DNA from: an uncultured Planctomycetales bacterium
GTDB lineage: Bacteria; Omnitrophota; Gorgyraeia; Aquiviventales; Aquiviventaceae
Reading direction: 5' to 3'
NCBI GenBank assembly: GCA_964373175.1
Contig: CAYJTP010000002.1
Coordinates: 40,402 to 104,401 of the forward strand
Length of the DNA stretch: 64,000 bases
Part shown: piece by piece, positions 1 through 64,000 of the stretch
Numbering within the stretch: the stretch's first letter is position 1
Layout: every line of letters begins with the position of its first letter
Position numbers and translations under genes: made by a program
Notes under the pieces: generated by a model
The model's database searches: none
The model's input: only the letters and a program-made list of their open reading frames with translations
What the model was told of the DNA's origin: nothing

Positions 1-20
1 CGGAGTTCGGAACAGCATTT

Positions 21-3000
21 TTGAGCGTCTTCCGGTTCAGCGAGATTCGCGCCAACCTGAATCTCCAAACGAACTCGGCGTGGGCCGACTTTACTCGGTT
101 TGGCATCACGCTCAGCCAACTGGCCAACCCGAGGAAGTACGAGTTGGGCGTGTTGGTGGATGATCCGGACTACCGCCTGGAGAATGTCAAGCGGACGGTG
201 ATTCGCGACCACCAGCTCCTGAGTGCGCTGAACGCTGACGCGACATTCCGAGGAGCCTTCTTTGACGTCTTCAGCCTGGCGGATCCTGGTGGGAGCCTGA
301 GTCTCGATGTGGCCCAATCCTACGCGGATCTCGTGCGGTTCGGGATCAGTGTGAGCTACTTGGCGAACCCGAAGAAGCTCGATCGGGACTCAAGCCGAGA
401 AATCGATGTTGAGTATGACTTCAATGAGACCCGAGACGGGATCATCCACGTCCAGCAGGTTCTCCAGGCGCTGCGAACGGATGCTCGGCTTCTGCAGGAC
501 TTCAACGCGGTGTATGGCTTGCGCTTGATCGTTTCGCAACTCAACCTGGATGTCAGTAGCCCCAGCCGCGATCAAAAGGCGCTCGGCTGGATTTTGGCTG
601 GGATCGTCCACGCGAGGGATGAGTACGACCGGAAACTCCCGTTTGTGTTGGAGGCCTTCACGCATGCGTTGCCGATCGTGAAGCAGATCCTGGAATCCGA
701 CAAGGCCCGGGCGATGTTACAGCGGCTCTATGGGGTTGAGATTCCTCGCGTGTTGAACCCGTTTGATCCGTCACCTCAGGTTCGTTCGGTCCGGGAGACC
801 GCGAGTCGCCTCCTCTTTGGCATCGCCTGGAACTGGATTGGCGATCAACGGATGCTGATTTATGTCAATGGGTGGCAAGAGCCCCACTACCGCTTCCCAA
901 CGGTTGAGCGATACCTGGAGGCGGTGGAGAAGATCGTCACGCTCATTGAGCTTTCGGATGAATACACTGAGATTCGGAACATCTTCAATCACGGCCTGCC
1001 ATTGGAGCTGCGCCATGACCGCGATGCGCTGACCATTGAGCGTCTCTTCGACGCGGTGCGCCACATCGGCCTGAAGGGCGCCTCGAAAGAGCAGTGGTAT
1101 CTGGATGTCCTGGAGTACGCCAAGACCTTGGTGAGCGCTGAGCGATTCAAGCGGTGGGTCGAGGCCAACAGCGATCTCGTGCTGGATCTTGGGCTGGCGG
1201 TGGATGAAGCCTTCATTACGCGCAATGCGAAGTCGCTCGCTGAGCCAATTCGCTCAGGGGTCACTGAGACGTACCAGTTCTACAACCGGCAGTTTGGCAT
1301 GGACATCCCGGCCTTCAGCATCACGAAGATCGCGGGCACGAACCTAGTCATTGCGACGGCCAAGACGCTCAGCGCCAAGCTTGCAGTTGATTTGCAGACT
1401 CATGAGATCTTTGGCGGCGAGATCGAACAAGAACTGGTCACCATTCACCACCAGGGTCGAACAAGGCAAGCCACGAAGGCTTCGAAAGCTTCGGCACAAA
1501 CGCCCACGACCACCGAACCCCGCACAGGCCCAGAACCTCAACGACTGTTGAGACCTTCCAGATTCCTTCCAGGATGGTCGCTTGCAGCCACACACTATGT
1601 TGACCCCACGGTTCGCTTTGGCGGAAGTGAGTGGTACCTCTACGACATTCTTAGTCTGAGTGCCGAGCACAAGCCGTCGCGTCTCCGATTCGAGGCGTTG
1701 ATGGAAACCAGTCTGGTGGGCAAGCCCGATCGAGGCGTGTTCAAAGCCGTTGAGAGTCGGCTGATCGTACCACGGCTGAGCCTCCGGACGAATCTGTTGG
1801 AGGGGAAACGCGGTACCATCGACCTTGAGCTGAGCAAACCGTTCATTGGTGAAGCCTCTGGGCCATGGTTGGCTGGTCTCCTGACACAAGGCGGGGGAGA
1901 ACGATGGTCGGCTGGGATGGAACTGAGGGGTTCGCTGTGGACCTTGGGCAAGACCACGCGAGGTGCAGGATTAGTCACGTTCCCGGTGTCCCTCCAGATT
2001 CCTGCTCTCCGAGGATCCTTGAACTTGACACCCGGCTTCTTCATTGAAGAGGGATTCTTCATAGTTGATGAGCAGCTAAGTGCTGGGGTTGGGATTGGCG
2101 ATGTGACGCTCTTTGCAGAACACAACCTCACCCATCTGGACGTCGTTCCAGCGGGTTTCCTCACCCCCAACACCGGTGATCGCCTCGGCCTTGGTGTTGG
2201 GAATCAGACGATTGGTCCACTCTCATTGACTGGCACGCTCTACCTCTATTCGTTGAATCCGCTGTTTAACAAGTGGAGGATTGAGGGAGGTGGGCTCACA
2301 CTCGGCATCACCGCGACGAGAGAACCCCAAGAGGCGGAACCGGAAGCTCCTGTCATGTCATCAGAGGAATCGATCAGTCAGGAACCGCAGGACGACCTCG
2401 CGACTGATCAGGCGCGCTTGGATACCGCTGCACTCAGCATAGATACTGTGATGGAAGGGGCAGTCAACCGTCTCATCGAGCGCAGAACCGTGGCGGTCGC
2501 CACCGGCCAGTTCACGCGCAAGGAGTTCGGCCGCTACGTCATTGATGAAACGACGCAGGAGCGGCTCTGGGTTTCGAGTGGCTATACGGTTGTGCGCATC
2601 GATGACAGGTACAGCCGCCTTGACTTCAACGGGACGCCCGTCCTCTACTACCGCGACACGGGTGAAGCCGGTCAGGACGTTCAGACGGAGCACCTTGGGA
2701 CATTTAAGACGAAGCTCGTGGAAGTCATCGATGCCAAGACTGTTCCGGCGGACAAAGACGGCACCCTCCAGCTTGACAAAGGCACCGTCATCGAACGACA
2801 ACACGTCGTGGTCGGCGATCCGCTTGGCCGAGCGGTGAGCCGGCACCATGTGGGTGGCCTGCTGAACGGCTATGTCGCGCTCATCGATGGTCTCGATCCG
2901 TACCTGCTGAACGGGTCCTTTACCGCCGAGCGCAGCCGGTTGGTGGACCCGAAGGGCAACACCGTTCGCTCCTATGAGGTAGTCAACCTCCATGAGAACC

Positions 3001-6000
3001 CTGAGGAGCTTGAGGTTGCTGTCCGCGATGCGAGTGGCTTACTGCTCTATCACGAGTTCATCCCCAACGGCGACATCCTCGGTGAATGGGTGAAGCGGGT
3101 GAAGACGCACGCCGACATGCAGGCCGTCACCACGCGCCACGCCGATCCCAAGGATCCCCGCAAGGACGCTGGCTATGACGTGGTCGTGACGAACAAGGGC
3201 GTTCCCATTGAGCACCGCGAAGTCTCAGATATCTGGGAAGAACCCGACACAGGTTTGATCCACGCCCACGAGCGCACGCAGGAAACCGGACAAGAAAAAG
3301 TCAGCATCTACGGCGCACTGGATGACCTCCGGGCTGAATTTACCGTCGGGCTGTCCAACAACACCGTGACGTTGGTGGAGTACGACGCCGACGCCAACGA
3401 GGCTGCTCGAACCACCTATCGCCTCACCGAAAACACGCAGGTGGATCCCAAGACGACCAGCCTAAAGGCTCTTCAGGACGTGGTCCAGCAGCCTCAGAGC
3501 GCCCAGGTCAGCAACGGCGCCGGGCAGCCCACGCGGAATGAAGATGGCACGGTCACAGTCCGAACCTGGGAAATCGTCTTCAGCGACCAAGGCCAGCCGC
3601 TCGGGAAGAAGACCGCTGTCGAAGTCCGCAACGGCTTGGGACGTCTCCTGAGTCGCACGACAGGCCACCAACGGGTCGAGCATGATCCAACCAAGCCCTT
3701 GGAACCGCCGCTTCGCAAAGTCGATACGTCCACCAACCAGCTCGTTCAGGACTACACCACGACTTTCGTCACCGAGGACCAGCGCATCACAGCCTTACAG
3801 GTGAAGACGACGGACCACCGTCATCACACCCAGTGGACCGACGTCTACAGCGTGAAGGAGGGCTTCGTTGAGCATCTCGTCGAGGGAACCGAGAACGGCC
3901 AGTCTGCTCAAGAGGTCACCGTGCCGGAGCGCGATGAATTCGGGATTATCCGGCATCAAGACACGTACTGGAACGATCGCGCAGGGACGAAGATGTACGA
4001 GGATCGGCTCACCGGATTTGACGAGTCAACCGGTGACGTCACTGTCACCCGCACCGATGTCAGGAAACGCGTTGAGGAAATTCGTACGTTCAACCAGGAT
4101 GGTGACCTCATCACGATCAAAACCGAATCGCGCACCACCACCATTGATCCAGCGACCCAGACGAGCACGACCATCGACAACGCCACAGGCGAAGTCCTCG
4201 TTGAGTCGATTGAAGCGTTCGAGCACGGGAAGAGAACGCGGATAGACACCTACTGGTACGACAAACGGCTTGGCATTAAGGCCTATCAGGACACCTCAGC
4301 CCTGAATGTGTTTGGCAGAGCCGAGACGGTGGTCACGGAAGATGAAAGGGCTCGCGTCGCCTACCACGAGGGCTTGGAGGTCGGCAGGCAAGTCTGGTGG
4401 AAGGGTGAGCTGGCTCGCGTGTACCGTCACTACGGTTATGGCCATGGCATCACGACACGCGAGGTGGACAACCAGTTTACGCACGGCACGCACACGGAAC
4501 GTCTGGACCAAAACGGTCGAGTCGTGAGCGAGCGCCACGGGAATGTGGAACTGAAGGTCATGTATGATGGCGCGACACTCCGGAGGACCAAGGCGTCCCT
4601 CCATCGGAAGATGAGCGATGGGAAGCTCAGCGCCAAACCCCTCATGACGTGGAAATACGAGTGGATCTTGGCATACAGCCACATCCCATGGCTGAAGGAG
4701 CTGTCACCAGAGGACCGGGCCGCGCTCGGCCTGAAGGACGCCACCCAGCTCCAAGCGATCACCACGACGACCGACTGGGGGGAAACCTCAACGGACTACG
4801 TCTTGGCTGGTGATCGGTATGGCCGAGCCCTCGTGACGAAGCTGCCGACGGGTGAGAAGCGCATCGTGGATGCATGGCTCAAGAATACCAACATGGCGCT
4901 GCAGAGCCGAATCCTGAGCCAAGACAATCAGCTGCTGAAGCGCTACGAGGCCACGCCCAAGCGATTGAGCGACGTGCTGGCCACGACGCAGCAGGGTCCC
5001 AACGGCCGCACGCTCCTGAACGACGAACTGGCCGGTGCGACGGTGGCCGAGATCAAGGAGTTTGACAATCAGGGGGTGTTGAATAAGTCGTGGGTCAGCT
5101 TCTTTCAGGTCGTCCCCGTGGCCAACCTCAAGGCTGGGGCACTCGATGTGATCCGCTATGATCCGACCAAGACCTGGGTGAAAGACGGCCAGGACACGTA
5201 TGAGGTGATCGACCAGCAGATCGGCAAGAAAATCATTGAATCCTACCGTGATGGCGCATTCGATGTTACGGGGTTGCAAGAGTGGCTGAAGGCGGATGGC
5301 TACCCCGACGCTGCGAACGCGCTCGCCCAACACGAAACCTACGATATCTACGTGCTCGGGCTTGATGAGCACACGCGGATCAAGACCTGGAAGACCGTCT
5401 TGAAGGCCAACAGCGATGAAGAGGTCTTACAGTATAACGCCAACGCCAGGCGGCTCCGCCTCAATCTCTACGATCGCGCAGGGACGAAGATCGGTGGAGT
5501 CGATTTCGACTACGACGGGTCGATGCCGGCCAGTCAGAGCCTGGAATCCTTAGCAGTGTCGGTGCGGTTGTCGGATCCCCTCGTCAAGGCCTTGGGCTAT
5601 CTCTCGGACGGTGAGGAGAAACAGTTCGAGAGCTTCCTCGTCCTGGACATCAAGAACAAGCTGGCATTTATCGAAGTACGGGACAAGCAAGATGGCGCCA
5701 CGGACAGGGTGGTCGACGCCAGCCCGCAATCGCCTCTCACCGACCAGTTGATCGGCGACCTGCTCCAAAGCCTGAAAACCTCGAATCTGGCTGAGGCCAA
5801 CGGCAAGCTGCCCCAACCGCAGCAGATCGAGAAATGGAAAATTGTCTCGAAGACCGTGTATCACTATCGTGCCTTTCAGGACTTCAGCGCGGTCCACCTG
5901 CGCAGGATGGGGATCGCTGGTCAGGCAGAGGGGTTCCTGTTTGATCCCAACACCAGGACGTACGCAGACCAGGCGGCGAGTGAATCGATCCTTGGCAATC

Positions 6001-9000
6001 TCGTGATTGGCCCTGAAGCCATCCGCTTCCCTGAGGCGATTCGCATTGAGATCTTCAGGGAGGATCGGCTGGAGCGACACGGCGCCCATGAGCTCAAGCA
6101 CACCGTAGAAGTGAAGGATGGCCTCGGGAGGAACACCGAGACCCAGTTTGGCCCCGCGGCGTCCGGCGAAACCCTGGAGGAGAAATTCCGCAACTTCACA
6201 GCAGAGCGCAAACGCTACCAATTCTATTTCTTCGAAGGCGGGGAGGAGAATCTGGCCAAGTACGGCATCGCAGATAAGAGCTTGGTCACCGTCGTCCTCA
6301 ATGGCCAGGAGTACCTCGCGGCGTTGTCCAACGCCACAGTCCCTCTTGCCAACGGCGATATCGACTACCGGACGCAAAAGGGTGTGAGCATCGAGCCCTT
6401 AGACATCCAGACCTTGGGCAGCACCGAATGGTATGCCCAGTTACGGGCCTGGCTGATGGAACGGAAACTGCAGTTGGACGGAGTCGTCTTGTCCTACGGG
6501 GAGGTAAAGACCAATCGCGGCCATCTCAAGCTCATCCTCACGGGATTCACTAAGAGCCAACTGGATCCGACGACCCACTTTGCGAAGAAAGGCGAACTAC
6601 CCCGAGACGTGACCTTCCTGCGCTACAACGACGAGGCACTCTTGTTCTACCTGGGCATCCCAGAGGGCAGCGTGACCTACGCCTACGATCCAGAGAAGCA
6701 GTTTGACCGTGCCCAATACGGGGAGGCTGATGAGCTTGCCCGAGCCAACGGGTTCAGGATTCAAAACCACCTCATGGTGTATGACGTCCACTTCGCCAAC
6801 AAATCAGAAAACGAGGGGAAGAAGCATCTTCGAGAAATGGGCGTCCGGTTGGACGGGAGTCTCGCCTATCAGGTCGGTCGCGATCGGTTCGATCTGTGGG
6901 GTTTGGATTTCGCACGGCCTGGCCGGGAGTACGACGCGATCGTCTCCTACGACATCCGAGAACTCGCTGAGGTCACGGAGCCGCTTCCGGAAGAGACGAA
7001 CCGGATCACCGACTTAGCACACCTCCGTCTACCTGGCGCAACAGCGGGCCGGAAGATCCAGCACCTGAATATCGTGTTTAAGGATCATCCGGGCTATCTG
7101 ATCACAACCAACACGGTGGCCCAAGAAGATCGCGATTACCTCGATGCTTTCTCGGACCTCATCAACGGTCGGGAAGCCCATTACGACAAGGCCCGTCATC
7201 TCCTTGTCCTGACAGGCGAAGAGCCTACGGTGGTGCTGAACGCCAAAGCAGGCCGGGACGCCAAGCTGTTCTTCCAAGGCGAGGAAGTCATGACGAAACA
7301 AGATCAGTTCACCACCCATGTCCTGCGAGATGATGAAGGAAAGAAACTGAACTTCGTGAAGCGACTCTATGAGGAAAATGTCAAGCGCAACAGCCTCTTC
7401 TCGAAGATCGTCAAAGCGCTTCCCGTCATCGGGGCACTCACGTTCTTGACATCGTTGCAGATGTATGCTGGCGAGCCCGCTGTGCCTGGAGTGGGGGCAA
7501 GCCAACCCAACCTGTGGCTCTATAGCCTTGGGGTGATTGCCGCTTATGTGTTTGTGATCTTGCCAACGTTGATCGCCGGGTTGTATTTCCTCTCGAAGGT
7601 CAACGCCTTGTTCTTGAGACTGGTCGTGAATGTGAACAAACTGATCCAGAAACCGACCAACAGACCACTGGCTCCTGGGGTGAACCCGGCTGACTATCGG
7701 ACCCCTCGGTATCACGAGGTGAAGCGCAAGGTCGGAGCTGTGAGCATCATTCCAGAGCTGATCCTCTACCTGGTGAACAAGGGAGCTGCTGACACCGAGA
7801 TTGAGCTTCAACGAGACTTCTGGAGGGCGGTGATCGATTACCAGATGAATCGCAAGCTCGGGGGGTATCGCTCCAAGAACTCGCTGCTCACCGCTCGTCC
7901 GTATGTCTTGGATATCCATGAGATCTCCAGCTTCTTGAAGCGTGCTCGTCAACAGGGGATCGATCCGATGACAGATGTCCCAGTGAACGGTCAAACACTC
8001 CAAACCGTGATCGAGTCACGGGCATGGGACGAGGCAGTGATCGACCAGGTGACCCAGGCGATTCGAGCCTTCTTGAGGGCTGGGCGACAGCAAGAGAACG
8101 CCGAACGGAAAGCCGCCAGGCTCCGCGGGAAGTTGCTTGAGGAAACCCCCTATCCGGTTGGGGCTTGGAAGTTTTCCTTCAAGATCCTCCCTCGGATGTT
8201 GAACGTCATGTTCCGGACACCCTTCCGAGGGGAAAGGACGCCGAACCTCTGGCAGGCCTCCAAGTTTTTTGGACTCATCATTGCCGAGACGATCCTGTCC
8301 GCAGTCGGGTTAAGTGCGCTGATGTTTGTCTATACCGCTCCTGAAATCTCTGCCTTTCTGCCGATGCTCTTTGGCCTCATCCCATTTACCGCGGTCGTGC
8401 TGCTCAATTTCTGGACTGTGCTGTACCTGAACTATGCAAGCCTGTTTCGGATCGTTCGGGGTCGGTTGCATCTGGATAACGTCTCCACGTGGAGCAGCGC
8501 CCAGCGCGTGTTTCGGCAGCTTCGACGCCAGTTGAAGCCTCAACTGAGAGGAATCTTTGATGTGTTCTACCGGCATGAAATTGACAACCTGCGGTTTGCG
8601 AATGATCAGCCAGGGAGAGGGCCGCTCGTCAGTGAAGACGAGCACACCGCGTTGCTCCATGCCCTTGAGGGAGGCCGGTTAATCAAGCCCCAGACCTTCG
8701 AAGCGACAGAAACCCTCAAGCGATTCCTCAACAAATGGGCAAAGGTCCAGGCAGACTTTAATGCACACCCTGAAGAAATTGAAGCGATCCTGCAAGGCGT
8801 CGAAGATAACCGGGAAGACTACCGGCTCAATGTGATGCACTCAGGCTATGGGGAACTGGTGTGGGTGCATTTCGAGCAGCTGGATGTCTTGGCTGAAGAG
8901 CCTGGAAAAAGAGAGGTGGTCACAAAGTTCCGGAAGCTCATGATGGTGCACCCCGAGGAGTGGACCCTGTTCATTCACGACCGCGTTGGCAATCAGCTGA

Positions 9001-12000
9001 CCAGACAAGACGAACAATTCCTGTCACCTCGTCGCAGAAGCCTCACCGCTGAATCGGCCGCTGCGTATCTCGCCCAACGCTTAGGACAACCGCTCGATGA
9101 TATCAAGGAGCAAATCGAGAAATGGGCCAACTGGCGGTTGGAGAACGCTGGGAAGACTATCATCGCCACGATCTTTAGCCATCTGGAAACCTATAAGGCA
9201 TGGGCAGAGGTCCTAGGGATTCCTGAGACACAGAGGGAGGCGTGGGCACGAGCCAGGGTTAAGGTGGTGGTCAAATATGACGAGTATGGACAGAATCCAG
9301 GCCGAACCGCCGACTGGGATCATGTCAATCAACGCTTTGGCAACATCCTCACCACTGCAAACCAGACGTCCTATGAAGCCAGGGAGGCGGCCATATCGGC
9401 CTGGCATCACGATGATCAGCATGCGGCAATCCTTGTGGGAGCGCCACCTGCCGAGATGAGAGGACATGGAACTAAGGTCGGGGGGTGGGCGTTGGTCATT
9501 CCCTATTTGGATAGCGACCTTGTCTATTTCTTGGATATTGGCCATCGGTTGGCATTCGATAGTGTGATGTTCACGCCGTTCATTTCCCGACAATTTGAGA
9601 CCAATCAGTCCCTGGCCATGGTGTCGCCGGTCTACTACGCGTATGAGGAAAACTACACGTCAACGAGCCGGAGCATGAGCATTGGCCATGAGGTGTGGGA
9701 CCGGGATATCCGCTCTATCAAAGACGTCATCGATAGCGAAGACGACTGGGGCAAGAAGTATGCTCGTGTGAGCGCCTTCGAAGCCGTCAACGCGTTTCTG
9801 CCAGAGTACAACTCTGAGGATACCGCTGGCGGGGTGCGGATGCTCAAGCTTGGCTACGACATCCGCCACACGGAGCTTGTGGATGTTCCGCAGTCTGTGG
9901 AAAAAGTGCACTTCTTGGGACGCTCCTTTGTGCTGCGCTTTGGCTCAACGGTCCCAGAACTCCTGCTCGGCCGTCCAGTGTGGAAGTTTCTCGGGTCACC
10001 CTTTGTCCACTGGACCGCGAAGCTTGGCACATTCATCAGCTTTAGCCACTACCTGCGCATTGCCTTGACGGCGGTGACGATGGTGAGCTTTGTCGTGTTG
10101 AATATGTTCTTCCCCTGGTCCCTCTTTACGCTGCTCCCATTTGTTCCAGTGTTTCTGACGCTCAACTTCTTGGCGAACCAGGCGGTCAATGCTCAAACCG
10201 TGTATCGGTACGAGCAGCGCTATGGGCTCCTCAAGGGTCTGGTGATGTTCTACAAGGATTTCCCGAACCTCTTCATCGATTACGTGACCTACGAGGTCGG
10301 GAACTTCCGACAATTCCTTGAGGGCCTACGCGGGTTTGGAATGTTTACATTCAGTCCAAGGATTAGCAATCTCTACCGCCATACGTTCAAAGCCCTTTGG
10401 AATGAACCGACTGTACGGACAGGGGTCAAGCTGGCGGCATTCCTCACGCCATTTATCCTGCTCATGCCGCTGCATCCAGTGAAGCTCTTGCCCAACCTTG
10501 GCTTTGTCGTGGCGGTCGTCACGTGGTTGGTGGGGCCGTTTATTCGGAATGTCCGTACGCCGTTTTCCGTCAATCCCATTCAATGGGCTAGACAATTGGC
10601 GATGGATGTGTTGCTGGTGCCTTGGGCGTTGTTGCGTGTTTTTGTAGACATAGGAAAAGACCTGAAAGAGAAAGTAAAGAAATGGCACGCAGGCCAACAG
10701 CGGTTGAACGTCATGCTGAGCGTGGCTCCACTTCTTGCCTGGCCGATGCTTCACAGGGCTATGCAAACCTCAGGTGTGACGTGGGGCGATGTGGCGTATT
10801 ACTCGTTAATGGGTATCACAGCTCTGGCAGTGCTGGGATCGATTGCCTCCGCAATTTATGAGATGAGGTACCGAACAATCTATTTTCAGCACTATGGAGA
10901 ATACGAACTAGAATTGAAAGAGAGAGCGGACTCACATCCTCTAGTGAGAATCCTCGTGGGACTTGGTGTAGCTACAGCCGTTCCTCTTTTTATGGTTGCA
11001 GTTGATGGGGTTAACCTGTCGGTCGTCATGATGATCGGCATGATACTGGCTCTCATGTTTGGAATAAGGAACCTAGATACGTCACTGGGAGTGATCTGGC
11101 AAAGTCGTCCTCTCCAGGTTAAAGAGCTGTTCAAGACAACAATGCCATTTCTCTCCGCTGAGTTCAGCGATAAGTTGCTGGAACAGTTGTGGTATGTGAC
11201 GCGACCGTATCGTGACAACAAGGCAGCTCTAGATGCGATTGCAGAAATCATTAGTTCTATGACGGAGCCTGGACGGAAACTCAAACCTGACTACTTTAAA
11301 CGGGGTGGTAAGTACTACACGACTAAATGGTGGAGCCATGGATATGGGGCCTATGAAGAGTACGAGGAGGAAGTAAGTGAAGAGGAAGCCACTCTCCCTG
11401 AGGTAGTAACCATCCCTGATGTAGCTAAAATCACAGAACTACTTAGCCATCCTAATGAACTTAACCGATTAGTGGTGGAACGTCTCAAAACAGTACAACA
11501 GTTAACTTCCAATACAGATAGCTTGAGACATCGTGGTCGCGGTGAAGCGTCTCCTGGGGCGTCTGAGACCGGGAACACGAAGCACCCTGGGAAACGACAC
11601 CAGCGATATCCTGGCAAGGTTGAGCGGGTTGGCTCTGAGGACAAGACCCAGGACGTCCATGTGACTGCGACGGTCAGTCCTGATCGGAACATCGCCTTTG
11701 AGTATCCGCCTGACGCCACGGTGCTAACCCGCTTGACGCCCGAGGAAGAACAGATGGTCCGCCAGAGTCTCCAGAACTGGCTGGCGACGCTCGAGCATGC
11801 GCCGCCCTTGCAGGCGAGGCAGATTCCGCTGTTGGTCACCGACAATCTCGATGAGGTGGCCAGACATCAGGCCGGCAGAATCGAGATCAACGCCGCCATC
11901 CTTCGTGGGCCACCTCCTGGTGGTCCCGAAACCCCCCAAGACCGCCAACTCTTCCTGCACGGTGTGATCTATCACGAAGGCTATCACTTCCTCTCCCCGC

Positions 12001-15000
12001 GCGACTCAGAAGCCCAAGTCCAGCGAGCCACCCTTGACTACTTTAAGACCAGACGAGACATCCTCGTCGCGACGCGCCGGGTTCTCGATGCGAACAATCC
12101 AAACCTCATCACCGGACAGGAGTGGCTTTCCCAGCTCGACGAGCTCGAGCGAACGCTCCAGCTTCAGGATGGTGTCTTGGTCTTCAGCTTGGAGGGAGTC
12201 CTGGTGCCCTACACCCCGCAGCGCAAAGCTCGACTGGTTGACAGTCCTGTCTATCCAGAATTCATGGCGCTCCTCCGCAACGGGTTCCGGATCGTGGTCA
12301 ATGCGGGACACAGCCTTGAGAACGTGCTCCCTCAGATTCTGGATGGCCTGCCCGAGGCTGATAAACCGCTGCTGAGGAACCTGACCATCTATTTCAACCG
12401 CGGCACGGCGAAAGTGACGTTCAGGTCCTCTGGTGAACCAATCTTCGTTGAGTCCTATGCAAAGACGCTCTCGGATACCGACATCCCTAGGCTGCACAAT
12501 ATTCTCACAGAGCGCGTCAACGAGTATTGGAACTGGGTCCTGGAGGATCGTGATCGGTTCGAGCGGATGTTCCCGCGGTTCAGGCTCACCGATCCGCCGA
12601 GTCCGCCGAGGACTGAGTATCGTACATGGCAACCCTCTGCGTCGCAAGACCAAAACATGGGATTGTACAAAATGATGTTGTACCAATGGGGGTTGAAAGC
12701 AATGCCCTCTATTCCCCACGTGACACAAATCACGATTCTCCCATTCCCGTCCATAGAACTCGAAGGCGTTCCGGGAGCGACCGATTGGAGAAAAGCGTTC
12801 TTAACGCGTCTCCTCGAGGACCTCAAGGCTCAGGCTCCGGACTTATTGGAGCGTTACGATTTTATCCCTGGCGGGATCTATTCCATTGATATCGTCCGGA
12901 AAGGGGTGGGTAAAGATACACCGCTCAAAGAGGCCACGGCAGGTGTTGATCCTGGACATGTCCTGGTGGTCGCGAACACGGATCTGCATGGAGAAGGGGA
13001 AGGGGATTTGCCCTTGGGAACCCTTTCCTATCTCCAGCCCTACTCCGTGGGGGACATCAGCGATCTCCCGAAGGGATTCCGCACAGCTGGAATGGGGCTC
13101 TTTGCGACAAAACAGCTTATGCGCGAGGTCCTCAAAAACTATGACTATGCGAAGGCCCATCCGGAGCGTCCACCAACGAATGCGATCGGCACGGTGAAAG
13201 AATTCCTCCGCAAGCGACAACAGGCGATTTATGACATGTCGTGGTCCCCGACGATTGAAGGAGCGGTCCAGCAGTTCAACGCGTGGAGGAACCAACAGGC
13301 GACCCAAGGGAAGTCACCGAGCCGGGAGGACCAAGAAGACTATGTTCGGGGACTCTTTCAGACCTATCAACTCAATCGACTGAAGGGGTCGCCCTGGACG
13401 GACCTTTACGCACGAACACTTGCAGAACGCATGCACGCACAGACAGCCATCCGCACCCTCTTAAAAGAGCTCACCGCGGTCGATAAAGCGGAGCAATTCT
13501 ATGCACTGGTCGACGCAATTGACCAGCGCATGGGACTACGGAACGAACTGAGCAGCCAAGATTTCTGGGAGTACTACAAAGCAGTCGATCCCCGTGTGAT
13601 CCTAGCCCTCCGACGCCTCAAACAGATCACCGGATACGATGAGCATCGGCTTCGGGACGAGGTGATTCGCGAGGTCGCAGCATCTGAGAGGTCTCTGGGG
13701 CATGCGTTGAGTGTGCCACGGGTTTTGGTGAGCTACGCGGGTGATCGGATGGTCTTTCCGGCGATCAAAGCAAGCCCTCACAAGCCGCATGTATCTCCGA
13801 GCCAATACATGTATGTCGGTGGCGGGGGACCGGCGGCATCGTTCCTCATCCAAGGATGGATCCATCAAGCTCGCCAACGTGGAGAGCTGGCTCCAAACGA
13901 GCACGTGACAGATGTCACACTCGATCGCACCAAGCTGGGGCCTGCGGTCATGACGGTGGCCACGATCACGACCACCTTTGATGATGGGGGAGACTCGAGG
14001 AATTTCCTGCTTGGCTTTCTCGAAACCCCTCCCTATGAGACCTACTTCCTCCCGCCGGGAGACATCTCCGTCATGCTGGGCTTTGCGACGGATGATCCTG
14101 CGAAGCTCTGGTTTCTGCACTATGCCGACAAGAAAGAAGGACGGATCAGCGGTCGTGCAATTGCTCCGATCTGGCTCAAACGCCTCAAGATGATTCATGA
14201 AAAAATTGAGAATGGCCTATTGCCCCGTCCACCGGATTGGCTGGCCTTCGTCAACGCCGCGATGACGCTGGGTGATCTGTTGGATCGCGAGCTGGTGGAG
14301 CGGAACGTGGTGCATCCATCTCGATCGGAAGCGCCTCCAGCTCAAGCACGAGGGAGGGAGCTTCTGTTCAAAGACGGCAGCAGCCAGAATTTCTTCACGG
14401 AGGCTGCTGCGGGCTTAGACACCGGGGCGCTGATCCCTGGCGATGAACACCTGATCCGCGGGTTGTTCGATCCCTCGCGCTTGGATATCGACCATCTCAA
14501 GACTCTGCTGGGCATCCGCGATGCCCACGTCTACCCGGTGAGCCCCGATGAAGCTACGCTCGTGGCCCTTGATGAACAGGGCCACACGGTGGATCAAGAC
14601 ATGCACGTGACCCTTGGGGGCCGTATCTATCCAGTCCACCCTGCCGAGGAACAGACCGGCATTAGTGACAAGGCGCATGTTGGACGAATCCACCAGGTCA
14701 TCTTTCGAAAGCGGGTACCTAAAAAAGAGGAGAAAACGAACGTCATTTCTTATTCCTATCGCCAATTGAGACCTGAAGAGATACCAAAAGCGACCAAGGA
14801 GGAACTAGAGGGTATTGCGCGAGTTCTACAGGTGATTGTCTCCGGGCTGGGGAGTTCCTTCACGAGCATTCTTCCTGACCTGATGGTCCAAGGGGTGGTG
14901 GAGGCGATCATGGAGCGGCAAGACATCCCCCGCATCTATGTCGCCAAGATCAAGAAAGACCTCGAGACCTCCCAGCTTGATGTAATCGGGAAGACCTTGC

Positions 15001-18000
15001 GGGCGATCCCGCTCCGTGAGCAAATCGCCGTGATGGAACGATCCCTCGAAGGCGCACTGGGCAAGCCGGTCCGGTTTGAGCGGCTCTTCAGCCATGTAGT
15101 CCTTCCCCGTCTTTCGCAGAAAACCATTGACCGGCTGGCTGAGCTGGACAAGCTCACGGACCTTGAGGTCGAAAAGCTGCTCGAAGGGGGACCCCAGATC
15201 AGCAAGTATGTTCGAGGAGCCCAACTCATCAGCCAGGAAGACCTCGAGTTCCTCCAATCCCGCGGGATTCAAATTGTCTGGGTTGACGAATCGGACATTG
15301 AACTGCTCGGTGAGAAGAGGCGAGATGCGTGGTATCTGGGACTCGCCTTGAAGGCGTTACAGACAAAGACACCTCTCGAAAATGAGGATCAGCTGCTCTC
15401 CGTAGCCGACAAGACGAAAATTGTCGTTGAACACTCGACAGGTCAGGTCTTCGTGGATGGGAAAGAAGTGACCAAGGCACTTGGGGACCGAAAGGTTACC
15501 GAAGCAGCTCAGGTGGTTTCTCGCCACCCGAAGGTCCGTCACTACGTCAATCAACACTTGTTGGCTGAGGGAACGCTCACGGAGATTGAAGCGTTGGTCG
15601 ACCACATGGACCAGAAACCTCCCTACTATAAGACGCAGCCCCTCCTCAGGACGATCGATGAGATTGTCGCGTCGTACAGACCTTCCCAGCAGGCTGATAT
15701 CATCACGATTGACGGCCCTGCGGGAACCGGCAAGAGCACGGTAGCGCGCAAACTCGCTAAGCGCTTGGGTTGGCGCTACCTCGATAGCGGGGCGCTGTAT
15801 CGAGCGCTCACCCTCAAGGCGTTGGAGGAAAAGATTAAGTTGGATGATGAGATAGGGCTGTCCGACCTGGCCTGGGAAACCCAGATTGAACTCTCCGGAG
15901 ATCAGGTCTTGTTGGATGGAAAGGACGTGACAAAGGCGATTCGGAGTCAACAGGTGACCAGGGCCGTCTCGCTGGTTGCGCAACATCCAGGGGTCCGGCA
16001 ATACATCACCTGGCTGCAGCGCCGCCTGGCCAGGTCGGGAAAGACGATCTTAGAGGGCCGAGATACCGGAACCGTGGTGATGCCGGGAGCGATGCATAAG
16101 GTCTATCTCGATGCGCCGCTCAACGTACGTGCCGAGCGGCGTCAACAGGAACTCGCTTCCCGAAAGATCACGTCCAGGCTCGAGAAGGTCCGTCAGGGCA
16201 TCGAGAAGCGCGATCAGCGTGATCAGGGACGCGCGATCGCGCCACTGCGTCCTGCGCCAGGGGCCCACCTCATTGACACGGATCAGATGACCAGTGACCA
16301 GGTGGTTGACCAGATTCTCGCTGGAAAAGGAGCCGCCTACGGAGCCCTCCTGATCGATGCTGATGTGACCCTGCTACGCTCGGCCGATAAGACAGAGACG
16401 TTGAGCACCAGCCCGGCCCGAGACGCCTTGCTCAAGGTGCTTCAGCAGGGGGTGCGCGTGGCGATCATGACAGGCAACAGTGCGACACAAGCCCTGGCCC
16501 GCCTGATCGAGACCCCCGCACAGGGAGAGCAGCCAGCTCTCGTCCACATCCCACCGGAACTTCGTCACCTGGTCACTGTATACGCCAACGGGGGCTTACA
16601 GAAATTCACCTTTGACCAGGCTGGCGTTCCGCACGAAGAGGAAGCGTACCGGTCGGGGAAAGAGATTCCAGCGACCGATCGACAACGGATCCTTAAATCC
16701 ATCCAGCCGCTGCTAGACTGGTATCGCAACCGCGTTCAGAGTCTGGGTGGGCGGTTTATTAACGCACAACCCGACTTCCTCCTCCAAGGCAGAACCCTTA
16801 GGATTCCTGAGATCGTTCTCGAAGGAGAAACATCGGGTGAAGGGGTGCTGAAAATTGCCCTGATGTTCCTTTCCGCTCATCGGGCCATGGAGCTGAAAGA
16901 CTCCAAAGCCCCTGAGACCTTTCCGGATCTCCGGCAGGAGTTCCTTGAGAAGCTGTTGGCCATGCTGCCAGATGACCTGAAGGGCCGCTACAGCTTTAGC
17001 GAAGGTGGTCTCAGCAGCATCGATATCAAGCGCAAGGGGCTGGATAAATTGGTGGATGTCCGAGACTACTTGACCTCAACCAACCTTGCGCCTGAAGATG
17101 CCATCTACTTCGGAGATGAAGTCTATCCGGGAGGAAACGACTACCCTGTGACGACGATTCCAGGGCTGTTGGTGATTGGAGTCAATCCCGATCAGTCGAC
17201 CGTCGCAACTCCCGCCATCCCGGGTGGCGCAGGTGTCATGGGGACCACGTGGTGGTTAGAGAACCTTGATCAGTTGATTACCTTTCATCCCACGAGGAAG
17301 AAGTTGGTCAATCACCCGATCGCGCCCACGCCGATTCAACACCTACGTCTCCAAGCACAAGGACCGTGGCGGGAGCGAGAGACGTCGGCAGGCGTCGCCC
17401 GCGAACTCCTCACCTCTGTGGATGGGGGTCGTCTCATCGCCACGACCTATTCGCTCACTGAGCACTCAGCGCGCGATCAGGAGGCGCCTCAAGTCGCAAA
17501 AGGCCCCAACCAACTTGCGAGAAATGTGCTGGTGGATGGGGTCGTATTTCCCCTGGTCAATGACCAAGGCTGGACTCTTGATACCGCGTTAGCCCAGGAC
17601 CTGACCTCAGAGCAGCAGCCGCTCCTCCATCCAGCTGAGGCGGCCAAGGGTGCTCCCGGGACACGCTTCATCCTCAATCTCCTTTACTACCTCACGGTGC
17701 GGCTGTATGAACGGTATAACCAACTCCGGAAAGATCGACCGGCCGAGCAGCTGACTCGCCAAAACTTCTATCTCGATCACTACAAACCCTTGCACGGTGA
17801 GGAACGGTTCCCCTTGTACAACAAGGGCTATGTTGGCATCGGTAAGGACGGTAAGCTCATCTTCGGCCAGCGAACGCTCCTTGGAGGCAAGCTCTGGTTC
17901 GGTTCGCGGGAGCTGTCCTGGACCGAGCGAGATATCAACCCCACTGCTTGGAGCTTAGCCGGTCATCCGGTCATCGTTTACACGCCGAGTTACGCCGATG

Positions 18001-21000
18001 CCGCTTCGTCTTTCACTTCGCAGGTCACCGGCAAGCCCGGTGATCCCAATTTCAGCGTCACTGTCGGGCGAGCACGGTACAACCTCCTCGTCATCGATAA
18101 CCGCATCGAAGCGGTGATCCACGGGGAGGTATTCCTGCCCTATGTGGGGGTGGTGCTCTCGGTTGATCAAGCGACCTTCGATCGGGTGTTCCGTGATCAG
18201 GTGGAGCAGGTGGATGTTCAAGGGGAACGCCGCGAGGTCTACCGCCCACGCGTCAGCTATCGCTTCCAGCTCGATCCGCCGAAAGCGTTTGAAGGTGATT
18301 GGAGCCACGTGCAGTGGCTGATGGGAGGCGGGTACCTGTTGGTCGCGCACGGCGAGAACCTCGTGGCCACACCAGAAAAGACGCAGGAGAGCCTGAGAGC
18401 TCAGGGCTGGCTCAACCCACTGTCACGCCAGTCACTGGAAACGCCACTGGACGTGCGTGGTCCTGAGCAACGAGATCCTACCGTGGTGATCGGCCAGACG
18501 AAAGATGGGCAACTGTTCGTGGTCACCTTCAGCGGACGGACCATCCACAGCAGCGGCGTGACCTTCCCTGAGGCCGTGCGCATTCTTGAGGAAGAGTTTG
18601 GCGCTGGGAATCTCGAGTGGGTCTTGAATCTCGATAGCGGATCCTCAGTGTCCTTGGGTGCGGTGGATGAAGAGGGTCGCTACCATCTCCTGAATTATCC
18701 TGGACCAGGTCCTGATACCTTGGCGGGAGAGGTGAGGCCGGTCAATAGTCTCGGGTTCATCACGACCCGCCAAGTTCCCAGACGTCTTGGGCAACTTCAG
18801 ACACTCGCCCATACCGCCGCGCCCTTCCAGCCCATTACGGAATGGAACCAGACATTTGAGAAGTTCAGGCCTGGCGATCCCGGGACCGACACAGTCACCG
18901 TCGGGCTTGATCTGGGTTCAGGGAGAGGCCGACACCTCTTCCAGATCACGGTGCCGAGAACCGACGATCCTCCCGTCCAAGCCGCGATCATCCGCTACCT
19001 GGCGATCCAGATCTATAACCGCTTGGGAACGTTTGGTCCTGAGCGGGTGTTGATCGATGCGCCTGAGGCGCTCTACAACCAACTTGTCGCCTTCTTAGCG
19101 CAAGGCGGCTCAGCGACCTCGTTTGGACGCATCCAGGCGTATCTAGCCCTAGTGAACCAGAAGCCGTTTACCATCCTGCCAGCCGATCGCACGACCATCG
19201 AGGCGCTCCCGGCTGAGCCTGTCGGTCTGGCTGTGCCGGATATCAATCCGCGCCGAGGCCAGGTCGTAGCGATTGACATCGGAGGGACCGATGTCAAAGT
19301 GGTCGCCATGCAGGACGGTGTAGTGGTCTATCAGCACACAGCAAACTGGGTTCCCGAGCAGTTCACCGACCCTGAGCAACACGTTGAACTCCTTGAGCGT
19401 TTGATCCGACAGGCCCAAGCAGAGGGCAAGCTCCCAGCATTGGATGCCATTGGCATCAGCTGGAACTCAGCTGTGCGCGACGGCCGCATTGCGGCTTCCA
19501 CCAAGGCGACCAAGGGATTGACCGAGGAGCAGTTCCGCAACGTGATCAGTCCGATCCGCGAGCGCTTTGAACGCGACTTCAAGATTCCTGTGGCTATCGC
19601 GAATGACGGGGATGCTGGGGCGCTGTGGGCAGCGGTAGAGCTTGGCGTGAACAATGCGCTGGCCCTCAGCATGGGAACCAACCTCGCCTCTGGCTATGTG
19701 GACCCCCAGGGGGACCTTGCTCCCTACTTGACCGAGATGACCAACGTCATCATCGACCTTGGGACAGAAGCCGCTCCCCATTCCTTTACGAAGGTCCCAG
19801 GGGTCTCGCAGCAATACCTGTCTCAACAACCTGCGTTCCGCTTGGCGCGTCAAGCTGGCATCAGCCTCGATGCGATGGCGCATGACGCGGCTCGGTTAGA
19901 GTACGTGCAATCGCTCCTTGACCAGAACGACCCACAGGCCGTTTCGATTTTCAAACAGATCGGTCGATACTTAGCGACGCACATCGCAGAGACCCAGCAG
20001 TACCTTGGAATGACCAACGTCATCCTCTTTGGTCGTGTGGTGCGCGGTCGTGCTGGTAACCTGATTGTGGAGGAAGCCCAACGCGTCCTGCGGGACATGG
20101 ACCCGGTCCTGGCTGATGCGGTGACCATCCGCCTTGCGACCGAGGTCCACTATGGGCAGGCGATCGGGGCAGGGTATCTGGCCAGTCGCCATTTCCAGCA
20201 GCTTAATTCCACTGATGAAGTCGAGATTGCCCGTCGGCGATTCGATGAACGGTGGGTAGCAGCTCAACAAAAACAGGCGCGTGGATTTACAGCCGAGGAT
20301 GTGCACAACGCCTACTACGATGCGCAAAGCAAGCAGTGGAAGTCAATCTACGGAATCAGCCCCGTCGTCTGGATAGACCCAGGCCTTATGAAACAAGTCC
20401 AGAGCGCGTTGAAGGCTAAACTCTCACCAGCGCTTCAATCAAAGCTTGTCTGGTTCACTCCATCCACGAGCCACGTCACCATCGCTTACCTTGGGCTTTG
20501 GAGAACGACGCCCCTCGATAAGGAAACAGTTCAAACGTATCAAGCGCTGTCCGACCAAATCATTCCAAAACTCATTCGGAGACCCCTCAGCTTTTCAGCA
20601 GAAGGCGTTGGTATGATGCTAAACGGCGCCCTGTTTGTTCCCATGATTCCCACTGAGGGATCGCTCGCGATCCTCGACCAGGTGGACGCACGCTATCTTG
20701 AAGAGGTTCCTGGTCTCGAACATTTCCCGAGCGTCGTTCCCCATGTAACGCTTGCGTATCTTGTTAGCGAATTAACCCCAGAAGAGATGCAACAGCTACT
20801 CAAGGCCATCGAAGAGCTTCGGGGAATCCAATGGGGAGCCTATCGGGCTGACGAGATCGTGCTCTATGCTTACGATGACTTGTCGCTTGAACGTGGGCGC
20901 GTGTTGAACCGGTACGATCTGACGGCGCCCGCGAGCCAAGCCAAATCCCCAGCGCCGATGGCGATCCTGACGGGTCTCTTGGCTGGACTGTGGCTGGGCC

Positions 21001-24000
21001 TAACTCAGGGCGCTGGGACTGATCTTCCAGCCTGGGCCGACGTAGTCCTGGGTGGCGGTGCCGCGTTCTTCGGACTCTGGACCCTCATAGAGATCGGGAG
21101 ATACATTCGCGGCAAGATCAAGGCTAGCAAGCTAACCGACGAGCAGCTTGAAGCCAACTTCAGGGCATTGGTGGAAACGACCCTCAGCGAAGACTGGGTC
21201 AAGGCGCTTTGCGATAACTGTCTGAAGTCTGCGACCGACCTTCCGGCTCGCCAGAAACTCAAGCCCCTCCAGTCCGCCAAACGGATTGGGACGAACGTCT
21301 ATCTTGATCTGCGACTTGCGGCTTCACCAAAAGAATTCTCTCGGGTAGTCCGCCACGAGTTGACGCATCTCAAGAGCCATCCGGCTCACGCTCCCCCACG
21401 TCTCCTTGGGACCGTCTGGTACTACAGCGTTGGGTACCTCCTCCGAGAGCTCAAAGCCCACCTGGCCGAATTCCGCTGGCCCCATCCTGCCAAGCCTCCT
21501 CAATCAAATCCTCGTACTCTCAGAGCCACTGAGCAATATGCTCGCCTGCCCCAAGAAGATTTTATTAGCCCAAACGAGAAAGCGCTTCCTCACATCGCGG
21601 ATGGCAATGCCCTTGAGCGGTTCGAGCAAGCCCTGAATGCGCCCGGGGCTTTTGAGCGTTTAGGAGTTCCACTTGGTCTCGCCTCGGCCATTGCTCACCG
21701 ACTCCTCACCCGAAGCGAGCAACGCTTGCGCTGGCTATTGGGACAATGGGCGTCATTACCACCGGCCAGGATTTATGAAGTGTTCAAAGACGATCTGCTG
21801 CGGGGTGAGGAAGGGTTGCGGACGTGGATGGATGACCCGGATCCAACCACCGTGGTTGGGGTTGAACGAATCATCCAGAACGTTCTGGAAAGTCAGCCCG
21901 AGGTGATGCGGCGAGGTTTCTTCCTCAAATATAGCACGGCTGAGCGACTCATCCGGCAACACCCGCCAGTTCGGATGATTCAAGAGGTGCTGCAGGACCT
22001 TTCGCCTGAGGCACGGACTGTGGATGAGCTCCTGCGTCGAGTAGATTCCTTGACCGTCAGTAGCGCGGCGCGGTTTAGCGAAGAGCAAGCCTGGCGCGAG
22101 CGCTTTGCGACATTGCTGAACGAGCTGGCGCCTGACGATTTTGAGCACCGCGGTCTGCGGGTTGTCGTTCTTGATCCAAAGGTGTGGGGGAAGGTGGCCG
22201 ACCATCTTCGAGAAGACAAAGCCTACATTCACTACGGCAAACTGGTGGGGATCCTCTTGGGCACTCCTCTGCAGGAGCGTCATCCGTATGCCATTCTTCG
22301 AGGTGTGTTGAAGGTGCTCAGCTACATCAAAGAGGTTGAGCTGTTCAACCGGATGTGGGAAGTCGCGAGCGAGCAGAGCCGCCACGCCCCTGGTTCATTT
22401 GGGCCTCGCATTCGGAAGGCGTTCGCCGGGTATCCGTTATCGGATCAGCCGACGCTCGGACTTGTACTGGAAGGCGCCACACAGCGCTACGTTCACCAGC
22501 AATTGTGGAAACTGGCGCAAGAGATTCCCGCCTTGACCGCCTTGGCCCAAACGTATGACACCTTGCATATGGCGAACCAGGAAGCCGTTAGCCTGAACGC
22601 CTGGACCCATGTCTCTCAAGCCGTCCGAGGACTGCAGCAACCGTTGCTGCGAGAAGCCCGGCAGATCGTCCTCTACAACTTTTTCGCGAAATTCTTAGGT
22701 TCTGATCACCAGCTCGATCAGTGGATTGTCGAGCACACGGGGGTTGATGAGACGCTGCCGACCACCACGACCGTGAAGGCAGTTCCCAACTACCCCTTGA
22801 CCGCCTCGACTGTGAGCGGCTGGCAAATGCCTCTTGTTCACCCCTCGCGCCAGGGGGCGATGACCATTGATCTTGACCCTGATGTCCCGGTTCCTGATGC
22901 CGGAACGCAACTACTGATCCAAGCGGTTGATACGTGGCTGCGACGGCAGGGGCCGAAGGCCAAAGACGCCTCGCTGCTTGGGATCGCGGCCATGGCTGGG
23001 ACGGTCCCCAAACTGTTTGCCGACGACGTCTCGCGAGTCGTCGTGATCGCACGCAACCCCTACGCCATGGCGCTGACCCGAAAGAACTCGGCTGACAAAC
23101 CTAACGTGACCGTTCTGGTTGGAAACCTCTTTGAGGCGCTGAGAAGCGTTGACCCCGCGACTCGACAGGAGCGGCGAGAGCAGTTCGACTTGATCGTCGG
23201 GCAGGTCCCTACTGTTCCGACGCCTGTTGATATCCCCATCGATCCCAGCGATCCTGCAGTCCTGTCCTACGAAGGGGGAGGGAAAGGCCGGGAGGTGTTG
23301 GACCGGCTGATCCAGGAAGCCTCCCAGTATCTCAAGCCGGGTGGAACGCTCTTGCTTGTCCAGCCCGAGTACGTCGATGCGGGAAAAGGAGAACACGCTA
23401 TCGAGTTGCTCAAGCAACAGGGTTTCTCCGCCCGCGTCATCCAGAGGGTAGGTACAGAGATTGTTGAGGGATCGTTGCTCTCCAGCCGCCTGGAATGGAT
23501 TCAGCAAGAGTTGGCTTATACGTTTGAGCGAGTCCGACAACCATGGTGGCGAAACGTGCTGTCTCGCTTTCTAGGTGGCCCTCGACCTCACGCGCCGTAC
23601 CTCAATCGCCTCATAGTGATTGAGGCCACCAAACCTTCCCAAGCTGGGTCTCTCACAGATAGGGCAGGGGGATTGCCCATCTTTATGCAATCTGGGTCAT
23701 ACCCACCGTTGCTCCTTGGTGCTGGAAGCATCGGGGGCATTGGGGCGTCAGGTTTCTTCCACGAACCTGTCCTTGCGCTCCTCGGTCTTGGCTTAGACCT
23801 GTTGGGTGGGTTGGTGGCGCTTTTCTGGCCGATCCTCTTTGCGATGACCCTACGAGACGAGAAGACTGAGCAGTTACCCGAGGCCGCGCGGGCGGCTTTT
23901 GCAGAAGCGCTGGACGCGATCGATGTCACGTCCGGCTTGGGCTTGGAGCGGCTGGCGTCGAAGATCCAGACCGAACCGCTGGATGAGATGCTGCGGCGCC

Positions 24001-27000
24001 ACATCGAGCGGCTGATCGCGTTGGCTCCGCGAGACCGGGCGAACGTCCTGCGGCGGTACCAGCGCGTCATCGAGCTCAACCAACAGTCAAAGAAGATATC
24101 GCTGCGGGCTGGGAACGAGTTGCTGAAGCGCTTAGAGGCGATCACCTCGCGGACCGTCCGAGATGCCCTCATTGCAGAAGCGAAGGCCGCGAATGACCGG
24201 TCGAGTCGGCGTCCATCAGAAGCACTGTACCAGGATGGGGCGTTCGACGTGAAGCTCCTGGAACAACTCCTCCAGCAGGCTGCCCAACAGGCTGAAGGAG
24301 AACTTCGAACCGCCCACCAGGACAACACCATACATCTCGAGGCTAAGATCGGCGGCAGTACACGCTATCTCCACTCGGGCTCTCGAGGTGATATCGATGT
24401 CATGCTGCTCCATCAAGGATCCGTGACCCGTGAAGCGGCGACAGATGCCTTCCTCGCGGCATTCAAACCACTGGCGGAGGCGTTCAAGAATGTCTCGATT
24501 GATCGGCGTGGTCCAGCACGAAGCCCCGTCTTGATTGCCTCCTCTGCTGCTGGAACGCGTGAAGTCAACCTCGATCTCTACCCGATCACCTCGTGGGGGG
24601 AGGCGAGAGACTGGATCATCGAGTTCCTCCAGGAAGGCTTTAGCACCCTCGCCAGTCCCCACCGAGCGGTCGAGGATGCCGTGGCCGTGGCCTATTACCT
24701 TCGAGAAGATGCGTTGTACCGCAAGATGCTGGACCGGTTCCTGGCCATCCGCAGAGGGACCGCCTTCGAAGCCGAGGATCTCCACGCATTTCTGACTCAA
24801 TTCGCCGATGACCTGAAACGCTTCGGCATGCTCGTCTACCAGAACCCCGCTGCCTTAGATATCCTCGGCCGTCTGAACGAGTCTGCGGCGTTGACGGAGT
24901 CCGAATTGGCTAAGGAGCAGCAAGCTAAAGCGACCACGTCCAAGAGTCAAAAGCCAAGGAAGGGAAGCCCGTCAGGCTCGCCCCTATCGTGGGTAGGGAT
25001 CCTCCTCGGGCCGATTGGCCTGCTTGCGACTCTCGTCGTCTGGGGGGCGGCGCTCTTCCGCCCGCAGCTTCGGGCATCATGGCAAGCGTTGAAACGGCGG
25101 CGGCTGATTCACCGGACGTTTGGCGGGCTCATCGACACGATTGGCGTCATGCTCGATGAACTCGGAGAGGTGCCGACCGGGCATGAGGCACAGGCGGCCT
25201 TTATGCGCACGCTTCAACCAATCGTGGAGGCCTGGTATCAGGAGAACCGCAAGCGGATTGAGCAGTTGCAGCCGTTGTTGGTCCAACCGACCGGGCGCGA
25301 GGGGTACCACAGTAACCTGATCTACAAAGATCGCAAGGGGCGCTTCTTTATTCTGGGCCATCGCTTTGCCCCGAACGGTGGGGGAACCCCAATTCACTTC
25401 CGTGGCGATGCAGATCACGGCTACAAGTCGGGCATCCTGGTGACGCTCGATGAGGGAATTAAAGAGACGCGGTTTCGTGTTGAGTCCCGCAACGGCCCGT
25501 GGGTTCGCCTCACTCCTCTTGAGACTGCTACACTTCCTGCCGGCGGCATAAGCGTTTCGACCGAACAAATCGGTACCCCGCACATGGTGACGAATCGTAG
25601 AGACACGCCGGTCGGCGTCATTGGGCTCTACCTGGGCTTGTTCACTAAGGCTGAGCGGGCTACACCAAAAGCTGACGATCCGACCCTCTACTTTGTGCAA
25701 AAGGTGAATCCGAGCGAGCTGCGCTTTACCTGGAAAGACCTCGTCAAGGAGCAAGGCTGGGAAGCCCTGTATACCTTTGCGGCGCGCGAGGCCCTGAAGG
25801 ACGCCAAAGAGAAGAGCCAGATCGTCTACCACATCGATGGGACCGTCATGAATCCAGATGAAGTCTTGAGCATCGAGCCATTTAACCTGTCATCCGAGTC
25901 GATCATCTACCACGATCAACAGACCGGCCGCTTGCTCTTTTCGCCTCGCTCGCCTCCACCGAGCAGCGACAACCTTGCGCCACTGCCCACACCGACCCGC
26001 GACCTCCAGCAATCGGCCGAGGCCCAGCCTGAGCCGACCTCTTTTGTTTCGCCTGCTGAGCAAGCGCTTCCTCAAGAACCCCTCGTTCAAGCTCAAGGTC
26101 AGACCCTGCCAAGTGCGTTTCCCTTGACCTTCAAGTTCGGCATCATCAGCGACCTTATGTCAGGTGATCCTGCTAGGGCCATTGCTGCTGCTCGAAAAGC
26201 CTCTGAGCTCGGCTATCGGTATGGAATGCTGGAAGCGATTCGTAGCTTACCAGGACCGGTGGAACAGATTGTGGCTTTTATGATTTACTTCTTCGACGGC
26301 AACATCCTCGATGAGCAGTTTCCATCCACGTTTGGCATTACTGATCCAGCACGAGTAGCCACGGCCATCCAGTACCTTCAAGGTGAAGGCATCATCACCT
26401 CCAATGGACTTCGGTGGCGTTTCCATCCGATGCAAGCCCCATTACCAAAGGGCGTCTTTAGGTCGCTGAATGCCAGGCAACAATTCATGTTGAACGACCA
26501 GCGCTATCTTACGCTGAACAAGGACCGATTATCTCCAGTCCAGCGTCAGCGGCTGACGGACCACATCCAGTTCCGCCAAGGCGTGCTTGATCAAGTTGTG
26601 GCTCAAAGCCCGTTTGGTCAGTTATGCCTTAGTTGCATCCGCGCCCGGCCAACCGCGTACAGTTTGTTCCACTTACAACACTTTCAAGCAATTTGGAACC
26701 AAGTAGGCCAACGCCTCAATCCTGATGGACAATCCCTGGACCTCGCTGCCCAACTCAACCTCCTTGCGCAAGATCCTACCGGGGAGGGGCAGCGGCTTGT
26801 GCGTGAAGCGATCTTCGAACCACGCCATGCCACGTATCCAAGACGACTCGTCATTGAGGACTCCCAACTTGAGCGCCTCATGCGCCTCAAAGGTGAGGAT
26901 CCAACGCAGAGCGTGGTCTTGGATCAGGGAAGCAGCACCATGGTCACGTCACAGGAACTCCAACGTCGGCTTGGAGGGACTGTGATCGCGACGGACATTG

Positions 27001-30000
27001 CGAGCTTAGAGGAGATTCGATCCCGCCCAGGAGGTCTTTTGGTGCGCGTGGAGAATGAACCGCTTGATGAACAGGTGGTGCTAACCGACCGTTTGCAATT
27101 CCGCCAGGGGGACATGGCAAGGGACTTGTACACCGACCTAGCGGGTCGTGTGAACGTTATCCGGCATGCGAATGTATTGCATTATCTCAGCGAGGAGGCG
27201 TTCCAGCACACGATCGAAAACGTGTTTCGCTACGCTCAAGCTCGGCCCCAGGGACTGTTGTACCATGTCGGGAAAGCAGACATCAGTGATCCCGGCTTCC
27301 TTGATCAACTGATCTTTGATATCGGTGGGCAGTCGGCACGTGATTGGAGGTTAGTGTACGCTGGCTACCTCGGCTCAGGCTCAGCAAAGGAGCACAGCCC
27401 AGAATTTGCGCCAGAGCAGCTCATTGCCAAAGAGGAGGCCATTTCGAAACGGGTGCTCGCGATCCATCAAAAAGCCCTTGAACTTTCGGCGCATCTGCAT
27501 GGTGGGCAACTTGACGAGGCACTCGATCGCTTTGGCCGACTGCGCCAAGAGGCGCAAGACCAGCTCATGCAGTTCCTGTTTTCAGCGCATCCCCGAACCA
27601 TTTCTGAAGAGCTGACGCGTACAATCCTCCAGGACATCTTGCTGATCAGCCCATGGACACGGCATAGTGAATACACTGGCAGTTATTACCGTGATCAACG
27701 GGTCATGGTTCCACACGAGCTGGGGTGGCGGTTTGTGGAGTTACCACGAGACCTCAACGACCTCCTCGACGAACTTCTTCAGCTATTAACCACTCGTGCC
27801 TTTCAAACTCAGGGTCAGACCCCCGACAGTCACAGGACGGAACTGCAACACGCGCTCTTCAACGCCCTCACCGACATTGAGCTTAAGGCACAACCTGTCG
27901 AACCTCGCCAGGCTCCAGTCTATCGAGTGCCTGTTGGTAAGCTCAGCGTCCAACGGCTCCACGAAGCCGCAGCTTCGGTGCGCGCGCAGGTCACCGAAAA
28001 AGAACCGGTGGGGTTTGTTGAGCTACGGCCTGAGCACCTGGCCGACCTTGAGACAGCGCTGGCCAATTCTGACCTCACGCAGGCGCTTGAGGAACTTCGC
28101 GATGATCAACAGGTGAGGGTGCTGCTGGTTGCCAGCGCACAGGACCTTCACACTGACCCGCTTCACCGGTTGCACCGGCGCTTGGGTGAGCTGGGTATCC
28201 AGATTGCGCCCCCCATTGCTGACATCGAGCGGTTCGCGGATGACTGGCCGCCGGAGTGGACGCCGGAAGGACTTTCCCCTGAAGACTTGGCCGATGGCGA
28301 GGCGTACCACCGCGCGCTGTATCACGATGGGGATGTCAACCGACCAGTGAGCTGGCATGAGGAAGAAAGTCGCAAGCTCATCGAGCGGGCCTTCCGCTAC
28401 ATCAAGGATGGTGACGTCGTGGTGGACTACGGCACCGGAACTGGCGGCTCAGCCATCGAACTCCTCAAGGCGCTGGATGAGCGTGGGATCAGGGTTACGT
28501 TGGTCTGTGTGGATCCGCTGGCCTCGTGGTTTAGCAAGGCCTGGCAGTTACTCCACCATCGCGCCGATGTCCAGTTCTACTCCCTGTGGGATCCAACGAC
28601 GCGCAAGATGCGTCCACTCACTGAAATCCTGGGTTCCCACAAAGCCAACGTGATCGTCTCGGGCAGTACCTTCCACCTCATCCCCCAGAAAGCCTTTGGC
28701 CGAGCAATGCAAGACCTTGCGGATTCGCTGGTGGATGGCGGCGCGCTCCTTTGGAACAGCGGAGACATCGCCCTTGAGGGGGGCAAGCGTCCAGAGGACG
28801 CGGTACTCCTTCACGATCCCTATCGATCCATGCGGAAGGTGGCGATAGAACGGGTGAACACCGAGGGGGAATTCGCGACGCTGCGAGCCTCGCTCACGGA
28901 GGATGAACGCAAGGCCGCTGAAACGCGTGCCAATCGGATCTTTCCTCCGCAACCTCTGACAATCGATCAGATCCGGCAAGCCTTGACCGCAGCCGGGTTT
29001 GTCGACGGACGAATCACCCATGAACGGATCGAGGTGCTGGATGAGGATTCGGTTCAGTTCATCTCAACGGTCCCTCGGCTCCTGGACTTCCTTAGCGAGG
29101 TCCAAGATCCCAGTGTTCGTCAGGGGGTTATCAAGCACGTCATGCGCGAACAGGTGCTGCCCGAATTTCACAAGCAGCCAGCCGGCACCATCGAGGGGAT
29201 TCAGACATTCTGGACGTTCGGGGAGTTCATCAAGCCCGTTCTTGCGCCAACCAAACCTGAAACCGGTTCACCCGATCGGTTTGCCAAGGGGCAACCGGTA
29301 CCAAGTACCGAGGGGTCAGGTTCCGCCGCGCCGCCAACTGAGACAGCCACCATCGACTGGACCAATTCTCCGGTGCTCACTCAGCAGGAGCTGGCTGACC
29401 GCCTGAATGAGCCGGTCCACAACGTCCTGAACCTGCCAGGCTTCGCAGGCACGTTCAGGGTGGGAGACTTGTTGGTTCGTTCCCCGCAGGAGCGGGAGGG
29501 TTTTGAGATTGTTCAGCTCGCCAGCGGCAAACTCGTGCTGCGCTACAACCAGACGATCGTCGGGGGCAAGGCGGCTGAGCCGTCCGACATCGACGCGTTG
29601 TGGGAGGCACTTCGGGCCAAGGATCATAAGCGGACGCAGGCACTCATCAAGCAGCTTCACAAGCAACCGGAGACCTGGGTGTGGAAGGTGCACAAGCGCA
29701 CGGTGACCAAGATATCCGAGCGCATTGGCAAGCTGGGCCAGGAGCTTGGTCTTGACGAGCAGCACGCCGATGCGTTGGTTGTGACTGCTTCAGAGCTTAT
29801 GAATAACATCGCGCGTCACGCTGAGAAAGGGGTCGTGGTACTGCGTAAGGTCACGGTTGACGGGAGGGTGGGTGTTGAGGTGTTGGCGCTCGACCGAGGC
29901 CGAGGATTGCCTGAAGCGAGGAAGTTGGAAATTCTCAAAGGGAGGTTGCCGCTTGATTGGCAACGTCAAACAGGTCGAGGGTACGCGATCATCACGAATT

Positions 30001-33000
30001 ACAAGAACGTCCAGCACCTCATCGACGACTTGCAGGTCGACTCTCGGCCAGGCGAAGGTGTGAAGGTCACTCTCCGAACCCGGCTGCCTGTTGACACCAC
30101 AAGCAGGGCAGAACAGCAGTTCTCCGAATATCCACTGCAGGGAGGCGCCACCCTGCGGACGCGTCTTGCCGTGGAAGAGGTGAAACGCTTGCGCACCGGG
30201 CACGTGGTGGTCGCCGATGCCGCGAATCAGTTGAGGCTGGTGATTGAGTTGCCTAGCCTGCTTGGGAGCGTGGGGACATCCCTCGCACTCGCCAATGAGC
30301 TCCTTGGGACAGATCTTGTTCAAGAGATCGCTGACCGAGCAGCCAGGGATCCCAATCGAATCGTGACGGTTGTGGACTGGGGTTGTGGCAATGGGAGTAC
30401 GTTGAGGGAGCTTGCCACAGCCCTGCACCAACGCGGGATCACCAACGTCAGGCTGGTGGGATTTGCCAATATGTACTTTGATGAGTGGCAGGAGGCCCCC
30501 TCGAACGTCACATTCGTGCTCGATACGGCTGATCATCTTCTCAACTATTTCTCAGAGGGAGAAGTCGATCTGATCTACAGTCTCAGTGGACTGAAATACT
30601 TAGCCTGGCGAGCCTATCTCAAGCATCTGAAACAGCTTCGCTCCAGCCTCCAGCCAGACGGTGTCATCCTCGATGCTCCTAGGAGGCTCATGCTCTTCTA
30701 TCAATTCGGCCTTCCCATGTTCAAGGTGAGTAAGGTTGGTGTTGGTCGTCTTGGTGCTCGACTGACTCCAAAACCCACCTCTGTCTTCAAGGAAGGCGTG
30801 TTCAGTGATGGCCCACTGTCAAATCCTCCGCTGCGGAGATCTTTTGAGGGCACCTATTCCAGACCGGATCAGCCGCTGACCTTCGGCGCAGACTTCGGGT
30901 TTGGCCAGTTTGTTGAGCGCCTCAGGGACTTGTGGCGGCGGCTCATGCCGCGGCTGGCCAGGCGAACGACCCCAACCCAGCTGACGTGGCAGGCCCTGCA
31001 GCCGTTTGAGCGGATCTTGCTGGTCGATGATCGAGCGATGGTCTTGGCTTCGCTGTTGGCGTTCCTCAGAGCGCGCATGCCGACTGCCTCGTTTGACGTG
31101 GCCCGCGACCGGATGGAAGCGATCGCAACACTCACCGCTTCTCAACAAGCTGGCACACCCTTCGACCTGGTGGTCACGGACTTGAAGATGGGAGACGATC
31201 TGCTCACGATGCCTGTTGAACAGAAGCAGGGCGGCAAGCTCATCGCAGACATCCGGAGGAGCGCGTCGCTCGGTCGTCAGCCACGCATCGTCGTCTTGGC
31301 GGCTGGTGCGGCGAGCGAGGCGACGACGTTGCAACGCCTTGGAGCCGATGCGGTCGTGGATAAGCTTAGCGATGGATTCCTGGATCAGCTGTGGGAAACG
31401 ATCACCCACCTGCCCGATGAGGCCCTGGCGCGGGACACGGAGGAATGGCTGCGTCAGCATGCGACGGACAAACGCATCGACCCAGAACTCATCCGGCTGC
31501 AACGGGAGTTCCTGGAGCGCCTTCGCATCTTGCGAGAAATCAACAAGGAGAGGCAGCAGCCTGGAAGCGGCAACATCCACAAGATCGCCCTCGTGAGCAA
31601 ATTGCAAGGCCAGGCGAAGAAAGGGGCTGCGCTGTTGAGAATGGCCCAGCACGAGGGGATCGACTTCATGTACGCGCTTGGCGATGTGATTGGTCGTGGC
31701 GAGAAAGCCCACCTGCTGTTACGGACGATCCGGGCCTGGATGCAGCAACACAGGCCTCCTCACCTCGAGCTCCTCATCGGGGCGAATGAAGCGAAATTCA
31801 TGGCAGCGATGATGGGCCATCCGAAGTTTTCATCCCGCTTCCTCGACCCCATCGGGGGCGGACGAGCCCTGCTTAAAGAGGTGGGGGCCACGGAAGAGAC
31901 CTTCCGGTTCAATCGACAGCTCGTGGAGGATCTTCGCTTCATCCAAGACCATTTCCTGCTCTTTGACTATGACCTCGTGCATGGGGTGGGCATGGGATTT
32001 AGCTATCCGATCAATGACGACGGTCAACTGGCCGTGAACTTCTTCGGAGAAACAGGACCGCAAGCCCTGGCGAAGATCGAGGCGAGTATCCGGGCTTCGA
32101 GCAGTCTCAAAGGGTCTGTCCTGAACCACCTGCTGGCACTCCTGTTTGCCTTGGAAGAGAAACAGGCCGCTTCGCTGCCGGTGAAAGCCAAGGAACTGAT
32201 CGACGGGAAGCACACGACGATCGACGAGCTGCTTGAACACTTCAAAGTGCTCGGTCAAGGACATGAGCTGCTGCGATTTGTCCTGACAGAACCGAAAGAA
32301 GGAACACATCTTGCGCTCTTTGGGGATCGGGTCATCGGCATCATGGATGGAGCAGCTCATGAAGCGGACAGCGTCTTAGTGCTGGGGGGCGAAGGGATCC
32401 GTTGGTGGACGTGGAACGCCAAGCACGGGCGGTACGACCCGGGCAACGAGGTGCTTGAGGGCGCGACCTACCTCAACCAATTGGAAGGCCTGCACAAGGG
32501 CTGGATTGAGACCCATCGAACAGAAATCGCGTGGCGAAAGGAAGCCGCTGAGCTAGCTCAGAGCTCGGGGTGGGTCGATGAGCTGATCCGAAGGGTCAGG
32601 GACTTCCTCTCAGACCGCCTGCGCGCCTTCCGCTATGACCGGCGCAGCGACTACTATGTGAGCCGATTCATGAACCGGATGTATCAGGAAGGCTGGTACA
32701 TCGGGCGGGATGGCATCCTGCAACAAGGCATATCCAAGCATGAGCCGTCTGAGGCGTACCGGCAGCTCTTCAAAGCCGCGGAAATCCAAGCCCTTCATGG
32801 GAATATCATCCTGAATCGCAAGACGGGTGAGGCCGCCTTCCTCTTTGCGGATGAGAAAACAAATCCAGGACAACCGGATCTGTCCTATGTGACCTATCTG
32901 CTCCTGAAGAAGAACCCCGACCTCGTCTTGGTGGCTGATGACATCGCCCGGGCGTTTACACTGGGAGGGAAACTCTACGGAGGAACGCTGCCCTTAGTGC

Positions 33001-36000
33001 ATATCGGACAGGACCTGGTGGCGCTCGACTACAAGGATGACACAGGATTGCTGGTCGAACCGATGCTGGATGGCAAGCCGATTGTCCCGCAAGAAGGATT
33101 TGTCCCGATGACGAAAGTCATTTGGCTGAACTATGGCCGTGAGCCAGCCATGTCTCGCCAAGACATCATCCGGCGCATCTTGCGATCCCAAAAAGACCGG
33201 CACCATGTGTTAAGTCGTCGCTTCCTCAGAGGAGCCGTGGGACTGGAGGTTGAAGAGGTTCGGGTACCGCAATACAAGGTGTTTGAAAATGCCGCGAAAA
33301 TCGTGGCTAGAGATCTCCAAGGACTCTTTGATGAACACCACCCCCACCCGTTCTTGGGTCTTCGGCGGTGGGCGAAGATCGTAGCGCGGATCTTCAACCA
33401 GCCCCAGCCGTACCAGAAGTGGGAAGCCAAGGTCCTGAGGGAGAAGACCGCAACGCACATCCCGTTGATCCAGTTCCTTCGATCCTGGCTGAAAGTCGTC
33501 TTGTGGGTCGGCGTGGGCCCCTTTGCGAGTGTCACGCTCGCTATGCTCACCGGGATGGGAGGACGGGATGCAAAGCAGCCAGAGCCGCCGACCCAGCCGA
33601 GACGCCTCCTTGTGGTTGATGACAATGCCGCTGTGTTGGAGAAGGTCAAAGCCGCGCTGACGGCCCAAGGCTACGAGGTGGAGACGGCGCAAGGGGGCGA
33701 TGATGCACTTGCGCTCTACCAAGAGGCTCGAGACGCCGGCTGGCCGTTTGCCGCGGTCGTGACGGATCTGGCGATGCCGCCGCAGATGGATGGGATTCAG
33801 TTGCTCTCGGCGCTTCGACGACTCGATCCGACGTTGCCCATTGTGTTGCAGACATCAGAGACGACTGACGTCATTTTCCAGAAGCTCAAAGTGACAGATG
33901 GGGCGGACAGCGCAGACCAAACCAAGGGCCTCATCATTATGAAGAAGGCGGATGAGCATCTTGACAAGCTCGTGGGATTGCTGGCTCAGCTCCTCGGACC
34001 GACGACACTCCAAAATCCGCAGCCTTCCGCTGGCCAGGTATCTAGGTCTGTAGTTGATCAGTATTTGTCAGCAGAGGAACTTCAGCGATTCCAGGCGATC
34101 CGGGAGCTTCGGGAACGCAACCGAGGTGCGCTGTTCCACAAGGTCTTTGGACAACCCGATGCGCCGCCTGTGGCGTGGGGCGATCTCTCGCCAGAAGACG
34201 AGGTGCGCTTTGCGATCTGGGACTCAAGGATCTTGGATTCCCACAAACGGATGCATCGCGAAGAGCGCCAAGCCCTCATCGACATCTTGGCGAAGCGCGG
34301 GAACCTTTCTGACCATCTGCTGACCCTGTTGGACTCACAGTCCCGGCAAGTGAGCCGGCGTGCTCTCTTGGCGTTGATGGATCCCACCTTGCCAGTCAGC
34401 CGTAAGCGAAGGCTGATCCAGGCGCTGGAGCGCTTGTTCCATCGCTATGAGTCCTCTCCGCTTGAGCCGTTCTTCATCATCAAGGCGATGGAAGGTCAGG
34501 GGGCGGTGGGAGCGCTCAAGCGGATTGTCAAGGAGAGTCCTTCATGGCGAGCGGATGCGCAAGCGGCCCTCGAGCACATTCGCGCCTGGGAACAACCCCG
34601 TCGATTGGATGGCCGATTTGACAAGAAGCCGGGCGGAGACTGGCAACATGTGCTCACCGCCATGCTGTGGCACCCCGATCTGCTGGTGTCGGCTGAGACG
34701 GGCAAGCTGACGATTGCGAAATACCGAGCAGTGGACAGCACCGTGGAGGAATCCACAACCCGGAGAGATTTTGCCGACCTGGTACGGCTTGGCTACCTCA
34801 TCCCCGATGCTTCGACCAAGCCCTACACCTATCGCCTGGATTTTGTGCGGCTCCAAGACTATGACCCTGAAGCCCGGCAACGAGCCCAGACCATTCAGCT
34901 TGAGAAAGACATAGTCTCAATGCTGGTTGACGCGCTGACTGACCAGCTTGAGCAGCCCCTCGGCAATCTGGAGGGTCGCGTGCTCCTCGTTGGATCCCGG
35001 TACAGTCATGCCCAGCTTGCCGAACTCGCCCGGACGTTCCACAACGCCACTGTGGTTGGGATCGGGCAGCATCAGGGGCGGCTGGACATGATCAAGAAAA
35101 TCCTCAAGGCGTGGTATCCAGACCTCTGGCCTCGGATTGACCTGCGGCACGCCCCTGCCCACGATCTCCACGGCGTGATTCCGGATCGGTCGATGAAGCT
35201 GGTGATCGTGCCGACGGCGCGTGAACTCTTCGACGAGGCTGGCAACCCGCCAAGGCTGCGGCGCCTGCTGTCCGAGGCGGTCCGGGTGCTTGAGCCAAAC
35301 GGGGTTCTCCTGGCCGGATTGGGGCACCTGAGTCTCTCGCGGCAGATCCTGACAGACGAACTGGGGATGGAGGACCTTGATTCGGCCCGGCACCATCCCC
35401 TGGTGCTGCTCTTCAGGAAACCCGCTGCGAACACAACCACATCAGGTGCGCACACAGGATTTGTCCGCCGCGTGATTCTGCTTGTTGTGGTGGCCCTCAT
35501 GGTCCTCGTCGGCGCGCCAAAGGCCTTCACGCAGACTCTGGTCCTGGATCGGACAGAGCAGATCGCCCAGGGTCAGACCCCTAGGGCAATCACCAAATTG
35601 CAAGTTCCAAATAAGTTCCAAGCTCCAATCACCAATCACCAAACGCGGGACACGGTTTCAGAGACCACCACGCCCGCGGCTCAAGACACCGCGATCGTCA
35701 ACGAACTGGTACGGCGCGGGTTCACCGAAGATGAAGCGAAGATGGTGATTGAGGAGCAGCGGCTTCTTGTGCAACGCGTAGCCCCGCATCTGTCTGAGGA
35801 AGAACTCCAACAACTCCATTGGCACACCTATCCGAAGAGCGCGGGGACGCTGCTTCAGCGGTCACTCAGGACAGTGATTGAGTTGGGTGTCCTGGCTGGG
35901 CTGTGGGTCTGGTATCTTGTCTGGTCGTGGAGATCCATCAAGCGAGACCGAGGGAAGTCGCTACCCCCAGGGCTCATTTTTGGAATCGGCCTGTTGATGC

Positions 36001-39000
36001 TCACCTCAACAATGATAGATCCAGTGACCAAGCCAGGTGGGTTTTCCGACACCTTGAACAAGCGCATCTTTGTCACAAGCGGTTGGGCTTCTTCGAAGCT
36101 CTTCCGGGCCTTAGCGACTCATGAGACAGCCCACCAGCTCTATCCTGTGGTCCTCACTGGGATCAACCACGATGTCATCTTCGCATTGGGGAACCTGCGG
36201 CTCTTTGAACTTGGCGCACGGGAGCTCGCAGGCTCACCCTTCTTGCCGACGAAAGGTGCGTCCGCTACGAGAGCCTGGGAACTGGGTCAGCAGACGAACA
36301 ATCCTGGCAACGCCTGGCTCTACCTGCGCCTGATCGCGGAAGGCAAGACGCCTGAGGAGGCCGAGGCGATCGTGCGCTCAGGTCGGCCGTCTTCGCAGGG
36401 TATTCAGGGTTCGGCAGCGCAAGCTCAGGGTCAGACCCCCAGCACAAAATTTGGCGATTTTCCCGCACAGGGTCTGACCCCAAGCCTCCCTCAAGCGAAG
36501 CCGAGGAAGCTGACGGAGGCCGATAGTTTGTTCATCGATGCGGAGGCGTGGGTGAATGGCATCCACACGTTCAAGGTCGCGGGTGCTTACCTGCAGGCGG
36601 CAGCGCGTGCATCCCTGCGCGGCTTTCTCCTCAATATCAGAGAAGCTGTGGCAGATCAAATGGCCATTGACACGAGCTTGAGCCAAGTCTATTCCGACGT
36701 GGCCAAGGACGTTGAAGAAGCCCTCGACACAACTGAGCAGTGGGTCAATGCCCCACGAACCGTTCGAGCCATCCGTGCGTGGGTGAAGGAACTCCGTACG
36801 CTTGCTGACCAACCTGACATGGCAGGACCTGTTCCGGATAGCCTCAAAGTCCAGTTGCTTGAACAACTTCAGGGGCAGCTCCGCAGACTTGCAGATCAGG
36901 TTCCGATTCGGCCGTTGCCGAAAGCGCTGCGACCCCTCCGGCCTGAACGACCTAATCCAGACCCGTGGTGGCTTGATGCGCCAGAGCTGAAGCAACCAGA
37001 GCGCCCCGAGGAATTCAAACATCGCCAACCGCAGCCGGATTCAAGCCGCCAGGTTGAGCCGAATCGCAAAGACTCTGGCCGTGATCTCCTCCTGCCGTTG
37101 TTCCTGGGTCTTGGCCTTATGTGGATGGGAGTAAGAGGAAAACACTCATACCCAGGCGACGAAGTGATCAAAGAGTGGATCACGCGATATCAGGCCAACG
37201 CCTCTGCGATCGCTAAGGGTGAGAAGAAACATCGGACCACAATCAGGCGCTGGATCAAGCGTTTTATCCAGAGCGACCCAGCGCAACGTGAGCAACGTCA
37301 ACAATGGGTTGACGCACTTCGAGAACAAAGGGATGATCCAAGGGATAAGTACCCTGGTGATGTTCAGATGAAGGAACTGATCCAGACGTACCAGGCTAAC
37401 ACCTATGCTCTTGCCAAAGCCAAGCACGTCAGTCAGTCCACTGCGTCTGAGTGGATCAACCGTTATATTCGGGGAGAGCCTAGCCAAAGCGGCAAGCGTC
37501 TTGCTTGGGTCAATACGCTTCGGAGACAAAGAGGCGCCCTATACGACCTGTACCCAGGCGATCGTAAGATGGAAAACTTACTCCGCACATACCGGGCGAA
37601 CAGCCGCTTTCTCGCTGAGGTTCTGAATGTCAGTCCCACCACTGTTTGGAGATGGATCAGGCGGTATGTTCAGGCCGATCCTCGCCAACGCGACAAGCGT
37701 TCTACCTGGGTCGAGGCGCTTCGAAGACAAAGGCGTCACGAGCAGAGGGATGAGTACCCTGGCAATCGTGAGATGGAAACATTGATCCGCACACACCAGG
37801 CTAATAGCGCTGCGATTGCTAGGGCTGTGCACGTCCATCGCACCACTGTTTGGAGATGGATCAAGCGTTTTATCCAGAGCGACCCAGCCCGACAGGAAGA
37901 ACGTCAGCAGTGGGTCGAGACACTTCGAAGACAAGTGAGTTACCCAGGTGACTCGAAGTTTGAGCGGTGGGTTTACGAATACGAGGCAAACGGGTTGGCT
38001 ATTGCCAAAGCCACCAGGGCTCATCCTGCAACCATTCACGGTTGGCTCAAGCGGTATATCCAAAGCGACCCGGAACATCGCGCAGCGCTGGTGGACCGTG
38101 TCAGAGCTCTTCGGCCAATCCTTCGCAGATGGAGGCGGTGGTTTACACGCAACTATCAAGGGCTCGGAGAGGAAGCCTACTACCAGCGCACGATCCCCGC
38201 GCTGATCCAACATTGGGGAGAAGACGCTAAACGGCTAGACCAAGCGTTAGGAGTCATTCTCACGAAGGGCCTTGAGGCTCCCCACAACCAGATCGATGGC
38301 TACTTTGCTGAACCCATCCCCGCGCTTCTTGAGGCTCACGCAAAGCAAGACCTCTCAACATTCGAGCGCGGTGTGGATGACGCTGTTGCTAAGCTGCGCG
38401 CAAACCGGACCACAATAAAACGCACGGCACATCTTCAACCAGTCACCCGTCGCGGATCCGGCACCCTCTTTTTTGAGGCGGGCAGCGCGGTGCTGGTGGG
38501 CTCGACGGCGATCGCACTGCTTGCGCTGGTGGTGCCGAATTGGGTTGTCCTTGCTCTTCTTGGCGTGTTCGGGGTGGCGGCTGCGCTCTATACAAAGTGG
38601 GTGATCTGGTTGGCGAAACAAGGGTTCGGACTCTTCACCAACGAGCAGCGTCTTGGCCGTGTGGATTATCCAAGGATTGTGGGCGCTGCTGCTGTCATCA
38701 CGATGGTGACGGCTGGGACACTCAGCATGCCGACGGCTGTGGCGGTTGTGTGGATGGTGCTGCTCTTGAGTGTGCTGTCAGCCCTTTCAGCACATACACT
38801 CCGCAATCTAGTAGAGACAGTCCTGGAAGACCATCTCCCCACCGTTGAGTGGGAATCGCTATCACGGAAGTGGAAACACGACGAGCAGACTATTGATACC
38901 ATTTCCTACGCTGGAAGTTTGATTGGACTGTTCGGCGGGGCTTATCTTTACTCCTCCTTCTTCTTCTTGTGGCTTTTCTATATGATGAGTGGCTTCTATG

Positions 39001-42000
39001 CAGCCAAGGCAGTCTCCAGTGTTATCCTCACGCGGTCCTTCCTTCGTGAGGCGGCGCAACGGTATGGCATGCCTCAGGGTGTCTTCTGGAAATCGATGTT
39101 GACATTCAGCCGCAACAAGGAGGTCGGTCTTCCGACTCTGCAGAAACCGGCTTCGCAAAAACTTCTGCCCCCCCACAATGACGGATCCGGCACCCTCTTT
39201 TTTGAGGCGGGCAGCGCGGTGCTGGTCGGTGGGGCTGCGATCGCGGTGCTGATGCTGTCATTGGGGCAACTGTTTGGCCTGACGGTGTTGGCCGGCTTGA
39301 TGGCGTTAGTCGCTTATCTTAGCAGTCTCACGGTGCATCAACGATACTTCGAGGGCCAATCCGAAGATCATCATCACCTGTGGCAGAACTTCTTGGTCAA
39401 CCGACGTTGGTTTGCGGGTGGGATGAGCCTCGTCTCAGCTAATCTGCCTGTGTTTGTGCTCCGGCAATTTGATGCGCCAGTGGAGTGGCTCAATATGTTG
39501 CCCTATGGGCTCGCGGGGATCTTCGTTGGCTACATGCTGTTTAGTCTGCTCCTGATCCCGCTTGTCCAAAGAGCCAAGCAGCTTGGGTTGACCGAGCGGT
39601 TTGCGGTGACGCTGCAAGATAAGCGCGGGATGCATGTCTTTCCGAACATCAAGATCTCTCAGCTTGTTAATCGCATGCTTCAAGAAACCCCATCCCTTGA
39701 GCGCATCGAGGTCGGCTTTGTGGGGTATCAAAAGACGCTTCGTGTTACGCGAGATGCCCCGTTGAAAGAAAATGACCTGACCATCTTGGCAAGCGAACTC
39801 CCCCAGGATACCCCGCAGAATGTCGTGCGATTCACCGTGGTGGGACACAGTCGTCGTAATCTTGAGCGTGTGAAGCGCCTTATCAAAGGTGGCTTCCAGC
39901 ACATCAACGAGCTGAGCCAGCCAAAGCCCTCTCCTGAAGTCCTCGATCCTGAGCGAACCTGGCAGCAACTCGTGGCGCAAGTGGAACACCTCACCCCAGC
40001 GCAGCGGCCTCAATTCATCGACACGCTCTACCAGGAGCTCATCCTGAATCGGCCCAGACACGCTGTGTCGTCCAAGACCCTTGCACTGGCGCGTCGCAAC
40101 GATACGCTCTTGAAGCGACTGCGAGAGACCGACAACCCTGCGCTTTGGACCGTGTACCAAGGCCTCGAGGACCGTTACGTCGAGCGCGTGAGGGCGTTTT
40201 TCACGCAACGGGTGCGGCCGCTGTCAGCGCAGCTTGATGCGTGGCGCGATTGGCCATCTGGGCCTGTGGCACGGCCGATGAAGGACTCGACCGATCCTGA
40301 GGTTCAAGAGATGTATGGGCGGTTGGTTGAGCTCTTCAAGGGTATTCACGAGACGAGCGTCATCCCACTTGACTTGCATCTGGAGCTGGCCAGGCAGGGA
40401 CTCCTCGGCCCTCAATATCCGCAGGAGTTTGGAGGACTGGGATTGTCAGAGCATGCCTGGGTGCGGCTGGCCGCCGAGAGCGCCAGACACAGCTCCGGGG
40501 TGACGGTCTCGCAGATCAACGTGAACACCGGGATTGTGCTTGACATTCTGAAGGATCAACCCGAGGAGATCAAGCGACAGCGGATGCCTCGCATCTTGAG
40601 AGGGAAAGTCTTCGGGGCGTTCCTCCTGAGTGAGAAAGACGCCGGCTCTCACAACGCCAATCTCAAGAGCCACGCCGAAGACGGCAAGGCGACTGGCGAC
40701 AACGTCTTCATCACCAACGGCATTGTGCTGCCGCCGAATTTCAAAGAGCTCTTGGAACTTGAGGAGGAGATTCTCCGCAAGGAACGAGAGGTCTGGCGTG
40801 GTGAGAAACCGGAGCTTGCCGAGTTGAAGGCGTACCTCGGACAAGTCCGCCGGACGTTTGGGGTCTATCGGGCCATGGAACATCTCGGGATCAAAGCGGC
40901 TTGGACGGTGCCGCGTGGGACGCAGCCTGCAGACGAAGGCATTTCTGCCCTGCTCATCATCCTGAAGGAGCCAGGCACGGTTCCCATCCGCCCAGGTGGA
41001 GGGGGCGACCACCTGCAGCTTGCAGAAGGCGTATTGGTGAAGGGTGAGGATACCGTTGGGCAGAAGGGCTCAGGGACAGCCAGCATGTTCTTCAAGGACG
41101 TTCCGGTCCGAACCGTGATCGGACGATTGGGTGAGTTCCTGAAGGCTCTCCAGAGCGGCCGAGGGACCGTGGGCGCCCACGCGCTTGGGCTCTCCGAAGA
41201 TGTGGAGGGTCTGCTCCGAGAAGCGATAGAGGCTGTCCGCACAGGCAAGCAGCAGGGCGTTGAACCGGATGTCCTGGCACAAGCCGAAGCGTTGTTGGAC
41301 GAGCTGCATTGGCAAAACCGTCTGATGCGGCGCTTCATTGAGGAGACGGCCCTGGCGAAGGACCACGGGGAGAATGTTGTGGTTCGGGCGGCATTGGCCA
41401 AGCTGTTTGCCTCGGAGATGGCTACACGGGCCGCAAGCGAGGCCTACCAGATGGCGCACAGTCTGAACGCCGATTCAGCGCTCATCAACCGACTGGACAT
41501 GCGCTTTCGCGATGCGAAGGTGATGGAGATCTACGAGGGCACGAATGAGATTCAACGGCTCTTCGTCATCACGCCATCGCTCTTGGAGAACACAGACCAG
41601 CAATATCAACACATCCTGGCCATGCTGCGGGAAGACCAGAAGCCAATCACATTCTTCCCGAAGGCACTCAAGGGACTCATCCATCTGCGCAACCAACTCC
41701 TCGACGCCTTTCGCCAAGATCTCCAGCATATCCTTCCTACCTGGGTCATGGCGCGCAGCCCTGAGGACACCGCCCCGACAGTGACGGTGAAGCAACTTGC
41801 GCCCTTTGTGTTGCCCGATGTCGAGATGCGCCTCCTGACACTCGTTGAGGCGTACCATGCCTACCGGGCTGCTACGAAAGACGAGGTTCCGCTCTGGGAA
41901 CGTCACCTCCGCTACCTCATCGAAGAGTTTCTCGGTTTCTTCGGAACAACATTCGCGAACCTTCCGCATGACGCGCAAACGCAACTTGAGGACAAGCTCC

Positions 42001-45000
42001 AAGCGGTGAAAGACACCATCCGGACTTGGCATGTCCAAGAGATCGCCCGATTGATCACGGCGTTCGATGAACCCAAGCGGCCGATGGTGCTGGTGATCGG
42101 TGGAGACGAGCTGTTGACCAGCCGATCAATCGCTGAGCACAAGCCACTGGTGATGCACCAACCAGTCCTTCAGCAGGTCATCCAACGGATGAAGAAAGGC
42201 GATACCATCCTGGTGGGCGGCTACGCGGCCAGCGGCTTCCAGACGGCGCTCGATCTTGGTACGCCGCAGTCCGATGAGTCGGTGGACGAATTCCTGGTGC
42301 GCAAAGAGCGCGAGCTTGCCCCTGGGTTTACTACAAGCGACCTCGGCAAGCTCAACCAGGCTCAATTTGAAGAGGCGAAGGTCGCCTATCGGTTGCTTGA
42401 TCTCGCCCGGCAGCGAGGGGTCGAGGTACGGGTGGCGCAGATCAGCTACACCGAACCAGGGACAGGGCGCTTCAAGTATCATCCGGACCTGCTGGTGGAC
42501 GATCAAGAGCGCTTCATTCACAAGCTCCGGCATGCAAAGACCATCCTCTGGATCGGCCAAGCATTGGGTCTCACAGAGACCGCGACCACGACTGAGATCA
42601 AGCGCATCGCAATGGAACAGGTTGAGAAACGACAGACCGCCATCTACGTCAACGAGAATCCTGACCACCTCGAGGCGGCCCTGCACTTCCTGAACAGCGG
42701 CGGGTCGTTGCCTGAACGCTACCAGGCCCTTGAGCCAGAGGTGCTCAAACTCCTCCGCGGAGAGCCTGCTCAAACCAGAGAAGCGCCTGACACTTCAAAG
42801 ATAGCTCAACTGGCGGTGCTTGGACAGGTTCCAGCCGTTGATCATGCCAGTCGGGATACCTCACAACTAGCGGAATGGGTGCGCAAACATCGAGTTGGCC
42901 GTGTGACCATCAACCCGAACTGGGTTCGAGACGCCATTGTCAGTGGGTCCTACGACGACCTGATCCAGGATGGTCTTGCCAAGGACTATTCGGCACAACA
43001 GATCTACCGGGAAATCGTGGCTAATCTCGTGACTCGTACAGCTAATGTCCTCAGAGAACAGCATAAGGAAAGTCAGGGCCGGGATGGCATGGTGAGCATC
43101 CAGGTGAGCCCTGAAGCCTATCGTTCGGCTGAAGAGATCCTTGAAGAAGCACGGTGGATTTATGAACACACGCCAGAAAATGTGGACATCAAAATCCCTG
43201 CGACCCCCGAAGGCCTCAAGGCCATTGAGCAGGCTGTGGCTGAAGGCATTCGGGTGAATGTGACAAATCTGTTTCCAGATGTGACCTATGACACTGACCG
43301 TGATAAATTCCACGCCGAACAGTATGAGGCTGTGGTTGAAGCGTACCTGAAAGGGTTGGAGCGGTACGTTGAGCGCGTCCGGAGCCAGATGGCTCCTAAG
43401 CAGTTGCAAAGGCATCTTAGCCGGTTAGGTTCAGTCATCAGTATTTGGCTTCGCATGATTGACGACCTTGCGGATTCTCATCTTCCCGTCGAGTGGCGTG
43501 GAAAATTGAGCATCGCACAGGCGAAGGTGCTCTATGAACTTCATGAACGGCTCTTTCAGTCGGAGCGATTTCAACGCCTGGCGGTCCTCGGCGCAAGACC
43601 ACCCCGTCTCTTATGGGCCAATACCCGTGTCAAACCCGAGGTTCATTTTGTCCGATGGCACGGCCAAACTGGCTTTGATGAAACCCGAGAGTACTTCCAC
43701 TACATCGAACCACTCATCGGTCCAGACACGTTATCGACCATGCTTCCTGACACCCTTGAGCGCTACGCTCTCAACGGAGATCCGCAACCGCGGCTACGGC
43801 TTGGGGTAAATGAGGCAAAGCGCGCTGTCAAGGCCATTGCGCAACTCCTAGAGCGTGCAGGGACGAGTGCGCGAGAGATCCATGAGCGTGCAGTGCAAGA
43901 GAGCTTGGTAGCCTTTGGACATGCCGCGCAGCAATCTGTTGAGTATATTCAGCTCTATGAGTTAAGGCCAGCCATCAAAGATGTGATACTCGCGATTGAT
44001 CATCGGCTCAGTGACCAGGGTGGATTGGTGGCGATTGATGGGCCGTCTGCGGGCAGGAAAAACACGTTGGCGAAAGGGGTAGAAGGTCAGTATGAGAAAA
44101 CCCATCCTGGCCGCAGGATCGTTGTGCTAGACCTCGATGAATTGTATGTGTCGCGAGAGCGAAGACAAGCCATTATCAAACGGCTCATAGGAGACCAACT
44201 GACAGAAGCGGAGGAACAGCTGCTCACGGAGCACGACCGTGCGACGATGGAGCCAGGCAAAGACTACCTGCACGAAGAAGAGGTCGTTTGGAAGAACGAT
44301 ACGATCCTCGAGGTGTTGCAGCGGATTCACGCCTTTCTCAAGGCGGGCCATCCAGAAAACGCGGAGCTTTCTTTCAACATTGATGCGTACGATCACAGCA
44401 TTCGACAAACTCACCCGAAGCCTTACACGATCAAACGCGGGGACATCGTGTTGGTCATAGGGAAGTTCGCCAGCCGCGAGCCGCTTGCCCAGTTGTATGA
44501 TCTCAAGGTTCGAGTGCTTGATCATCTCAAGAGCGCCAGGCAGCGCTATGAAGCTCGAGAACGGCAACGGAGAACGTCCGAGGAAGCCGATCGCCTGATG
44601 AAGTTTTACGACTCAGCCCTTGTGCCGAGCTGGGAAGCCTACGACACACGGACCCGGAACCTCATTGACCTCGTTGTTGATCTCGGTAACGCCACAACCG
44701 CCTGGAAAGGCCCGACCAGTCCTCGAGCGCCTCCTGGAGCCCAGTCTTTCGCGAGCCTCTTGAGTGTCCTCGCAAACCCGCTCGTCTTTCTCACCACCTC
44801 ACTGGCGCTGGTCGTGGCGGCATGCACAAAGCCGACGGTGAAAGACTCCCTGGCGAGCCGAGCGCCTCTGGTCCTGACGGCTAGCGACTCTGCTCGCATC
44901 GCGCAGTTGATTGGGCAGTCCCGCGCCACCTATCTGTCTAGAGATTTCAAGGCCGCCTTGAAATTGTTCGAGCAATTGCAATTGCTCGCGCCGAATTTTG

Positions 45001-48000
45001 ACATGTACTACAACACGGGCCTGACCAGATTTCTGCTCGGCCAGCTTGAGCAGGACTCAGGTCGAGCCAAGCCCGCCCACGAGTACTACGAACGCTCCAT
45101 CGCGGATTTTGACACCTCGATTGCCCTCAAGCCAACCTTGGAAGCGTATTACCATCGGGGCCTGGCGTTCTACAACGTGCAGCAGGAAGAGAACGCCATT
45201 GAGGATTTCAAGCAGGCCCTGGCCTTTGAGGAGGCCTCCAGGCTTCCTCCGGGATCGCAGGCAGAGCTCCTGCGTGCCTTAAGCGCCGCGTACGTGGCTC
45301 ATCGCGACTACCAGGCGGCCCTCCTCTACAGCCACCAGTCGCTTGCCCTCAAGCCAACGTTGGAGGGTTATTACTACCGAGGGCTGGCGTTCTACGGTCT
45401 TGGCCAAGAAAGCGATGCACGGGCTGACGAGGCTGTCGATTCGGTTGAGCAAGACGCGGCGTTGCAGGAGGCCTATCAGTCTTATCTGGATGCTGCCGTG
45501 GATCTTGAGGAGGCGCTGGCCTCGGAGGAATTCTCGTTGTTAAGCCCGCGCACGCAAGCTGAGCTGCATCGAGCCCTTGGCGCGACCTCTTTTGCGCTTG
45601 CCGAGTATGGTGAGGCGATCAAGCAGTATGACGAAGCGCTTCGTCTTGATCCTGACAACGCTGAGCTGTACATCAGACGTGCTGAGAGTTATGCCCTTTC
45701 CGGATCGACGTGGTTTGCCATCCAGGATTTCAAGGAAGCGATTAAGCGAGGCGCAGAGCAAGCGGTCAAGGCCTCCCTCGCTAAACTCCGCAGGCTCGGG
45801 ATCGAGATTATCATCCCGATGATCCTCGCGCCGGTGGTCGGCCTCCTCGCCTGGGCGGCGCACCTGTTTGGGCTTGGTGGCGCGGAGCAGACGGCAGGGT
45901 TTGTGCTCAGCATGGCGATACCGATGAGCGTGCCAATCGCGAACGCGATTCGCGCAAGGTGGATCGATGTGCTTCCCGATCATGTGCGTTTTGGCAAGGG
46001 ACCGATTATTGACCAAGCCATTCGCGCGGCGTTCGCTCATGCGATCCAAAATCCTGAGCAAGATGCCGAAGGCGCCATTGTTGACACTGCACAAGCGCTC
46101 GCGGAGGACTTATTACCACCAGGCGCACAGGACAGCTACACCGCGCTCATCCAGCGCGCGCAACACCTGACAAGCGATCCAAGGAAGCTCGTGGTTCTCC
46201 TGCGACAGCCGCTTCTTGAGGCACAAGAGCTTAAGCTCCAGTTCACAAATGGCCGCGATCAGTCCATGCGCTTTTTTTATCGCTTTGATCTCAAAGAGCT
46301 AATTGGACAGCGGAGGAATGGAGATCGGCATCCCCAGAAGAAGCCGATGGGACCAGCAGCCACGGCCAAAGCGGAGCAAATCGCCGTCGCGCTCTGGGAA
46401 CTTCGCGATGAGGTCAAAGCTGGTTTGCTGGATTTTCCACGGTTTAGAAAGTACTTGGTCGTGCATGAACTGCGCAAACGCAAAGGCCAGCAGTTTCTCT
46501 CTCCTTGGACATTAAGTGTTTATCCCCGGCACTCCCAAGCCGTCCAAGAGGCCTTACGAGAGCTGAAGCGTGCGATCGAGGAGCGCCAGGAGCAAAAACG
46601 CCAAGCGGGGCAACTCGTCTACGACTACGTCCACGCGGAGCGGGCTGCCAAAGTGATTGATGAACAGCTCACGCAACTTGAGCAACAACTCGATCGTGGA
46701 GAAAAGCCACGCTACAAAGTCTCAGAGGAAACATTCTCCGGACACATCGATCTCTCCCGCCAAACGCTGGCCAAGCACCTCACGTGGAATCCGGTGTTTC
46801 GTACAAGGTTTGAGTCTTTGCAAGAGAAGACAAAGGATTTCCGCGATTACCTCTCGAAGGTCCTTCAGCGTCTCGCTTCGGAATATCCCGGCCGCTGGTG
46901 GACAGTCAAGAAAATCCGCCAACACGCCCAGATGACTGAGGTCGCTCACGATAAGACGTATCATGATTTGGAGCAGCTTGCCAAAGATCCGTCCTCAGGT
47001 GTGAAAAAGGAACCCAGAGCGAGCCGCAGTCCCTATAAACCCAATCGCTATCGCTTCGTCTCTCAAGGCACAGTCGTCCTTGCGATCCTCCTGCCGCTCC
47101 TCGGCGGCCTGGCCTATCCTCTGCACCTGATTGCGGGGGCAGGCGATGCGTTGCTCAGTGCGGTGTTGCTTGGTGGATTTGCTGGTTTTCTCGGTGTGAC
47201 TGTCTCACTCAAGCAACTGTCGGCGATTTTGCGAGACACCCTGAGAGAAGGATCAGACAAGCTCGTCACCCTCTACTGGTTAGCGAAAACTGAACTGGCC
47301 CTGGGCCATCTCGAGGAAGCCTATACCCGGTCCGCCTCCGGATTGGCCCAGGCCGTTGTCGCCCAGCAAACACTCAAGCTCACTGGTCGGGAACGCGAGG
47401 GTGAGCTGGCAGAGCTGGACAGACAGATCGCTGATCTGGTCGATCTCCACGCCAAGGTCCTCTTGAAACGAAGACACCACGACGATGTGGATCGCGCGAT
47501 CGCCATCTTATCCCAGGCGGTGAAGGACCACCCCGAGGCCTTCTTCCTCCGGATCACCCTCGCGAAGGCCTACGAAACCAAGACCAACACCCCAGGTCTC
47601 CACGAGAGCGACCGCCGCTTTGCCTTGAAGCAAGCGGAGGCGACAATCCGCAAGGCCGTTAAGGACCTCTCGACGTCCCCACAGTATTCCAGGATCGCTG
47701 AATCTTACGCGAACCTCCCCGCCTGGCAGGACCGAATTGATGAGGCGATTCACGTGCTGAGTGCCGGTGGGCGCCATGTGAAACGGCAGTTTCGAGGAAA
47801 TCGGTTGATCCAGCAATTGTTCTCTCACCTCGTCAGGCTTCGGGATGGCACACGGCGTTCGGGTAAGGCCGAGACAATCCTCAAGCTTGCCGTCGGATTC
47901 CTCAGCCTCAGACTCCTTGATTTGACCGTGCAAGCCCTCAGCCACGGTGCCTCTAAGAACATGGTATCTGATACCATTTCCCAGGCGACTCTCTTCAGGC

Positions 48001-51000
48001 TTGACACCCCTGACATCAACCTGACGCTTCTTGGGCTTCTCCTCACCGGGGCCGTGGTCCTCTGGTCGCTCTATCATTGGCTTGCCACGCGCTTCCATGC
48101 GCCGCCAGAAGCCGCTCCATTGAGTCGCTGGAGCGTCCCCGCCTCTGATCGATTTGCCCTCCTTAGTGGTGTGGTCAGCTTGCCGATGATGGCCACATTG
48201 CTGCCCTCCAAAGATCCTGACAGCAAGTTGGCTCGGGATGCAGAGGATTTACGTGAACAAGGCTGGACGGCTGAGCTCGTTCGGAGCGATCTGACCACGC
48301 AGCAGCTTCAGCACACCATGGACGCCATCTTGGATGGATTAGTGTTTTCCCCACATGATCGGCCGCTCGGCCTTCCGGCCTGGCTTGGTGAACAAGGGAT
48401 CGCCGACTCCTCGAGCCGCTTACCTCGAGCATGGGTCGAGATGGTCATTGGCGAGTTGCTCTGGAATTGGCAGAGGCAGCCTGCCAGTAGTCCGTCCTCA
48501 GGCGTCGCCAGACCTCTCTTGGTCGCCTACCGACGAGGCCACATCGTGAGCGAAGAGACCATCGAGCTCATCGCGCGAAACCTTGTGGAGGAGATCCCGA
48601 ACATCCGCGAGGCGGTGAGGCCTACTGAGGCTCAGCCTGTGACGGAACGCGGCCAATGGCTTCAGCGCATGATCGCCATCGTGGTGGGGATGTTGGATGG
48701 GGAGGTGGTCATTCGATCGCATGGCAAAAAGTCTCACTTCTTCCTGCCGCAAGGAGGCGTGGGCAGTTACACCCAGCTGCTCGAGGCGAGCACGTCCTTT
48801 GACTCCTATGTGACCAAGGGCACCTCCATCTCCATCAGAATCCCGACCGCCGCGTGGTCGGCAGATGCATCGGGGCGAGCGCTCAGACAGGGCAAGCGGC
48901 TCATGAGGAAGCGACGGTTTGCCGAGGCTGCCGCGGTCTTTGCCAACGTCCTGAACCGAACGCCAACGCACCTGGGTGCACTCCACTGGTTGGCGAAAGC
49001 CGAACTCATGCAAGGGCATCTTATAGCGGCTTTGGCGCGGCCGCTGTACGGAATCGCCCAGGCCATGATGAGCCGCTCGACCCTGCACACAGAAGATCAT
49101 GTGCACGAGCTTGCGAAGCTGGATGCCCAGACTGCTGATCTGGTGGATACCTACGCTCGTGTGCTCATGGCGCGACGGCATCCTGGCGAGGTGGATCGCG
49201 CTATCGCCGTCTTAACGGCGGCGGTCCAGGAGCAGCCGCACGCGTTCTTCCTGCGGATTACCCTGGCCAAGGCCTACGAAGCCAAAGCCGTCATCCCCGA
49301 CCTCCATGAAAACGAGCGACGCTTTGCCTTGAAGCAAGCCGTCGCCATCACCCAGCAAGCGCTTGCGGACTTCTCCGCGCATCCGAAAGTCCGCCTGATC
49401 GCAGCGTACGACGCCGGGCTGTTGTCCCGCCAGGGCCGCATCGAGGAGGCCATCCGCGTGCTCAGCGATGATGAGGGACGCCACGTGAAGCGGGAGTTCC
49501 ACGAGGATCAAGTCATCCGTCGGCTCTTGGACAAACTGGCGGCAAGCCGCTTGGCTGTTGGGGTGACACCGTGGGCGCTCTCGCAAGCCCCGGCGGAGCT
49601 CTTCTGGTCGGTGGTAGCACTCGGGGCGATCGGGCGCGTGGTGTTCTCGCTGCGGCGGTGGCTCGCGGAACGCTTCCACCGCGCACCGCAACCCGATACC
49701 GAGGCGCAGAAGTTGCTTGAGGAGGCGCGATCACGACATCAGAAGAGAGACTTTGCCGGCGCCGCCCACGGGTATCGGGAGTTTGGTCATCACCTCAAAG
49801 TGCGGGACGGTCTGGCGAAGACGGAACTTGAACGCGGTCATGACTTGGATGCGATCGCGCTCGCCAGAGAGACCCTCGCGTTGGAGCAGCGACTTCTCGA
49901 GACGGAGCACTATCTCGAGCGGGTGTTAGCGGCTGAGCAGATGCCGTTCACCCTGGAGGTCTTGATCGATGCGCTCATCGCGCAGAGGAACCATGCCGAA
50001 GCGCTCACGGTCGCTTCCAACGGCATTCGCGATTTTCCGGACAACCCGCGTCTTCGCGTGAAGCAGGTGAAGGTGTACTACAGTGCCAACGACTACGAGC
50101 TGGGAATCGCCATCGCGCGCGAGGCCCTTCAAGACCCCACGTTCGAGGAGAATCCGCATCTTCACGAAGTGCTCGCGGCTGGGCTGCGGCACCTCAAGCG
50201 GGCGAAGGAAGCCAAGCACGTCATGAGTTTTGATGGCCGCACCCTCAAACCGTGGCTGCGTGGCCATAAATCCGTCTATCCCACCTTTGCTGCCATCCTG
50301 GGCGCCGATGGCCACCCGTGGGAGGGGATTGACCAGTTGATGATCAATCGGCAGGTCATCAAGCGCGAGCTTCGCGACCACCCGGCTGTCTACCCGACCC
50401 TGGCAACCCTGTGGGGTCGCGTGGGTCAGTTTGACACGGGGATTGCGCTGCTGAGCCCGGATGGTGGCCGCACAGTCCAACCAAAACTCAGCGACCATCC
50501 GGCTTCGTGGACCGCACTCGTGGAGTTACTGGAGCATAGCGGGCGGCACGCTGACGCCCTGACCCTTGCGCGCGAAGCCAAGAAGAAGTTTCCAAGAAAT
50601 CCCGTTGTCCGTCGCACGCTGCAGCACATCGAGGCCTCCTTTTACCGCCCGGGTGGTCGGGGAAGACCAGACCTCCCGATCATCAGCGCCTGGCTGGTTG
50701 TCCTAGGGCTTGGATGGTTCCTGGACCGATTCCTGGATGTGGGGACCTCATTCTCAGAAGCTGCGGTGTTTGGAGATCTCTTCTGGCCAGCGCTGGTTCT
50801 CCTCGGGGTAGTCGCAGCGGCGTACCAGCATCGAGCGCTCAGTCCTCGAACCGCTCGTCGGCTCCGTGAGGCCATCGCCTATTTCAATCAGCAAATCAGA
50901 AACAAAGTCTTACGACTAAGACAACTCACCGAAGCGGATGTTGCCGGAAAGGCCGATGTGAGCCATACGACCATCTATTGGGCCCTCAAGATCACTGACC

Positions 51001-54000
51001 CGTCGCAACAAGACATCAAGCGAGGGCTCATCCGACTGTTGAAGTCGGAACGCGCGACCATACCTCCATCCTGGCCGGGATCCCCTGAGACCCGCAGGGA
51101 GCAACTGGTCGGGCAGATCCTGAGCGCCATCCAGGATCTCACGCGACTTGCCGGTGAAGGAAAGATTCAGCGTTACTCGACGGCTGAACTCGTGGCAGCT
51201 CATGTCAGGAAGATGACCGGTGATCAGACAATTTCCGACCATGAAGTCCGGCAATTGATCGCGCATCGCAAGAACCTCCAAGATGCCATGGGGGTCTTGC
51301 GGAAGAGCACGGAGTCCTTCCACTTCCAGCCAAAGCCGCGTCCGAAGAAGACACCCGGATCGAATCCGCTCAGGGTATTCGCCGCCCCGCTGCTCGTGGC
51401 CATCGGCCTGTGGGTCGGTGGGCTCGAAGGGCACTTGCTGGCCGGGCTGGGCGTTGTGCTCAGCGTGATCGGGTTTGGCGGGCTGCTGCTGGCAATGCGA
51501 CCGGTCAGACAAGAAACAGAATCAGAACTCAAGCCAGGCGAGATTGCGGGAGGCGTCCAGCAGGAGCTTGGCGCGGTCCAAGCATCCAGCCCATCCAAGA
51601 ATCAAGGGGACCTGGTCAGTCTTGACCAACATCGCCCACAGCGGCAGGGGTGGCGAGGTATGCTTGGCATCCAGCAGTTTTCCAGTCACCTTCGCCAAGA
51701 CCGCGTCAATCTCGGCGTCTTTCCCTGGGACGAGGCCACGCAGCGGCAGTTCGCCCAGTCGTTCAGCACGCAACGCGGGCCACAACGAGATGGGGATCAC
51801 CGAGTAGGGAGCGCCCGTATCGATGATGGCCAGATGGTCATCACTCCACCCAACAGACTGTCTGAACTGGACTCGACCCAAGAGTCGAGACAGGAAGAGT
51901 CGACGACGACGGCGGCTGGCCTCGAGGTCCCGCACGCGCTGGACCTCAAGGGCGACGCGCATATACGTGGATTCCGGCCTCGAGGAACAAATGCGGGATA
52001 TGCGGCCAGTCAAGCTGCTGGCGAGCTTTCGCGAGCACCCGGATTAGATGCGGACCAACAGCCAACACTCGCCGGTGCGCAAAGGCGACCCATTGATTCG
52101 GGTAGCGTGTGGCCAATTCGGCATAGTGCGCAAAGGCCCAATCGTACTCCCGCTGAAGAGCCTCTGGAAAGAGCGCTGTTTGAACCGACATCAGTTTCAC
52201 CGACCTCCACCTCGACTATAACCGACGATGAAGAGGCTGTCAAGCCAGACCGCTTCTCCGACCTTATCGGTGGGCTCGAAGGGCACTTGCTGGCAGGGCT
52301 GGGGTTTGTGCTGAGCCTCGTCGGGTTTGGCGGACTGCTGGCGATGCGGAAGATTGGCGGAAAGGAACAGCTAACAGGCAAGGCAAGAAGCGCGAATAGG
52401 CAGAAGACAAGCCGTCAAGGAATGCCGAGTTTTTCTTCCACAACTTTCAAGCGGGCGTCGAAAGTCTTCATCTCGGATCTGATCGCACGGATTTCAACAA
52501 GGATCAGGTCGGCGTCTTTCCGAAGGTTGCCGACGTCTTTCGACAAATTATCCACCTTTGTGCGAAGGTCAACGAGCCCTTCAGCGACGAGGCGGATCTC
52601 ATGGCGAAGCGACTCGATGAGCGCGCCGACTTCGGTCACCGTGAAGGCGTCTTTGGAAGGCCGTTTGGATGGAGGCATGAACGCCATTCTACGCAGGACA
52701 GGAGCACCAGTCAAGGAACATCGGGATGACTCGGTTGCGCCAGGTGGCCTCCTGACCCCGATGGGGGGATTCGTGCTCATAGGGATCGGGCTCCTGGCCA
52801 AGCATCTGATGGGGCTTGCGCTCTTCGGGACGGTGGCGGAAGTGGTGGGCGTTGGGCTGACCGCGCTGTGGGCAGGTTGGAATACGACTCTTCATTCAGC
52901 GTCTCAGGTACTGTCGTGGAGGGTGAGAGCGCTACCGAAAGATCTCATAGCCATCACTGCGCAGCACGAGGACTTTTCCACGCAACCACCGCTCAGGTCT
53001 GATCTTCAACAAGTTCCTGACAGCCTGGGTGATCGTTTCAGCCATGGGTGGGTGGATGCGGATCACGACAATTCCGGACAGCTTCGAGGGCAGGAAATTC
53101 AGGAAGTCCCGGTCACGCGTGAACAGGATCGCGCCTTCCCGTTCGGCAAGCGCAGCGATGGTCGCGTCGGTCGCACGGGGGGACGGACGGATGACGTGAT
53201 GCCCCACCCGGCGCAGGAAGGCTTCCGTCTGTCCAGGGATATGTTCGTCAAGCAGCACACGCACAGCGAGCTACGCCTTGAAGGCCACGAATTCCCGGTG
53301 CTTGAATTGCTCAGCGGCGTACTGCAGGGCGGCGCGAATGTGCTGCGGGGTCAGCTGGGGAAAATATTTCTTGGACGTGATCTCGGTGCTCGAAACCCCG
53401 GCTCCAAGCAGCTCAAGGACATCCGAAACCAGGATGCGAGTCCGCCCAAAGCAGGGTTGGCCATGACAGATGGCTGGGTCCACGTCGATCAGCTTCTCAA
53501 GGGAGTTTTTCATCGCCACCTTCACACTCCTCCTAAGAAGGATAGCATCCTCGCTCCTCGTCGTCAAGGCACGTCTTCTGGAGTACTCAACGTGGGGTTC
53601 AGCGCAGAGACCCTTGCCGGGCGGTGGCCGGAGGGTTCGCCCATCTGGATCGCGCCGGTGGTGGGGCTGCTCGGGTGGGAGTTCCTCGTGGCGGGGTTGA
53701 AGATGGGCGGCCTAGAGGGGGTGGCGCTCGCGGGCTTTGGATTGGCACTTGGCCTCTTCGGGTTTGGCGGGCTGCTGCTGGCGACGCAACGCGGTGGGAG
53801 AGTAAAGGGGAGGGAAGCACGGCTTAGAAGCTACCGGGTTCCCAAAGAGGTGGCCGAGCGTTATGTCACTCCGGAGATCCTGACACTCTTCGAAGTGGCT
53901 GAACAACTTGGACTCAAGATCAAAGCAACCGGCGGGACCGCGCGGGATTTTGCCGTGTCTGTCATGACACAACACCCGCTTCGACTCCCTCGCATCACCA

Positions 54001-57000
54001 ATTTTGATGTGGCGATCCCACTGGCTCCCCATCAGAAGCCCTCAGAATTGTTCAACGAATCAGCCTACCAGAGGTTTGCGCAAGCCTTCGAACAGGCCCT
54101 TCGAGCCCGTGGCGTGCTCAAGCCAAACCAAAAGATGCCTGAGGTGGATTTCATGCCAGGCGTGTATGTGGAAGGAGCCGGCTACATTTACCAGATTAAC
54201 ATGAACATCCGACCCACAAAGGAGCGGCCTGAGATTGGCGAGGCATTTTCGATCAGCAAACTGGCGGTCAAGAAAGAAGGCGACGGGTTTGTGATTGAAG
54301 ATCACGTGGGCGCTATGGCCGACATCAAGGCTAAGCGCCTTCGGATTATCGCCACACCCGGACGGTTACTCACCGAAGGGATGCTGGGGAAGATGTTGGG
54401 TCGATGGGCGGATTACCGGAAGCTGGGATTTGACTTTGACCGGCCATCGAGGCAGCTGATCCAGCAGTCGGTGAACGCGCTCCGGCATACCACACCAGCA
54501 GACCAAAGCACCTTTGTGAGCTTGCTCCTCGACAACAGCCAAACGCAGCAGGATCTTCTCTTCGTGATTGACCAGTATCGATTAGACGAGGTCTTGGGGG
54601 TACGGCGAGCCTCCCTGGCAAGACGATTCAAACGGCATGAGCGCGCGTCGACGGCTTCCTCCGCGGCTCCTGATCCAGTCAAAGCCTTCGTCACACAGTA
54701 CCTGCAAGCCAACTACGGCCAGTTCAACCTGTGGGCCAACACCGAGGCCGTTGTGGATGCGGTGGTGAACCGCCTGTATCCGTCGCGGGATCCAGCAGCG
54801 ATTGAGCAAGCGCGAGAGCAGTCGGGGATTGGCGTTGCGGGAAGTGACTTTACGAGGCGCTATGATGACTATCAACACGATCAGAAACTGGAGCTGACCT
54901 ATGAGCTCATTCGAGAATTTCTTACAGGCGGAGTGGTCGTGGATGTGGGGGCTGGGAAGAATCTGTTGGCGCGGAAGCTGGCTGAAGAAATCCCAGGGAT
55001 CAAGGTGATCGGGACGGATGTCTTGGATTGGCATGAGGAATCGTCCGATCCGAGAGTCGAGTATCGAAAACAACTCACCCCTGAGCGAGTCCCTGTTGAG
55101 GATGAGAGCGCCGACGTCGTGATACTCCAAAGCGTCCTCCACCACATCACGGATGAGCATCTTGACAGTCTCTTGAAGGAGGTCCACCGAATCCTGAAGC
55201 CGGGTGGGAAGGTGCTCGTGTTAGAGAACACCTTCCCGGAGACACCCGAGGTGCTCCAGACCGTGAGGGACCAGGAAGGCTTGTCGGAGTTGAGCAAAGC
55301 CTTCCTGAGCTTAAACCCAGCGCAACAGCAAGCCTTCTTCGAATTTATGGATTGGTATGGCAACGTCTTTGTGAAGCAGCAGTCTGACATGCCCTTGTCC
55401 TTCAATTACAAGTCGATCGAAGCCTGGAAAGCACTGTTTGACCAGCATGGATTGGTGACGCGCACGGATCGGTTCATCGGCTTTACCCCGGGCCGCTTCC
55501 ACTGGCTGGCCACCGGCCTCTTCGTGTTTGAAAAAGTGTCCAGCGAGCCTCCTATCTCATCCATCCTGAAGCGCCATCCGTACTTGAATGAAACGCAACT
55601 GAAGCGTTTCGCGCAAGGCGAAGCCGGGTTTGCGGTCACCCGGAGACTGAGATGGACTTTGGAGAAGCTGGATCAGTTTCTGACCGGTTTGGAGCAGGTG
55701 AGCGGGATCCCCTTGGACAAGGCAGTACAACTCGTTGTGGAACCCGCTGAGATGTATCTGATCAAGCAGGTTCGCGATGAGCGGGCAGGCCAATATCTGA
55801 TCAACCTTGGCAATTCCATGTATCCTCCAGATGTTGTCATCCAAGCGGCTGGGTACGTAGGGACTCATGAAGGCCATCACTACCTTGACGAGCTTAATAT
55901 GGTTGACGCTTCTGGTCTTGCAGAAATGGGGGGTTCTGGTGGCACGACTCGCCGAGGCTCAATCTTGGAGCAGTTTGATCGGATGGTAAGCGACGCGGCT
56001 CGAATGAATCCGATGATGCGTGGGCTAGCAGGTCGTCCAGATCTATTGTGGATGGTGGAAGAGCTCAGCGTTGATAGTGATACGGCTAACACACTCGGTG
56101 CTCGCGTCGTCAAGAACTATCTCCCCCTTGCGGAAGCTCGATTGGCTTATCAGGAACGTCAAGCAGAGAGTCCTCGCGGAGTTGTTCCTGGTCTTGCGGA
56201 GCTCGTCCGGTATGAAACCGTCGCACGGGAATATGCATGGATCGAAGGGGTCGATGGGGCATCCCGCGAACGTCTCAAGCGCGTGGAGGAGGGGTACGCC
56301 AAGTTAGCCAAGAAGGCCAAAGACTACTCGGAGGCCAAATACAAGTTCTTCCTCGGTGTGTTCACAAGCATCTACCGGATGACGAGTTTGCTCAAACCAC
56401 GTGGTGGGCGGTGGCCGAAGCGGCAGCCGTGGTATGACCGCCTGGAAGCGCGCTACGGGTGGTTCGTGGGACAGGTGCTGGCGCCAGCGCTCAGAGAGTC
56501 CGGATTCTTTGTCGGTGGCGGGAGCTTGCTACTCAGTTGGGCCTTTGGGATTCCGCTTGAGCTGAGGCCTCCAACCGTGGCACTGCTAGCTGGATTCCAA
56601 ATCCTGTGGCACCTCCGCCATCTACCGGGTGCCGAAGGCAAGACCTTGGCTCAGAAACTCGCCGCGGCGTTCTCCGCTGAGAAACTCCTCATCACCGGCC
56701 TGACGGTCGCGCTTCCCAGCCTCCTGCTGCTAGATCCCAGCAGCCCATTCCATCCGATCGGCGTCGGCTTCGTGGCACTCATCCTCGGCGTTGCGTCCTT
56801 ACCTCACGCCTTCATCAACCTCGTCACACCTATCCAAGATGGTCGTGTGGTAGGTGTCCGCGACGCGGGATCTGATACCGTCGGCAGGCAGGCGGATGGG
56901 TCTGGTCGCACTTCGCAGGACTCACCGTTGACCATCGTGGAGATGGTGTACGCTGACCTAACCAACACAGGAGGCTTGGAAAGCTACTTGCGGGAGCTTC

Positions 57001-60000
57001 ATCGCGAGCTCCTCACCCACCCAGGGATTCGAATCCATGCGCTGTATCCGGTGCAGGCCGCGCCAAGGACGTTTGAGGAACGCGCTGACAATGGGAGCAC
57101 GCTCGTTCATCACCAGTTTGTGAGACAACGTCCTTGGGTGAAGGTTTCGTGGCGCTCACCGTGGGGCTCCCTTCAGCAGAGTGCGGAGATCTTCCGCAAC
57201 CTCCGTCAGATCATTCGGCAAGAGCAGGTTGGCGTCCTGCATCTCCATACGCCGTTCTATTTCCCCGCGCATCTGGCGTTTTGGTTGGCGGGCGTGTGGT
57301 ATCGCATCCCCCGTGTGGTGACCTCGCACCAGACACACGCAGGGGGCTCGAGATGGTTCTTGCGCACCATCCACCAGCTTGGTGCCAAGGTGCTTCCTCT
57401 TGGCGCGGCGGAAGTCACCGGGGTGAGCGACGCGGCGGCCCGCAGCCTGAAGCGCAAGGCCTCTATCATCGGCAGCGGGATTGACACGCACTTCTTCACC
57501 CCGCAACACGGCCGGGGCGATGCGTTTCGGCAGCGTGAGGGGCTCTCAGCAGAGGTGCCACTGATCGTTTATCCGGCTCGGATCGATCCTGAAAAGGGCC
57601 AGCGGGATCTTTTGGATCTGGCCGAGGCGCTTCGGGCCAACGGCCTCAAGGCTCAGGTCGTCATGATGGGACCAGTCGCTGATCCCTCCTACGTTCAGCT
57701 GCTCAGCGACGACATCATCGCGCGGGACCTGTCAGAGATCGTCCACATCTTGCCCGCTGGGACTCCTGAAGAGGTGCGCGACGGCTACGCGGCTGCCACC
57801 GCGGTGGTGTTTCCTACCTATTCGGAGGCGTTGGGCCTTGTGGCGTTGGAAGCCAGCGCGATGGAAAAACCGGTTGTGGCCTACGCGACAGAAGGCGCGC
57901 GGGAAGCGGTGAAGGATGGCGAGACCGGCTACCTGGTCCCGACCGGCGATGTCGAGGCGCTTAGCCGTCACGTGATTCAACTCTTACAGGATGAGCCACT
58001 TCGTCAACAGGTGGGTCGTGCGGGTCGGGCTTTTGTGGAAGCCCGCTATTCGCTTGAGCAGTTAGCCAATCGACATCTTGCGCTGTACCGACGTGTGGCC
58101 GGCCGCGACGCGGACGCGGTATCTGATACCGTTACTGAACTGACGTCGCAAGCGATTCGCGCGGGTCTTGAGCGGCTCATTCGGGAAGGGAAGGGACTAC
58201 TTGTTGCCAAACCTCAGAAGGGCCCAATTACACAGTGCTACCTGGACTGGGGAGGGACGTTGAGCAATCTGACGCCGGAAGAACGGCGCGCGGCGCTTGA
58301 GCTGTTTCGCGCGCGCGGGATTGAGGTCAACATTCTCACCACGGCCAGCCCCGAGGCGATCGCCAGGCAGCTTGAAGCGGAAGGCAACCTGCCCTTCTTG
58401 CGCTCCATCATTCACGCCATGGGCAGCTCCTCAGGGAAGGTCCACGTCGCCCGCTATCAGGACTCAACCGGCCAAGACACTCCCATCGTCCTGGTCCACT
58501 CGCCTACGACCAAGGCCGGCTACTTGAATTCGCTCCCTGGACAGGGCCGCGTCCTGTTTGTCGATGATCAGGCGACGCATTTTTACATCACCTCAGGACA
58601 GGTCATCCGCGTCGGCGTGATCGGCAAGGGCGTCACGAGGTTAAATGACCTGCTCGGCGAGGACACGGAGTTGGCGGAGTATTACCTGGCGTCCCTCAGC
58701 GACCGTTCCTCCCTTGATGAGTTGCTCACCGCGGTATCTGATGCCGTATTGAGACCAGAGACCAGCCCGCCCCCCCGGCCCGACGCCGGCGACAGCCGGG
58801 GCGGGCGGCGGATGCTTTCGGCGGGCCGGGGAGACCAGCCCGCCCCGGCGGATGCTTTCGGCGGGCCGGGGAGACCAGAGACTCGAGTGGGCATGACTGA
58901 CAACGAGGTCATGAACGGATCGGTGAGTTACTCCGACAATCGCTTGCACAGGGCTCTTGAGCGGCGGGCCGACAAGCTCGCGCGGCTCTTTGGCAATCTC
59001 GAGTACCAGCTCATCGAAGACCTCAACCCAATCACGATGGATCATCGGCTGCCGCGCGAGTTTGCGCGGGTGAAGCTGCCGCTCTTGGCGATGCTCGTGG
59101 CCGACCACCTCATACCGAGCCACCGGACGTCACCGAAAGAGACGCTGCGTGGAGAACTGCGCGAATTCATGATGCCCGATGGGGTGACGCTGCGCGGCCA
59201 GTGGTTCAAAGTTGAAGGAGATGGCCCTGCCCCCGTGGTCGTGTTCATCCCGCCCTGGGGGATGTCGAGCAGCCAGTACGAGTCGCTCGTCGACACCTAT
59301 CGCCAAGAGGCCAACGTCCATGTGCTGCTGCTCAACCTGCGCGGGCAGGGCTTGAGTGAGGGGGAACTCACGACGCATGGCGCGGAGGACGTCGATGACG
59401 TGCAGCGCGTGCTGCAGATGCTGCGCGCCAGCCAGGAAGTCAGCACCCAGCCGATCCTCCTCCATGGCACGTCGCTTGGCGCGCTCGTCTCTCTGCGGCT
59501 TAAGACCCTGTTTCCTGAGCTCATCCAAGGCGTCTTGGCTGAATCGTGCCCGCCCATCCAGGCGCACGCCATTCAGCGGTTCTTGCAAACACAACTGCAA
59601 GACCGCTACGGCAAGGTCTTGCAACAGCTCTATCCCGAGGTCGCACGCCAGGATCCTGATTTCTCGAACTTGGCGAGCGAGACCGTACCGCTCCTTGAGC
59701 GGGTGTTAAGCCATCGCCTCGGGCGCTCCATTCACCTCATGCGGCCCATCGATGACCTCAAGACGGCGCAGGGGCCGATCACCTTCCTGTACGGTCGCGG
59801 TGATCACGTGATCCCGGCGAATGAGCAGTTGGACATAGCTCGTGCGGTGAAAGAGCGCCTCGATGCTGGTGAGGGCATCCAACTCTATCGGCTCGACGGC
59901 GGCCACCTGGCGATGAGCAACGATCCGCAGTACGCCACGGTGATCTCATCCGTTGTCCGTGAGGTCATGGTTCAGGCTTCGTCCAATGTCTTCGAGCAGA

Positions 60001-63000
60001 GGAGCTGGGGAAGGTTGCGCAGCGTGAGGAGGACCTTGCTCGGGGCCGGCATGATCCTCACAGGGATCGGCAAGTTGATGGGACACCGACCGCTTCTCGC
60101 AGTCGGGTTATCGCTCGCTAGTCTTGCCGTCAGTCTGCTCGCGTTGAAGGTCTTCCCGCAGACCTACCGGAGTATTGAACAAGCGGTCACGCGGATCAGT
60201 CAGGCAAAGCCTCTGCCGACCATTGTGCTCATGGGCAGTTGGCTCATCGCGCTGGTGTCGTTGATGGCCGTGTGGAGCGTGGGGCTGTTGATTGGAGGGC
60301 GGATTCTTGAATGGGTGACTGCCGGCTTCTCTCTGCAGGGAATCGACACGTCGTTCTTGAGTCCGGTGCCGTGGGTCGCGTTGCTTGCGGGCGGGGTGTT
60401 CCTGGTTAAGGCGACCCTCCTGTTTGGCTCAGACAATGGGGTGCCATTCGAGCGCTCATCCCAGGTGCGCCCAGCCTTGAGGACGAACCTACTCTTCTAC
60501 GGAACGCTCCTGTTGGCCAATCTCCTGATGGCGTTGGGGTTGTCGTCCCATATCGGCACGCTGATCTTCCTCTATCAAAAACCCATGCCGTTACACCACG
60601 GGGATGGGGTCATCGCGCTGGCTGGCATGGCGGCGCTGTGGGGGATCGTGACTGGCAGAACCGCCTCGGTGCTGTGGCGAGAGGTGGGCCAGCGGCTTTC
60701 GGCGTGGTGGGCGCGCCACCGCCACTTCTTCGTGCCGTTTGGCCTGATGGCGACGATGAACGGGCAGACGACTCCGTCCTACTACGAGGCGGTGCAGCGA
60801 GTCTTGCCACCTCACATGGCTGGTCGTCGTAAGGTAGCCCACTATATCGTGGAGCGGTTTGGGAGCCGATGGGACGAAGCGCTCTCCATGATGGGTGGCC
60901 ATCTCCTTAACCGCACCCGTTGGCCCTTCATCGACCGAGCGCTCAAGGCTGGGCTTTCGATCACGGCTATTGCAGATTTGCTGCATTACTCCCACACCGT
61001 GGATGAGCAGAAGACGGGGGTCAAGACATTGCTAACGATAGAAGATTTCCCTCCCGAGTTTCAGGAGCTCGTCCTGACCCATAGTCAAAGCCGCCGAGGA
61101 TTTCATCGCGGGTCGATCAATTTACTGTGGACGCTCTATGAGGTTCTGAGACCTACTGGAAGTCCTGCGCCATCGGCCATCGAGTTTCCCGCATGGCTTA
61201 AGTTTGGATCGAGTGCGTCCCAGGCTGAGCGAGCGCTTCTCGAAACTCTTGAACGACGCGGCACGGCGGTGACTGATGAAGAACTCGTGCAAACGGCACG
61301 GAAGATTTTTGAGCTTCAAAAAGCCCAACGTCGTCGCTTGATTCCTCTCTATGCGTCTGACGGTGGTCCCTTGAGTGAACAAGACGTTCCAGTCCAGTTC
61401 CTCTCACCCGACTCCCCCCTCAAGTTTACCGTCCGGCAACGTGTGTTCTACGAGTTTCCTTCGCAGCCAACGAGCCATCCATCGCTTGATGCCTGGTTGA
61501 CCGATGAGTCACTGTATCAGTCGTTACGGCCGTTTCTCGCCAATCAACCTGAGGTATCATTCCCGCTGCTGTTGGCGAGTGTTGCCTTTGAGCCTGAGCG
61601 CGCCGATCGCATCGACACTGTTGAAGAGCGGTTCCTGCAAGTGTGGTTGCATCTGAGCAACCAGCTCCCAACAACTGTTCGGCAGCGGTTGCAAGGTCTC
61701 GAATCAACCATGGAGCAGGCATTTCGCCTCTTTGCTGCCCAACAGGGATTTGTACGTGTCAGAGCACCAACTGGAAGTCGATGGTTCAGCCACACCGCTC
61801 ATCTGTTGCACCGCAACACGATTGAGCGGTTGAACAGCCTGTACCGCGACGCAGGGTATCGGTTGGTGTTTGAGGATAGCCAGTTCTGGTGGGAACGAAA
61901 CCTCGCGACGGTGCCGAAGACAAACGGCTCTGTTTCACCCTTTGGAGTTGGCTTGGGCCAGCTCTTCACCCCTGAGGTCTGGCGGGATCTTGCCCAGCGG
62001 CTTTCGGCGTGGTGGGCGCGCGGGGTCTTAGGCGTGAACGGGAAGGTTAATATTCACGAGAAAAAGGGTACGAAAAAGGGTACCGGTTCTCATTTCTCGA
62101 CGCCGGACACGACCCCCATTACCTTCGGAGCCGATGCGGGTTTTGGGGAGCTGCTGAGGCGGCTTGGACAGGTGCCTCGAGCCTTCCAACAGTTGTTGCG
62201 CCGCGCCGTGCTGCCCATCACCACGCTCCAACCCGGCCCCTCGGTACCTGGTACCGGAGCCACAAGACCCAAGGCTCAAGGGAACGGATCAATCCTGCGC
62301 AGGCTCAACGAGCGGTTGCCGAGGAGCTACTGGTTCAATGGGGTGGCGATCGGGACCTTAGGCTTAGCCGCCTATTGGCTCGGGCTGATTCCGCACAGCG
62401 GGGAAAACTGGTTGCAAGTCCTCGCCAAAACTGTCGGCGGCTTCGTGGTCTTCTGGACGGTATCTGATACGCTCGCCAAGCGCAGCACCAGCGAGCCCAT
62501 CACCGGCAAGGGGCTGCGCGGTGCCGCCAGCGCCGGGTTGATTAACGGCCTGTACACGCTGGGCTTCTTTGCGCTCATCGCGCTGATCCCTGAGCCGATC
62601 GGTGCGCCGGCGCGTGTGTTCTTGGTGACGTTCCTCTTGATTGCGTCACGAAATTGGATTTATTCGAAGCTGTTCCACAGCCACGCCAAGGAGGCGCAGG
62701 ATGCGTGGCTAGTCAACCGGAGAAAAGAGGCCTACTGGTTTAGCCGTCCCGCCTCCATTCTGAAGAATACGATCATCCAGGCGCTCCTGCCGCTTCCGGT
62801 GCGGGGGCCGGTCGAGGCGATCATGACCCAGTGGTTCCAGCAGTACTACGCCTGGGCGTTCCATGTGCGCCGTCCATCACTGATCAGCCGGCCGCAGCGG
62901 GTTTCGGCGATCCAGCGGATGGTCTTTCCGTGGCATCGGGGTCCGGCGCTGATGGTCTACGGCCTGGTCGCGCCGGTGGTAAACGCTTGGGGAGGTGTGC

Positions 63001-63065: not shown

Positions 63066-63113
63066 AGACATGAGGCACAGGAGACCAGACACAACAAATG
63101 GGTAGTAAAAAGA

Positions 63114-63169
63114 GGGGTCAGACCCTGTGCGGGAATTTTGTCAGTTTTCGTGCGAAGGGTCTGACCCTG
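63114..63169. repeat. REP-like palindromic element ~50 nt after the giant ORF stop
   Basis: The arms gggtcagaccc (63115-63125) and gggtctgaccc (63158-63168) form a stem of about 12 bp with a ~30-nt loop. No U-tract follows. It is the same family as 36423-36480, in the opposite orientation. Confidence 0.75.
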
Positions 63170-63253
63170 AGCACGCTCACGGCAGGGGAACAGGGAAAGA
63201 GGGGACTGTCAAGAGTCTTCCAGGGCTCTCTTAGTACAAGATAAAAAAAGCAC

Positions 63254-63282
63254 TTGACAAGCTTTTTGAAAGATATTATTAT
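63254..63282 (+). promoter_or_regulatory. Sigma70-like promoter for the downstream gene
   Basis: TTGACA (63254-63259), a 17-nt spacer, then TATTAT (63277-63282), within an AT-rich patch. Confidence 0.55.
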
Positions 63283-63360
63283 ATGGCATCCTTTTCCTAT
63301 GTCTCGCTTGTGTCTAGGCTAACCACGGTGAGAGCTGATGGCTGTAAGAGGCCTGAAGTG

Positions 63361-64000
63361 ATGGGGAAGTCGAAGACAGGACGGCTTGGCATCTGGGCTG
63401 TCGTGTTCTTCTGCAGCGTGTTCCAGATCAGCCTAGCGGGTTCTAAAGTCGAGGCGGCTCAGACGTCCCAGGGTCTTCTGGACGCTTCCGATCTCGCCAT
63501 CCCCGAAGATCTTGGTTACGTGGTCGAAACTCATCGGCCAACCCCTTCCACCTCGTCCCATCCTGCCCTTGTTATCCACATCCAAGAAGCGCACACCAAC
63601 TACGAAGGCCAGCAGCACCTCGCGGGGATTCTCGAGCATCTCATCAAGCAGTACGGGCTTCGACTGATCCTCGTGGAAGGGGGGCAGGGGGATGTGGGCC
63701 TGTCCTACCTGCGCAGCTACGGTCCCCCAGAGACTCGCAAACAGGTCGCTGGCAAATACCTGAAAGCCGGCATCCTGAGCGGGGAGGAGTACTTGGATAT
63801 GGTCTCCGACTATCCGCTCATTCTCTGGGGGGTGGAGCAGCAGGATCTCTACCAGCAAAACGTCGAGGCGTTCCTGAAAGCCGAGGAAGTCCGGGATTCC
63901 CTGAAGCCCCTAGTCGCTTCGGTGAGGGAGGCGATCGAGCTCGTCAAACCCAAGGTGCAGGACCCCGCCCTGCAGGAGCTGGACACCAAGGGCCAGGCGT
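63361..64000 (+). CDS. Secreted hypothetical protein (3'-truncated by the window edge)
   Basis: The ATG at 63361 is preceded by AAGAGG 9 nt upstream. My hand translation is stop-free to nt 64000. The N-terminal 'MGKSKTGRLGIWAVVFFCSVFQISLAGSKVEAAQ' looks like a Sec signal peptide. This ORF is absent from the ORF track, presumably because no stop falls within the window. Confidence 0.65.
   Translation, partial: MGKSKTGRLGIWAVVFFCSVFQISLAGSKVEAAQTSQGLLDASDLAIPEDLGYVVETHRPTPSTSSHPALVIHIQEAHTNYEGQQHLAGILEHLIKQYGLRLILVEGGQGDVGLSYLRSYGPPETRKQVAGKYLKAGILSGEEYLDMVSDYPLILWGVEQQDLYQQNVEAFLKAEEVRDSLKPLVASVREAIELVKPKVQDPALQELDTKGQA

Follow-up and report, generated by a model that had tools for sequence, protein, structure and literature searches.

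Giant proteins of the Omnitrophota

The closest described systems are giant proteins of Omnitrophota, the 'Archaeovorin' type (West-Roberts et al. 2023, bioRxiv 10.1101/2023.11.21.568195) and the 'class 1 multi-enzyme metabolic clusters' (Nielsen & Lui 2026, bioRxiv 10.64898/2026.06.07.730766). The locus described here resembles both in having a single frame with tens of thousands of codons and many membrane segments, and a chain tiled by diverse enzyme Pfams with none dominant. With the Omnitrophota giants it shares methyltransferases, HATPase_c, receiver, HAD, ROK, GT group 1 and TPR domains, and its nearest homologs are found in Omnitrophota assemblies. Unlike them, it has no SecA-like, NUDIX, GT5 or glycoside-hydrolase domains in the window (the whole stretch of 64,000 nucleotides that was analysed). 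CofD/YvcK, Cmk and NAGPA (phosphodiester) modules are mentioned in the main text of neither preprint. Since its three-domain cassette recurs in relatives, the block adds one more case to a known curiosity and is no new kind of system; what is new is that the cassette is conserved and colinear behind a membrane module, and that the copy in the window carries a Cmk/HAD/NAGPA insertion.

A conserved cassette in one open frame

The giant ORF occupies nt 21-63065 of the forward strand, on which all features below lie, and has 21,014 aa within the window (aa n starts at nt 21+3(n-1)). Its 5' end lies outside, the frame being open upstream of nt 21 as well. There are no stop codons in the 21,014 codons, against 724 and 873 in the other two forward frames, and the codon-position GC pattern (GC1>GC2<GC3) does not change along the ORF or from module to module. 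An open frame of 63 kb with uniform codon statistics indicates purifying selection. About 38 hydrophobic segments are distributed over the ORF, and the whole block lies inside it; the limits given by a sequence-only reading, nt 12170 and nt 20200, coincide with the first HAD-like module and with the point where the kinase unit ends. The modules are far beyond chance: a 1,200-aa piece used as query found 889 homologs, 182 of them with E<=1e-30. Reverse-strand ORFs of the block region gave no family matches. The best relatives are 35-50% identical, and their GC, 36-49%, is much lower than the window's 58%. The block is a genuine in-frame part of one giant, polytopic membrane protein belonging to the multi-enzyme type of Omnitrophota, and by its domain assignments a real run of fused, putatively sugar- and nucleotide-handling domains in one protein of >21,000 aa.

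The core of the block consists of a pseudo-HAD, a helical linker, a YvcK-like domain, a second linker and a kinase unit. Some 15 sequences from assemblies of Omnitrophota and the PVC group have these parts in colinear order (carriers are P0124, P0139, P0146, L001, L002, L005, L006, L008, L009 and L043/L044), with exactly the window's order in L008, and the order pseudo-HAD, YvcK-like, kinase is retained between distant species at 23-36% identity. These relatives come from Omnitrophota assemblies, such as Ca. Aceula meridiana and Omnitrophica RIFCSPHIGHO2_02_FULL_51_18, where they too form giant open frames; NCBI names among them include "YvcK family" and "ROK family protein [Candidatus Omnitrophota]". 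The sequence-only reading had proposed co-occurrence in related genomes as a check on functional coherence; many related loci combine HAD, YvcK-like and kinase modules in this same order, which backs that coherence.

Relatives differ in the modules they carry and in how these are ordered. Behind the cassette a 2H phosphoesterase is common, as in L001 and L043, and in L003, L040 and P0121 the cassette is linked to NAGPA. It is also found repeatedly with pyrimidine kinases, P0182 having a PRK/uridine kinase and Cytidylate_kin2. In the window, the YvcK-like domain and the kinase unit are set apart by an insertion comprising a Cmk fragment, an intact Cmk, an intact PMM-type HAD and NAGPA, and no other locus compared has this Cmk/HAD/NAGPA insertion. 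Because order varies among relatives and the Cmk insertion is confined to this locus, the cassette and the modules inserted into it may work independently.

Ahead of the cassette, both here and in relatives, lies a conserved polytopic membrane module (nt 7368-11120, aa 2450-3700). It has invariant SEDT, QSxEK and RFG motifs and is up to 39-44% identical to its counterparts in L005, L008 and L043 (670-832 bits). No match was found in Pfam, by PDB profile searches or by hhalign against BcsA, and its AF2 model, with a pLDDT of 34, is too poor to use. The sequence-only reading had also named a GT48-like module, but Pfam finds no GT48/glucan-synthase domain anywhere in the ORF, this membrane module included. 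The GT4 and transaldolase modules that it placed elsewhere in the ORF were confirmed. Its carbohydrate theme is coherent by co-occurrence, but it is one of two themes, as methyltransferase, histidine-kinase ATPase, receiver and HTH modules stand out just as much in the giant ORF.

Modules of the block

All six modules of the sequence-only reading (HAD-like, CofD/YvcK-like, Cmk, second HAD, NAGPA, ROK-like) were recovered in that order by HMM or paralogy. The first HAD-like module (nt 12168-13040, aa 4050-4340) has no Pfam match even at E<=1. It is a paralog of the second (25.7% identity, E 2e-11), and a joint profile of the two matches HAD-IIB alpha-phosphoglucomutase 4bnd (1.8e-5) and phosphomannomutase 2i54. 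Its motif I is FSLEGVL (nucleophile Asp to Ser) and the Thr of motif II is Ala. Relatives read FGGPDGVL, so the nucleophile is missing family-wide (in 9 of 10 relatives). In contrast to HAD-IIB enzymes of the PMM/PGM/Cof type, the module and its cassette orthologs lack both the nucleophile Asp and the GD of motif IV, which makes the HAD phospho-aspartyl mechanism impossible, and the module is a nucleophile-less pseudo-enzyme.

A helical linker, 'gapA' (nt 13041-13790, aa 4341-4590), connects it to the YvcK-like module; it has no Pfam match and is weakly conserved in L001, L002, L006, L009 and P0146. The CofD/YvcK-like module itself (nt 13791-15050, aa 4591-5010) matches PF01933 with 58.4 bits (cutoff 30). 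Its best NCBIfam model is YvcK (TIGR01826), at 52 bits below the cutoff of 196, and the PDB UPF0052 entries 2o2z/2hzb match at 1e-3. The motifs VGGGGPAAS, FDDGGDS and SGLGSSFTSILPDL correspond to the GGGG, DDGG and G-GS-TS motifs of YvcK/GlmR (UPF0052, CofD-related; B. subtilis, mycobacterial CuvA). YvcK/GlmR, which binds UDP-GlcNAc, is a soluble protein of about 320 aa, whereas the window's version is a module of a giant chain with a family-specific insertion of about 100 aa, and its ligand binding is only predicted. A conserved segment, 'postCofD' (nt 15051-15320, aa 5011-5100), follows; in relatives it runs straight into the kinase unit.

In the window a partial Cmk duplicate, which the sequence-only reading did not list, comes instead (nt 15321-15605, aa 5101-5195). 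It is 43% identical to aa 5258-5346 of the intact Cmk and comprises only the NMP-binding insert, without P-loop, CMP-binding Arg or GRD motif. The intact (d)CMP kinase module (nt 15696-16322, aa 5226-5434) scores 264 bits for PF02224 and 250.6 for TIGR00017 (equivalog cutoff 135.55), matches PDB 3r8c at 4e-42 and carries the motifs GPAGTGKST, DSGALYR, EGRDTGT, RAERR and RDQRDQGR. The second HAD, a HAD-IIB module of Cof/PMM type (nt 16347-17195, aa 5443-5725), is fused 8 aa behind it. Full Cmk domains joined to another enzyme are known from the bifunctional fusions PanC-Cmk, AroA-Cmk, Cmk-Der and Cmk-PlsC, and such fusions are the best database matches of the intact Cmk (40-51% identity). Here, however, Cmk is joined to a PMM/Cof-type HAD, and both form part of a giant chain; a protein spanning the two was not found in the database. 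The second HAD matches PF08282 (28.3 bits, cutoff 20.9) and PMM (21.7), with an N-terminus matching the Cof subfamily. Like HAD-IIB enzymes it has all four catalytic motifs intact (IDADVTL, MTGNS, KRKG, FGDEVYPGGND) and matches 4bnd, PMM1 and PMM2.

The NAGPA-type phosphodiester glycosidase unit (nt 17661-18770, aa ~5881-6250) is preceded by 'gapB' (nt 17196-17660, aa 5726-5880), a leader that accompanies the unit also in P0121 and L040. Its score for PF09992 is above the cutoff (37.6-39.9 bits against 25), and it keeps the catalytic Asp of the DGGGS motif of NAGPA/DUF2233 enzymes. The motif differs, reading NLDSGSS (DSGSS) where the family has NLDGGSS and human NAGPA DGGGS, and the alignment covers only positions 56-156 of the 169 in the profile. 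In a separate family of ~800 aa, the unit makes up the C-terminal ~370 aa; it has no signal peptide of its own. Characterised NAGPA-family enzymes act outside the cytoplasm (PMC13474241).

The last core module is a ROK-like ASKHA kinase unit (Unit B; nt 18828-20210, aa 6270-6730). It scores 38.3 bits for PF00480 (cutoff 22.9) and 24.8 for the NCBIfam ROK glucokinase (cutoff 260), and keeps 21 of 21 family-invariant residues (DIGGTDVK, NDGDAGA, E..N, H, LSQ). The ASKHA motifs DxGGT and NDGD are those of ROK kinases (NagK, NanK, GlcK). The label ROK-like sugar kinase is borne out by PF00480 but needs qualifying, as the unit of ~450 aa lacks the zinc motif CxCGxxGC/H, contains no Cys at all and has an extra N-terminal extension of about 140 aa. 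Stand-alone homologs of the unit, only 30-33% identical to it, have a nagA, nagB, PIG-L deacetylase or NahK-like kinase gene within 3 kb at 24 of 30 loci, the NahK-like gene being named from sequence only (no NCBIfam match). Such neighbours, found in at least 3 phyla, point to amino-sugar (GlcNAc) chemistry for the unit, which would fit the UDP-GlcNAc link of YvcK and the GlcNAc-1-phosphodiester chemistry of NAGPA. Just past the end given by the sequence-only reading, a 2H phosphoesterase module (nt 20220-20915, aa 6734-6965) has two HxT motifs (SHVTIAY, PHVTLAY) and 52% identity to P0129. The block is closed by a weakly hydrophobic hairpin (nt 20949-21098, aa 6977-7026).

Sidedness and possible function

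No hydrophobic segment was found within the block; aa 3683-6976 are uninterrupted by a membrane segment, so that all modules lie in one compartment. This is somewhat more likely to be the producer's cytoplasm than any other. K and R abound on either side of the hairpin (+4 and +6), whose connecting loop is acidic; this charge pattern places the block on the cytoplasmic side, and the number of predicted membrane segments between the block and the HATPase/receiver/methyltransferase stretch is even. Cmk and the ASKHA kinase need ATP. Against a cytoplasmic location, the parity of hydrophobic segments from the membrane module to the cassette differs between the window and L005/L008, and characterised NAGPA-family enzymes work outside that compartment. 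On the question of cytoplasmic or exposed modules, raised by the sequence-only reading, these charges and this even parity are countered by two other observations, because of which the cytoplasmic reading is kept tentative. Some cassette relatives, complete proteins of ~2,100 aa, have a Sec-type signal peptide and no other membrane segment (P0146/L009, P0160/L010 and P0161, and also P0145 and P0151), so in them the cassette is exported. The giant ORF is also nearly free of Cys, with 9 observed against ~277 expected, and exclusion of Cys is typical of exported proteins.

The most likely function, to which we give an even chance, is that of a membrane-tethered enzyme array on the cytoplasmic face, in which the modules would work jointly on amino sugars and the nucleotides that carry them. 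The NAGPA-type domain would release GlcNAc from GlcNAc-1-phosphate diesters, the kinase unit would phosphorylate an amino sugar at the expense of ATP, and the intact HAD would interconvert or dephosphorylate sugar phosphates. The YvcK-like module, and probably the dead HAD too, could serve for sensing or positioning by binding UDP-GlcNAc or sugar phosphates, while Cmk and the 2H phosphoesterase may recycle nucleotide by-products (CMP, cyclic phosphates). The window's copy is a backbone cassette that gained the inserted piece ahead of the kinase unit. A role in making or servicing sugar precursors of the envelope is a plausible candidate on these predictions. Attacking an envelope, the other role considered in the sequence-only reading, finds no support in a block that has no lytic glycosidase or peptidase and whose hairpin charges point to the cytoplasmic side.

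It is possible, but clearly less likely, that the block is exported and acts in the periplasm, on the cell surface or facing a host or prey cell, either by processing envelope glycans, as in the published idea of "cell-wall degradation", or by working on host-derived ATP, nucleotides and sugars. Besides the five relatives with signal peptides and the avoidance of Cys, the luminal or extracytoplasmic location of NAGPA enzymes would agree with this, as would the literature, which proposes an extracellular coat, notes sugar-metabolism domains predicted outside and finds both signal peptide and membrane segments in 39% of catalogued giants. Export is opposed by the ATP requirement of the two kinases, by the positive-inside hairpin and even parity, and by the absence of any lytic glycoside hydrolase, transglycosylase or peptidase in or adjoining the block. 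The avoidance of Cys is moreover specific to the lineage and not to the cassette, as L006 and L008 contain 0.45-0.7% Cys. More doubtful is evolutionary accretion, in which enzyme genes and fragments were captured and duplicated within a frame that always stayed open, many now being pseudo-enzymes or spacers that share no pathway, with the real role of the giant protein (such as scaffold or adhesion) elsewhere. The dead HAD, the truncated Cmk copy, the insertion unique to this locus, the differing module order in relatives and the 80% of such giants that are sequence singletons in published clustering would all suit it, but the cassette order held in distant species, the invariant catalytic residues, a Cmk above its equivalog cutoff and the indicated purifying selection would not.

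A polyprotein precursor, cut into a housekeeping Cmk, sugar kinase and phosphatase in place of any tethered array, is improbable. The full-quality Cmk equivalog, the post-translational cleavage suggested for these giants in the literature and the reduced genomes within the phylum speak for it, whereas there is no protease domain near the block and just 8 residues separate Cmk from the second HAD. That mis-assembly or sequencing errors joined neighbouring genes into one frame is scarcely credible: nothing was found in its favour, and there are zero stops where the other frames have 700-900. In independently assembled relatives, too, frames of several kb stay open and hold these modules.

Enzyme modules of the block

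A block of fused sugar enzymes at nt 12170-20200, which corresponds to aa 4050-6727 of a giant ORF, had been proposed in a sequence-only reading, and Pfam, NCBIfam and PDB sequence searches confirm this observation. The order that had been named (HAD, CofD/YvcK, Cmk, HAD, NAGPA and ROK) is recovered as stated, with HAD #1 recovered by paralogy, and the boundaries agree with the start of HAD #1 and the end of the kinase unit. The interpretation that had been attached to the block is partly supported.

The first module, HAD #1, has no Pfam match even at E<=1. It is a clear paralog of HAD #2 (E 2e-11), and a joint profile of the two matches HAD-IIB alpha-phosphoglucomutase and phosphomannomutase structures. 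HAD #2 is recognised directly as HAD-IIB (PF08282, 28.3 vs a cutoff of 20.9; also PMM and Cof matches), and its motifs I-IV (IDADVTL, MTGNS, KRKG and GDEVYPGGND) are complete, including the nucleophile Asp. Both modules are HAD homologs, as had been suggested, but HAD #1 is without the nucleophile: its motif I is FSLEGVL where the family has DxDGTL, with loss of the phospho-accepting Asp, and its motif II is degenerate, with Thr changed to Ala. The CofD/YvcK-like module passes the Pfam cutoff (PF01933, 58.4 bits vs 30) and finds PDB UPF0052 entries at 1e-3; its top NCBIfam model is YvcK (TIGR01826), where 52.1 bits is below the subfamily cutoff of 196. The Cmk module scores 264 bits for PF02224 and 250.6 for TIGR00017 (equivalog cutoff 135.55) and matches PDB 3r8c at 4e-42, and its P-loop, CMP-binding, GRD and lid motifs are all kept. 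About 30 residues N-terminal to it lies a truncated copy (aa 5101-5195), which matches the NMP-binding insert at 43% identity and has no P-loop, CMP-binding Arg or GRD motif. A query with Cmk and HAD #2 together returned ordinary Cmk proteins only, at no more than 51% identity, none of them giant and none spanning HAD #2.

The NAGPA unit, about 370 aa long, scores 37.6-39.9 bits for PF09992 (cutoff 25). In human NAGPA the catalytic Asp belongs to an invariant DGGGS motif (PMC13474241); the window has DSGSS, with the Asp and the final Ser unchanged and a Ser in place of the first Gly, and the relatives have DGGSS. The last module had been read as a ROK-like sugar kinase, and this holds as far as PF00480 (38.3 bits vs 22.9) and the ASKHA ATP motifs DIGGTDVK and NDGDAGA are concerned. 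It does not hold for the zinc-binding Cys/His motif of ROK proteins, which is absent from the unit and from the family alignment, with no Cys at all in aa 6270-6730. The unit has ~450 aa with an N-terminal extension. Directly past the proposed end of the block, at aa 6734-6965, follows a 2H phosphoesterase with the HxT motifs SHVTIAY and PHVTLAY. It is under the Pfam cutoffs (PF13563, 23-24 bits vs 27; PF02834, 19.3 vs 23.3) and is 52% identical to one database protein.

A giant gene of a published class

The ORF that contains the block fills nearly the whole window (nt 21-63065, + strand), with 21,014 codons and no stops, while the remaining two + frames have 724 and 873. Its frame is also open 5' of nt 21, which means that the protein extends past the window. 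On the opposite strand, no ORF within the block interval matches a protein family. The GC1>GC2<GC3 pattern is even along the ORF and over every module of the block, and because of this uniformity no module looks recently imported.

Giant proteins of Omnitrophota have been described in two preprints. West-Roberts et al. 2023 (10.1101/2023.11.21.568195) named "Archaeovorins", with glycosyltransferases, methyltransferases, HAD, HATPase and TPR domains; their sugar-phosphate enzymes were, puzzlingly, predicted to lie outside, and it was proposed that the walls of prey cells are degraded. Nielsen & Lui 2026 (10.64898/2026.06.07.730766) defined "class 1 multi-enzyme metabolic clusters", 94% of them membrane-associated, with a sugar-metabolism co-occurrence module that includes ROK, PGM/PMM, GT1 and receiver domains and a regulatory module that includes methyltransferase, HATPase and HAD. 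The window protein fits this class. Its 21,014 aa, with the 5' end open, can be compared with single ORFs of at least 10,000-30,000 aa, and it has both the many tiling enzyme Pfams (more than 15 distinct families, none dominant) and the numerous membrane helices (about 38 hydrophobic segments in a crude Kyte-Doolittle scan) of these giants. The closest homologs come from Omnitrophota or PVC-group assemblies, at just 35-50% identity. Most Archaeovorin-type giants have a divergent SecA DEAD-like domain (West-Roberts et al. 2023), and Pfam finds none over the window's 21,014 aa, a stretch that begins after the protein's N-terminal part. CofD/YvcK, Cmk and NAGPA are not mentioned in the main texts of the two preprints.

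Some further features of the giant ORF can be recorded here. It has only 9 Cys, where position-specific base composition gives about 277 expected, and they are found at aa 7064/7067, 8869/8872, 9496, 10122, 14935, 19406 and 19843, so that two CxxC pairs account for four of the nine. Among the relatives, one locus (L003) has no Cys in 7,142 aa and some are equally Cys-free; others have 0.2-0.7%. Internal repeats occur in the TPR region (aa 15734-15941 and 16304-16510, 49% identity over 209 aa) and in a hydrophobic segment (aa 17132-17162 and 17416-17445, 77% identical). A second theme, unrelated to carbohydrates, occupies window positions 27021-39770 (aa ~9450-12620), where several SAM methyltransferases and HTH motifs in tandem are found with HATPase_c and two or three receiver domains; DNA-binding and phospho-relay modules sit here inside a giant membrane protein.

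A conserved cassette and an insertion

When the genome and metagenome collections were scanned for exact peptides of the NAGPA-ROK-2H segment, no relative came up, so neither the source contig nor a close relative is in these collections. An exhaustive HMMER search with aa 5770-6969 gave 889 homologs, which divide the segment into three independent units: NAGPA, kinase and 2H. The locus search was made with a 3-sequence alignment of the kinase unit, an 11-sequence version being too diverse, and all window modules were then mapped onto the long homologs and 43 loci.

What is conserved and colinear in this comparison is a polytopic membrane module followed by a cassette of HAD-like domain, gapA linker, YvcK-like domain, postCofD and kinase unit. 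Co-occurrence in related genomes had been suggested as a check on the block, and its cassette modules do recur in order in many loci of relatives. The order in one locus (L008) is identical to that of the window; at times the kinase unit comes first or the HAD-YvcK pair is duplicated, and at times a 2H domain follows the cassette (L001, L043). In L003, L040 and the database protein P0121 the cassette set is linked to NAGPA and the gapB leader of NAGPA. The carriers are annotated at NCBI as Candidatus Omnitrophota "YvcK family protein" and "ROK family protein", and they also include Ca. Aceula meridiana, Omnitrophica RIFCSPHIGHO2_02_FULL_51_18 and "Planctomycetia" TPA bins. In several of these loci the frame is open over the entire 7-21 kb examined, which indicates that they too are giant genes.

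The cassette HAD of the relatives has the motif FGGPDGVL, and the nucleophile is absent in nine of the ten. Since it is missing across the family, this HAD is a conserved pseudo-enzyme and not a case of recent decay. In none of the relatives' loci are the YvcK-like domain and the kinase unit separated by Cmk, canonical HAD #2 or NAGPA, and aa 5101-6250 of the window protein therefore look inserted into the cassette. Elsewhere, cassette modules are accompanied by nucleotide kinases: P0182 has a uridine kinase and a Cmk-like domain, and P0213 has two P-loop stretches that resemble guanylate kinase, judged by sequence only.

Published ideas on the giants of Omnitrophota range from the breakdown of the walls of prey cells to cytoplasmic multi-enzyme clusters. 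The block offers a concrete handle on their function: its cassette (pseudo-HAD, YvcK-like domain, amino-sugar-type kinase, often then 2H) recurs in order and is tied to a conserved membrane module.

Probable amino-sugar chemistry

Clostridia, Verrucomicrobiota and Polyangiaceae also have stand-alone homologs of the kinase unit, 440-480 aa long. Of 30 loci with such a homolog, 24 have a gene for nagB, nagA, a PIG-L/BshB-type deacetylase or a NahK-like kinase no more than 3 kb away, and mostly on the same strand; the NahK-like gene takes its name from sequence only, and one locus (L035) is counted on that gene alone. Many of the Clostridia loci are closely related, so the 24 are not independent events, and it is across three phyla that the pattern agrees. 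YvcK/GlmR binds UDP-GlcNAc, and NAGPA acts on GlcNAc-1-phosphate diesters. Together, the neighbours of the stand-alone kinases, the UDP-GlcNAc link of YvcK/GlmR and the substrate class of NAGPA support amino-sugar (GlcNAc) chemistry as the likely focus of the block, as far as distant homologs can tell. A generic "carbohydrate" function is in this way narrowed to GlcNAc and nucleotide-sugar chemistry. The coherent carbohydrate and envelope theme that had been seen in the protein is real in its coherence and can be sharpened to amino-sugar and nucleotide chemistry, but the block lends no support to the idea of an attack on a cell envelope.

Cytoplasmic or exported

There is no hydrophobic segment between aa 3683 and 6976, so all block modules share one compartment. 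A topology prediction had been proposed to decide between cytoplasmic and exposed modules; it gives this single compartment, and on the choice itself there is evidence on both sides. Across relatives, the parity of hydrophobic-segment counts is inconsistent, which weakens the case for the cytoplasm. Only two topology signals were usable: how charges are distributed locally at aa 6977-7026 and, within the window, the parity to the signalling modules. Both signals speak for the cytoplasm: at aa 6977-7026 a hairpin with a short acidic loop is flanked by K/R-rich stretches (+4, +6), and between the block and the methyltransferase/HATPase_c/receiver stretch the number of predicted segments is even. 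The block's ATP-dependent kinases, which require ATP, point the same way. On balance we think that the block probably lies in the cytoplasm in the window protein, where it would be a well-behaved case of enzyme tethering.

The main rival is an exported block. Complete Omnitrophota cassette proteins of ~2,100 aa have textbook Sec signal peptides and no further membrane segment, the giant ORF has 9 Cys against about 277 predicted by base composition, and the NAGPA enzymes characterised so far are extracytoplasmic (PMC13474241). In its fullest form, as an "exo-metabolon", the cassette would be exported and shown at the cell surface or at a zone of contact with host or prey, and kinases, phosphatase and glycosidase would draw their ATP, nucleotides and GlcNAc-containing glycans from the host. 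This would reconcile the signal peptides of the cassette-only relatives and the near-total exclusion of Cys with an otherwise cytoplasmic type of enzymology. We consider it unlikely; if it is true that the cassette is exported with intact ATP-dependent kinases, hosts would be exploited in a surprising way. As the identical cassette is found in the giants and in the ~2,100-aa proteins with signal peptides, it is available in small, expressible units in which both substrate and sidedness can be tested.

Among proteins of ~2,100-2,700 aa, P0145, P0146, P0151, P0160 and P0161 (and L009 and L010 of Ca. Aceula meridiana) have Sec signal peptides and a common N-terminal domain. The HAD-YvcK-kinase cassette is present in P0146, P0160 and P0161, P0151 has the kinase unit only, and P0145 has HAD and NAGPA. 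A C-terminal motif, GGID(L/M)N...IIN(V/L/I)TP...LP(L/M)LGL, is common to all of the five except P0151 and may be a sorting signal.

Upstream membrane module and flanking features

The polytopic membrane module (window 7368-11120, aa 2450-3700) is always 5' of the cassette in relatives, with identities up to 44% and the invariant motifs LDxGHR, SEDT, QSxEK and RFG. A GT48-like module had been proposed in the ORF, and no method used here supports it. No chunk of the ORF has a Glucan_synthase Pfam match. As a GT48 or GT2 enzyme the membrane module has no PDB match, by phmmer or with a 7-sequence profile, and no Pfam match in any family member; hhalign against E. coli BcsA gives a probability of 0.1. 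An AlphaFold2 model from a 2-sequence alignment was unusable (pLDDT 34). The likeness to processive glycan synthases is at the level of motifs only (SEDT...HTE...QSVEK...LRFG), and identity with them is not claimed. A defence-system reading was also rejected, PADLOC having returned only a weak P-loop match.

After the giant gene, a partial ORF at window ~63360-64000 (+) begins with a signal peptide and shows homology (E 9e-12) with the N-terminal end of P0246, a protein of 2,105 aa which also has the kinase unit; this gene may encode another cassette-bearing large protein. The palindromic 11-mer GGGTCWGACCC occurs six times, against 0.06 expected, at window 36428-36480 and 63115-63167 and also at 27812 and 35570, and two pairs are spaced alike, by 42 nt. 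Of these pairs, one lies about 50 nt past the stop codon, where it forms a hairpin and may serve as a terminator. The second is in frame within the giant ORF and codes for AQGQTP...AQGLTP, and the pairs look like a REP/MITE-like element of which one copy is embedded in coding sequence.

Follow-up and report, generated by a model that had tools for sequence, protein, structure and literature searches.

A cluster of phospho-signalling domains in a giant Omnitrophota-type reading frame, tentatively read as two juxtaposed regulatory units

The window analyzed here, a 64-kb stretch of DNA, carries an RsbW/SpoIIAB-like ATPase, a methyltransferase, two receivers (REC1 and REC2) and a degenerate phosphatase-like module within one giant open reading frame. 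The initial annotation regarded them as a partner-switching or two-component-like set, with kinase, phosphatase-like and receiver elements in cis. The clustering on one polypeptide was confirmed, with all modules in one uninterrupted frame, and the domain calls, the kinase type and the in-cis layout held, whereas the pathway labels, and any reading of the phosphatase-like module as the counterpart of the kinase, did not. We tentatively read the region as a real group of phospho-signalling domains within a giant Omnitrophota-type protein that combines many enzymes and is associated with the membrane; quite possibly the group consists of two regulatory units and not of a single partner-switching or two-component pathway.

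The giant reading frame and its setting

The frame lies on the forward strand (nt 3-63065), with an open left window edge and a stop at nt 63065. The ORF listing gives 21,014 amino acids (nt 21-63065), so that the length is at least 21,014 codons, and the lack of an in-frame stop even from nt 3 indicates that the gene probably extends upstream of the 64-kb window. Between 20 and 45 kb, the longest ORF in the other frames has 297 amino acids. The product strings enzyme, signalling, TPR and hydrophobic modules together like a mosaic, in which Pfam detected CofD, cytidylate kinase, HAD, NAGPA, ROK, methyltransferases, HATPase_c_2, two receivers, two HTH_23 domains, acyl-CoA dehydrogenase, transaldolase, TPR, GT4 and alpha/beta hydrolase.

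For three of the modules the closest relatives found are in Omnitrophica MAGs. Giant Omnitrophota proteins rich in methyltransferase, HATPase and receiver domains have been published in the form of domain censuses only, in the preprint of West-Roberts et al. from 2023 and in a complete-genome preprint from 2026 (10.1101/2023.11.21.568195; 10.64898/2026.06.07.730766). The window ORF resembles the "Archaeovorin-type" or class 1 multi-enzyme giants of Omnitrophota, exceeding 10,000 codons as they do and sharing with them methyltransferase, GT1/GT4, HAD, ROK, HATPase, receiver and TPR domains and many hydrophobic segments. However, the signalling cassette, the REC1 subfamily and the HPr-fused module family are not described in these preprints. 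As far as we searched the literature, this cassette and the module family of about 650 amino acids are undescribed, although the type of giant protein is itself known.

The RsbW-like domain, the methyltransferase and REC1

The kinase-like domain (nt 29565-30107, forward strand) was assigned with Pfam, motif alignment, AF2/Foldseek and tblastn as an RsbW/SpoIIAB-like GHKL ATPase of the serine-kinase or anti-sigma type with an N-terminal helix extension. The initial annotation had placed it at nt 29745-30085; the Pfam matches at nt 29697-30077 exceeded the cutoffs for both HATPase_c_2 (33.4 bits, cutoff 27.4) and HATPase_c (27.1 bits, cutoff 26.4), and the N-box ELMNNIARHA (nt 29793-29822), the G1 box LDRGRGL (nt 29889-29909) and the G2 box TGRGYAI (nt 29970-29990) are intact. 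These motifs align with SpoIIAB and RsbW, and so do the strand and helix ahead of the N-box, unlike a DHp domain. In the Foldseek search with the AF2 model (pLDDT 87), the top 13 PDB matches were SpoIIAB, UsfX and RsbW (E 2.6e-8 to 4e-6), and histidine-kinase catalytic domains ranked after these anti-sigma kinases. By sequence and modelled fold, the domain is thus of the RsbW/SpoIIAB type, with intact ATP-binding motifs. A tblastn search matched nt 29565-30074 to locus L006 of the protein P0005, and the nearest small relatives are HATPase_c_2 fusions with SpoIIE (PP2C) and one stand-alone RsbW-like protein.

The next module (nt 30150-30797, forward strand) was correctly called a methyltransferase in the initial annotation. 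It is a class I SAM-dependent enzyme with a Methyltransf_25 match of 72.8 bits (nt 30369-30663) and the SAM motif VVDWGCGNG (nt 30369-30395), and it shares 46% identity with the methyltransferase at the C-terminus of P0001. It was matched by 138 of the 152 retrieved proteins, of which 53 have a length of 1,000 amino acids or more.

REC1 (nt 31005-31448, forward strand) belongs to an atypical, rare receiver subfamily. Its Response_reg match (nt 31014-31367; 29.4 bits, E 9e-7) falls slightly below the cutoff of 30.2, and the call is supported by four homologues (37 to 53% identity; 50% for L006) and by alignment with P0005, P0015, P0089, P0090, CheY and Spo0F. The acidic pair DD (nt 31026-31031), the acceptor Asp in VVTDLKM (nt 31179-31181) and the Lys (nt 31362-31364) are present, the position of the switch Thr is occupied by Ala (VLAAGA, nt 31293-31310), and the subfamily has in common a nine-residue insert after the acceptor Asp. 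Both the Asp and the Lys are kept in all five members aligned. The initial annotation had named non-conserved acceptor residues and failed fold recognition of the HATPase as results that would speak against it; the Asp of REC1 proved conserved in every homologue found and the HATPase was recognized as RsbW-type. A HATPase domain is also present in three of the four other carriers of a REC1-type receiver, and in P0089 and P0090 the HATPase_c domains are strong and of the histidine-kinase type. In P0005 (Omnitrophica MAG G01_MAG_00006, 1,266 amino acids), REC1-type and RsbW-like domains (50% and 36% identity) occur together, in an order reversed relative to the window and with other enzymes in between; this recurrence of the pair argues for functional coupling. 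We suggest that the RsbW-type ATPase or serine kinase and REC1, with the methyltransferase between them, may form a first unit, in which phosphorylation of the REC1 Asp, by a donor encoded outside the window, would control whether the RsbW-like domain acts as a kinase or binds, as happens in SypE and HsbR, each of which has a receiver and an RsbW-like kinase within one protein.

The degenerate module, the hydrophobic segment and REC2

The N-terminal half of the module of about 650 amino acids is a metallophosphoesterase-fold domain (nt 31419-32460, forward strand), and its metal ligands were rightly described as substituted in the initial annotation. Compared with metallophosphoesterases of the PPP/ApaH/PrpE type (RLPH2, the PnkP phosphatase, ApaH, lambda phosphatase and SapH), Asp/His of motif I are replaced by Lys/Gln (SKLQG, nt 31596-31610), the second Asp of motif II by Gly (GDVIGRG, nt 31680-31700) and Asn-His of motif III by Ala-Asn (GANE, nt 31779-31790). 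Even the acidic residues kept by the relatives are gone from the window copy, and, judging from these residues, the dinuclear metal site cannot form. The C-terminal half (nt 32688-33296, forward strand; motifs FADEKTNPGQ at nt 32844-32873, LVADDIARAF at nt 32928-32957 and GGTLPLVHIG at nt 32979-33008) is probably a degenerate, HprK/P-like descendant of a P-loop fold. Its match to the HprK/P profile is weak (P about 0.02) and not significant by HH-suite (HHalign probability about 2%), the AF2 model of the module is poor (pLDDT 43), and, compared with HPr kinase/phosphorylase, the Walker A Lys is absent in every member of the family. Since both folds are without key catalytic residues, the module appears to be a double pseudo-enzyme.

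The module family is rare, with only three distinct members, including P0004 (40% identity to the window over 95% of the module) and P0006. HPr domains come after the module, or after its C-terminal half, in P0004 (two copies), in L005, which is a near-identical copy of P0004, in P0006 and in the gene that lies upstream of the latter. Each of the four stand-alone carriers thus terminates in HPr, and none is fused to RsbW-like or receiver domains. The module thus belongs to a separate family and is not the counterpart of the kinase. Whereas HprK/P acts on HPr, the window contains no HPr, and a hydrophobic segment and REC2 stand in its place; as the HPr and receiver folds differ, REC2 replaces HPr by position only.

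The hydrophobic segment (nt 33459-33563, forward strand) may be a single membrane helix, as had been proposed. Its hydrophobic stretch (nt 33495-33563) reaches a Kyte-Doolittle 19-mer mean of 1.85 (nt 33495-33551), and, if it spans the membrane, it would separate REC2 from REC1 and the kinase, which would lie across the membrane. REC2 (nt 33609-33950, forward strand) is a canonical receiver by Pfam, NCBIfam and alignment, in keeping with its first description: it matches Response_reg with 60.9 bits (nt 33609-33887) and many NCBIfam response-regulator models (E 1e-11 to 1e-7), and it has the DD pair (nt 33618-33623), the acceptor Asp in VVTDLAM (nt 33765-33767), the Thr/Ser in LQTSET (nt 33846-33863) and the Lys in IIMKKA (nt 33933-33950). 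The double pseudo-enzyme, the hydrophobic segment and REC2 may constitute a second unit, in which the dead folds would dock the attached phosphocarrier (HPr elsewhere, REC2 here), read its phosphorylation state and relay the signal to enzyme modules nearby in the giant protein. The sequences show the domain identities, the state of the key residues, the patterns of co-occurrence and the single frame; all steps of phosphotransfer, the docking and the internal regulation of the assembly suggested earlier are inferred.

Missing partners, rival explanations and known systems

In agreement with the initial annotation, which had seen neither DHp nor STAS, Pfam searches of the whole 64-kb window found no HisKA, HPt, STAS or SpoIIE/PP2C domain, and phmmer searches of the window with SpoIIAA, RsbV, HPr, the DHp of EnvZ and the HPt of ArcB gave no match. 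The STAS phospho-Ser motif is absent from the window, no sigma factor was found in the 64 kb, and no DNA-binding output adjoins the receivers, the nearest matches being two HTH_23 domains at about nt 37593-37880, some 1,200 amino acids downstream and past two or three more hydrophobic segments. Partner switching needs a STAS protein as substrate and a phosphatase of the PP2C type, and a two-component system needs a DHp or HPt phosphodonor; with these and HPr missing from the window, neither label applies to the cluster.

It is conceivable, though on balance unlikely, that the adjacency has no circuit logic and that the RsbW-like domain, the methyltransferase, both receivers and the dead module each act alone or only on an immediate neighbour. 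The entire ORF is patched together from unrelated enzymes, long proteins are mostly sequence-unique with shuffled architectures according to the literature, the modules occur apart, on different contigs, in a related Omnitrophica MAG, and none of 1.84 billion cluster representatives has more than two of them in common with the window protein, let alone the full set. However, REC1-type and RsbW-like domains travel together in P0005 despite reordering and intervening enzymes, and the stand-alone module or its C-terminal half always has a phosphocarrier domain after it. Partner switching in trans is improbable: the RsbW-like domain would phosphorylate or sequester a STAS protein, and possibly a sigma factor, with REC1 as the input as in SypE-SypA or HsbR-HsbA. 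Such partners would have their genes elsewhere in the genome or belong to the part of the giant gene that lies beyond the left edge of the window. The SpoIIAB/RsbW fold and motifs, the RsbW-PP2C fusions, typical of partner-switching loci, among the nearest small relatives, and a kinase-receiver-phosphatase-like order as in SypE are consistent with it, but the 64 kb yielded no STAS, PP2C or sigma factor, and the phosphatase-like module has another fold, no metal ligands and an association with HPr elsewhere.

Cleavage of the giant product, the cis layout then delivering stand-alone regulators in fixed stoichiometry, seems very unlikely. Low-complexity or hydrophobic linkers separate the modules, the 2023 preprint noted C39/S8 peptidase domains as possible agents of cleavage in giant proteins (10.1101/2023.11.21.568195), and a "DGG" motif that could be a processing site recurs at every domain boundary of P0004-P0006. 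In the window ORF, however, this motif is not enriched (7 observed versus 5.8 expected) and stands at no boundary, and Pfam detected no peptidase domain in the window. We give least credence of all to a cryptic relay in cis, in which the HATPase would be a histidine kinase with an undetectably divergent DHp that phosphorylates REC1, REC2 or both directly. The above-cutoff HATPase_c score, the rank of histidine-kinase catalytic domains after the anti-sigma kinases and the domain composition of P0089 and P0090 fit this idea, but the region ahead of the N-box aligns with SpoIIAB/RsbW and not with DHp, all of the top 13 structural matches are anti-sigma kinases, and the Pfam and phmmer searches turned up neither HisKA nor HPt. 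Counting against the two-unit reading that we favor are the failure to find in the window a kinase substrate (STAS or other) or a receiver phosphodonor (DHp or HPt), the possibility that adjacency within a mosaic of unrelated enzymes is functionally meaningless, the sub-cutoff score of REC1 with its Ala at the switch Thr, the small size, poor AF2 model and weak HprK/P profile of the module family, the separation of REC2 from REC1 and the kinase that a membrane-spanning segment would bring, and the difference in fold between HPr and receivers.

The anti-sigma serine kinases SpoIIAB, RsbW and UsfX share their fold, N-terminal extension and ATP-binding boxes with the window domain. They are, however, dimeric proteins of about 140 amino acids, whereas the window domain forms part of a giant one, and their STAS antagonist, PP2C phosphatase and sigma factor were not found in the window. 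RssB consists of a receiver and a catalytically inactive PP2C-like domain serving as an adaptor. A receiver beside a pseudo-phosphatase fold, acting by binding and not by catalysis, would by analogy be the logic of the window module, although the phosphatase superfamily differs and there is no ClpXP/sigma-S context. The closest known architecture is that of SypE from Vibrio fischeri, along with HsbR from Pseudomonas, both of them response regulators in which a serine kinase of the RsbW-like type is joined to a receiver and a serine phosphatase. SypE has the order kinase-receiver-PP2C, and, as in the window, an RsbW/HPK-like kinase precedes a receiver and then a phosphatase-type domain on one polypeptide (PMC3610818). 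The N-box Asn needed for SypE activity is present in the window HATPase. SypE has an active PP2C domain and the STAS protein SypA as its target, whereas the phosphatase-like domain of the window has the metallophosphoesterase fold, its metal ligands being lost, and no STAS was found; the window set also differs in carrying a methyltransferase between kinase and receiver and in lying inside a protein that exceeds 21,000 amino acids.

The RsbW-like domain, the methyltransferase and the two receivers

The cassette opens, on the forward strand, with an HATPase domain (29565..30107) that the initial annotation had taken to be RsbW/SpoIIAB-like from the sequence alone, and our results agree with this assignment. 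The domain is matched by Pfam HATPase_c_2 at nt 29697-30077 with 33.4 bits (cutoff, 27.4), and its N-, G1-, and G2-boxes are intact and align with those of SpoIIAB and RsbW. Failure of fold recognition had been named as grounds for abandoning the assignment; instead, the AlphaFold model, obtained with seven homologues as input (pLDDT of 87, pTM of 0.82), has SpoIIAB, UsfX, and RsbW as its 13 best PDB fold matches (E = 2.6e-8 to 4e-6), with histidine-kinase catalytic domains ranking below them. The top NCBIfam match is an RsbA-family anti-sigma model, and the small proteins closest to the domain are fusions of RsbW with PP2C and, at 136 aa, a stand-alone RsbW-like protein. At 30051-30140, the last strand of the domain, 'VKVTLRTRLPVD', has a near copy, 'GGATLRTRLAVEEV', 20 residues further on, and this copy is conserved as 'GGATLRTRLSPEEV' ahead of the methyltransferase of P0001, a relative of the methyltransferase module. 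The copy may have been left over from a second HATPase C terminus, or it may be a conserved stretch that leads into the methyltransferase. The methyltransferase module itself, likewise as annotated, clearly belongs to the class I SAM enzymes (72.8 bits in Pfam).

Both of the receivers that had been proposed are present, and the acidic pocket, the acceptor Asp, and the conserved Lys were found in each. The second receiver, REC2 (33609..33950), is canonical, with a Pfam score of 60.9 bits. The first, REC1 (31005..31448), is atypical and scores 29.4 bits, just below the cutoff, but it retains the DD pair, the acceptor Asp, and the Lys and belongs to a subfamily with four other large proteins (37-53% identity). 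Conservation of the acceptor residue across homologues, a check suggested in the initial annotation, was confirmed for this subfamily: the Asp and the Lys are kept in all five members, which also have in common a 9-residue insert right after the Asp. The position of the switch Thr is occupied by Ala in three members, including the REC1 of the window, and by Ser in the other two. The 41 loci returned by a scan of metagenomes with the REC1 profile are all generic receivers (28-45% identity), without a single REC1-type domain among them.

REC1 is directly followed by the pseudo-enzyme module discussed below, and REC2 by about 320 aa without a match and then a weak methyltransferase match (21.4 bits); no PDB sequence match was obtained for the region 34050-35099. 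Within this region, about 270 aa past REC2, the stretch 'TIAKYRAVDSTVEESTTRRDFADLVRLGYLIPDASTKPYTYRL' (34830-34960) has by eye the look of a winged helix, which is unsupported by Pfam or by a PDB sequence search. Ahead of REC2, the hydrophobic stretch annotated as a TM segment is indeed found at 33495-33563, and a membrane-spanning role for it is only possible. Two preprints caution that TM predictions in giant Omnitrophota proteins are ambiguous (10.1101/2023.11.21.568195; 10.64898/2026.06.07.730766). If this helix is single and membrane spanning, it would part REC2 from the remaining modules.

The 650-residue module and its HPr-linked relatives

A metallophosphoesterase-like module with substituted metal ligands had been placed between the receivers. 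Its fold and the substitutions were borne out, and its extent proved to be larger than annotated, the homologous unit covering nt 31419-33389, or about 650 aa. The window copy has no match in Pfam. A PDB profile search with the module matched SapH (E = 0.022) and ApaH (E = 1.6), NCBIfam ApaH matched it with an E value of 0.01, Pfam Metallophos matched the homologous protein P0004 with an E value of 0.01, and Foldseek, run on a poor model (pLDDT of 43), gave SapH and RLPH2 at probabilities of 0.97-0.98. Because these several independent weak signals agree, the metallophosphoesterase fold predicted for the N-terminal half from sequence and model is a sound assignment. The catalytic motifs of the window copy read SKLQG, GDVIGRG, and GANE, against the canonical GDxHG, GDxxDRG, and GNH[ED], so that the metal-ligand motifs are not preserved. 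The relatives have SD[AP]EG, GD[VL]IARG, and G[AG]NE, and compared with their first motif the window copy has lost two further acidic residues (Asp to Lys and Glu to Gln). We also considered that the module might have diverged from a class 3 fructose-1,6-bisphosphatase, these enzymes being similar in length and showing a 'GNHD..G' context. This idea was rejected because the similarity is only at the superfamily level, Pfam FBPase_2 covering no more than the stretch from motif II to motif III (E = 0.056) in two relatives.

In the databases covered, the module family has only three distinct members, namely the window copy, P0004, and P0006. P0004 is a protein of 925 aa that is 40% identical over 95% of the module and ends in two HPr domains, and a near-identical copy of it is encoded in the Omnitrophica MAG G01_MAG_00006. 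P0006 has 1,614 aa and a single HPr domain at its end. In the gene just upstream of P0006, only the C-terminal half is represented, by a paralogue with 28% identity (E = 2e-9); the product of this gene carries a Walker-A-like 'GPRGVGVS' loop and also has HPr at its end. A word-indexed protein search with the module, alone or as a profile, found only P0004, and the module profile found no relative in the metagenome scan.

The C-terminal half has some resemblance to the catalytic domain of HPr kinase/phosphorylase (HprK/P). No match was obtained for it in a PDB profile search, and HprK/P catalytic domains were listed at low probability by Foldseek for the same poor model of the module. An hhalign comparison of this half with HprK/P reproduced the register seen by eye ('LxADD...G..P') with a P value of about 0.02 and a probability of about 2%; the score was 21 versus 13-14 +/- 2.8 for shuffled profiles, the maxima of which reach 26-28. 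The paralogue upstream of P0006 weakly matches AAA+ Walker A loops. The Lys of the Walker A motif GxxGxGK[ST] is absent in every member, the corresponding position reading FADEKTNPGQ in the window copy, IGDEKENADQ in P0004, and GPRGVGVS (Lys to Val) in the paralogue. We consider it likely, if well short of certain, that the C-terminal half is HprK/P-like and catalytically dead; sequence alone is insufficient for this assignment, and the strongest contextual argument for it is the fusion to HPr in all of the stand-alone carriers.

Recurrent units in a giant reading frame

Among 1.84 billion cluster representatives searched exhaustively with HMMER, no protein has more than two of the cassette modules. 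When the whole segment was used in a word-indexed protein search, the only matches were P0001, the relative of the methyltransferase, and two generic hybrid kinases. One protein, P0005 (1,266 aa), encoded in the same MAG as the near-identical copy of P0004, shares two modules with the window: it has an N-terminal receiver of the REC1 type (50% identity) and a C-terminal RsbW-like domain (36%), in the order opposite to that of the window, and between them a GDPGP1/DUF4922 domain and a HAD domain where the window has the methyltransferase. A HATPase domain is present in three of the four other carriers of a REC1-type receiver. From these patterns of recurrence, together with the module proteins that end in HPr, it follows that the segment decomposes into two recurrent units: the RsbW-like domain with REC1 (unit 1), and the pseudo-enzyme module with a C-terminal phosphocarrier domain, which elsewhere is HPr (unit 2). 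Here the hydrophobic segment and REC2 sit where HPr stands in the stand-alone relatives of unit 2, and no HPr homologue was detected in the giant ORF by phmmer or by motif.

At its own locus (GCA_947085655.1, G01_MAG_00006, 577-8384), the stop codon of P0005 overlaps the start of the next gene, which encodes a 1,335-aa protein with HEAT, HATPase_c, and GNAT domains, and a V-type ATPase operon comes next. The giant protein of the window fuses module types that in this MAG are spread over medium-sized multidomain proteins. A motif of the form '[RSE][DE]DGG[x][KR]' (VRDGGVKR, RKDGGSKS, AEDGGKK, SEDGGAKR, SRDGGAK, and SSDGGQKR, for example) lies at every domain boundary of P0004, P0005, P0006, and the paralogue upstream of P0006 (L009:3-2264), where it might serve as a linker or signal processing of the protein. 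'DGG' occurs 7 times in the window ORF, against 5.8 expected, which is no enrichment, and never lies at a boundary, and a role as a processing signal there was rejected for this lack of enrichment.

The window is essentially one reading frame, an ORF of 21,014 aa at 21..63065, and the longest ORF that the other frames contain from 20 to 45 kb has 297 aa. The gene most likely extends upstream of the window, since the frame is free of stops from nt 3 and the opening residues resemble internal repeats rather than an N terminus. No Pfam match was found in the first 4,600 aa or so (21-13820), a part that begins with repeats of the motif 'RFGI[TS][LV]S[QY]LANP[RK]K'. Along the ORF, Pfam revealed a patchwork of CofD, cytidylate kinase, HAD, NAGPA, ROK, several methyltransferases, HATPase_c_2, two receivers, two HTH_23, acyl-CoA dehydrogenase, transaldolase, TPR, GT4 glycosyltransferase, and alpha/beta hydrolase, and a hydrophobicity scan revealed dozens of hydrophobic segments, about 10 of which cluster at nt 7527-11066. 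The ORF thus has the features of a giant multi-enzyme protein, being more than 10,000 aa long, rich in different enzyme domains, and interspersed with many hydrophobic segments; methyltransferase, HATPase_c, HAD, ROK, GT1, and receiver are among the commonest domains of such proteins in Omnitrophota (10.1101/2023.11.21.568195; 10.64898/2026.06.07.730766). REC1, the HATPase, and the module have their best relatives in the Omnitrophica MAG G01_MAG_00006 and in GCA_964374045.1, the latter with the same synteny. The two HTH_23-type matches (42 bits; 37593-37880) are found downstream of REC2, from which about 1,200 aa and two or three hydrophobic segments separate them, and such DNA-binding motifs are odd inside a membrane-tethered giant protein. 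Just past the stop of the ORF there is a 12-bp inverted repeat, GGGTCAGACCCT ... AGGGTCTGACCC (about 63116-63168), followed by a near-consensus sigma-70-type promoter (TTGACA, 17 nt, TATTAT; 63254-63282; 11/12 matches) and a gene that starts at 63361 with a signal-peptide-like opening, MGKSKTGRLGIWAVVFFCSVFQISLAGS.

Significance and relation to known phospho-signalling systems

The occurrence of signalling domains in giant Omnitrophota proteins is an already published phenomenon, and the published work stops at domain censuses; neither the cassette, nor the REC1 subfamily with its insert, nor the family that joins metallophosphoesterase, probable HprK/P-like, and HPr domains is mentioned in two preprints on these proteins (10.1101/2023.11.21.568195; 10.64898/2026.06.07.730766), the second of which catalogues 5,761 proteins of 10,000 aa or more. 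The segment offers several handles on the control of such a protein: a serine-kinase-type ATPase that appears competent from its motifs and model, two receivers with intact acceptor sites, and a rare pseudo-enzyme module, the stand-alone relatives of which carry HPr. On a far-reaching interpretation, which we regard as speculative and rather improbable, the module would be a hitherto undescribed double pseudo-enzyme, with a PPP/ApaH-like phosphatase fold and an HprK/P-like fold that are both dead and now read or hold phosphocarriers; it would be fused to HPr in Omnitrophota proteins of ordinary size and, in the giant protein, wired to receivers next to an intact RsbW-type kinase, making up an in-cis phospho-signalling circuit that switches the enzyme modules of a protein of >21,000 residues. 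Should the parts of the segment communicate, phospho-switches would be built into the giant protein itself, and giant multi-enzyme proteins would then seem to be regulated assemblies, more than just passive fusions. Independently of this, a metallophosphoesterase fold joined to an HprK/P-like fold and linked to HPr would add a new branch to HPr-centred regulation, and this in an uncultured phylum.

The initial annotation had described the cassette as a partner-switching or two-component-like set in one polypeptide, while reporting that a DHp (histidine-kinase dimerisation) motif and a STAS partner were missing. These absences were confirmed for the window, and they count against both designations. 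The serine-kinase-type domain of a partner-switching module is present; a search of the whole window with Pfam, with SpoIIAA and RsbV as phmmer queries, and with the motif [FMLIV]D[ST][ST][GA][LIVM] detected no STAS antagonist, and Pfam found no SpoIIE/RsbU-type PP2C in the window. Since both partners were looked for in these 64 kb and not found, the cassette does not qualify, by its components, as a partner-switching module. Receivers are likewise present, but the window contains no phospho-His donor detectable as HisKA or HPt by Pfam or by phmmer with EnvZ-DHp and ArcB-HPt, and the cassette is therefore not a two-component system.

A closer parallel is SypE, in which an RsbW-like serine kinase at the N terminus and a PP2C phosphatase at the C terminus flank a receiver (PMC3610818). 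In both SypE and HsbR, the phosphorylation state of the receiver sets which activity prevails. The order of kinase and receiver is shared by the window, whereas the PP2C of the SypE/HsbR type and the STAS protein on which this type acts are absent from it. By analogy with these proteins, REC1 would gate the RsbW-like domain in unit 1. In unit 2, the attached phosphocarrier domain would dock on the dead phosphatase and kinase folds, a logic comparable to that of the pseudo-PP2C of RssB. The cassette is not a member of the SypE family. Among these systems, it is SypE and HsbR that it functionally most resembles.

Follow-up and report, generated by a model that had tools for sequence, protein, structure and literature searches.

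In-frame insertions of palindromic or MITE-like elements into genes have been documented for Rickettsia palindromic elements (RPEs), ERIC and others (PMC10969869). RPEs (Ogata et al. 2000), as far as the account in PMC10969869 goes, are approximately 100–150 bp long, occur only in Rickettsia, encode a conserved peptide and are present in dozens of copies. REP and REPIN elements are mobilised by RAYT transposases (PMC3686654, PMC3116915), and a conserved 5′ GT(A/G)G tetranucleotide beside the palindrome is a hallmark of REP (PMC3686654). Giant proteins of the Archaeovorin type are found in Omnitrophota and carry a SecA-like domain, an N-terminal C39/S8 peptidase and NUDIX (bioRxiv 10.1101/2023.11.21.568195). 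Here we describe a palindromic element that is found once in frame within a giant ORF and once, inverted, shortly after the stop codon of that ORF.

A single ORF makes up 98.5% of the window, by which we mean the whole 64,000-nt stretch of DNA that was analyzed (Table 1). The ORF extends past the left window edge, its frame (frame 3) being open as early as nt 3, and hence its length is at least 21,020 codons. Codon-position GC periodicity is maintained along the entire ORF. Pfam matches include CofD, cytidylate kinase, ROK, methyltransferases, response regulator, HTH, acyl-CoA dehydrogenase, transaldolase, GT4/GT1, alpha/beta hydrolase and TPR, and about 38 TM-like segments are present. With more than 20,000 aa, a non-repetitive sequence and many TM helices, the ORF is similar to the Archaeovorin giant proteins of Omnitrophota, which likewise combine multiple enzymes with multiple transmembrane segments (bioRxiv 10.1101/2023.11.21.568195). 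The Archaeovorin combination of glycosyltransferases, methyltransferases, other enzymes and many TM helices is found in it, and TPR, HATPase and HAD domains are also common to both. No SecA-like, C39/S8 peptidase or NUDIX domain was detected in the 21,020 aa within the window; the N-terminus of the ORF lies outside it. An intergenic-looking hairpin/tandem array, read in two frames, occurs at the module junction at 58751–58882.

Table 1. Coordinates of the giant ORF, the repeat copies and their neighbors in the window.
Feature	Position	Strand	Description
Giant ORF	3..63065	+	At least 21,020 codons; TAG 63063-63065; mosaic of enzyme, regulatory and transmembrane modules
Solo site CAAGCTCAAGGTCAGACCC	26088..26106	+	18/19 nt identical to the left end of the in-ORF copy; read QAQGQTL
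Solo site CTCAGGGTCAGACCCCC	27808..27824	+	17/17 nt identical to the in-ORF copy; read TQGQTP
Solo site CAGGGTCAGACCCC	35568..35581	+	Read AQGQTP
Upstream module (aa 11898-12140)	35694..36422	+	Two TM helices and HExxH domain, end ...AEGKTPEEAEAIVRS; from phmmer, blastp and alignment
In-ORF full copy	36423..36485	+	63 nt; 11-nt arms 36428-36438 and 36470-36480
Downstream helical module (aa 12165-12306)	36495..36920	+	Homologous to P0012 and P0011
Intergenic full copy	63112..63173	-	Inverted relative to the in-ORF copy; arms 63115-63125 and 63157-63167
Promoter-like site of next gene (ATG 63361)	63254..63282	+	TTGACA-17-TATTAT, 11/12 matches

The two full copies represent the same palindromic element in opposite orientations. 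This match had been noted in the initial annotation, and it was confirmed by aligning the in-ORF copy with the reverse complement of the intergenic copy. The alignment is ungapped and collinear with 49/59 nt identical (our count from the alignment), and it has a diverged centre between identical ends of 16 nt and 22 nt, where 16 and 21 nt had been reported. Copy-to-copy matches were also recovered by blastn-short (E 1e-3 and 2.4e-7) and by nhmmer (E 1e-22 to 1e-24 for the two copies). A repeat search placed the arms of the in-ORF copy at 36423-36438/36470-36485 (16 nt, 88% complementary, spaced 31 nt) and those of the intergenic copy at 63115-63135/63147-63167 (21 nt, 81% complementary). The 11-nt arms GGGTCAGACCC/GGGTCTGACCC with 31 nt between them are present in both. 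Terminal inverted repeats with arms of 11–16 nt are present, and a search for direct repeats flanking both full copies, as in a target-site duplication, revealed none that were evident. Neither GTAG nor GTGG stands beside any arm in the flanks that were read, the sole GTAG being 10 nt from an arm of the intergenic copy.

The in-ORF copy begins at a codon boundary, is free of stop codons and makes up exactly 21 in-frame codons (aa 12141-12161, peptide AQGQTPSTKFGDFPAQGLTPS). The second copy had been placed in non-coding DNA about 50 nt past the TAG; it starts 47–50 nt after the stop codon and lies approximately 90 nt upstream of the next gene's promoter, the promoter-like site in Table 1 bounding the spacer that contains it. 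Full copies are thus present once in 295 nt of spacer versus once in 63 kb of ORF, a density about 200-fold higher in non-coding DNA. RNA folding of the + strand gave hairpins of -29.3 kcal/mol (z -4.7) for the in-ORF copy and -36.7 kcal/mol (z -5.0) for the intergenic copy, far better than shuffled sequences (z -4.2 to -6.9 for the hairpin strength of both full copies).

Additional sites were sought with GGGTCAGACCC allowing at most one mismatch. Fourteen matches were found in the window compared with 1.7 +/- 1.5 in shuffles, and 0/100 shuffles reached 14. GGGTCWGACC is the commonest 10-mer of the window, and exact GGGTCWGACCC sites number 7 in 64 kb versus approximately 0.1 expected. Other frequent 10-mers were considered as repeat signals and rejected as ordinary codon or peptide effects. 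The family in the 64 kb comprises 2 full and 3 solo members. The solo members had been described as half-sites; they are present at 26096, 27812 and 35570 and read QGQT(L/P) as reported, but they are complete 11-bp palindromes, and the one at 35.57 kb is GCCCAGGGTCAGACCCC rather than CTCAGGG. Only the two full copies form hairpins, those at the three solo sites being no better than shuffles (z 0.1, 1.4 and -1.8). The four A-type (QGQT) sites share one orientation and one reading frame (p ~0.04 if independent), which is not predicted by simple random insertion. Words resembling GAGACCAGAGAC were not significantly enriched by the stop codon.

All four QGQT sites are coded CAR-GGT-CAG-ACC, in which GGT is the rarest glycine codon (267/1503), and the remaining four GQT sites in the ORF use different codons. 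The inverted arm of the in-ORF copy translates to QGLT. Because the QGQT codons are identical, the rarest glycine codon included, because one copy is non-coding and because the inverted arm reads QGLT, the element is a DNA-level repeat and not a peptide motif.

To describe the surroundings of the in-ORF copy, homologs of the flanking sequence and an AlphaFold model were examined. Homologs of the upstream module include stand-alone proteins ending 0–25 aa past the module end, and P0005, P0006 and P0009 are complete stand-alone genes of this kind (loci L128/L129, L127 and L123). For the downstream module, homologous sequence is found in the stand-alone 224-aa protein P0012 and in the 2663-aa P0011 (aa 252-396). 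In query numbering, where the element is 261-281, flanking homology ends at about 244-267 and restarts at about 289, varying by homolog, and 8/8 aligned homologs have gaps at the element position. The model has pLDDT 83-96 at query residues 150-250 of the upstream module and places the downstream helices at residues 292-419 (pLDDT 60-87), while residues 253-291 have pLDDT 33-41 and no predicted secondary structure. Judged from homology and the model, the in-ORF copy sits in a non-homologous, apparently unstructured linker between two autonomous modules. The characterization of this sequence as an intergenic-type, REP/MITE-like nucleotide repeat with one copy translated in frame at a junction is upheld by the codon identity, the non-coding copy, the homology gap and the predicted lack of structure.

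Each solo site had likewise been assigned to a linker between modules. This is supported by homology for the 35.57 kb site, as it is for the full copy at 36.4 kb, and is made plausible by composition for the 26.1 kb site, which a Pro/Glu/Gln-rich stretch precedes. A TM helix (aa 11824-11842) lies ahead of the 35.57 kb site and the HExxH module begins beyond it, the intervening stretch being variable, an arrangement also seen in homolog P0003; AT-rich low-complexity DNA of the CAATCACCAA type (35581-35645) follows the site on its 3′ side. Groundwater assemblies GCA_016193195.1 and GCA_016206685.1 are the source of the relatives, which are mosaics, not collinear orthologs. The GGTCWGACC motif is absent from related loci L123-L126, and none of the homologs found is an ortholog in which the element site is empty or split. 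Searching proteins by word index with aa 11667-12666 as the query yielded zero matches. The next gene downstream had one match, 57% identical, on a 1-kb contig without a giant gene upstream.

The family was then sought elsewhere. Six-frame translations of both copies had zero matches among proteins, and Rfam searches of both copies returned only noise. A metagenome scan with a family-specific 19-mer and a viral scan with a 17-mer gave one and three chance matches, respectively. A genome-contig scan with both arms recovered at least 120 matches from unrelated families, the inner sequence being in none of the matches listed, and this two-arm pattern is too unspecific for a family census. The core GGGGTCWGACCCC, a 13-bp palindrome, builds REP-like inverted pairs in more than 10 phyla. 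It was found in 9 viral contigs versus 0, 0 and 0 for three composition-matched palindromes. Elements bearing the core are mostly intergenic and avoid long open frames, 32% having no frame longer than 300 nt compared with 4% of random positions. Of the 128 listed, 4 lie in frame in Pfam-confirmed genes of unrelated bacteria, encoding an HrpA-like helicase, a GH36 alpha-galactosidase, an IorA/POR-like enzyme and a methyltransferase. In the searchable literature, the GGGGTCWGACCCC motif turned up only in unrelated primer or viral sequences, and no description of it was found. The presence of the core in many phyla could point to a protein partner or structural constraint; that one common partner or constraint underlies its sharing across phyla and with viral contigs is an improbable reading.

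Our best explanation, held with moderate confidence, is that the full copies belong to a small, lineage-private REP/MITE-like family and that the in-ORF copy was inserted in frame into a linker, where it is tolerated. Each full copy is an inverted doublet of the 11–13 bp GGGTCWGACCC palindrome around a variable centre of about 31 nt, a REPIN-like build. The intergenic copy occupies the usual REP location, a 3′ untranslated spacer from the giant-gene stop to the next promoter, where it is predicted to form a strong hairpin in the sense transcript. By analogy with REP, this hairpin may protect or define the 3′ end of the mRNA. The in-ORF copy would be the same putatively mobile DNA, flipped, that landed or was retained in a stop-free frame, where it would contribute about 21 hydrophilic residues and be tolerated as neutral. 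Since the ORF takes up nearly all of the window, almost any local copy must land inside it, and the copies that survived would be those that are in frame, free of stops and in linkers. The three solo 11-mers may be single units, similar to REP singlets, or decayed copies of the family. We infer the insertion rather than see it, because no empty site or ortholog was found. Of the two readings in the initial annotation, frame-preserving insertion of an element is the better fit, and the core elements lying in frame in four unrelated bacteria are a precedent for it.

The other reading, that the ORF grew by gene welding through stop-codon loss and that the REP at 36.4 kb sat in a former intergenic spacer now read as linker, is less likely. 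The element starts about 14 aa past EEAEAIVRS, P0005, P0006 and P0009 end 10–25 aa after that point, and the element ends about 15 aa ahead of where homology to stand-alone P0012 begins; a junction at the natural gene ends of relatives fits gene fusion equally well. Furthermore, the modules are split in relatives over several shorter ORFs with spacers of 36–300 nt, and in L124 a separate HTH gene comes after the P0012 gene, which matches the module order of the giant ORF (the HTH ORF of L124 had no blastp match to the giant ORF at E 1e-6). The array at the 58751–58882 junction also speaks for this reading. Against absorption, the 30 codons next to each site have an almost normal GC3 (15th-32nd percentile); small windows had shown low GC3, but most of this signal is lost once the motif codons are left out and 30 flanking codons are taken. 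In-frame SD+start motifs are not in excess (48 in frame versus 70 and 5 in the other frames), and by our reading of the sequence the post-stop copy would meet a TGA on read-through. No split version of the junction occurs in the data, because the relatives are mosaics. A related proposal is more doubtful still, namely that the GGGTCWGACCC sites are seams of the giant gene, in which REP DNA was caught during welding, and/or short in-frame repeats of one shared orientation and frame that serve as joints for in-frame recombination, which would shuffle, delete or duplicate modules among these mosaic giant proteins.

GGGTCWGACCC might instead be an iterated palindrome, over-represented genome-wide in a manner comparable to HIP1 of cyanobacteria or uptake sequences. 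A sequence-specific process, for example a methyltransferase, a DNA-binding protein or a bias in uptake or repair, would keep it in both coding and non-coding DNA, with inverted pairs after genes. Uptake sequences in coding DNA are reported to lie in one frame and orientation, as the coding sites do here, and an inverted pair directly follows the stop codon. The completeness of the palindrome at every supposed half-site, the excess of exact sites and the spread of the core over many phyla also point in this direction. Nevertheless, we regard this explanation as improbable. Similarity reaches past the 11-mer into ends of 16–22 nt and a collinear alignment of 59 nt, which is typical of a repeat family, and paired elements in other genomes avoid long open frames. 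The density is about 1 per 9 kb, and that of HIP1 or USS is roughly 10 times higher. Finally, QGQTP as a selected linker peptide, with the post-stop copy unrelated, is highly improbable: linkers rich in Gln, Gly, Thr and Pro are common and every ORF site reads QGQT, but synonymous positions are identical at 4/4 sites, the non-coding copy aligns along its length and the peptide is found in 0/13 homologs, so that codon identity and copy-to-copy alignment effectively refute a peptide motif or coincidence.

If the preferred reading of a tolerated REP/MITE-like insertion is true, selfish palindromic DNA is accommodated in linkers between modules of the largest bacterial proteins known, much as RPEs are in Rickettsia enzymes. 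The elements would then be usable as markers of module boundaries and would be candidate substrates for module shuffling among related giant proteins. The protein would most likely gain about 21 neutral residues and the mRNA a hairpin, which is a small practical consequence. A further outcome is the palindromic core GGGGTCWGACCCC, found repeatedly in REP-like elements of many phyla.

The element shares with HIP1 and uptake sequences a short over-represented palindrome, preferred coding frames and inverted pairs after genes, but its density is much lower and its similarity spans about 60 nt. Like the MITEs ERIC, BOX and those of Anabaena, it is a small non-autonomous inverted-repeat element of a type that is at times intragenic and translated (PMC10969869), although no target-site duplication was identified and 60 nt is at the small extreme. 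The likeness to REP and REPIN elements is closer: a short imperfect palindrome forms an inverted doublet that folds into a long hairpin, singlets occur beside doublets, stems are conserved around a variable centre, and the location is typically extragenic and often just downstream of genes (PMC3686654, PMC3116915). It differs from REP in lacking an adjacent GT(A/G)G and in that every arm is itself a perfect palindrome, and no RAYT gene, which REPs would flank, is present in the 64-kb window. REP families reach high copy numbers and lie almost exclusively between genes. By sequence, size and host it is not an RPE; it is about 60 nt long, has no sequence similarity to RPEs, was seen in one in-frame full copy and belongs to a 58% GC host with an Archaeovorin-like giant multi-module ORF instead of Rickettsia. 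What it has in common with RPEs, as far as they are described in PMC10969869, is a palindromic, hairpin-capable sequence that is both intergenic and in frame in genes, where it adds a short peptide at a site that folding can accommodate. As in RPEs, the in-frame, stop-free segment lies in what homology and low pLDDT suggest is a structurally permissive part of the protein.

Re-reading of the window bore out the initial annotation's sequence description of two full copies of a palindromic element, one inside the giant frame-3 ORF (copy 1) and one intergenic (copy 2). Copy 1 matches the reverse complement of copy 2, as had been claimed: 49/59 nt are identical in an ungapped alignment, with identical ends of 16 and 22 nt and a centre that is about half identical. 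Copy 2 starts 47-50 nt into the 295-nt spacer after the TAG (63063-65) of the giant ORF. The 11-mer GGGTCWGACCC, allowing at most one mismatch, occurs 14 times in the window versus 1.7 expected, and the palindrome is the commonest 10-mer of the window. RNA folding of both copies, which the initial annotation had proposed, gave structures far more stable than shuffled controls (z -4.2 to -6.9). Energies for copies 1 and 2 were -29.3 and -36.7 kcal/mol on the sense strand and -44.3 and -28.3 kcal/mol on the antisense strand. The three solo sites, lone 11-bp palindromes in the giant ORF, folded no better than shuffled controls. By our own reading, three of the six frames of copy 2 lack a stop, and the palindrome core has a stop in only 1/6 frames (GTC TGA).

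Features of the window and of matching loci, with arms and motifs
Feature	Position	Strand	Description
Copy 1	36423-36485	+	arms GCTCAGGGTCAGACCC / GGGTCTGACCCCAAGC, 31 nt between
Copy 2	63115-63167	-	arms GGGTCAGACCCTGTGCGGGAA / TTCGTGCGAAGGGTCTGACCC
Upstream module	query residues 6-255		two TM helices and HExxH domain, end ...AEGKTPEEAEAIVRS
Residues encoded by copy 1	query residues 261-281
Downstream helical module	query residues 274 (phmmer) or 289 (blastp) to 441
Second array	58751-58882		GC-rich hairpin/tandem inside giant ORF, between GT1 and alpha/beta-hydrolase modules
Promoter-like site, strong	63254-63282		TTGACA-17-TATTAT, 3' end of spacer region holding copy 2
Divergent promoter-like site	63278-63305	-	GAGACA-16-TATAAT, pointing towards copy 2 hairpin
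Next gene	63361-64000		ATG 63361, signal-peptide protein
In-frame element, L078	6248-6299		HrpA-like helicase, GSDPPRGQTPNPNRGLTP between Helicase_C and HA2
In-frame element, L045	4476-4540		GH36 alpha-galactosidase
In-frame element, L070	2272-2317		IorA/POR-like enzyme
In-frame element, L115	4132-4175		Methyltransf_28 protein

The element is a DNA-level repeat rather than a peptide motif. 4/4 QGQT peptides of the giant ORF are encoded CAR-GGT-CAG-ACC, and GGT is its least used glycine codon (267/1503). The other GQT tripeptides (n=4) use different codons. The inverted arm of copy 1 translates as QGLT, copy 2 is untranslated, and QGQT is absent from 13/13 homologs of the modules flanking copy 1.

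Within the window the open frame of the host gene spans nt 3-63065 (21,020 codons); the gene itself extends past the left window edge. Codon-position GC is 0.65/0.42/0.67 with periodicity maintained throughout, and the ORF is not repetitive internally. Enzyme and regulatory domains, each full-length, form a mosaic along it: CofD, cytidylate kinase, ROK, several methyltransferases, a response regulator, HTH repeats, acyl-CoA dehydrogenase, transaldolase, GT4/GT1, alpha/beta hydrolase and TPR, with ~38 TM-like segments. In this it agrees with the published Archaeovorin-type giant proteins of Omnitrophota (bioRxiv 10.1101/2023.11.21.568195). Cysteine is strongly depleted (9 among 21,020 residues), and 4/9 form two CxxC pairs (aa 7070/7073 and 8875/8878). 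Since Trp, Tyr and Gln occur at normal levels, the depletion is not a general avoidance of stop-adjacent codons.

An exhaustive phmmer search with aa 11881-12380 of the giant ORF against 1.84 billion representatives returned 13 relatives. Copy 1 is placed exactly at a module junction, and the residues it encodes lie opposite gaps in every homolog of the multiple alignment. The upstream module forms stand-alone complete genes in P0005, P0006 and P0009, ending 10-25 aa past IVRS; P0005 has tilS/ftsH on one side and a thioredoxin-reductase-like gene on the other. The downstream module stands alone in P0012 (224 aa), with a separate HTH gene after it; module and HTH come in this order in the giant ORF too. 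An AlphaFold2 model from 9 sequences (mean pLDDT 64) scored 83-96 in the HExxH domain and 60-87 in the helical domain. Residues 251-318 scored 33-41, with no secondary structure predicted at 253-291. Elsewhere (L123-L129) the modules at 35694-36920 are small stand-alone genes or are reordered inside other large proteins; ORF a of L126 matches aa 12153-12306 and 20267-20640 of the giant ORF in a different module order. Such stand-alone and reordered modules show these giant proteins to be shuffled mosaics of autonomous units. Shortly 3' of copy 1, 37149-38114 (aa 12383-12704) encodes 4-5 tandem ~67-aa HTH-containing repeats of 42-48% mutual identity.

The claim that the solo sites also lie at module linkers held in part. 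The 35.57 kb site falls in a stretch of variable sequence that, as in P0003, separates a TM helix from the beginning of the HExxH module; the 26.1 kb site comes after a Pro/Glu/Gln-rich stretch. Directly 3' of the 35570 site, 35581-35645 is AT-rich DNA of low complexity, has heptamer-like repeats of CAATCACCAA and is translated ...ITKLQVPNKFQAPITNHQT; its 'PITNHQ' repeat type recurs in L115, where it lies upstream of the methyltransferase gene.

Around copy 2, no U-tract follows the hairpin on the sense strand. On the antisense strand a U-rich run, CUCUUUUUAC, follows it (63105-63115, minus strand). As the divergent promoter-like site points towards it, the hairpin could be a terminator of antisense transcription into the giant gene.

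A scan of GTDB genomes with the arm-pair pattern gave at least 120 matches. Among the matches listed, the 13-bp palindromic core GGGGTCWGACCCC usually lies within longer palindromes, often several per locus, in Actinomycetota, Bacillota, Bacteroidota, Planctomycetota, Verrucomicrobiota, Acidobacteriota, Alpha-, Beta- and Gammaproteobacteria, Gemmatimonadota, Omnitrophota, Elusimicrobiota and Saccharibacteria. Across >10 phyla of bacteria, and also in viral contigs, it forms the core of REP-like inverted pairs and arrays (L001-L120, L133-L141). In viral contigs the pattern had 9 loci versus 0, 0 and 0 for three composition-matched palindromes. No literature on this palindrome was found. Among the matches listed, 32% of 128 elements are without any frame open >300 nt (random positions, 4%), and stretches open for 1.5 kb or more contain only 13% (random positions, 43%). 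After a coding-periodicity filter and Pfam confirmation of the gene, 4/128 of these elements lie in frame, in four unrelated bacteria, and read GSDP/GQTP/GLTP/VRP. Open-frame avoidance together with these four cases means that palindromic elements built on this core keep mainly to intergenic DNA, yet are recurrently tolerated in frame.

Searches for the family itself were negative. A 1000-aa region of the giant ORF had no match in a word-indexed protein search, a family-specific 19-mer and 17-mer had nothing beyond chance matches in metagenome and viral contigs, and element translations in all open frames had no protein match. The motif is also absent from related loci L123-L126. Since the sole database relative of the next gene, on a 1-kb ENA contig, is 57% identical, the source lineage is essentially unsampled.

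On balance we favor, by a modest degree of confidence, a lineage-private REP/MITE-like inverted doublet, of which copies 1 and 2 are each a full example. Copy 2 would be a 3'-UTR hairpin and, by analogy with REPs, may stabilize or define the mRNA 3' end. Copy 1 would be an insertion that keeps the frame and is tolerated in a disordered linker; because the giant ORF fills 98.5% of the window, survival of such a copy is unsurprising. It is unlikely that the linker is instead a former intergenic spacer taken in by gene fusion. The junction does coincide with natural protein ends and starts, relatives have shorter multi-ORF arrangements, and a second intergenic-looking array lies at another junction. 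However, GC3 of the flanks is near normal, SD-plus-start fossils are not in excess, and the relatives are mosaic rather than collinear. Within the second array a 33-nt sequence recurs perfectly as a direct repeat, at 58806 and at 58846, and the 40-nt spacing puts its two copies in different reading frames (RRMLSAGRGDQ, PADAFGGPGRPE). A 12-nt direct repeat, GAGACCAGAGAC, brackets the array 120 nt apart, keeping the whole block in frame. That the sites are seams of gene fusion or joints for recombination, or that a partner lies behind the palindromic core shared across phyla, is in either case conceivable but unsupported, and rather improbable. We give slightly less credence to an iterated palindrome like HIP1 or USS. 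A peptide motif or chance is effectively refuted by the shared codons at all QGQT sites, the untranslated copy and the lack of any homolog with the peptide.

The inverted doublet has its closest architectural counterpart in the REP/REPIN doublet. REPs are defined by a GT(A/G)G tetranucleotide (PMC3686654), which the element lacks, and we stop short of calling it a REP sensu stricto. In function, its nearest analogues are the Rickettsia palindromic element and other MITEs that give rise to in-frame fusions (PMC10969869). The phenomenon is of a known kind, in an unusual host gene.

Follow-up and report, generated by a model that had tools for sequence, protein, structure and literature searches.

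The window, by which we mean the whole 64,000-nt stretch of DNA analyzed here, is filled by a single giant open reading frame on the forward strand (nt 21–63065) encoding at least 21,014 aa. Translation of the window finds no stop codon in this frame back to base 3, so the frame is open at the left edge and the gene's N-terminal part falls beyond it. That the frame is a non-coding artefact can be ruled out from its codon-position GC, which follows a uniform GC1>GC2<GC3 pattern, and from the in-frame Pfam domains found along its entire length. These comprise CofD, (d)CMP kinase, HAD, ROK, methyltransferase, HATPase_c_2 and response-regulator receiver domains, HTH repeats, and domains of the acyl-CoA dehydrogenase, transaldolase, TPR, glycosyltransferase (GT4) and alpha/beta hydrolase kinds. 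The (d)CMP kinase is full-length and scores above its NCBIfam equivalog cut-off. No relic Met was found at the starts of the enzyme domains, and no tRNA or Rfam family anywhere in the 64-kb window. The protein consists of 9% Ala, 7% Gly and 5% Ser and is extremely poor in Cys, with 9 in 21,014 aa (0.043%), four of which form two CxxC motifs while two more fall in methyltransferase regions, in one case within motif I. From two related giant fragments Cys is absent altogether.

About 40 hydrophobic segments (43 regions by Kyte-Doolittle) are interspersed among these domains, mostly paired into hairpins that are flanked by K/R on either outer side. A helix parity count down to the methyltransferase at aa 18291 is unreliable because too many of the segments are marginal. 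Annotation assigns the nearest relatives (P0019, P0156 and P0140) to Candidatus Omnitrophota metagenome-assembled genomes (MAGs), and the frame encodes a giant membrane protein of the Omnitrophota type.

Our attention is on one of the hydrophobic segments, hereafter referred to as H1, which lies with all features described below on the forward strand. The last domain ahead of it is a P-loop kinase-like domain (nt 43962–44684, aa 14648–14888), presumed cytoplasmic, with a degenerate Walker A motif (GPSAGRKNT) and no Pfam model. Its 19 homologues in unrelated proteins all end in ...IDLVVDL, i.e., at aa 14888; a weak “kinase” match (E = 1e-4) came from NCBIfam, and no family could be assigned from Pfam, NCBIfam or PDB sequence searches. 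There follows a polar linker or putative n-region, GNATTAWKGPTSPRAPPGAQS (nt 44685–44747, aa 14889–14909), containing K14896 and R14902, and then H1 itself, FASLLSVLANPLVFLTTSLALVVAA (nt 44748–44822, aa 14910–14934), which has 25 uncharged residues and a central N-P. H1, whose best 19-residue stretch averages 2.03 on the Kyte-Doolittle scale, has the 19 or more uncharged hydrophobic residues expected of a signal anchor, and its Hessa-type sum of +2.1 is marginal and ranks 24th among the 43 hydrophobic regions. An AlphaFold (AF2) single-sequence model of aa 14880–15340 gives H1 as one continuous helix at a pLDDT of 42 and is otherwise uninformative. The proposal of the first-pass annotation that this segment now serves as a transmembrane anchor seems reasonable, as a hydrophobic stretch of membrane-helix length does stand ahead of the TPR block.

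Beyond the Cys that ends H1, a linker (TKPTVKDSLASRAPLVLTASDSARIAQLI..., nt 44826–44912, aa 14936–14964) rich in Pro, Ser, Thr and Lys carries a KP..DSL motif common to P0019. It leads into a generic TPR block (nt 44913–45770, about aa 14965–15250) that is internally expanded relative to P0019, in which Pfam TPR_1/TPR_2/TPR_11 matches span about aa 15039–15228 and the first repeat, by alignment to P0019, begins about 30 aa past the Cys, so that H1 was correctly placed directly upstream of a TPR block. The PDB matches of the block are consensus and designed TPRs, Hop, TOM70 and OGT, and its best family matches, all sub-threshold, are cytoplasmic TPR proteins (SycD/LcrH, MamA, Ycf3). The named TPR lipoproteins NlpI, Tgl, PorW (PorW/SprE), GltE, PilW and PrsT reach 15–18 bits against NCBIfam cut-offs of 154–312. 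After the TPR block come a hydrophobic helix, H2 (nt 45792–45878, aa 15258–15286), which is homologous to the single post-TPR helix of P0019 and has the same Hessa-type sum as H1 (+2.1), and a weakly hydrophobic segment, H3 (nt 45894–45950, aa 15292–15310; Kyte-Doolittle mean 1.62, Hessa-type sum 5.9), which has no counterpart in P0019 and may not span the membrane. Further downstream are a domain “Y” (nt 46320–47060, aa 15434–15680; 36% identical to P0019 residues 3185–3432), a TPR-like helical repeat domain “X” (nt 47376–47834, aa 15786–15938; homologous to P0019 residues 2821–2983) and a second copy of the latter, X' (nt 49023–49538, aa 16335–16506). A self-BLAST finds no paralogous H1-TPR module elsewhere in the giant protein.

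H1 was initially flagged as a lipoprotein-type signal peptide with a lipobox some 14,900 codons into the frame. The peptide, the motif and the position are all real: FASLLSVLANPLVFLTTSLALVVAAC followed by TKP is present in the translation at nt 44748–44831 (aa 14910–14938, with F14910 at nt 44748), in the context ...WKGPTSPRAPPGAQS-FASLLSVLANPLVFLTTSLALVVAAC-TKPTVKDSL..., and its lipobox-like tetrapeptide V-A-A-C (nt 44814–44825, aa 14932–14935) ends in C14935, encoded by TGC at nt 44823–44825. This VAAC agrees with the lipobox consensus [LVI][ASTVI][GAS]C at the end of a hydrophobic region and is the sole match in 21,014 aa to the looser pattern [LVIMFA][ASTVIGLM][GAS]C; the core pattern of PROSITE PS51257 matches TTSLALVVAAC.

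The reading as a lipoprotein signal is not supported by spacing, start codon or conservation of the Cys, and the “textbook” n-h-c description does not fit a 32-residue uncharged run (R14902 to C14935) whose 25-residue hydrophobic core is interrupted by N-P. From R14902 to the lipobox there are 28 residues, versus about 7–22 uncharged residues in lipoprotein rule sets. When 27 hypothetical N-termini are considered, one passes the PS51257 position rule, at its limit of Cys-35, and none passes the G+LPPv2 pattern. A lipobox Cys is expected within about the first 15–35 residues, and this one is codon 14,935 or later, since the count runs from the first in-window start of a frame that is open upstream and the true distance from the N-terminus is therefore larger. 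An internal translation start that would make H1 a true N-terminal signal is rejected, as no start codon comes with a Shine-Dalgarno sequence at usable spacing: a sequence scan finds no in-frame ATG, GTG or TTG between M14861 and L14914, and the sole nearby GGAG lies 21 nt upstream of the TTG at L14914.

The chance that one of 9 uniformly placed Cys follows a lipobox-type tripeptide ending a hydrophobic 15-mer is 0.013–0.036, a post hoc estimate that does not allow for the tendency of Cys to favour hydrophobic contexts. A single base change, GGC (Gly) to TGC (Cys), would suffice to create C14935, and P0019 carries Ala-Gly at this place. VAAC probably matches by coincidence or through a recent change specific to this lineage. 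The scarcity of Cys in the protein, the function-like placement of the other Cys and the Cys-free related fragments nevertheless mean that a Cys retained at the lipobox position may be non-neutral.

An HMMER search of 1.84 billion proteins gives P0019, a fragment of 4,755 aa encoded in an Omnitrophota MAG, as the sole specific relative among the best 150 of 20,390 matches. Homology to P0019 begins at the hydrophobic segment, with different upstream neighbours (GT9 in P0019, the kinase-like domain here), and extends about 1,150–1,600 aa downstream over the TPR block, a helix and domains X and Y, ending with X'. The alignment indicates that H1 is the start of a conserved helix-TPR-helix-X-Y block common to two giant genes. 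The corresponding P0019 segment is laid out in the classical n-h-c order (GRSGAIVK, then LAILGLLNIFGA, then QQVFA/G); with an insertion score of 5.9 it is too short and polar for a stable anchor, and it looks like a cleavable signal peptide. Its c-region is signal-peptidase-I-like (VFA/G) without a Cys; the column of the lipobox Cys is Ala/Gly (...QQVFAGKPADSL), so the Cys is not kept in this single relative. The order in P0019 is GT9, the H1-like segment, TPR, a single 25-aa helix and, with no other hydrophobic segment in between, HATPase_c_2, so that the chain would cross the membrane twice between two domains whose substrates are cytoplasmic.

Among the same best 150 HMMER matches, no stand-alone protein has an alignment that takes in both the hydrophobic segment and the cap, and an HMM of this region is covered over positions 1–66 by P0019 alone among the proteins retrieved. 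Word-indexed searches of 5.8 billion proteins did not find a stand-alone homologue either; queried with the segment itself, the alignment of the window with P0019, and the non-TPR part (aa 15311–16560), they returned generic TPR proteins at 22–44% identity or nothing, and as they missed P0019 too the method is blind for such queries. Scans of genome and metagenome contigs found no relatives of aa 14700–15700; with the alignment of the window and P0019 they found generic TPR loci only, and tblastn of the non-TPR parts against 81 loci was empty. The claim that the segment is the relic of a stand-alone TPR lipoprotein gene is thus not supported: the homologues expected to align here did not appear in the HMMER matches, the Cys is Ala/Gly in P0019, and the named families score far below their cut-offs. 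The broader idea of an in-frame fusion has some support, with a module boundary at H1 and differing upstream neighbours on its side, and no lipoprotein unit, flat GC1/2/3 and no relic start against it. The notion of a gene relic is weakly supported for the larger block, and not for a lipoprotein.

We are inclined, by a modest margin of confidence, to regard the flagged segment as an internal membrane helix that opens a conserved block in an Omnitrophota-type giant protein and carries an incidental or lineage-specific lipobox. The roughly 40 hydrophobic segments, H1 among them, would fasten to the inner membrane a chain whose enzyme and regulatory domains are mostly of cytoplasmic type, and H1 would open the block consisting of H1, TPR, H2 and then domains X and Y. 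There are no hydrophobic segments between aa 13185 and 14910, which places the acyl-CoA dehydrogenase-like, transaldolase-like and P-loop kinase-like domains on the same side of the membrane, and since these domains need cytoplasmic cofactors H1 most likely enters the membrane N-in/C-out, in the manner of a type II signal anchor. H2 would then return the chain, leaving about 320 aa of TPR as a periplasmic loop, and C14935 would presumably not be lipidated. Parity with the cofactor-dependent upstream domains and the layout of P0019 speak for this orientation, whereas the charge distribution points the opposite way: by the positive-inside rule the TPR side, with three K/R after H1 and six before H2, should be cytoplasmic, compared with two before H1 and none to two after H2/H3. 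The marginal hydrophobicity of H1, its central N-P and the signal-peptide-like character of its P0019 counterpart also count against H1 as an anchor, and the scarcity of Cys (so that the lipobox Cys is perhaps non-neutral) and the reliance on a single specific relative count against this explanation as a whole.

The same charges would be accommodated if H1 did not cross the membrane at all but formed a re-entrant or monotopic helix-break-helix around its N-P, or a buried helix, with the TPR block cytoplasmic and an H2+H3 hairpin as the anchor. In that case the Cys would be exposed to the cytoplasm or the bilayer, which would leave the lipobox meaningless. The positive-inside rule would be satisfied by the six K/R before H2 and an R-A-R after H3, hairpins with K/R outer flanks are the commonest hydrophobic arrangement in the giant protein, and an H2-H3 motif, AP(V/L)(V/L)GLL.W...G.E, recurs in clear hairpins at aa 17116–17163 and 17873–17922. 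H1 is also marginal (+2.1) with its N-P in the center, and the best sub-threshold TPR families are cytoplasmic. We consider this arrangement unlikely all the same: H3 is very weak (5.9) and missing in P0019, where a single 25-aa post-TPR helix means that parity needs the H1-like segment to span too, and 25 consecutive uncharged residues amount to a full transmembrane length. Similarly doubtful is an origin of H1 as a fossil signal peptide, formerly the N-terminus of a secreted protein or lipoprotein with a gene of its own that was captured by in-frame fusion. The start of P0019 homology at the hydrophobic segment behind different neighbours (kinase-like versus GT9), the classical n-h-c layout of the P0019 version and the mosaic nature of the giant frame, which includes a full-length (d)CMP kinase, would all suit such a capture. 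Against it are the want of a stand-alone homologue in the best 150 HMMER matches and the word-indexed searches, the lack of a relic start codon or Shine-Dalgarno sequence, and codon-position GC that is uniform across the junction; a recent fusion visible by composition is rejected, GC1/2/3 being flat. The shared 1,150–1,600 aa include further helices and domains, so any ancestral unit must have been much larger than a TPR lipoprotein, and domain boundaries are where rearrangements survive anyway; the comparison is, moreover, between two sequences. As a model of origin, a fossil signal is compatible with an internal membrane helix as the present function.

It is quite improbable that the lipobox works where it stands, with H1 exporting the C-terminal end, Lgt adding diacylglycerol to C14935 on the periplasmic side and LspA possibly cutting between A14934 and C14935. 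Two products would be predicted, one N-terminal with at least 14,934 aa and the other lipid-anchored, about 6,080 aa long and starting with the linker and TPR. VAAC does fit the consensus and the PROSITE core pattern, the linker resembles that of mature lipoproteins, and the Cys would sit at the site of action of Lgt if H1 spans N-in/C-out. The low (post hoc) chance of placing one of the 9 Cys here and the functional look of the others beside Cys-free related fragments suggest selection on the retained Cys, and V-F-A/G at the equivalent place in P0019 suggests that a cleavable c-region might be the conserved feature. On the other side, the Cys is not conserved in the sole specific relative, the 32-residue uncharged run exceeds the range of lipoprotein rule sets, the positive-inside rule favours a cytoplasmic TPR block, small residues at −1/−3 are common by chance at these Ala, Gly and Ser contents, and the phrase “internal lipobox” was not found in the searched literature. 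The fullest form of this idea, in which Lgt lipidation and an LspA cut follow export of the TPR start by H1 and the VFA/G of P0019 is the predicted equivalent site, is a long shot.

If real, such a site would matter as the first to be defined for the processing of an Omnitrophota giant, and it would make this protein the first bacterial “polyprotein” to be cut apart through the lipoprotein pathway. In the searched text of published work on these giants, whether they act as a single chain or as cut pieces is acknowledged as unsettled, and points of cleavage are stated to be unknown. With an internal site of the signal-peptidase type the question could be tested at a defined residue, for which A14934/C14935 is a specific candidate. 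Excised chunks of giant proteins tend to yield artefactual calls from signal-peptide predictors, for which reason, in the searched text, Nielsen & Lui suppressed such calls (bioRxiv 10.64898/2026.06.07.730766). The evidence most likely leaves the site no higher than an ordinary membrane helix with a coincidental motif.

Compared with Sec/SPII lipoproteins (Lpp, NlpI, BamD; PROSITE PS51257), the segment shares a V-A-A-C that ends a hydrophobic stretch and is followed by a flexible linker and TPR, but at least 14,934 residues separate it from the N-terminus. It also has no start codon, has an uncharged run of 32 rather than about 7–22 residues, does not keep its Cys in the one specific relative and precedes a TPR block that scores far below every named TPR lipoprotein model. 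In mature cytochrome bo3 subunit II (CyoA) and QoxA, more transmembrane helices come after the lipobox Cys, as they would in a putative C-terminal product here; the lipoprotein signal of CyoA is N-terminal, however, and there is no sequence relationship. The polyproteins of viruses (pestivirus and bunyavirus glycoprotein precursors) likewise have an internal n-h-c segment that restarts translocation mid-polypeptide and at whose end signal peptidase can cut, although those cases are eukaryotic, ER-based and experimentally shown and cleavage here is conjecture. The protein as a whole parallels the Omnitrophota giants or “Archaeovorins” (West-Roberts et al., 2023, bioRxiv 10.1101/2023.11.21.568195; Nielsen & Lui, 2026, bioRxiv 10.64898/2026.06.07.730766), for which the searched text of the two papers describes numerous TM helices, a “TM-only” class of 46% taken to be cytoplasmic-domain proteins anchored in the membrane, a module that combines methyltransferase, HATPase, HAD, GT1 and receiver domains, a divergent SecA_DEAD in most but not all, and an N-terminal C39 or S8 peptidase. 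The 21,014 aa scanned, which begin inside the gene, gave no SecA_DEAD, C39 or S8 match. The protein differs from these giants in its extremely low Cys content and in having a bona fide (d)CMP kinase and transaldolase-like and acyl-CoA-dehydrogenase-like domains, which the searched text of both papers does not mention. Like them, the protein exceeds 20,000 aa (such giants having more than 10,000 aa), carries dozens of hydrophobic segments, combines methyltransferase, HATPase, HAD, GT group 1, receiver and TPR domains, and has its nearest relatives among Omnitrophota MAG proteins.

The peptide FASLLSVLANPLVFLTTSLALVVAAC-TKP described in the first-pass annotation is present in the translated frame of the giant ORF at nt 44748-44831, with F14910 as its first residue and the lipobox Cys, C14935, encoded by TGC at nt 44823-44825. 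It had been placed about 14,900 codons into the ORF, directly upstream of a TPR block; both statements are borne out, as the Cys is codon 14,935 (more when counted from the true N-terminus, the gene being open upstream) and the TPR repeats begin within ~30 residues of it. VAAC is the sole lipobox-type tetrapeptide in the 21,014 aa and agrees with the lipobox consensus and with the core of PROSITE PS51257, which upholds the lipobox half of the description as a textbook n-h-c region plus lipobox. The n-h-c half fares worse: the last charged residue before C14935 is R14902, 32 residues upstream, the 25-residue hydrophobic core of the helix that ends in the lipobox (H1, aa 14910-14934) contains an N-P break, and 0 of 27 hypothetical Met positions pass the G+LPPv2 pattern. 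Under the PS51257 position rule, one of the 27 passes, with the Cys at position 35, which is the limit. Position, spacing, and conservation, three of the four testable features by which a lipoprotein signal is defined, all fail, and the segment should not be filed as one. It has the character of an internal signal-anchor helix and, among the 43 hydrophobic regions, ranks 24th in insertion score on a Hessa-type scale (+2.1 kcal/mol); the sequence as noted is real, and its lipoprotein interpretation is over-read.

An internal translation start that would turn H1 into a true N-terminal signal is ruled out, because no in-frame ATG, GTG, or TTG was found between M14861 and L14914 and the only nearby GGAG lies 21 nt upstream of the TTG of L14914.

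With aa 14700-15700 as query, no close relatives were found in genome and metagenome contig collections, and word-indexed protein searches returned generic TPR proteins only. Exhaustive HMMER searching of 1.84 billion representative proteins, with aa 14640-15700 as query, gave 20,390 matches, nearly all generic TPR, and among the best 150 of these a single specific relative (E = 1e-55), MDP3142841.1 (P0019), a partial protein of 4,755 aa from a Candidatus Omnitrophota MAG that spans the whole of its 14.3-kb contig. BLAST of P0019 against the entire ORF restricts the homology to P0019 residues 2283-3432 and aa 14890-16506, a common block made up of the hydrophobic segment, the TPR block, a helix, and domains X and Y. 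At the start of the block, ...PRAPPGA---QSFASLLSVLANPLVFLTTSLALVVAACTKPTVKDSL in the giant ORF is aligned with ...GRS--GAIVKLAILGLLNIFGAQQVF-----------AGKPA--DSL in P0019, which has no Cys at the lipobox position and whose counterpart of H1 is 11 residues shorter, with a score (5.9) too weak for an anchor. This counterpart (P0019 residues 2283-2320, GRSGAIVK-LAILGLLNIFGA-QQVFA|GKP) looks like a classical n-h-c, cleavable signal-peptidase-I signal (V-F-A|G), situated ~2,300 residues into a giant-gene fragment.

The upstream neighbors of the block differ, a GT9 heptosyltransferase domain directly preceding the signal-like segment in P0019 vs. a P-loop kinase-like domain of ~240 aa (aa 14648-14888, nt 43962-44684) in the giant ORF. 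Neither Pfam nor PDB sequences gave a match for the latter, which has homologues both in Omnitrophota large proteins and as 270-390-aa proteins; in all 19 of these the homology stops at the position matching aa 14888, beyond which the sequences are unrelated. Their Walker A motif is the canonical GPSGSGKTT vs. a degenerate GPSAGRKNT in the giant ORF, whose copy of the domain may be inactive.

The internal signal had been explained as the relic of a stand-alone TPR lipoprotein gene. That the block has its boundary at H1, and that the counterpart of H1 in P0019 resembles a signal, lends some weight to a conserved unit that once began a protein, but we find this unlikely given that the unit exceeds 1,100 aa with more helices and domains, that no free-standing homologue was seen among the best 150 of the 20,390 HMMER matches, that neither a start-codon relic nor a compositional seam is present, and that the comparison involves two sequences. 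The specific version with a TPR lipoprotein gene is rated lower again: of the proteins retrieved (best 150 of 20,390), P0019 alone covers positions 1-66 of an HMM built on the hydrophobic segment and the TPR cap, so that a stand-alone lipoprotein homologue aligning at H1 did not emerge, and the named TPR lipoprotein families reach 15-18 bits with the TPR block (cut-offs 154-312). A lipobox that works internally at C14935, which needs an N-in/C-out H1, would draw on the extreme Cys depletion of the giant ORF (9 Cys in 21,014 aa, 0.043%) and on the functional look of other Cys, four of which form two CxxC motifs (aa 7064/7067 and aa 8869/8872) while two lie in methyltransferase regions, C10122 within motif I. 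The related giant fragments P0034 (7,620 aa) and P0040 (3,626 aa) lack Cys altogether; the content of P0019 is normal (1.0%). For nine Cys placed at random, the probability that one follows a lipobox tripeptide ending a hydrophobic 15-mer is 0.013-0.036, a suggestive value that is post hoc and disregards that Cys prefers hydrophobic surroundings. With the Cys not conserved in P0019 and the spacing rules failing, we give a working lipobox, with possible cleavage at A14934|C14935, little chance. The phrase “internal lipobox” was not found in the literature searched; viral polyproteins, with their internal signal peptides, and polytopic lipoproteins such as CyoA offer functional analogues for this speculative reading.

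No hydrophobic segment was found between the acyl-CoA-dehydrogenase-like, transaldolase-like, and kinase-like domains and H1, and provided that these upstream domains lie in the cytoplasm, which their cofactors imply, H1 would insert N-in/C-out. After the TPR block, H2 (aa 15258-15286) equals H1 in insertion score, and H3 (aa 15292-15310) is very weak and has no counterpart in P0019, whose layout (GT9, H1-like segment, TPR, a single helix, and no hydrophobic segment until HATPase_c_2) implies two passes or none. Together these observations favor H1 and H2 as the bracket of a ~320-aa TPR loop that would be periplasmic. The alternative in which H1 does not span the membrane and the TPR block stays cytoplasmic is improbable but a serious rival, because the TPR-side flanks carry 9 K/R vs. 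2-4 on the other sides, contradicting a periplasmic loop, and because H2-H3 resemble the recurrent hairpin anchors of the giant protein. These helical-hairpin membrane anchors (nt 45792-45950, 51366-51509, 52263-52355, and 53637-53786) have a common motif, ~AP(L/V)(L/V)..GLW...GLEG..LAG.G..L...GFGGLL, with K/R on both outer flanks, and those at aa 17132-17162 and aa 17416-17445 are 77% identical. A second signal-peptide-like internal segment (nt 35442-35546, aa 11808-11842, ...GFVRRVILLVVVALMVLVGAPKAFTQ) has an RR n-region and a 14-residue h-region followed by small residues.

The giant ORF itself fills almost the whole window (nt 21-63065, 21,014 codons), with GC1>GC2<GC3 uniform throughout; its frame is stop-free back to base 3, at the left edge of the window, and the gene therefore extends further upstream. 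In-frame domains assigned with Pfam and NCBIfam include CofD (~aa 4823), a full-length (d)CMP kinase (aa 5227-5434, nt 15699-16322) above the NCBIfam equivalog cut-off (TIGR00017, 222 bits vs. 135.6; Pfam Cytidylate_kin, 260 bits) with no Met at its start, HAD, NAGPA, and ROK between this kinase and the methyltransferases, several of which are scattered along the ORF (one at ~aa 18300), HATPase_c_2 (~aa 9894), a response-regulator receiver (~aa 11197), HTH repeats (~aa 12371-12698), the acyl-CoA dehydrogenase-like (aa 13442-13849) and transaldolase-like (aa 14274-14639) domains, TPR after H1, GT4 (~aa 18984-19337), and an alpha/beta hydrolase (~aa 19737). The HTH region (nt 37131-38114) consists of ~67-aa units, 42-46% identical, with HTH_23/HTH_29 matches, and a 166-aa unit is duplicated at 50% identity (aa 15734-15899, nt 47220-47717 vs. 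aa 16304-16467, nt 48930-49421).

A 53-nt palindromic hairpin element, GGGTCAGACCC-N31-GGGTCTGACCC, is present in two copies against a chance expectation of zero. One (nt 36428-36480) lies in frame within the giant ORF and encodes QGQTPSTKFGDFPAQGLTP as part of a low-complexity linker, and the other (nt 63115-63167) starts 50 nt past the stop codon; folding predictions give -29 kcal/mol (z = -5.4) and -35 kcal/mol (z = -4.6), with compensating changes between the inner stems. The element recalls REP elements or the Rickettsia palindromic elements, the latter of which insert in frame. Also after the ORF are a sigma-70-like TTGACA-N17-TATTAT (nt 63254-63279) and a separate gene (nt 63361-64000) that opens with a classical Sec signal, MGKSKTGRLGIWAVVFFCSVFQISLAGSKVEA|AQ, and continues past the right window edge.

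The published Omnitrophota giant proteins have many TM helices, “TM-only” being their largest class, interpreted as cytoplasmic domains with an inner-membrane tether, and modules such as methyltransferase, HATPase, HAD, GT1, and receiver; their cleavage points are stated as unknown (West-Roberts et al., 2023, bioRxiv 10.1101/2023.11.21.568195; Nielsen and Lui, 2026, bioRxiv 10.64898/2026.06.07.730766). Signal-peptide calls on excised internal chunks of these giants are described as artefacts (Nielsen and Lui, 2026), and the word “cytidylate” is absent from the main text of both papers. The architecture of the giant ORF is the one published for these proteins, and judging from this and from its nearest relatives, it belongs with the Omnitrophota-type giant membrane proteins, a known class.

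Follow-up and report, generated by a model that had tools for sequence, protein, structure and literature searches.

Can genes that carry their own promoters reside on the opposite strand of another gene and leave its reading frame open from end to end? This question is raised by an island (51500-53620) of the window (the whole stretch of 64,000 nucleotides analyzed here), in which five protein-like minus-strand genes lie inside a giant open reading frame (ORF) of the plus strand. The earlier note on this DNA had left the uninterrupted frame between two explanations, selection or a very recent in-frame capture.

Results

The host gene and its passage through the island

21 to 63065, plus strand: giant host ORF, 21,014 aa, 0 stops in frame

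The giant ORF is a chain of enzyme and regulator domains with transmembrane (TM) helices in between. Its sense strand encodes well over 20 distinct Pfam families (CofD, cytidylate kinase, NAGPA, ROK, HAD, methyltransferases, HATPase, response regulators, HTH, acyl-CoA dehydrogenase, transaldolase, TPR, GT4/GT1 and alpha/beta hydrolase among them) along with 47 TM-like segments. In length, domain variety and number of TM helices the product would qualify as a class-1 giant protein, a group defined by a size of 10,000 aa or more, many different Pfam families and numerous TM helices. The plus frame passes through the whole island without a stop. In terms of codon usage, the island is the sole part of the 63 kb in which another frame outscores the giant one. 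The plus translation of the island gave 0 Pfam matches, and its sole match of any kind was a Logan fragment of identical sequence. TM-like segments of the plus strand were found in the gaps between the gene units (51369-51500, 52266-52340, 52743-52870 and 53643-53770), just where the earlier note had placed them. A search for relatives of the module at 53820-55319, the sole plus-strand module queried, yielded none in genome, metagenome or viral contigs, and an Rfam search of the window returned no RNA family.

Five minus-strand genes in three promoter-bearing cassettes

Cassette A
51522 to 51962, minus strand: retropepsin-like gene, 146 aa, DTGAP motif, codon-aligned with the giant frame
51946 to 52200, minus strand: DUF5678 gene, 84 aa, GTG start with GGAGG upstream, out of phase with the giant frame
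52243-52215, minus strand: promoter, TTGACA-N17-TATAGT, 11/12 matches

Cassette B
52415 to 52678, minus strand: small coiled-coil ("heptad") gene, 87 aa, in the third phase relative to the giant frame
52714-52686, minus strand: promoter, TTGACT-N17-TAGAAT
52743 to 52870, plus strand: pair of TM-like helices in the giant protein, separating cassette B from cassette C

Cassette C
52932 to 53264, minus strand: DUF5615/PIN-like putative toxin gene, 110 aa, GTG start, codon-aligned
53271 to 53513, minus strand: DUF433 (COG2442) putative antitoxin gene, 80 aa, codon-aligned
53567-53539, minus strand: promoter, TTGACG-N17-(TG)TATCCT

Each cassette extends from its own sigma70-type promoter to a stop codon and is located between TM helices. 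The five genes, the 17-nt overlap in cassette A and the 6-nt gap in cassette C can be read directly from the coordinates and the sequence. Three of the five are codon-aligned with the plus frame and, as had been claimed, contain no TTA, CTA or TCA codon (0 in the retropepsin-like gene); the other two occupy the remaining phases, one each. The three family calls proposed earlier, DUF433, DUF5615/PIN and DUF5678, all score above the respective Pfam cut-offs (see below).

The three promoters with 17-nt spacing are present as described and are conserved in diverged copies. A scan of 51300-53900 gave 4 promoter-like sites versus 0.4 in shuffles, the fourth being on the plus strand (53521-53548). 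Over the whole window 4 sites scored at least 10/12, 2 of them in the island and 2 intergenic, past the stop of the giant ORF. No intrinsic terminators above chance were detected for the cassettes.

In cassette A, the DUF5678 protein matches PF18929 with 26.2 bits (gathering cut-off 23.2), and in public contigs the partner gene, too, has recorded Pfam matches to DUF5678. The DUF5678 gene lies upstream of the retropepsin gene at every locus, and the promoter hexamers are kept in 10 of 13 loci with a variable spacer sequence. Homologs of the retropepsin-like protein (n=24) share 54-74% identity and are nearly always equal in length; the segment D48-T-G-A-P, which conforms to the catalytic D-T/S-G-A motif, is invariant across 22 sequences. 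At the family level the Pfam scores stay below the cut-offs (RVP 16.3 versus 20.7, Asp_protease_2 13.8 versus 24.3), and NCBIfam gave no match for this protein. An AlphaFold2 model (pLDDT 73, pTM 0.70) searched against PDB with Foldseek retrieved the FIV, EIAV and HTLV-1 proteases at the top, with pepsin-like aspartic proteases (plasmepsin, HAP) mixed in at lower ranks; the retroviral protease matches had a probability of 1.00, target-normalised TM scores of 0.54-0.63 and best rmsd values of 2.7-3.5 Å, with E-values of only ~5×10^-3. As modelled, the protein has the fold of retropepsins. The original retropepsin-like call is borne out by the invariant motif and the fold match, but not by the Pfam RVP profile. 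By association alone, the two genes would make a candidate toxin-antitoxin (TA) pair.

The heptad protein of cassette B could be assigned to no family, only weak coiled-coil matches being observed with Pfam and NCBIfam. Its two weak homologs (L015 and L008) are both within open host frames. The ATG is 7 nt downstream of the -10 element, which suggests a leaderless transcript; this layout recurs in L008.

In cassette C, the DUF433 protein matches PF04255 (COG2442) with 66.7 bits (cut-off 23.6) over positions 1-56 of the 56 in the profile, and its start (ATG 53513) agrees with the starts of the homologs. The DUF5615 protein matches PF18480 with 51.0 bits (cut-off 23.8; profile positions 1-106 of 110) and PIN with 24.8 bits (cut-off 23.6); its homologs (59-67% identity) are all 110 aa long. 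The motifs LLDE and TRDRDF, candidates for the acidic residues of a PIN-like active site, are kept in the four closest DUF5615 members. The DUF433 stop is separated by 6 nt from the DUF5615 GTG, with one promoter upstream, and the layout of a type II TA system (small adjacent genes, with the DNA-binding partner before the nuclease) is the one found here. The pairing is retained in L005, L008, L015 and L022-L024, and the related TA cassettes of L022 and L024 carry TTGACA-N18-TATACT. Judged by families and gene order, cassette C is a putative VapBC-type TA pair. NCBIfam and PADLOC searches of the five minus-strand proteins returned nothing useful. Among called genes there was no exact counterpart of the DUF5615 protein, most likely a result of callers passing over genes that are nested in others.

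Chance of an open frame

In the rest of the giant ORF the three antisense frames contain one stop per 73, 23 and 30 codons, with longest open runs of 329, 171 and 259 codons, whereas the island requires ~707. Single units would be open by chance with a probability of ~0.07 (TA pair), 0.055 (heptad gene) or 1.4×10^-3 (cassette A), and multiplying the empirical open probabilities of all five genes gives ~6×10^-6, in line with the view that openness exceeds chance. The synonymous shuffle suggested earlier was run and proved uninformative for the three codon-aligned genes (probability of no stop, 1.0), because these offer the shuffle no TTA, CTA or TCA codon, and also for the heptad gene (0.87-0.88, with 0.88 in the shuffle); for the DUF5678 gene synonymous resampling gave a probability of 0.06-0.10 of no giant-frame stop. 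Resampling by host codon usage and the empirical antisense null were used in place of the within-gene shuffle.

Nested relatives and free-living controls

Related cassettes are nested in an open frame in 17 of 17 contigs from other genomes, largely from groundwater metagenomes and with shared ancestry. The retropepsin clade accounts for 14 loci (13 found via the retropepsin alignment, plus L003; GC 0.45-0.68), at all of which the codon-aligned antisense frame is open through the cassette, running to the contig ends or for 2.3-14.7 kb, while the other two antisense frames are closed within at most 650 nt. An independent route, through DUF5615, led to three closest homologs on contigs of their own, and all three are nested likewise. 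Protein identity among nested members is 42-70%; with members diverged down to 42% amino-acid identity, the arrangement is therefore old. TM helices adjoining the cassettes are common at other loci but not universal, with none obvious in L004 and L005. A Pfam search of the cassette strand at L008 (10440-13330) returned nothing.

The nearest relatives include one in an Omnitrophota metagenome-assembled genome (MAG), at a locus (L002/L004) where the host frame on either side of the cassette, judged by eye, resembles genuine protein sequence and has a methyltransferase-like motif. The hosts of the cassettes are probably giant genes of Omnitrophota.

Free-living relatives provided a natural control. 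In these, the same DUF5678-retropepsin pair is found among ordinary same-strand genes, at GC 0.53 and 0.30, with 5-15 TTA/CTA/TCA codons and all three antisense frames closed. They branch outside the nested clade.

Selection on the two strands

Pairwise differences by codon position are 0.32/0.26/0.55 in the retropepsin gene, 0.19/0.13/0.51 in DUF433 and 0.30/0.18/0.54 in DUF5615. For the retropepsin gene, 42% of the differing codons are synonymous in the cassette frame versus 8.5% in the giant frame, and the amino-acid identity is 58% versus 34%; for the cassette genes including TA, the synonymous share is 42-58% in the minus frame versus 8-11% in the plus frame. Starts, stops, Shine-Dalgarno sequences and promoters are all conserved across the nested copies. 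These patterns mark the cassette proteins as being under purifying selection and the giant-frame peptide across the cassettes as not conserved. A dual-coding pair with both frames under protein constraint is not what we observed: both frames are open, and only that of the cassette is constrained.

The openness itself bears the mark of selection. All 13 nested retropepsin genes of full length lack TTA, CTA and TCA; over the 7 loci with estimable host codon usage, this avoidance has a joint probability of 10^-9.5, a figure that overstates independence owing to shared ancestry. The out-of-phase genes, the promoters and the spacers are free of giant-frame stops as well; with the encoded proteins taken as given, the nested out-of-phase genes without such a stop (n=14) have a joint probability of 10^-13.6, where independence is likewise overstated by shared ancestry. 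By these comparative measures, the giant frame across the cassettes is kept stop-free by selection. Of the two explanations offered by the earlier note, selection is upheld by the 17 nested contigs, the codon tests and the controls, and recent capture is not. From the same signatures we infer that the cassettes are expressed and the giant ORF is translated in full length.

Flanking repeats and proposed mobility

51415 to 51500, plus strand: host linker repeat copy 1, coding for a TM helix (GGLEGHLLAGLGVVLSVIGFGGLLLAMR)
52267 to 52349, plus strand: host linker repeat copy 2, 89% identity to copy 1
53704 to 53790, plus strand: host linker repeat copy 3, 66% identity to copy 1, with an identical 25-nt core

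Copies 1 and 2 differ at 8 sites, 5 of them at third positions of plus codons and 3 being conservative first-position changes. The spacing is 852 nt (3 x 284) from copy 1 to copy 2 and 1437 nt (3 x 479) from copy 2 to copy 3, with another TM helix (53643-53700) just ahead of copy 3. Direct repeats of local host linker sequence thus bracket each cassette of the window, with a length of 74-86 nt. Host-derived direct repeats flank cassettes elsewhere too: those of L005 measure 261 nt (99% identity), and those of L004, L003 and L008 are 39-52 nt long. All spacings are multiples of 3. For example, the order of the L005 array is repeat, BrnT/BrnA-like pair, repeat, DUF5678/retropepsin, repeat, TA, repeat, TA, repeat, and the frame around it is open over at least 12.2 kb.

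Homology between loci ends at the -35 element on one side and at the stop codon on the other, with unrelated flanks, and the order of the cassettes is shuffled from locus to locus. No empty site was found; the proposed mobility and recombination mechanism are deduced from the non-homologous flanks and the flanking repeats.

Discussion

Proposed explanation

We consider it likely, from the comparative sequence evidence, that the island consists of three compact, autonomous antisense cassettes, which would belong to a specialized selfish TA-type clade living within giant ORFs whose frame is kept open. Such addiction-type elements would be adapted to life inside giant genes, with survival limited to those copies that leave the host frame uninterrupted, and in the giant protein they would be read as segments of non-conserved sequence, ~90-260 aa in length, that lie between TM helices. 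Excision and insertion may proceed by homologous, Campbell-type recombination between the in-frame linker repeats, a process that by itself would leave the host frame as well as the antisense orientation intact. The codon-aligned antisense phase would be favoured because synonymous choice alone can make it stop-free.

A broader and more tentative extension, possible rather than probable in our judgment, is that giant genes of Omnitrophota-type bacteria are a habitat for a guild of mobile TA-type cassettes, which would have evolved stop-free antisense strands and would move by homologous recombination at in-frame linker repeats, and that giant ORFs grow partly by accretion of such cassettes, sense or antisense. 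Decayed copies would then appear as "dark" loops devoid of domains, and the purging of stops would be the first evolutionary proof of end-to-end translation.

Alternative explanations

Openness may be selected for the passage of ribosomes along a 63-kb mRNA, allowing production of the downstream modules (e.g. to avoid Rho-type polarity or mRNA decay upon premature termination), rather than for a peptide, in which case the loops of the island would have no role in the protein. We hold this to be possible, if somewhat doubtful. It agrees with an unconserved giant-frame peptide, whose 34% identity is at the level of a shadow frame, with the failure of the plus translation of the island to match Pfam, and with openness alone being preserved. 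No observation made here speaks against this reading, which leaves the anatomy as proposed and concerns only the cause of the selection; the TM helices beside the cassettes suit either.

The cassettes might also have been domesticated, as addiction modules guarding a repeat-rich 63-kb gene from deletion or as tuners of its expression acting through head-on antisense transcription. The persistence of the arrangement across the entire clade, the location of the arrays between recombination-prone repeats and the strong, conserved promoters speak for such a role, as does the general knowledge that TA modules stabilise chromosomal integron arrays. On the other hand, positions and flanks of the cassettes differ among genomes, as those of selfish elements would, and the copy at one locus (L007) has an internal deletion. 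We regard domestication as unlikely.

A recent accidental capture, in which an ordinary minus-strand island would be stop-free by luck and its genes passengers heading to decay, is very unlikely. Granted, the chance openness of a single cassette is not tiny, and a GC content of 0.58-0.61 promotes open codon-aligned antisense frames. However, it is largely refuted by the nesting in open frames over a range of 42-70% in protein identity and 0.45-0.68 in GC, by the purifying selection that acts on the cassette proteins, by the conserved promoters and by the antisense stops present in free-living relatives.

It is extremely unlikely that two giant genes surround an ordinary island and that their continuity is due to a sequencing or assembly error, or to a chimera at the repeated TM-coding segments. 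The repeats around cassette A might have misled an assembler, and a public gene caller cut the host ORF of L002 in two where the cassette lies; the latter is an artefact of the caller, because the frame there is open for 11.9 kb. In fact, the repeat copies of the window share no exact 31-mer, and a Logan assembly made independently (ERR4904392) shows 100% identity from 51576 to 55278, covering part of cassette A, all of B and C and then the downstream methyltransferase module; it begins at 51576, leaving the left junction (51415-51576) outside the independent support. Along with a frame that is stop-free for 63 kb and the continuity repeated in the 17 other contigs, these observations led us to reject a misassembly.

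Finally, the notion that the plus-frame domain is the real unit and the minus-strand "families" are antisense shadows called on short contigs could appeal to the fact that codon-aligned antisense frames of conserved genes are conserved themselves and to tblastn alignments of giant-frame peptides between loci (27-50% identity), but its probability is negligible. The codon-position test contradicts it, the most variable site being the third position of minus-frame codons, and so do the excess of synonymous changes in the minus frame, the curated Pfam families matching the minus frame and none the plus frame, the conserved starts, stops, Shine-Dalgarno sequences and promoters, and the free-living homologs that occur without any host ORF.

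Relation to known systems

In the cases analyzed here, the nested genes were overlooked by gene callers or the giant ORF was divided in error, and therefore such cassettes are likely absent from current annotations. To our knowledge, callers of the Prodigal type cannot report a gene wholly inside another. The published class-1 giants were called with Pyrodigal (Nielsen & Lui 2026, bioRxiv 10.64898/2026.06.07.730766). Multi-enzyme Omnitrophota giants with many TM helices were described in that study ("class 1") and by West-Roberts et al. (2023, bioRxiv 10.1101/2023.11.21.568195), and the host ORF studied here resembles them in exceeding 10,000 aa, in its many unrelated Pfam domains and in its dozens of TM helices. 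It differs in its opposite-strand genes, such genes inside giant ORFs being unmentioned in both reports. In the literature searched we found no description of promoter-bearing antisense cassettes inside a giant gene.

VapBC-type pairs of PIN and COG2442 (DUF433) proteins are known from vapBC10 of Synechocystis (PMC2701414, PMC3834315), and the COG4634 PIN-like group has been described as well (PMC5499597). Cassette C is like these in its order of DUF433, 6 nt and PIN-like DUF5615, its one promoter and its products of 80 and 110 aa. However, the known pairs are located in intergenic or accessory DNA, whereas cassette C lies wholly within the frame of another gene, which shapes its codon choice.

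Chromosomal (super)integrons carry TA cassettes in arrays, which the TA modules stabilise. The likeness consists in small cassettes with their own promoters, in one orientation, alternating with repeats and shuffled in order between genomes. Unlike attC sites, the repeats here are locus-specific host coding sequence, and the whole array is read through by the host ORF. An integron cassette array was rejected as an explanation, given repeats without inter-locus homology, no conserved attC and no integrase domain in the scanned part of the giant ORF (21-60020).

Rickettsia palindromic elements, the subject of work by Ogata et al. in 2000, are reportedly one kind of selfish DNA that enters host genes in frame and is translated as part of them; inteins, which are removed by protein splicing, are a conceptual parallel. 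Common to all is a mobile, stop-free, in-frame insert in a coding gene, with the extra peptide tolerated. The palindromic elements, though, are short and non-coding, and the cassette inserts measure 0.4-0.8 kb with opposite-strand genes and promoters. If the proposed explanation holds, the latter would represent a new lifestyle of selfish cassettes, residing inside a host gene by being read through, without splicing out, and would suggest one route by which giant genes grow.

Long antisense overlapping genes of bacteria include olg1 and olg2 of Pseudomonas aeruginosa and nog1, asa and laoB of E. coli O157:H7. They share with the cassettes the presence of opposite-strand ORFs on one DNA and a preference for the codon-aligned antisense phase. 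In the olg/nog1 type, a young orphan ORF lies in an old conserved gene, whereas here old, widespread families with promoters of their own are embedded; moreover, the "mother" frame is constrained only to openness, and the pattern recurs clade-wide. The island would therefore offer a natural system for dual-coding constraints and head-on transcription, formed by old families with their own promoters in another gene. It also bears on whether Omnitrophota ORFs of 10,000-150,000 codons are translated as single units, since the purging of stops, at GC down to 0.45, would be evolutionary evidence for selected continuity.

The giant ORF and the genes nested in it

Almost the whole window is a single plus-strand ORF, whose frame contains no stop versus 305-921 in each of the other five frames. 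Ordinary sense-coded domains are strung along it (Pfam), with ~47 TM-like segments between them, an architecture that fits the giant Omnitrophota proteins which preprints of 2023-2026 class as "multi-enzyme, membrane-anchored" (West-Roberts et al. 2023, bioRxiv 10.1101/2023.11.21.568195; Nielsen & Lui 2026, bioRxiv 10.64898/2026.06.07.730766). The earlier note had described an island of minus-strand genes within this ORF (51500-53620), in three units (here cassettes A, B and C), and all of them lie where it had placed them.

Features of the giant ORF, the island and the adjoining intergenic region
21-63065, plus strand: giant ORF, 21,014 codons, with CofD, cytidylate kinase (full-length), NAGPA, ROK, HAD, several methyltransferase, HATPase, response regulator, HTH repeat, acyl-CoA dehydrogenase, transaldolase, TPR, GT4/GT1 and alpha/beta hydrolase domains
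51522-51962, minus strand: retropepsin-like gene (cassette A)
51946-52200, minus strand: DUF5678 gene (cassette A)
52415-52678, minus strand: heptad (coiled-coil) gene (cassette B)
52932-53264, minus strand: DUF5615/PIN-like gene (cassette C)
53271-53513, minus strand: DUF433 gene (cassette C)
within 63254-63305, plus strand: sigma70-like site, TTGACA-N17-TATTAT, 11/12
within 63254-63305, minus strand: sigma70-like site, GAGACA-N16-TATAAT, 10/12

Pfam profiles support the proposed DUF433 (66.7 bits, full profile), DUF5615 (51.0 bits, with a PIN match in addition) and DUF5678 (26.2 bits, over the cut-off) assignments. The same search gave no family for the heptad ORF, predicted to encode a small, basic, coiled-coil protein, and no match for the plus-strand translation of the island. 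For the retropepsin-like ORF, RVP similarity in Pfam is weak. The AlphaFold2 model of the 146-aa protein (pLDDT 73) best matches the FIV, EIAV and HTLV-1 proteases (probability 1.0, target-normalised TM 0.54-0.63), with pepsin-like aspartic proteases interspersed among the lower matches. The layout is also as described, with a 6-nt gap in cassette C, a 17-nt overlap in cassette A, genes in all three relative phases, and TM segments within the gaps between cassettes.

The island has three minus-strand promoter-like sites, each with a 17-nt spacer; that of cassette B looks leaderless. Four promoter-like sites (one on the plus strand) occur in 51300-53900 versus 0.4 in shuffles, and only four sites in the whole 64 kb reach at least 10/12, two of them in the island, immediately upstream of minus-strand ORFs, and two in the true intergenic region past the giant stop. 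The latter form a divergent sigma70-like pair just 3' of the giant ORF. When all six frames were scored for codon usage, with the giant ORF as training set, a frame other than the giant one led clearly and consistently in the island and nowhere else in the 63 kb; three isolated windows outside it differ, by at most 1.5 units.

Openness of the host frame

The openness of the plus frame over the island exceeds chance. Stops occur once per 73, 23 and 30 codons in the three antisense phases of the remaining giant ORF, where the longest open runs (329, 171 and 259 codons) compare with ~707 codons required by the island. Antisense stretches matching the five genes in length and phase are open with empirical probabilities of 0.33, 0.22, 0.13, 0.011 and 0.055 (product ~6e-6). 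The synonymous shuffle proposed in the earlier note, as run, says nothing for the three codon-aligned genes; resampling by host codon usage gave probabilities of no stop of 0.31, 0.26, 0.06, 0.10 and 0.88 for the five genes. An independent Logan assembly (run ERR4904392) is 100% identical to the window over 51576-55278, which takes in most of the island and its junction with the methyltransferase module downstream.

How the island is to be interpreted is decided by its relatives. The retropepsin-like protein has 24 close homologs (54-74% identity, nearly all of 146 aa), and its DTGAP motif is invariant. Thirteen loci of this family were retrieved as DNA, plus one more (L003), and in 14/14 the codon-aligned antisense frame crosses the cassette without a stop and continues so as far as the contig end or over 2.3-14.7 kb, while the remaining two antisense frames close within at most 650 nt. 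These loci range in GC from 0.45 to 0.68. The three closest DUF5615 homologs, retrieved independently (59-67% identity, contigs of 686-947 nt), repeat the pattern, the codon-aligned antisense frame being open end to end and the other two closed; TM-like flanks are found in two of these contigs (L023 and L024) and TTGACA-N18-TATACT promoters in L022 and L024.

The nested clade spans 42-70% identity. Distant family members that branch outside it also have the DUF5678-retropepsin pair, but amid ordinary same-strand genes; these free-living copies have 5-15 TTA, CTA or TCA codons, none of their three antisense frames is free of stops, and one of them, at GC 0.53, is inside the GC range of the nested loci.

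In an Omnitrophota MAG locus (L002/L004, JACPAY010000003.1) the open antisense frame is the same one as in the window. Public annotation flanks the cassette with 18,166-aa and 6,471-aa genes. On the opposite strand, one frame runs across the cassette and stays stop-free for 11.9 kb, so the split of the host ORF is a gene-caller artefact; on both sides of the cassette this frame resembles real protein, with a methyltransferase-like motif (judged by eye). The downstream giant gene is annotated from 7465, ~4 kb too late, apparently as the caller favoured the antisense cassette genes, and the plus-strand genes of 125 aa and 124 aa called at 10529-11323 look like shadows. In the same locus, the 18,166-aa ORF stops at 11577 and the next long frame, a different one, is open already from 11887 (308-nt overlap).

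Signatures of selection in the two frames

Compared pairwise, 13 retropepsin genes differ by 0.32/0.26/0.55 at the three codon positions of the cassette frame. The share of differing codons that are synonymous is 42% here versus 8.5% in the giant frame, and amino acid identity is 58% versus 34%. The codon-position differences are 0.19/0.13/0.51 for DUF433 and 0.30/0.18/0.54 for DUF5615. This combined pattern indicates that the minus-strand proteins are conserved products, and it rules out that their genes are shadows or fossils.

The giant-frame peptide across the cassettes, as judged from these alignments, is unconserved, whereas its openness is conserved. A host-frame stop in the codon-aligned phase corresponds to a cassette TTA, CTA or TCA codon, and none is present in 13/13 retropepsin genes (~310 Leu and 100 Ser codons). 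By each host's codon usage the probability of this is 0.005-0.2 per gene and, jointly over seven loci with long flanks, 10^-9.5, a value in which the shared ancestry of the copies overstates independence. Likewise, 14/14 out-of-phase nested genes (DUF5678 copies, the heptad gene and a second TA lineage) lack a host-frame stop, with a joint probability, proteins given, of 10^-13.6, again with independence overstated by shared ancestry. Despite that ancestry, nested copies differ at 51-55% of third positions. Of the two readings offered in the earlier note, openness maintained by selection and very recent in-frame capture, these counts favour the first. As other codons exist for Leu and Ser, the codon-aligned phase can be kept stop-free by synonymous choice alone, which would account for its prevalence.

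Anatomy, repertoire and mobility of the cassettes

DNA and protein similarity between loci starts at the -35 hexamer and stops at the stop codon, and the host-frame flanks are unrelated. The TTGACA-N17-TATAGT hexamers are kept in 10/13 loci with a variable spacer sequence, as is characteristic of functional promoters. The loci hold different sets of cassettes in different orders: the retropepsin cassette is accompanied by DUF433/DUF5615 pairs in L005 (twice), L008, L013 and L015, occurs twice in L006, and heptad-like genes are present in L015 and L008. A same-strand DUF6722 gene follows the retropepsin cassette in L003 (7491-7703) and L006 (1333-1581) and may be a further member of the repertoire.

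Direct repeats of local host sequence bracket every cassette examined, with spacings that are all multiples of three. They measure 74-86 nt in the window (89% identity, a TM-helix linker that recurs a third time past cassette C), 261 nt in L005 (99% identity) and 39-52 nt in L004, L003 and L008. In the L005 locus (MAG CAYJRJ010000003.1), the stretch 8685-12228 reads repeat, BrnT/BrnA-like pair, repeat, DUF5678/retropepsin, repeat, TA, repeat, TA, repeat, where both TA cassettes are DUF433/DUF5615 pairs and the repeats are copies, up to 261 nt, of one host repeat. Its four TA-type cassettes are all antisense, and the host frame is open across the whole locus (at least 12.2 kb). BrnT scored 33.9 bits, slightly below the 34.5 cut-off, and the CopG antitoxin 32.1 bits.

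None of the repeats examined resembles attC, and domain searches over 21-60020 of the giant ORF revealed no integrase. We infer that cassettes would excise and then integrate Campbell-type by homologous recombination between in-frame linker repeats, which would preserve host frame and orientation by construction.

Repeats are also found elsewhere in the giant ORF. Two direct pairs, 38453-38528/39182-39257 (86% identical, TM-coding, spacing 729 nt) and 60664-60716/61969-62021 (81%, 1305 nt), both spaced by multiples of three, flank sense-coded modules in the geometry seen for antisense cassettes and their repeats; inserts in sense orientation may have been accreted by the same mechanism. Further repeats are a 269-nt protein-level pair in TPR-like modules (47403-47671/49107-49375, 71% identity), four HTH-containing repeats ~200-400 nt apart (37188-38013) and a perfect 33-nt duplication (58806-58838/58846-58878, 40 nt apart). 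An element of 58 nt, GGGTCAGACCC-N31-GGGTCTGACCC, whose termini are inverted, occurs once within the giant ORF (36428-36485), read in frame as ..AQGQTPSTKFGDFPAQGLTPS.., and again, 72% identical, 50 nt past the giant stop codon (63115-63172). Half-sites lie at 27812 and 35570, and an 11-mer of the element has 14 matches versus 1.7 expected; it resembles palindromic elements of the REP/MITE type and seems likewise tolerated in frame.

One retropepsin-like gene (L007, MAG CAZJOE010000053.1, GC 0.45, 3671-3958) encodes 95 aa after an in-frame deletion (residues ~57-108 missing), with the host frame open over the complete 8.2-kb contig, and may be a decaying cassette becoming a giant-protein linker. 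A 1,902-aa protein (P0027) has 24 separate matches to positions 54-89 (36 residues) of the retropepsin profile.

Function and comparison with known systems

Cassette C is a PIN/COG2442 pair of the VapBC type, a family described as a predicted toxin-antitoxin system, with experimental work in Synechocystis (PMC2701414, PMC3834315, PMC5499597). Cassette A is always a pair and is found in the company of TA modules; from that company one may guess at a toxin-antitoxin-like role, with a protease and a small partner. The cassettes are most likely a guild of selfish, addiction-type elements. Their readability in the host frame would let them persist within giant genes, the host tolerating the unconserved stretches so produced between TM helices. 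Openness may be selected via the protein or solely for uninterrupted ribosome transit, and the cassettes may benefit the host too, whether through antisense regulation or by making a repeat-rich gene more stable.

TA pairs, giant Omnitrophota genes and antisense overlaps are each already known. The nested cassettes can be likened to the TA cassettes of integrons, differing in their repeats, and also to in-frame Rickettsia palindromic elements and to inteins. To our knowledge, no known system combines them in this manner, with a host ORF kept open by selection throughout a clade and, on its antisense strand, conserved nested genes that have their own promoters. Full-text literature searches returned nothing of the kind, and neither giant-gene preprint mentions opposite-strand genes.

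Follow-up and report, generated by a model that had tools for sequence, protein, structure and literature searches.

In-frame linker repeats separate antisense gene cassettes nested within a giant open reading frame

The 64,000-nucleotide stretch of DNA analysed here (the window) raises the question of how complete genes come to be carried, on the opposite strand, inside a much larger gene. A giant plus-strand ORF, stop-free throughout, contains three direct repeats (R1, R2 and R3), between which lie three minus-strand cassettes, each with its own near-consensus sigma-70 promoter (Table 1). The initial annotation took this for an alternation of membrane-helix linkers and payloads. We asked what the repeats are, what the cassettes encode, whether the arrangement recurs, and which explanation best accounts for it.

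Table 1. Features of the giant ORF and of the cassette array in the window
Feature	Position	Strand	Remarks
Giant ORF	21..63065	+	21,014 aa; multi-enzyme modules, hydrophobic hairpins between modules
Hydrophobic helix a1, FAAPLLVAIGLWVGG	51366..51420	+	first half of hairpin ending in R1
R1, linker copy 1	51415..51499	+	encodes GGLEGHLLAGLGVVLSVIGFGGLLLAM
Cassette 1 gene 2, retropepsin-like aspartic protease (predicted), 146 aa	51522..51962	-	invariant DTGA motif
Cassette 1 gene 1, DUF5678 protein, 81 aa	51946..52191	-	GGAGG Shine-Dalgarno; overlaps protease start by 17 nt
Cassette 1 promoter, TTGACA-17-TATAGT	52215..52243	-	11/12 consensus positions
R2, linker copy 2	52267..52349	+	single helix GGLEGHLLAGLGFVLSLVGFGGLLAM; 89% identical to R1
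Cassette 2, coiled-coil protein, 87 aa	52415..52678	-	without family assignment
Cassette 2 promoter, TTGACT-17-TAGAAT	52686..52714	-	10/12 consensus positions
Hydrophobic hairpin c/d	52731..52877	+	between cassettes 2 and 3
Cassette 3 gene 2, DUF5615/PIN-like (Mut7-C), 110 aa	52932..53264	-	putative RNase toxin
Cassette 3 gene 1, DUF433, 80 aa	53271..53513	-	putative antitoxin; GGAGGAG Shine-Dalgarno
Cassette 3 promoter, TTGACG-17-TATCCT, extended TG	53539..53567	-	promoter scan
Hydrophobic helix a3, IWIAPVVGLLGWEFLVAGL	53637..53700	+	first half of hairpin ending in R3
R3, linker copy 3	53704..53787	+	GGLEGVALAGFGLALGLFGFGGLLLAT; 66% identical to R1, exact 25-nt block in common

The best coding frame of the giant ORF is +0 in 1032 of 1047 scoring windows. 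Its modules, from more than 15 unrelated Pfam families, include CofD, cytidylate kinase, HAD, ROK, methyltransferases, response regulators, acyl-CoA dehydrogenase, transaldolase, TPR, GT4/GT1 and alpha/beta hydrolase, and hydropathy gives 43 merged hydrophobic segments. All this fits a multi-enzyme giant protein of the Omnitrophota type. The host ORF resembles the giant multi-enzyme metabolic cluster proteins of that phylum (West-Roberts et al. 2023, bioRxiv 10.1101/2023.11.21.568195; Nielsen & Lui 2026, bioRxiv 10.64898/2026.06.07.730766) in its length of more than 20,000 aa, in its dozens of hydrophobic helices and in its tiling of methyltransferase, ROK, HAD, response-regulator, GT1 and HATPase domains. 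It differs from them in the nested cassette array, which is absent from the described architecture; antisense or embedded genes have no occurrence in the text of either paper. When 1,500 aa of the plus frame across the array were searched for homologues, a single match came back, to a methyltransferase domain, and a scan of genome contigs gave no relatives of the nucleotidyltransferase-like module downstream of R3.

R1, R2 and R3 had been described as direct repeats at the DNA level, and the repeat search bore this out, delimiting a family of three copies at 51415-51488, 52267-52340 (89% identity) and 53704-53777 (66%). All lie in frame 0 of the giant ORF, their spacings of 852 (R1-R2) and 1437 nt (R2-R3) are indeed divisible by 3, and all translate, as predicted, to GGLEG..AG.G..L...GFGGLL(L)A. 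The shared blocks also proved real: a 26-nt core (GGTGGGCTCGAAGGGCACTTGCTGGC) occurs in the window only at 51417 and 52269, in R1 and R2, and a 25-nt core (TCGGGTTTGGCGGGCTGCTGCTGGC) only at 51469 and 53758, in R1 and R3. No further copy of either was found in the 64 kb with up to 3 mismatches allowed, shuffles gave none, and the self-BLAST E-value of R1 against R2 is 8e-21. Thus, the repeats are not generic GC-rich low-complexity sequence, the possibility that the initial annotation had itself raised. The suggested comparison of the giant protein with itself identified R as the only repeat of its kind, the remaining internal repeats being ordinary domain duplications. R1 and R2 differ by 5 third-position and 3 first-position changes and by one codon indel. 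Pooled over the repeat copies, the differences are distributed 25/28/51 among the codon positions of the giant frame, a third-position bias (p ~0.02, Chi square estimate, one non-independent pair removed). R1 is a mosaic, its 5' 26 nt matching R2 and its 3' 25-nt block matching R3, which suggests exchange between copies.

All three copies are Kyte-Doolittle hydrophobic segments, and on hydropathy alone the linker is probably a hydrophobic, putative membrane-spanning helix. The hydrophobic hairpin proposed between cassettes 2 and 3 is present on the plus strand (52731-52877); at the DNA level it has only a 20-nt, 80% match to R3, and it is not recognisably a copy of R. By the same hydropathy measure, all 4 cassette junctions of the window consist mostly of hydrophobic-segment residues, each with a hydrophobic stretch of at least 19 residues (P = 0.08-0.12 each and ~1e-4 jointly, against random intervals of the same size). 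These junction positions, together with the bracketing repeats of 5 other loci described below, uphold the proposed modular architecture of linker, payload and linker. The array would make 7 membrane passes, an odd number, if helix a1 is counted, and 6 if it is omitted.

On the minus strand, cassette 1 encodes a DUF5678 protein (Pfam, E=7e-6) and a retropepsin-like protease, cassette 2 a small coiled-coil protein, and cassette 3 a DUF433 protein (E=1.6e-18) and a DUF5615/PIN-like protein (E=1.5e-13). Cassette 1 fits between R1 and R2 as first reported, since R1 ends at 51499 and the protease stop is at 51522, and the -35 element is at 52243 and R2 starts at 52267/52269. The 146-aa protease has 24 homologues (54-73% identity), nearly all of ~146 aa; DTGA is found in all of 22 sequences, and ILGWxGCLD varies little if at all. 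Its match to Pfam RVP is below threshold. With an AlphaFold2 model (pLDDT 73), all the top Foldseek matches in the PDB are retroviral proteases (FIV, EIAV, HTLV-1; probability 1.0, TM-score 0.55-0.63, E only 5e-3), and the protein is predicted to be a retropepsin-like (clan AA) aspartic protease. The DUF5615/PIN-like protein has homologues at 59-67% identity. Its gene and the DUF433 gene are co-oriented, 6 nt apart, behind a single upstream promoter, and by this organisation and the Pfam matches they form a putative type II toxin-antitoxin pair. The payloads share the two-small-gene organisation and Pfam matches of known type II systems (BrnT/BrnA; DUF433 with DUF5615/PIN-like). Ordinary toxin-antitoxin loci are free-standing, with an unconstrained complementary strand; the window cassettes differ from them in their genomic setting, inside a giant ORF. 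NCBIfam gave only sub-threshold VapC matches, and PADLOC gave a weak coiled-coil match only and no defence-system assignment. Neither the PIN-like nor the DUF433 protein matched a called gene in exact look-ups, probably because gene callers keep only the giant ORF.

The cassette promoters are all of the TTGACA-17-TAnnnT type. Those of the window match 9-11 of the 12 consensus positions, with 0.6 such promoters expected, and the only other window matches at 10 or more positions lie beyond the end of the giant ORF. The mRNA of cassette 2 is probably leaderless. In most loci the antisense of the cassette 1 promoter reads 'STI..D..AVK' in the giant frame.

The 712 codons of the giant frame that span the array include no stop, where roughly 12-15 would be expected, an estimate based on the stop density of antisense frames elsewhere in the giant ORF (1.3% for the codon-aligned frame, 3.4-4.4% for the others). 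The suggestion that payloads may be inserted in either orientation was not sustained: the 3 cassettes of the window and the at least 15 confidently identified in 12 other loci are all antisense, as expected from the codon-aligned antisense frame having the lowest stop density. The window genes occupy 3 different phases, and the promoter and spacer DNA is also stop-free. With amino-acid sequence and host codon usage fixed, the probability of 0 stops in the 5 window genes is 0.067 x 0.228 x 0.877 x 0.264 x 0.312, or ~1e-3. Synonymous resampling by locus gives 0.06-0.20 for the protease and 0.15-0.37 for DUF5678, jointly ~1e-10, and each further cassette gene also has an antisense frame with zero stops. 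Sites that differ between loci are concentrated in the third codon position of the cassette genes (0.26/0.21/0.49 for the protease, 0.20/0.18/0.52 for DUF5678), and between loci the protease keeps ~68% identity and the antisense 'junk' translation ~41%. On these sequence comparisons, the cassette genes are under ordinary purifying selection, and the giant frame across them is unconstrained in amino-acid sequence and only kept free of stops; it runs on into real coding sequence at either end.

The arrangement is not peculiar to the window. In a comparison set of 12 other loci from MAGs and metagenomes (L002-L007 and L009-L014; GC 0.45-0.68; several contigs <2 kb), homologous cassettes lie antisense inside a long open frame in 12/12 cases, with the opposite strand open over 100% of the cassette in every one. 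This frame is 12,226 nt long in L009 and is continuous with a called 6,471-aa gene in L002; in L011, at a GC of 0.45, it extends over 8,236 nt, and 4.1 stops were expected opposite the protease and 0 seen (P = 0.008). The core that is homologous between loci, of 716-734 nt, extends from the -35 element to the protease stop codon and no further. The giant-ORF flanks are non-homologous, and the enzyme modules adjoining the arrays have no similarity between loci while the cassette proteins keep 54-73% identity. At the nucleotide level the cassettes differ by ~30% between loci, so that any transfers must be old.

Direct repeats bracket the homologous cassette in L002, L003, L004, L006 and L009 (spacings 852, 858, 831, 831 and 1017). 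Such locus-specific, in-frame repeats are thus present in 5 of the 7 loci that had long enough flanks and were searched for repeats; the search found none in L010 or L011. Every interval measured between linker copies (12/12) is divisible by 3: 852 and 1437 in the window, 852 in L002, 858 and 1497 in L003, 831, 525 and 627 in L004, 831 in L006, and 762, 1017 and 1710 in L009. L004 and L009 have 4 linker copies each, with different cassettes in between, and two of the L009 copies, of 261 nt, are 99% identical. Cassette content and order vary: 1-2-3 in the window, cassette 2 before cassette 1 in L004 (the cassette 2 protein having a homologue there, at 42% identity to 1833-2138), BrnTA followed by cassettes 1, 3 and 3 on the cassette strand of L009, and two copies of cassette 1 in L010. 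The label of membrane-helix linker fits the window, where all the junctions are hydrophobic by hydropathy; across the loci such linkers are frequent but not universal. In L003-L006, L010, L012 and L013 the cassettes are flanked by linkers that are hydrophobic or resemble signal peptides and end in A-x-A (LLAAAPAWAQ, LLAAAPALAG, LVAAAPALAQ, LTLASPAGAQ); a hydrophobic linker is absent in L002, L007 and L009, the L009 linker encoding a non-hydrophobic peptide and L002 being without a hydrophobic flank. The R motif GGxGGxLEG is absent from all the related loci. A degenerate R pattern had a sole match in the metagenome scan, L001, which was rejected as a chance match in an unrelated high-GC contig. 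The sequences retrieved included no empty site, excision product or strain polymorphism.

The explanation that we favour, and consider fairly probable, is that in-frame linker copies separate autonomous antisense cassettes nested in the giant ORF, and that linker and cassette units are reshuffled by recombination between the copies. On this reading R1-R3 are duplicates of one linker stretch of the giant ORF and partition the array, and each cassette is autonomous: it has a predicted promoter, a stop codon and either a ribosome-binding site or a leaderless start, all its own. Recombination between linker repeats is plausible, and a unit of linker repeat and cassette could be gained, lost or reshuffled in this way, either by unequal crossing-over or by circle excision and Campbell-type reintegration. 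Every such event would leave the giant ORF intact, since the copies are direct repeats that share one frame at 3n spacing. Since a single stop would cut off thousands of codons downstream, only antisense stop-free cassettes would survive, and addiction would maintain payloads of the toxin-antitoxin type. The hydrophilic 'junk' peptides (135-257 aa) may be tolerated as extra loops between hydrophobic or signal-like linkers. Since the linker repeats are locus-specific, a cassette cannot carry homology into a new host gene, and its first arrival would need another mechanism.

It is also conceivable, but unlikely in our judgement, that the repeats are scars of duplicative insertion into a linker (a target-site duplication of ~30-260 nt), whose copies diverged later with no role for recombination. 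Recent insertion would fit the fact that no two copies are more alike than those on either side of cassette 1, in the window (R1/R2 89%, R3 66%) as well as in L009 (99%, against 76-90%); the repeats are locus-specific, as a duplicated local target would be, and the linker of L009 is similar to the beginning of the downstream module. Yet the cassettes contain no transposase or integrase, and such enzymes are not known to make target duplications of 80-260 nt. The mosaic structure of R1 points to exchange between copies, and the four-linker arrays of L004 and L009 would need repeated insertion at exactly the same kind of site.

We find it rather improbable that the repeats serve the protein, as membrane or signal-like fences around 'junk' that is looped out, one-sided or cleaved, kept similar by duplication, selection and gene conversion around ancient cassettes whose flanks have diverged. 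The hydrophobic junctions of the window, the A-x-A linkers of the seven loci listed above and the bias of repeat differences to synonymous positions of the giant frame are all in keeping with this, as is the report that giant Omnitrophota proteins are largely sequence-unique (bioRxiv 10.64898/2026.06.07.730766). Against it, the L009 and L002 linkers are non-hydrophobic, simple vertical descent does not explain the variable order and neighbours of the cassettes or the two cassette 1 copies of L010, and the adjoining enzyme modules are dissimilar where the cassette proteins are still conserved.

Superficially the architecture is that of an integron. Sedentary chromosomal integrons, such as the Vibrio superintegrons, hold short cassettes, many of them toxin-antitoxin genes with their own promoters, in a content and order that vary by genome. 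The window array and its relatives share cassettes of 0.5-1 kb, often of toxin-antitoxin type with their own promoters, variable content and order, and repeats that are alike within any one array but not from genome to genome. That it might be an attC cluster without integrase, fallen by chance into a long open frame, is nevertheless highly improbable. Folding gave no attC-type hairpins, the single-stranded folds of R1-R3 on both strands being no better than shuffles (z -0.8 to +1.3), no R''/R' core motifs were seen on reading the sequence, an Rfam search of 50.5-54.5 kb gave no family, and no IntI or integrase domain was found in the 64-kb window, the giant ORF included. Moreover, the repeats appear to be coding, translated in frame with a third-position bias and always a multiple of 3 apart, within a giant-protein frame on the other strand that is open far beyond chance. 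The least credible reading, to which we give almost no weight, is that two giant genes are translated separately with the array in the intergenic space between them, GC-rich codon usage having left the frame open as a side effect: the long frame does shift phase just upstream of, or between, the arrays in L002 and L010, gene callers do put gene starts after the cassettes and aligned antisense frames are stop-poor in GC-rich DNA, but zero stops in 13/13 loci, one of them at GC 0.45, genes in three phases, stop-free promoter and spacer DNA and resampling probabilities that multiply to ~1e-10 speak against it.

Two other known systems resemble the arrangement in part. Rhs and CdiA are likewise very large genes with toxin-type cassette arrays, in which repeated stretches of the big gene provide homology for module-swapping recombination. 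Their orphan cassettes lie downstream of the stop codon of the big gene, oriented like it, and are pieces of that gene that lack a promoter. The window cassettes, in contrast, are whole, unrelated operons that lie within the ORF in antisense. Inteins offer a likeness in concept, a selfish element that survives inside a gene with the host reading frame uninterrupted. They lie on the sense strand and remove themselves from the protein; the window element is antisense, its complement is apparently translated as a filler peptide, and it has no splicing motif. No description of a nested antisense cassette arrangement was found in the literature searched, and it suggests that genes can be carried inside a gene in a way not described before.

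More tentatively, Omnitrophota-like giant ORFs may be platforms for a dedicated class of antisense cassettes with evolved stop-free complements, exchanged by frame-preserving recombination. Such a platform would be a functional analogue of the integron, with coding repeats in place of attC sites, and hundreds of residues of the giant protein would be translated filler dictated by the genes of the other strand. Long antisense gene overlaps in bacteria are usually rare and disputed; the present set provides 13 independent examples (at least 16 cassettes) of conserved overlaps of 0.6-3.5 kb, and selection can be demonstrated on each strand. It also suggests a way in which giant genes could accommodate foreign DNA and perhaps accumulate it: only insertions that are 3n long, stop-free and fenced by linkers would survive. 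Since strong predicted antisense promoters lie within a transcription unit of 63 kb, head-on conflicts of transcription are to be expected, and the distal 3,000 codons may be subject to regulation. One might speculate that addictive cassettes stabilise a recombination-prone giant gene against deletion, as has been proposed for toxin-antitoxin cassettes in superintegrons. As gene callers miss the cassette genes or split the giant ORF, both catalogues of giant genes and censuses of toxin-antitoxin systems are biased in these phyla. The window is without marker genes, and the nearest relatives of its sequence are MAG matches labelled Candidatus Omnitrophica/Omnitrophota. Other MAGs that bear the cassettes are labelled Planctomycetales or Elusimicrobia.

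The key result is the conservation of the antisense arrangement in other loci. These were collected as contigs of protease homologues, species-representative genomes scanned with the protease alignment, and contigs of the three nearest PIN-like homologues, giving 12 further loci (GC 0.45-0.68; several contigs short; taxonomy labels are the depositors' own), whose sources are MAGs at NCBI and ENA and metagenome assemblies of Logan, JGI and ENA. In all 12, one frame opposite the cassette stays open across its whole length (100%) and extends, with few exceptions, to the contig end(s). It is open over all 12,226 nt of L009 and all 8,236 nt of L011 (GC 0.45), and in L002 it joins a called gene of 6,471 aa without a break, downstream of an 18,166-aa gene. 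Shortly upstream of a cassette array, or between two, the long frame switches phase in L002 (8555-8865, giant orientation) and L010 (4669-4760), with 90-310 nt of overlap between the two open frames; a programmed frameshift, a real boundary between genes or an indel in the assembly may be the cause.

Features of the window and of the other loci
Feature	Position or size	Strand	Spacing (nt)	Remarks
Giant ORF	21..63065	+		21,014 codons; fills nearly the whole window
R1	51415-51488	+		direct-repeat family, reference copy
R2	52267-52340	+		89% identity
R3	53704-53777	+		66% identity
C1 DUF5678	51946-52191	-		E=7e-6
C1 146-aa protein	51522-51962	-		24 homologues, 54-73% identity
C2 87-aa coiled-coil protein	52415-52678	-		homologue in L004
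C3 DUF433	53271-53513	-		E=1.6e-18
C3 DUF5615/PIN-like	52932-53264	-		E=1.5e-13
C1 promoter		-		TTGACA-17-TATAGT
C2 promoter		-		TTGACT-17-TAGAAT
C3 promoter		-		TTGACG-17-TATCCT
L002 repeat	39 nt		852
L003 repeats	47 nt and 58 nt		858 and 1497
L004 repeat			831, 525, 627	four copies
L006 repeat	31 nt		831
L009 repeat			762, 1017, 1710	four to five copies; two of 261 nt, 99% identical
Sec-signal-like linker, L004	892-919	giant
Sec-signal-like linker, L005	~1040-1100	giant
Sec-signal-like linker, L012	~655-720	giant
Sec-signal-like linker, L013	~130-200	giant

By a model of codon usage trained on the window itself, +0 ranks first of the six frames in 1032 of 1047 sliding windows; the sole stretch where it loses, to minus-strand frames, is 51.6-53.4 kb. 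The three cassettes of the window (C1-C3) appear to be real genes with their own signals. Beyond their promoters, sites matching at least 10 of 12 promoter positions occur only past the end of the giant ORF, and Shine-Dalgarno sequences lie upstream of DUF5678 and DUF433. In the 146-aa protein of C1 the DTGA and ILGWxGCLD motifs are invariant or nearly so, and the protein is predicted to fold like retroviral proteases. Positions 54-89 of the protease profile are matched in 24 separate stretches by one database protein of 1,902 aa (P0030). The L011 protease gene at 3671-3958 (95 aa) carries an internal deletion, with DTGAPFSVL joined directly to VDSEDVPLILGW. The deletion interrupts neither the protease frame nor the 8.2-kb frame opposite.

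Relative to the giant frame, the five cassette genes of the window fall into three phases, yet that frame has no stop in 712 codons across the array. As antisense frames elsewhere in the giant ORF have stop densities of 1.3% (codon-aligned) to 3.4-4.4%, an estimated 12-15 stops would be expected. When synonymous codons were redrawn by host usage with the amino-acid sequence fixed, the chance of zero stops was ~1e-3 for the five genes jointly (promoters and spacers excluded). Per locus it was 0.06-0.20 for the protease and 0.15-0.37 for DUF5678, with a product of ~1e-10, these probabilities being approximate, with synonymous sites taken as independent between loci. The L011 protease has no antisense stop where 4.1 are expected (P = 0.008), all further cassette genes examined likewise have a zero-stop antisense frame, and one L009 DUF433/DUF5615 pair reaches zero stops in phases differing from those of the window pair. 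The giant frame is kept open on purpose across the cassettes. Between loci, the fraction of differing sites at codon positions 1/2/3 is 0.26/0.21/0.49 for the protease and 0.20/0.18/0.52 for DUF5678, each in its own frame, and protease identity is ~68% vs ~41% when this DNA is translated in the giant frame. Purifying selection therefore acts on the cassette proteins, and the giant frame there is constrained only against stops. The sequence shows the array to be a series of antisense operons, apparently autonomous, that lie within a translated giant ORF and are fenced by in-frame repeats, with both strands selected.

The cassettes form discrete units set in unrelated contexts. Homology of C1 between the window and other loci is bounded by the protease stop codon and the -35 hexamer (core 716-734 nt), and that of C3 spans start codon to stop codon; giant-strand translations of the flanks showed no homology at E<1e-6, except for a module common to L009 and L010 and one unrelated domain. 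Order and content vary: C1-C2-C3 in the window, C2 ahead of C1 in L004, C1 paired with a DUF6722 gene in L003, two copies of C1 plus DUF6722 in L010, and, on the cassette strand of L009, BrnT/CopG, C1, then two DUF433/DUF5615 pairs. The DUF6722 small membrane-protein genes adjoining the DUF5678/protease cassette (L003 7491-7703, L010 1339-1581) form a recurring antisense cassette type. The initial annotation had proposed that payloads sit in either orientation; every cassette seen is antisense, which fits the codon-aligned antisense frame being the least stop-prone.

As that annotation had it, R1, R2 and R3, which bracket the cassettes, form one direct-repeat family (BLAST E-value for R1/R2, 8e-21), spaced by 852 and 1437 nt and all in the giant frame. 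Their 26-nt and 25-nt exact cores have no further match at up to 3 mismatches within the 64 kb (shuffles, 0). R1 is a mosaic, its first 26 nt being identical to R2 and a later 25-nt block to R3. The tight fit around C1 also held, with 22 nt from the end of R1 to the protease stop and 25 nt from the -35 to the start of R2; a further hairpin (52731-52877) separates C2 and C3, and the R3 hairpin comes after the -35 of C3. As described, the repeats encode GGLEG...GFGGLL(L)A, scored by hydropathy as a hydrophobic helix, single in R2 and the second helix of a hairpin in R1 and R3. Hydrophobic residues dominate all four junction intervals (P = 0.08-0.12 each, same-size random intervals). The R motif of the window was not found in the other loci, and bracketing repeats are locus-specific. 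Spacing is a multiple of 3 in 12 of 12 intervals, including those of the window; the search for repeats covered L002-L007 and L009-L011, of which L005 and L007 are too short to judge and L010 and L011 yielded no flanking repeat. Differences between copies favour the third giant-frame codon position (25/28/51), so that the linkers behave as translated sequence. The proposed transmembrane-helix linker is frequent but not general: linkers are hydrophobic or signal-peptide-like (h-region then A-x-A) in most loci, and not hydrophobic in L009 or L002. The general feature is therefore an in-frame direct repeat between cassettes, of which the transmembrane helix is the local form. Linkers resembling internal Sec signal peptides (basic n-region, hydrophobic core, A-x-A then Q or G) adjoin cassettes in four loci (LLAAAPAWAQG, LLAAAPALAGG, LVAAAPALAQM, LTLASPAGAQG), unlike R1-R3, which have no A-x-A; signal peptidase might possibly cleave a giant polyprotein there.

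As the linker repeats are direct and co-phased, with 3n spacing, homologous exchange between them would delete, duplicate or transpose whole units and leave the ORF unbroken. Consistent with such exchange are the mosaic R1, the variation in cassette content and order, and the 99% identity of the L009 copies. Two other explanations of the repeats remain alive, as scars of duplicative insertion or as a fence acting at the protein level. An integron/attC reading was rejected, as R1-R3 have no hairpin potential, a Pfam search of the giant ORF found no integrase and the spacing is always 3n.

According to Pfam, the giant ORF encodes a string of mutually unrelated enzymes and signalling modules (CofD, cytidylate kinase, HAD, NAGPA, ROK, several methyltransferases, HATPase, response regulators, HTH repeats, acyl-CoA dehydrogenase, transaldolase, TPR, GT4/GT1, alpha/beta hydrolase), set apart by 43 hydrophobic segments, mostly hairpins by hydropathy. 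In this it corresponds to the giant Omnitrophota proteins of the "multi-enzyme metabolic cluster" class (bioRxiv 10.64898/2026.06.07.730766; bioRxiv 10.1101/2023.11.21.568195). Neither the class of host gene nor the payload families are new. The nested antisense arrangement is described neither in the full text of these two papers nor in the literature found on Omnitrophota giant antisense genes, DUF5678 and nested antisense toxin-antitoxin genes; the nested, repeat-fenced, stop-purged antisense cassette array thus appears to be new relative to the literature searched.

The cytidylate kinase domain is complete (260 bits; 15700-16320, residues 228-433 in the second 5,000-aa piece), which leads one to ask whether a separate cmk gene exists in the genome or this module takes its place. 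At 37131-38123 the giant ORF contains five HTH repeats in tandem, each ~67 aa long and 44-47% identical, and a TPR-like module is duplicated ~1.7 kb apart (47403-47635 and 49107-49339; 74% nt, 55% aa over 137 aa). A second in-frame direct-repeat pair (38453-38521 and 39182-39250; 88% identity; spacing 729 = 3n) codes for hydrophobic helices (GTLFFEAGSAVLVG) and encloses a sense-coded multi-helix membrane segment without antisense genes. A 59-nt inverted match (83%) links 36423-36481, inside the giant ORF, with 63114-63172, just past its stop codon, and this intergenic region has two strong divergent promoter-like sites, at 63254 (+) and 63305 (-).
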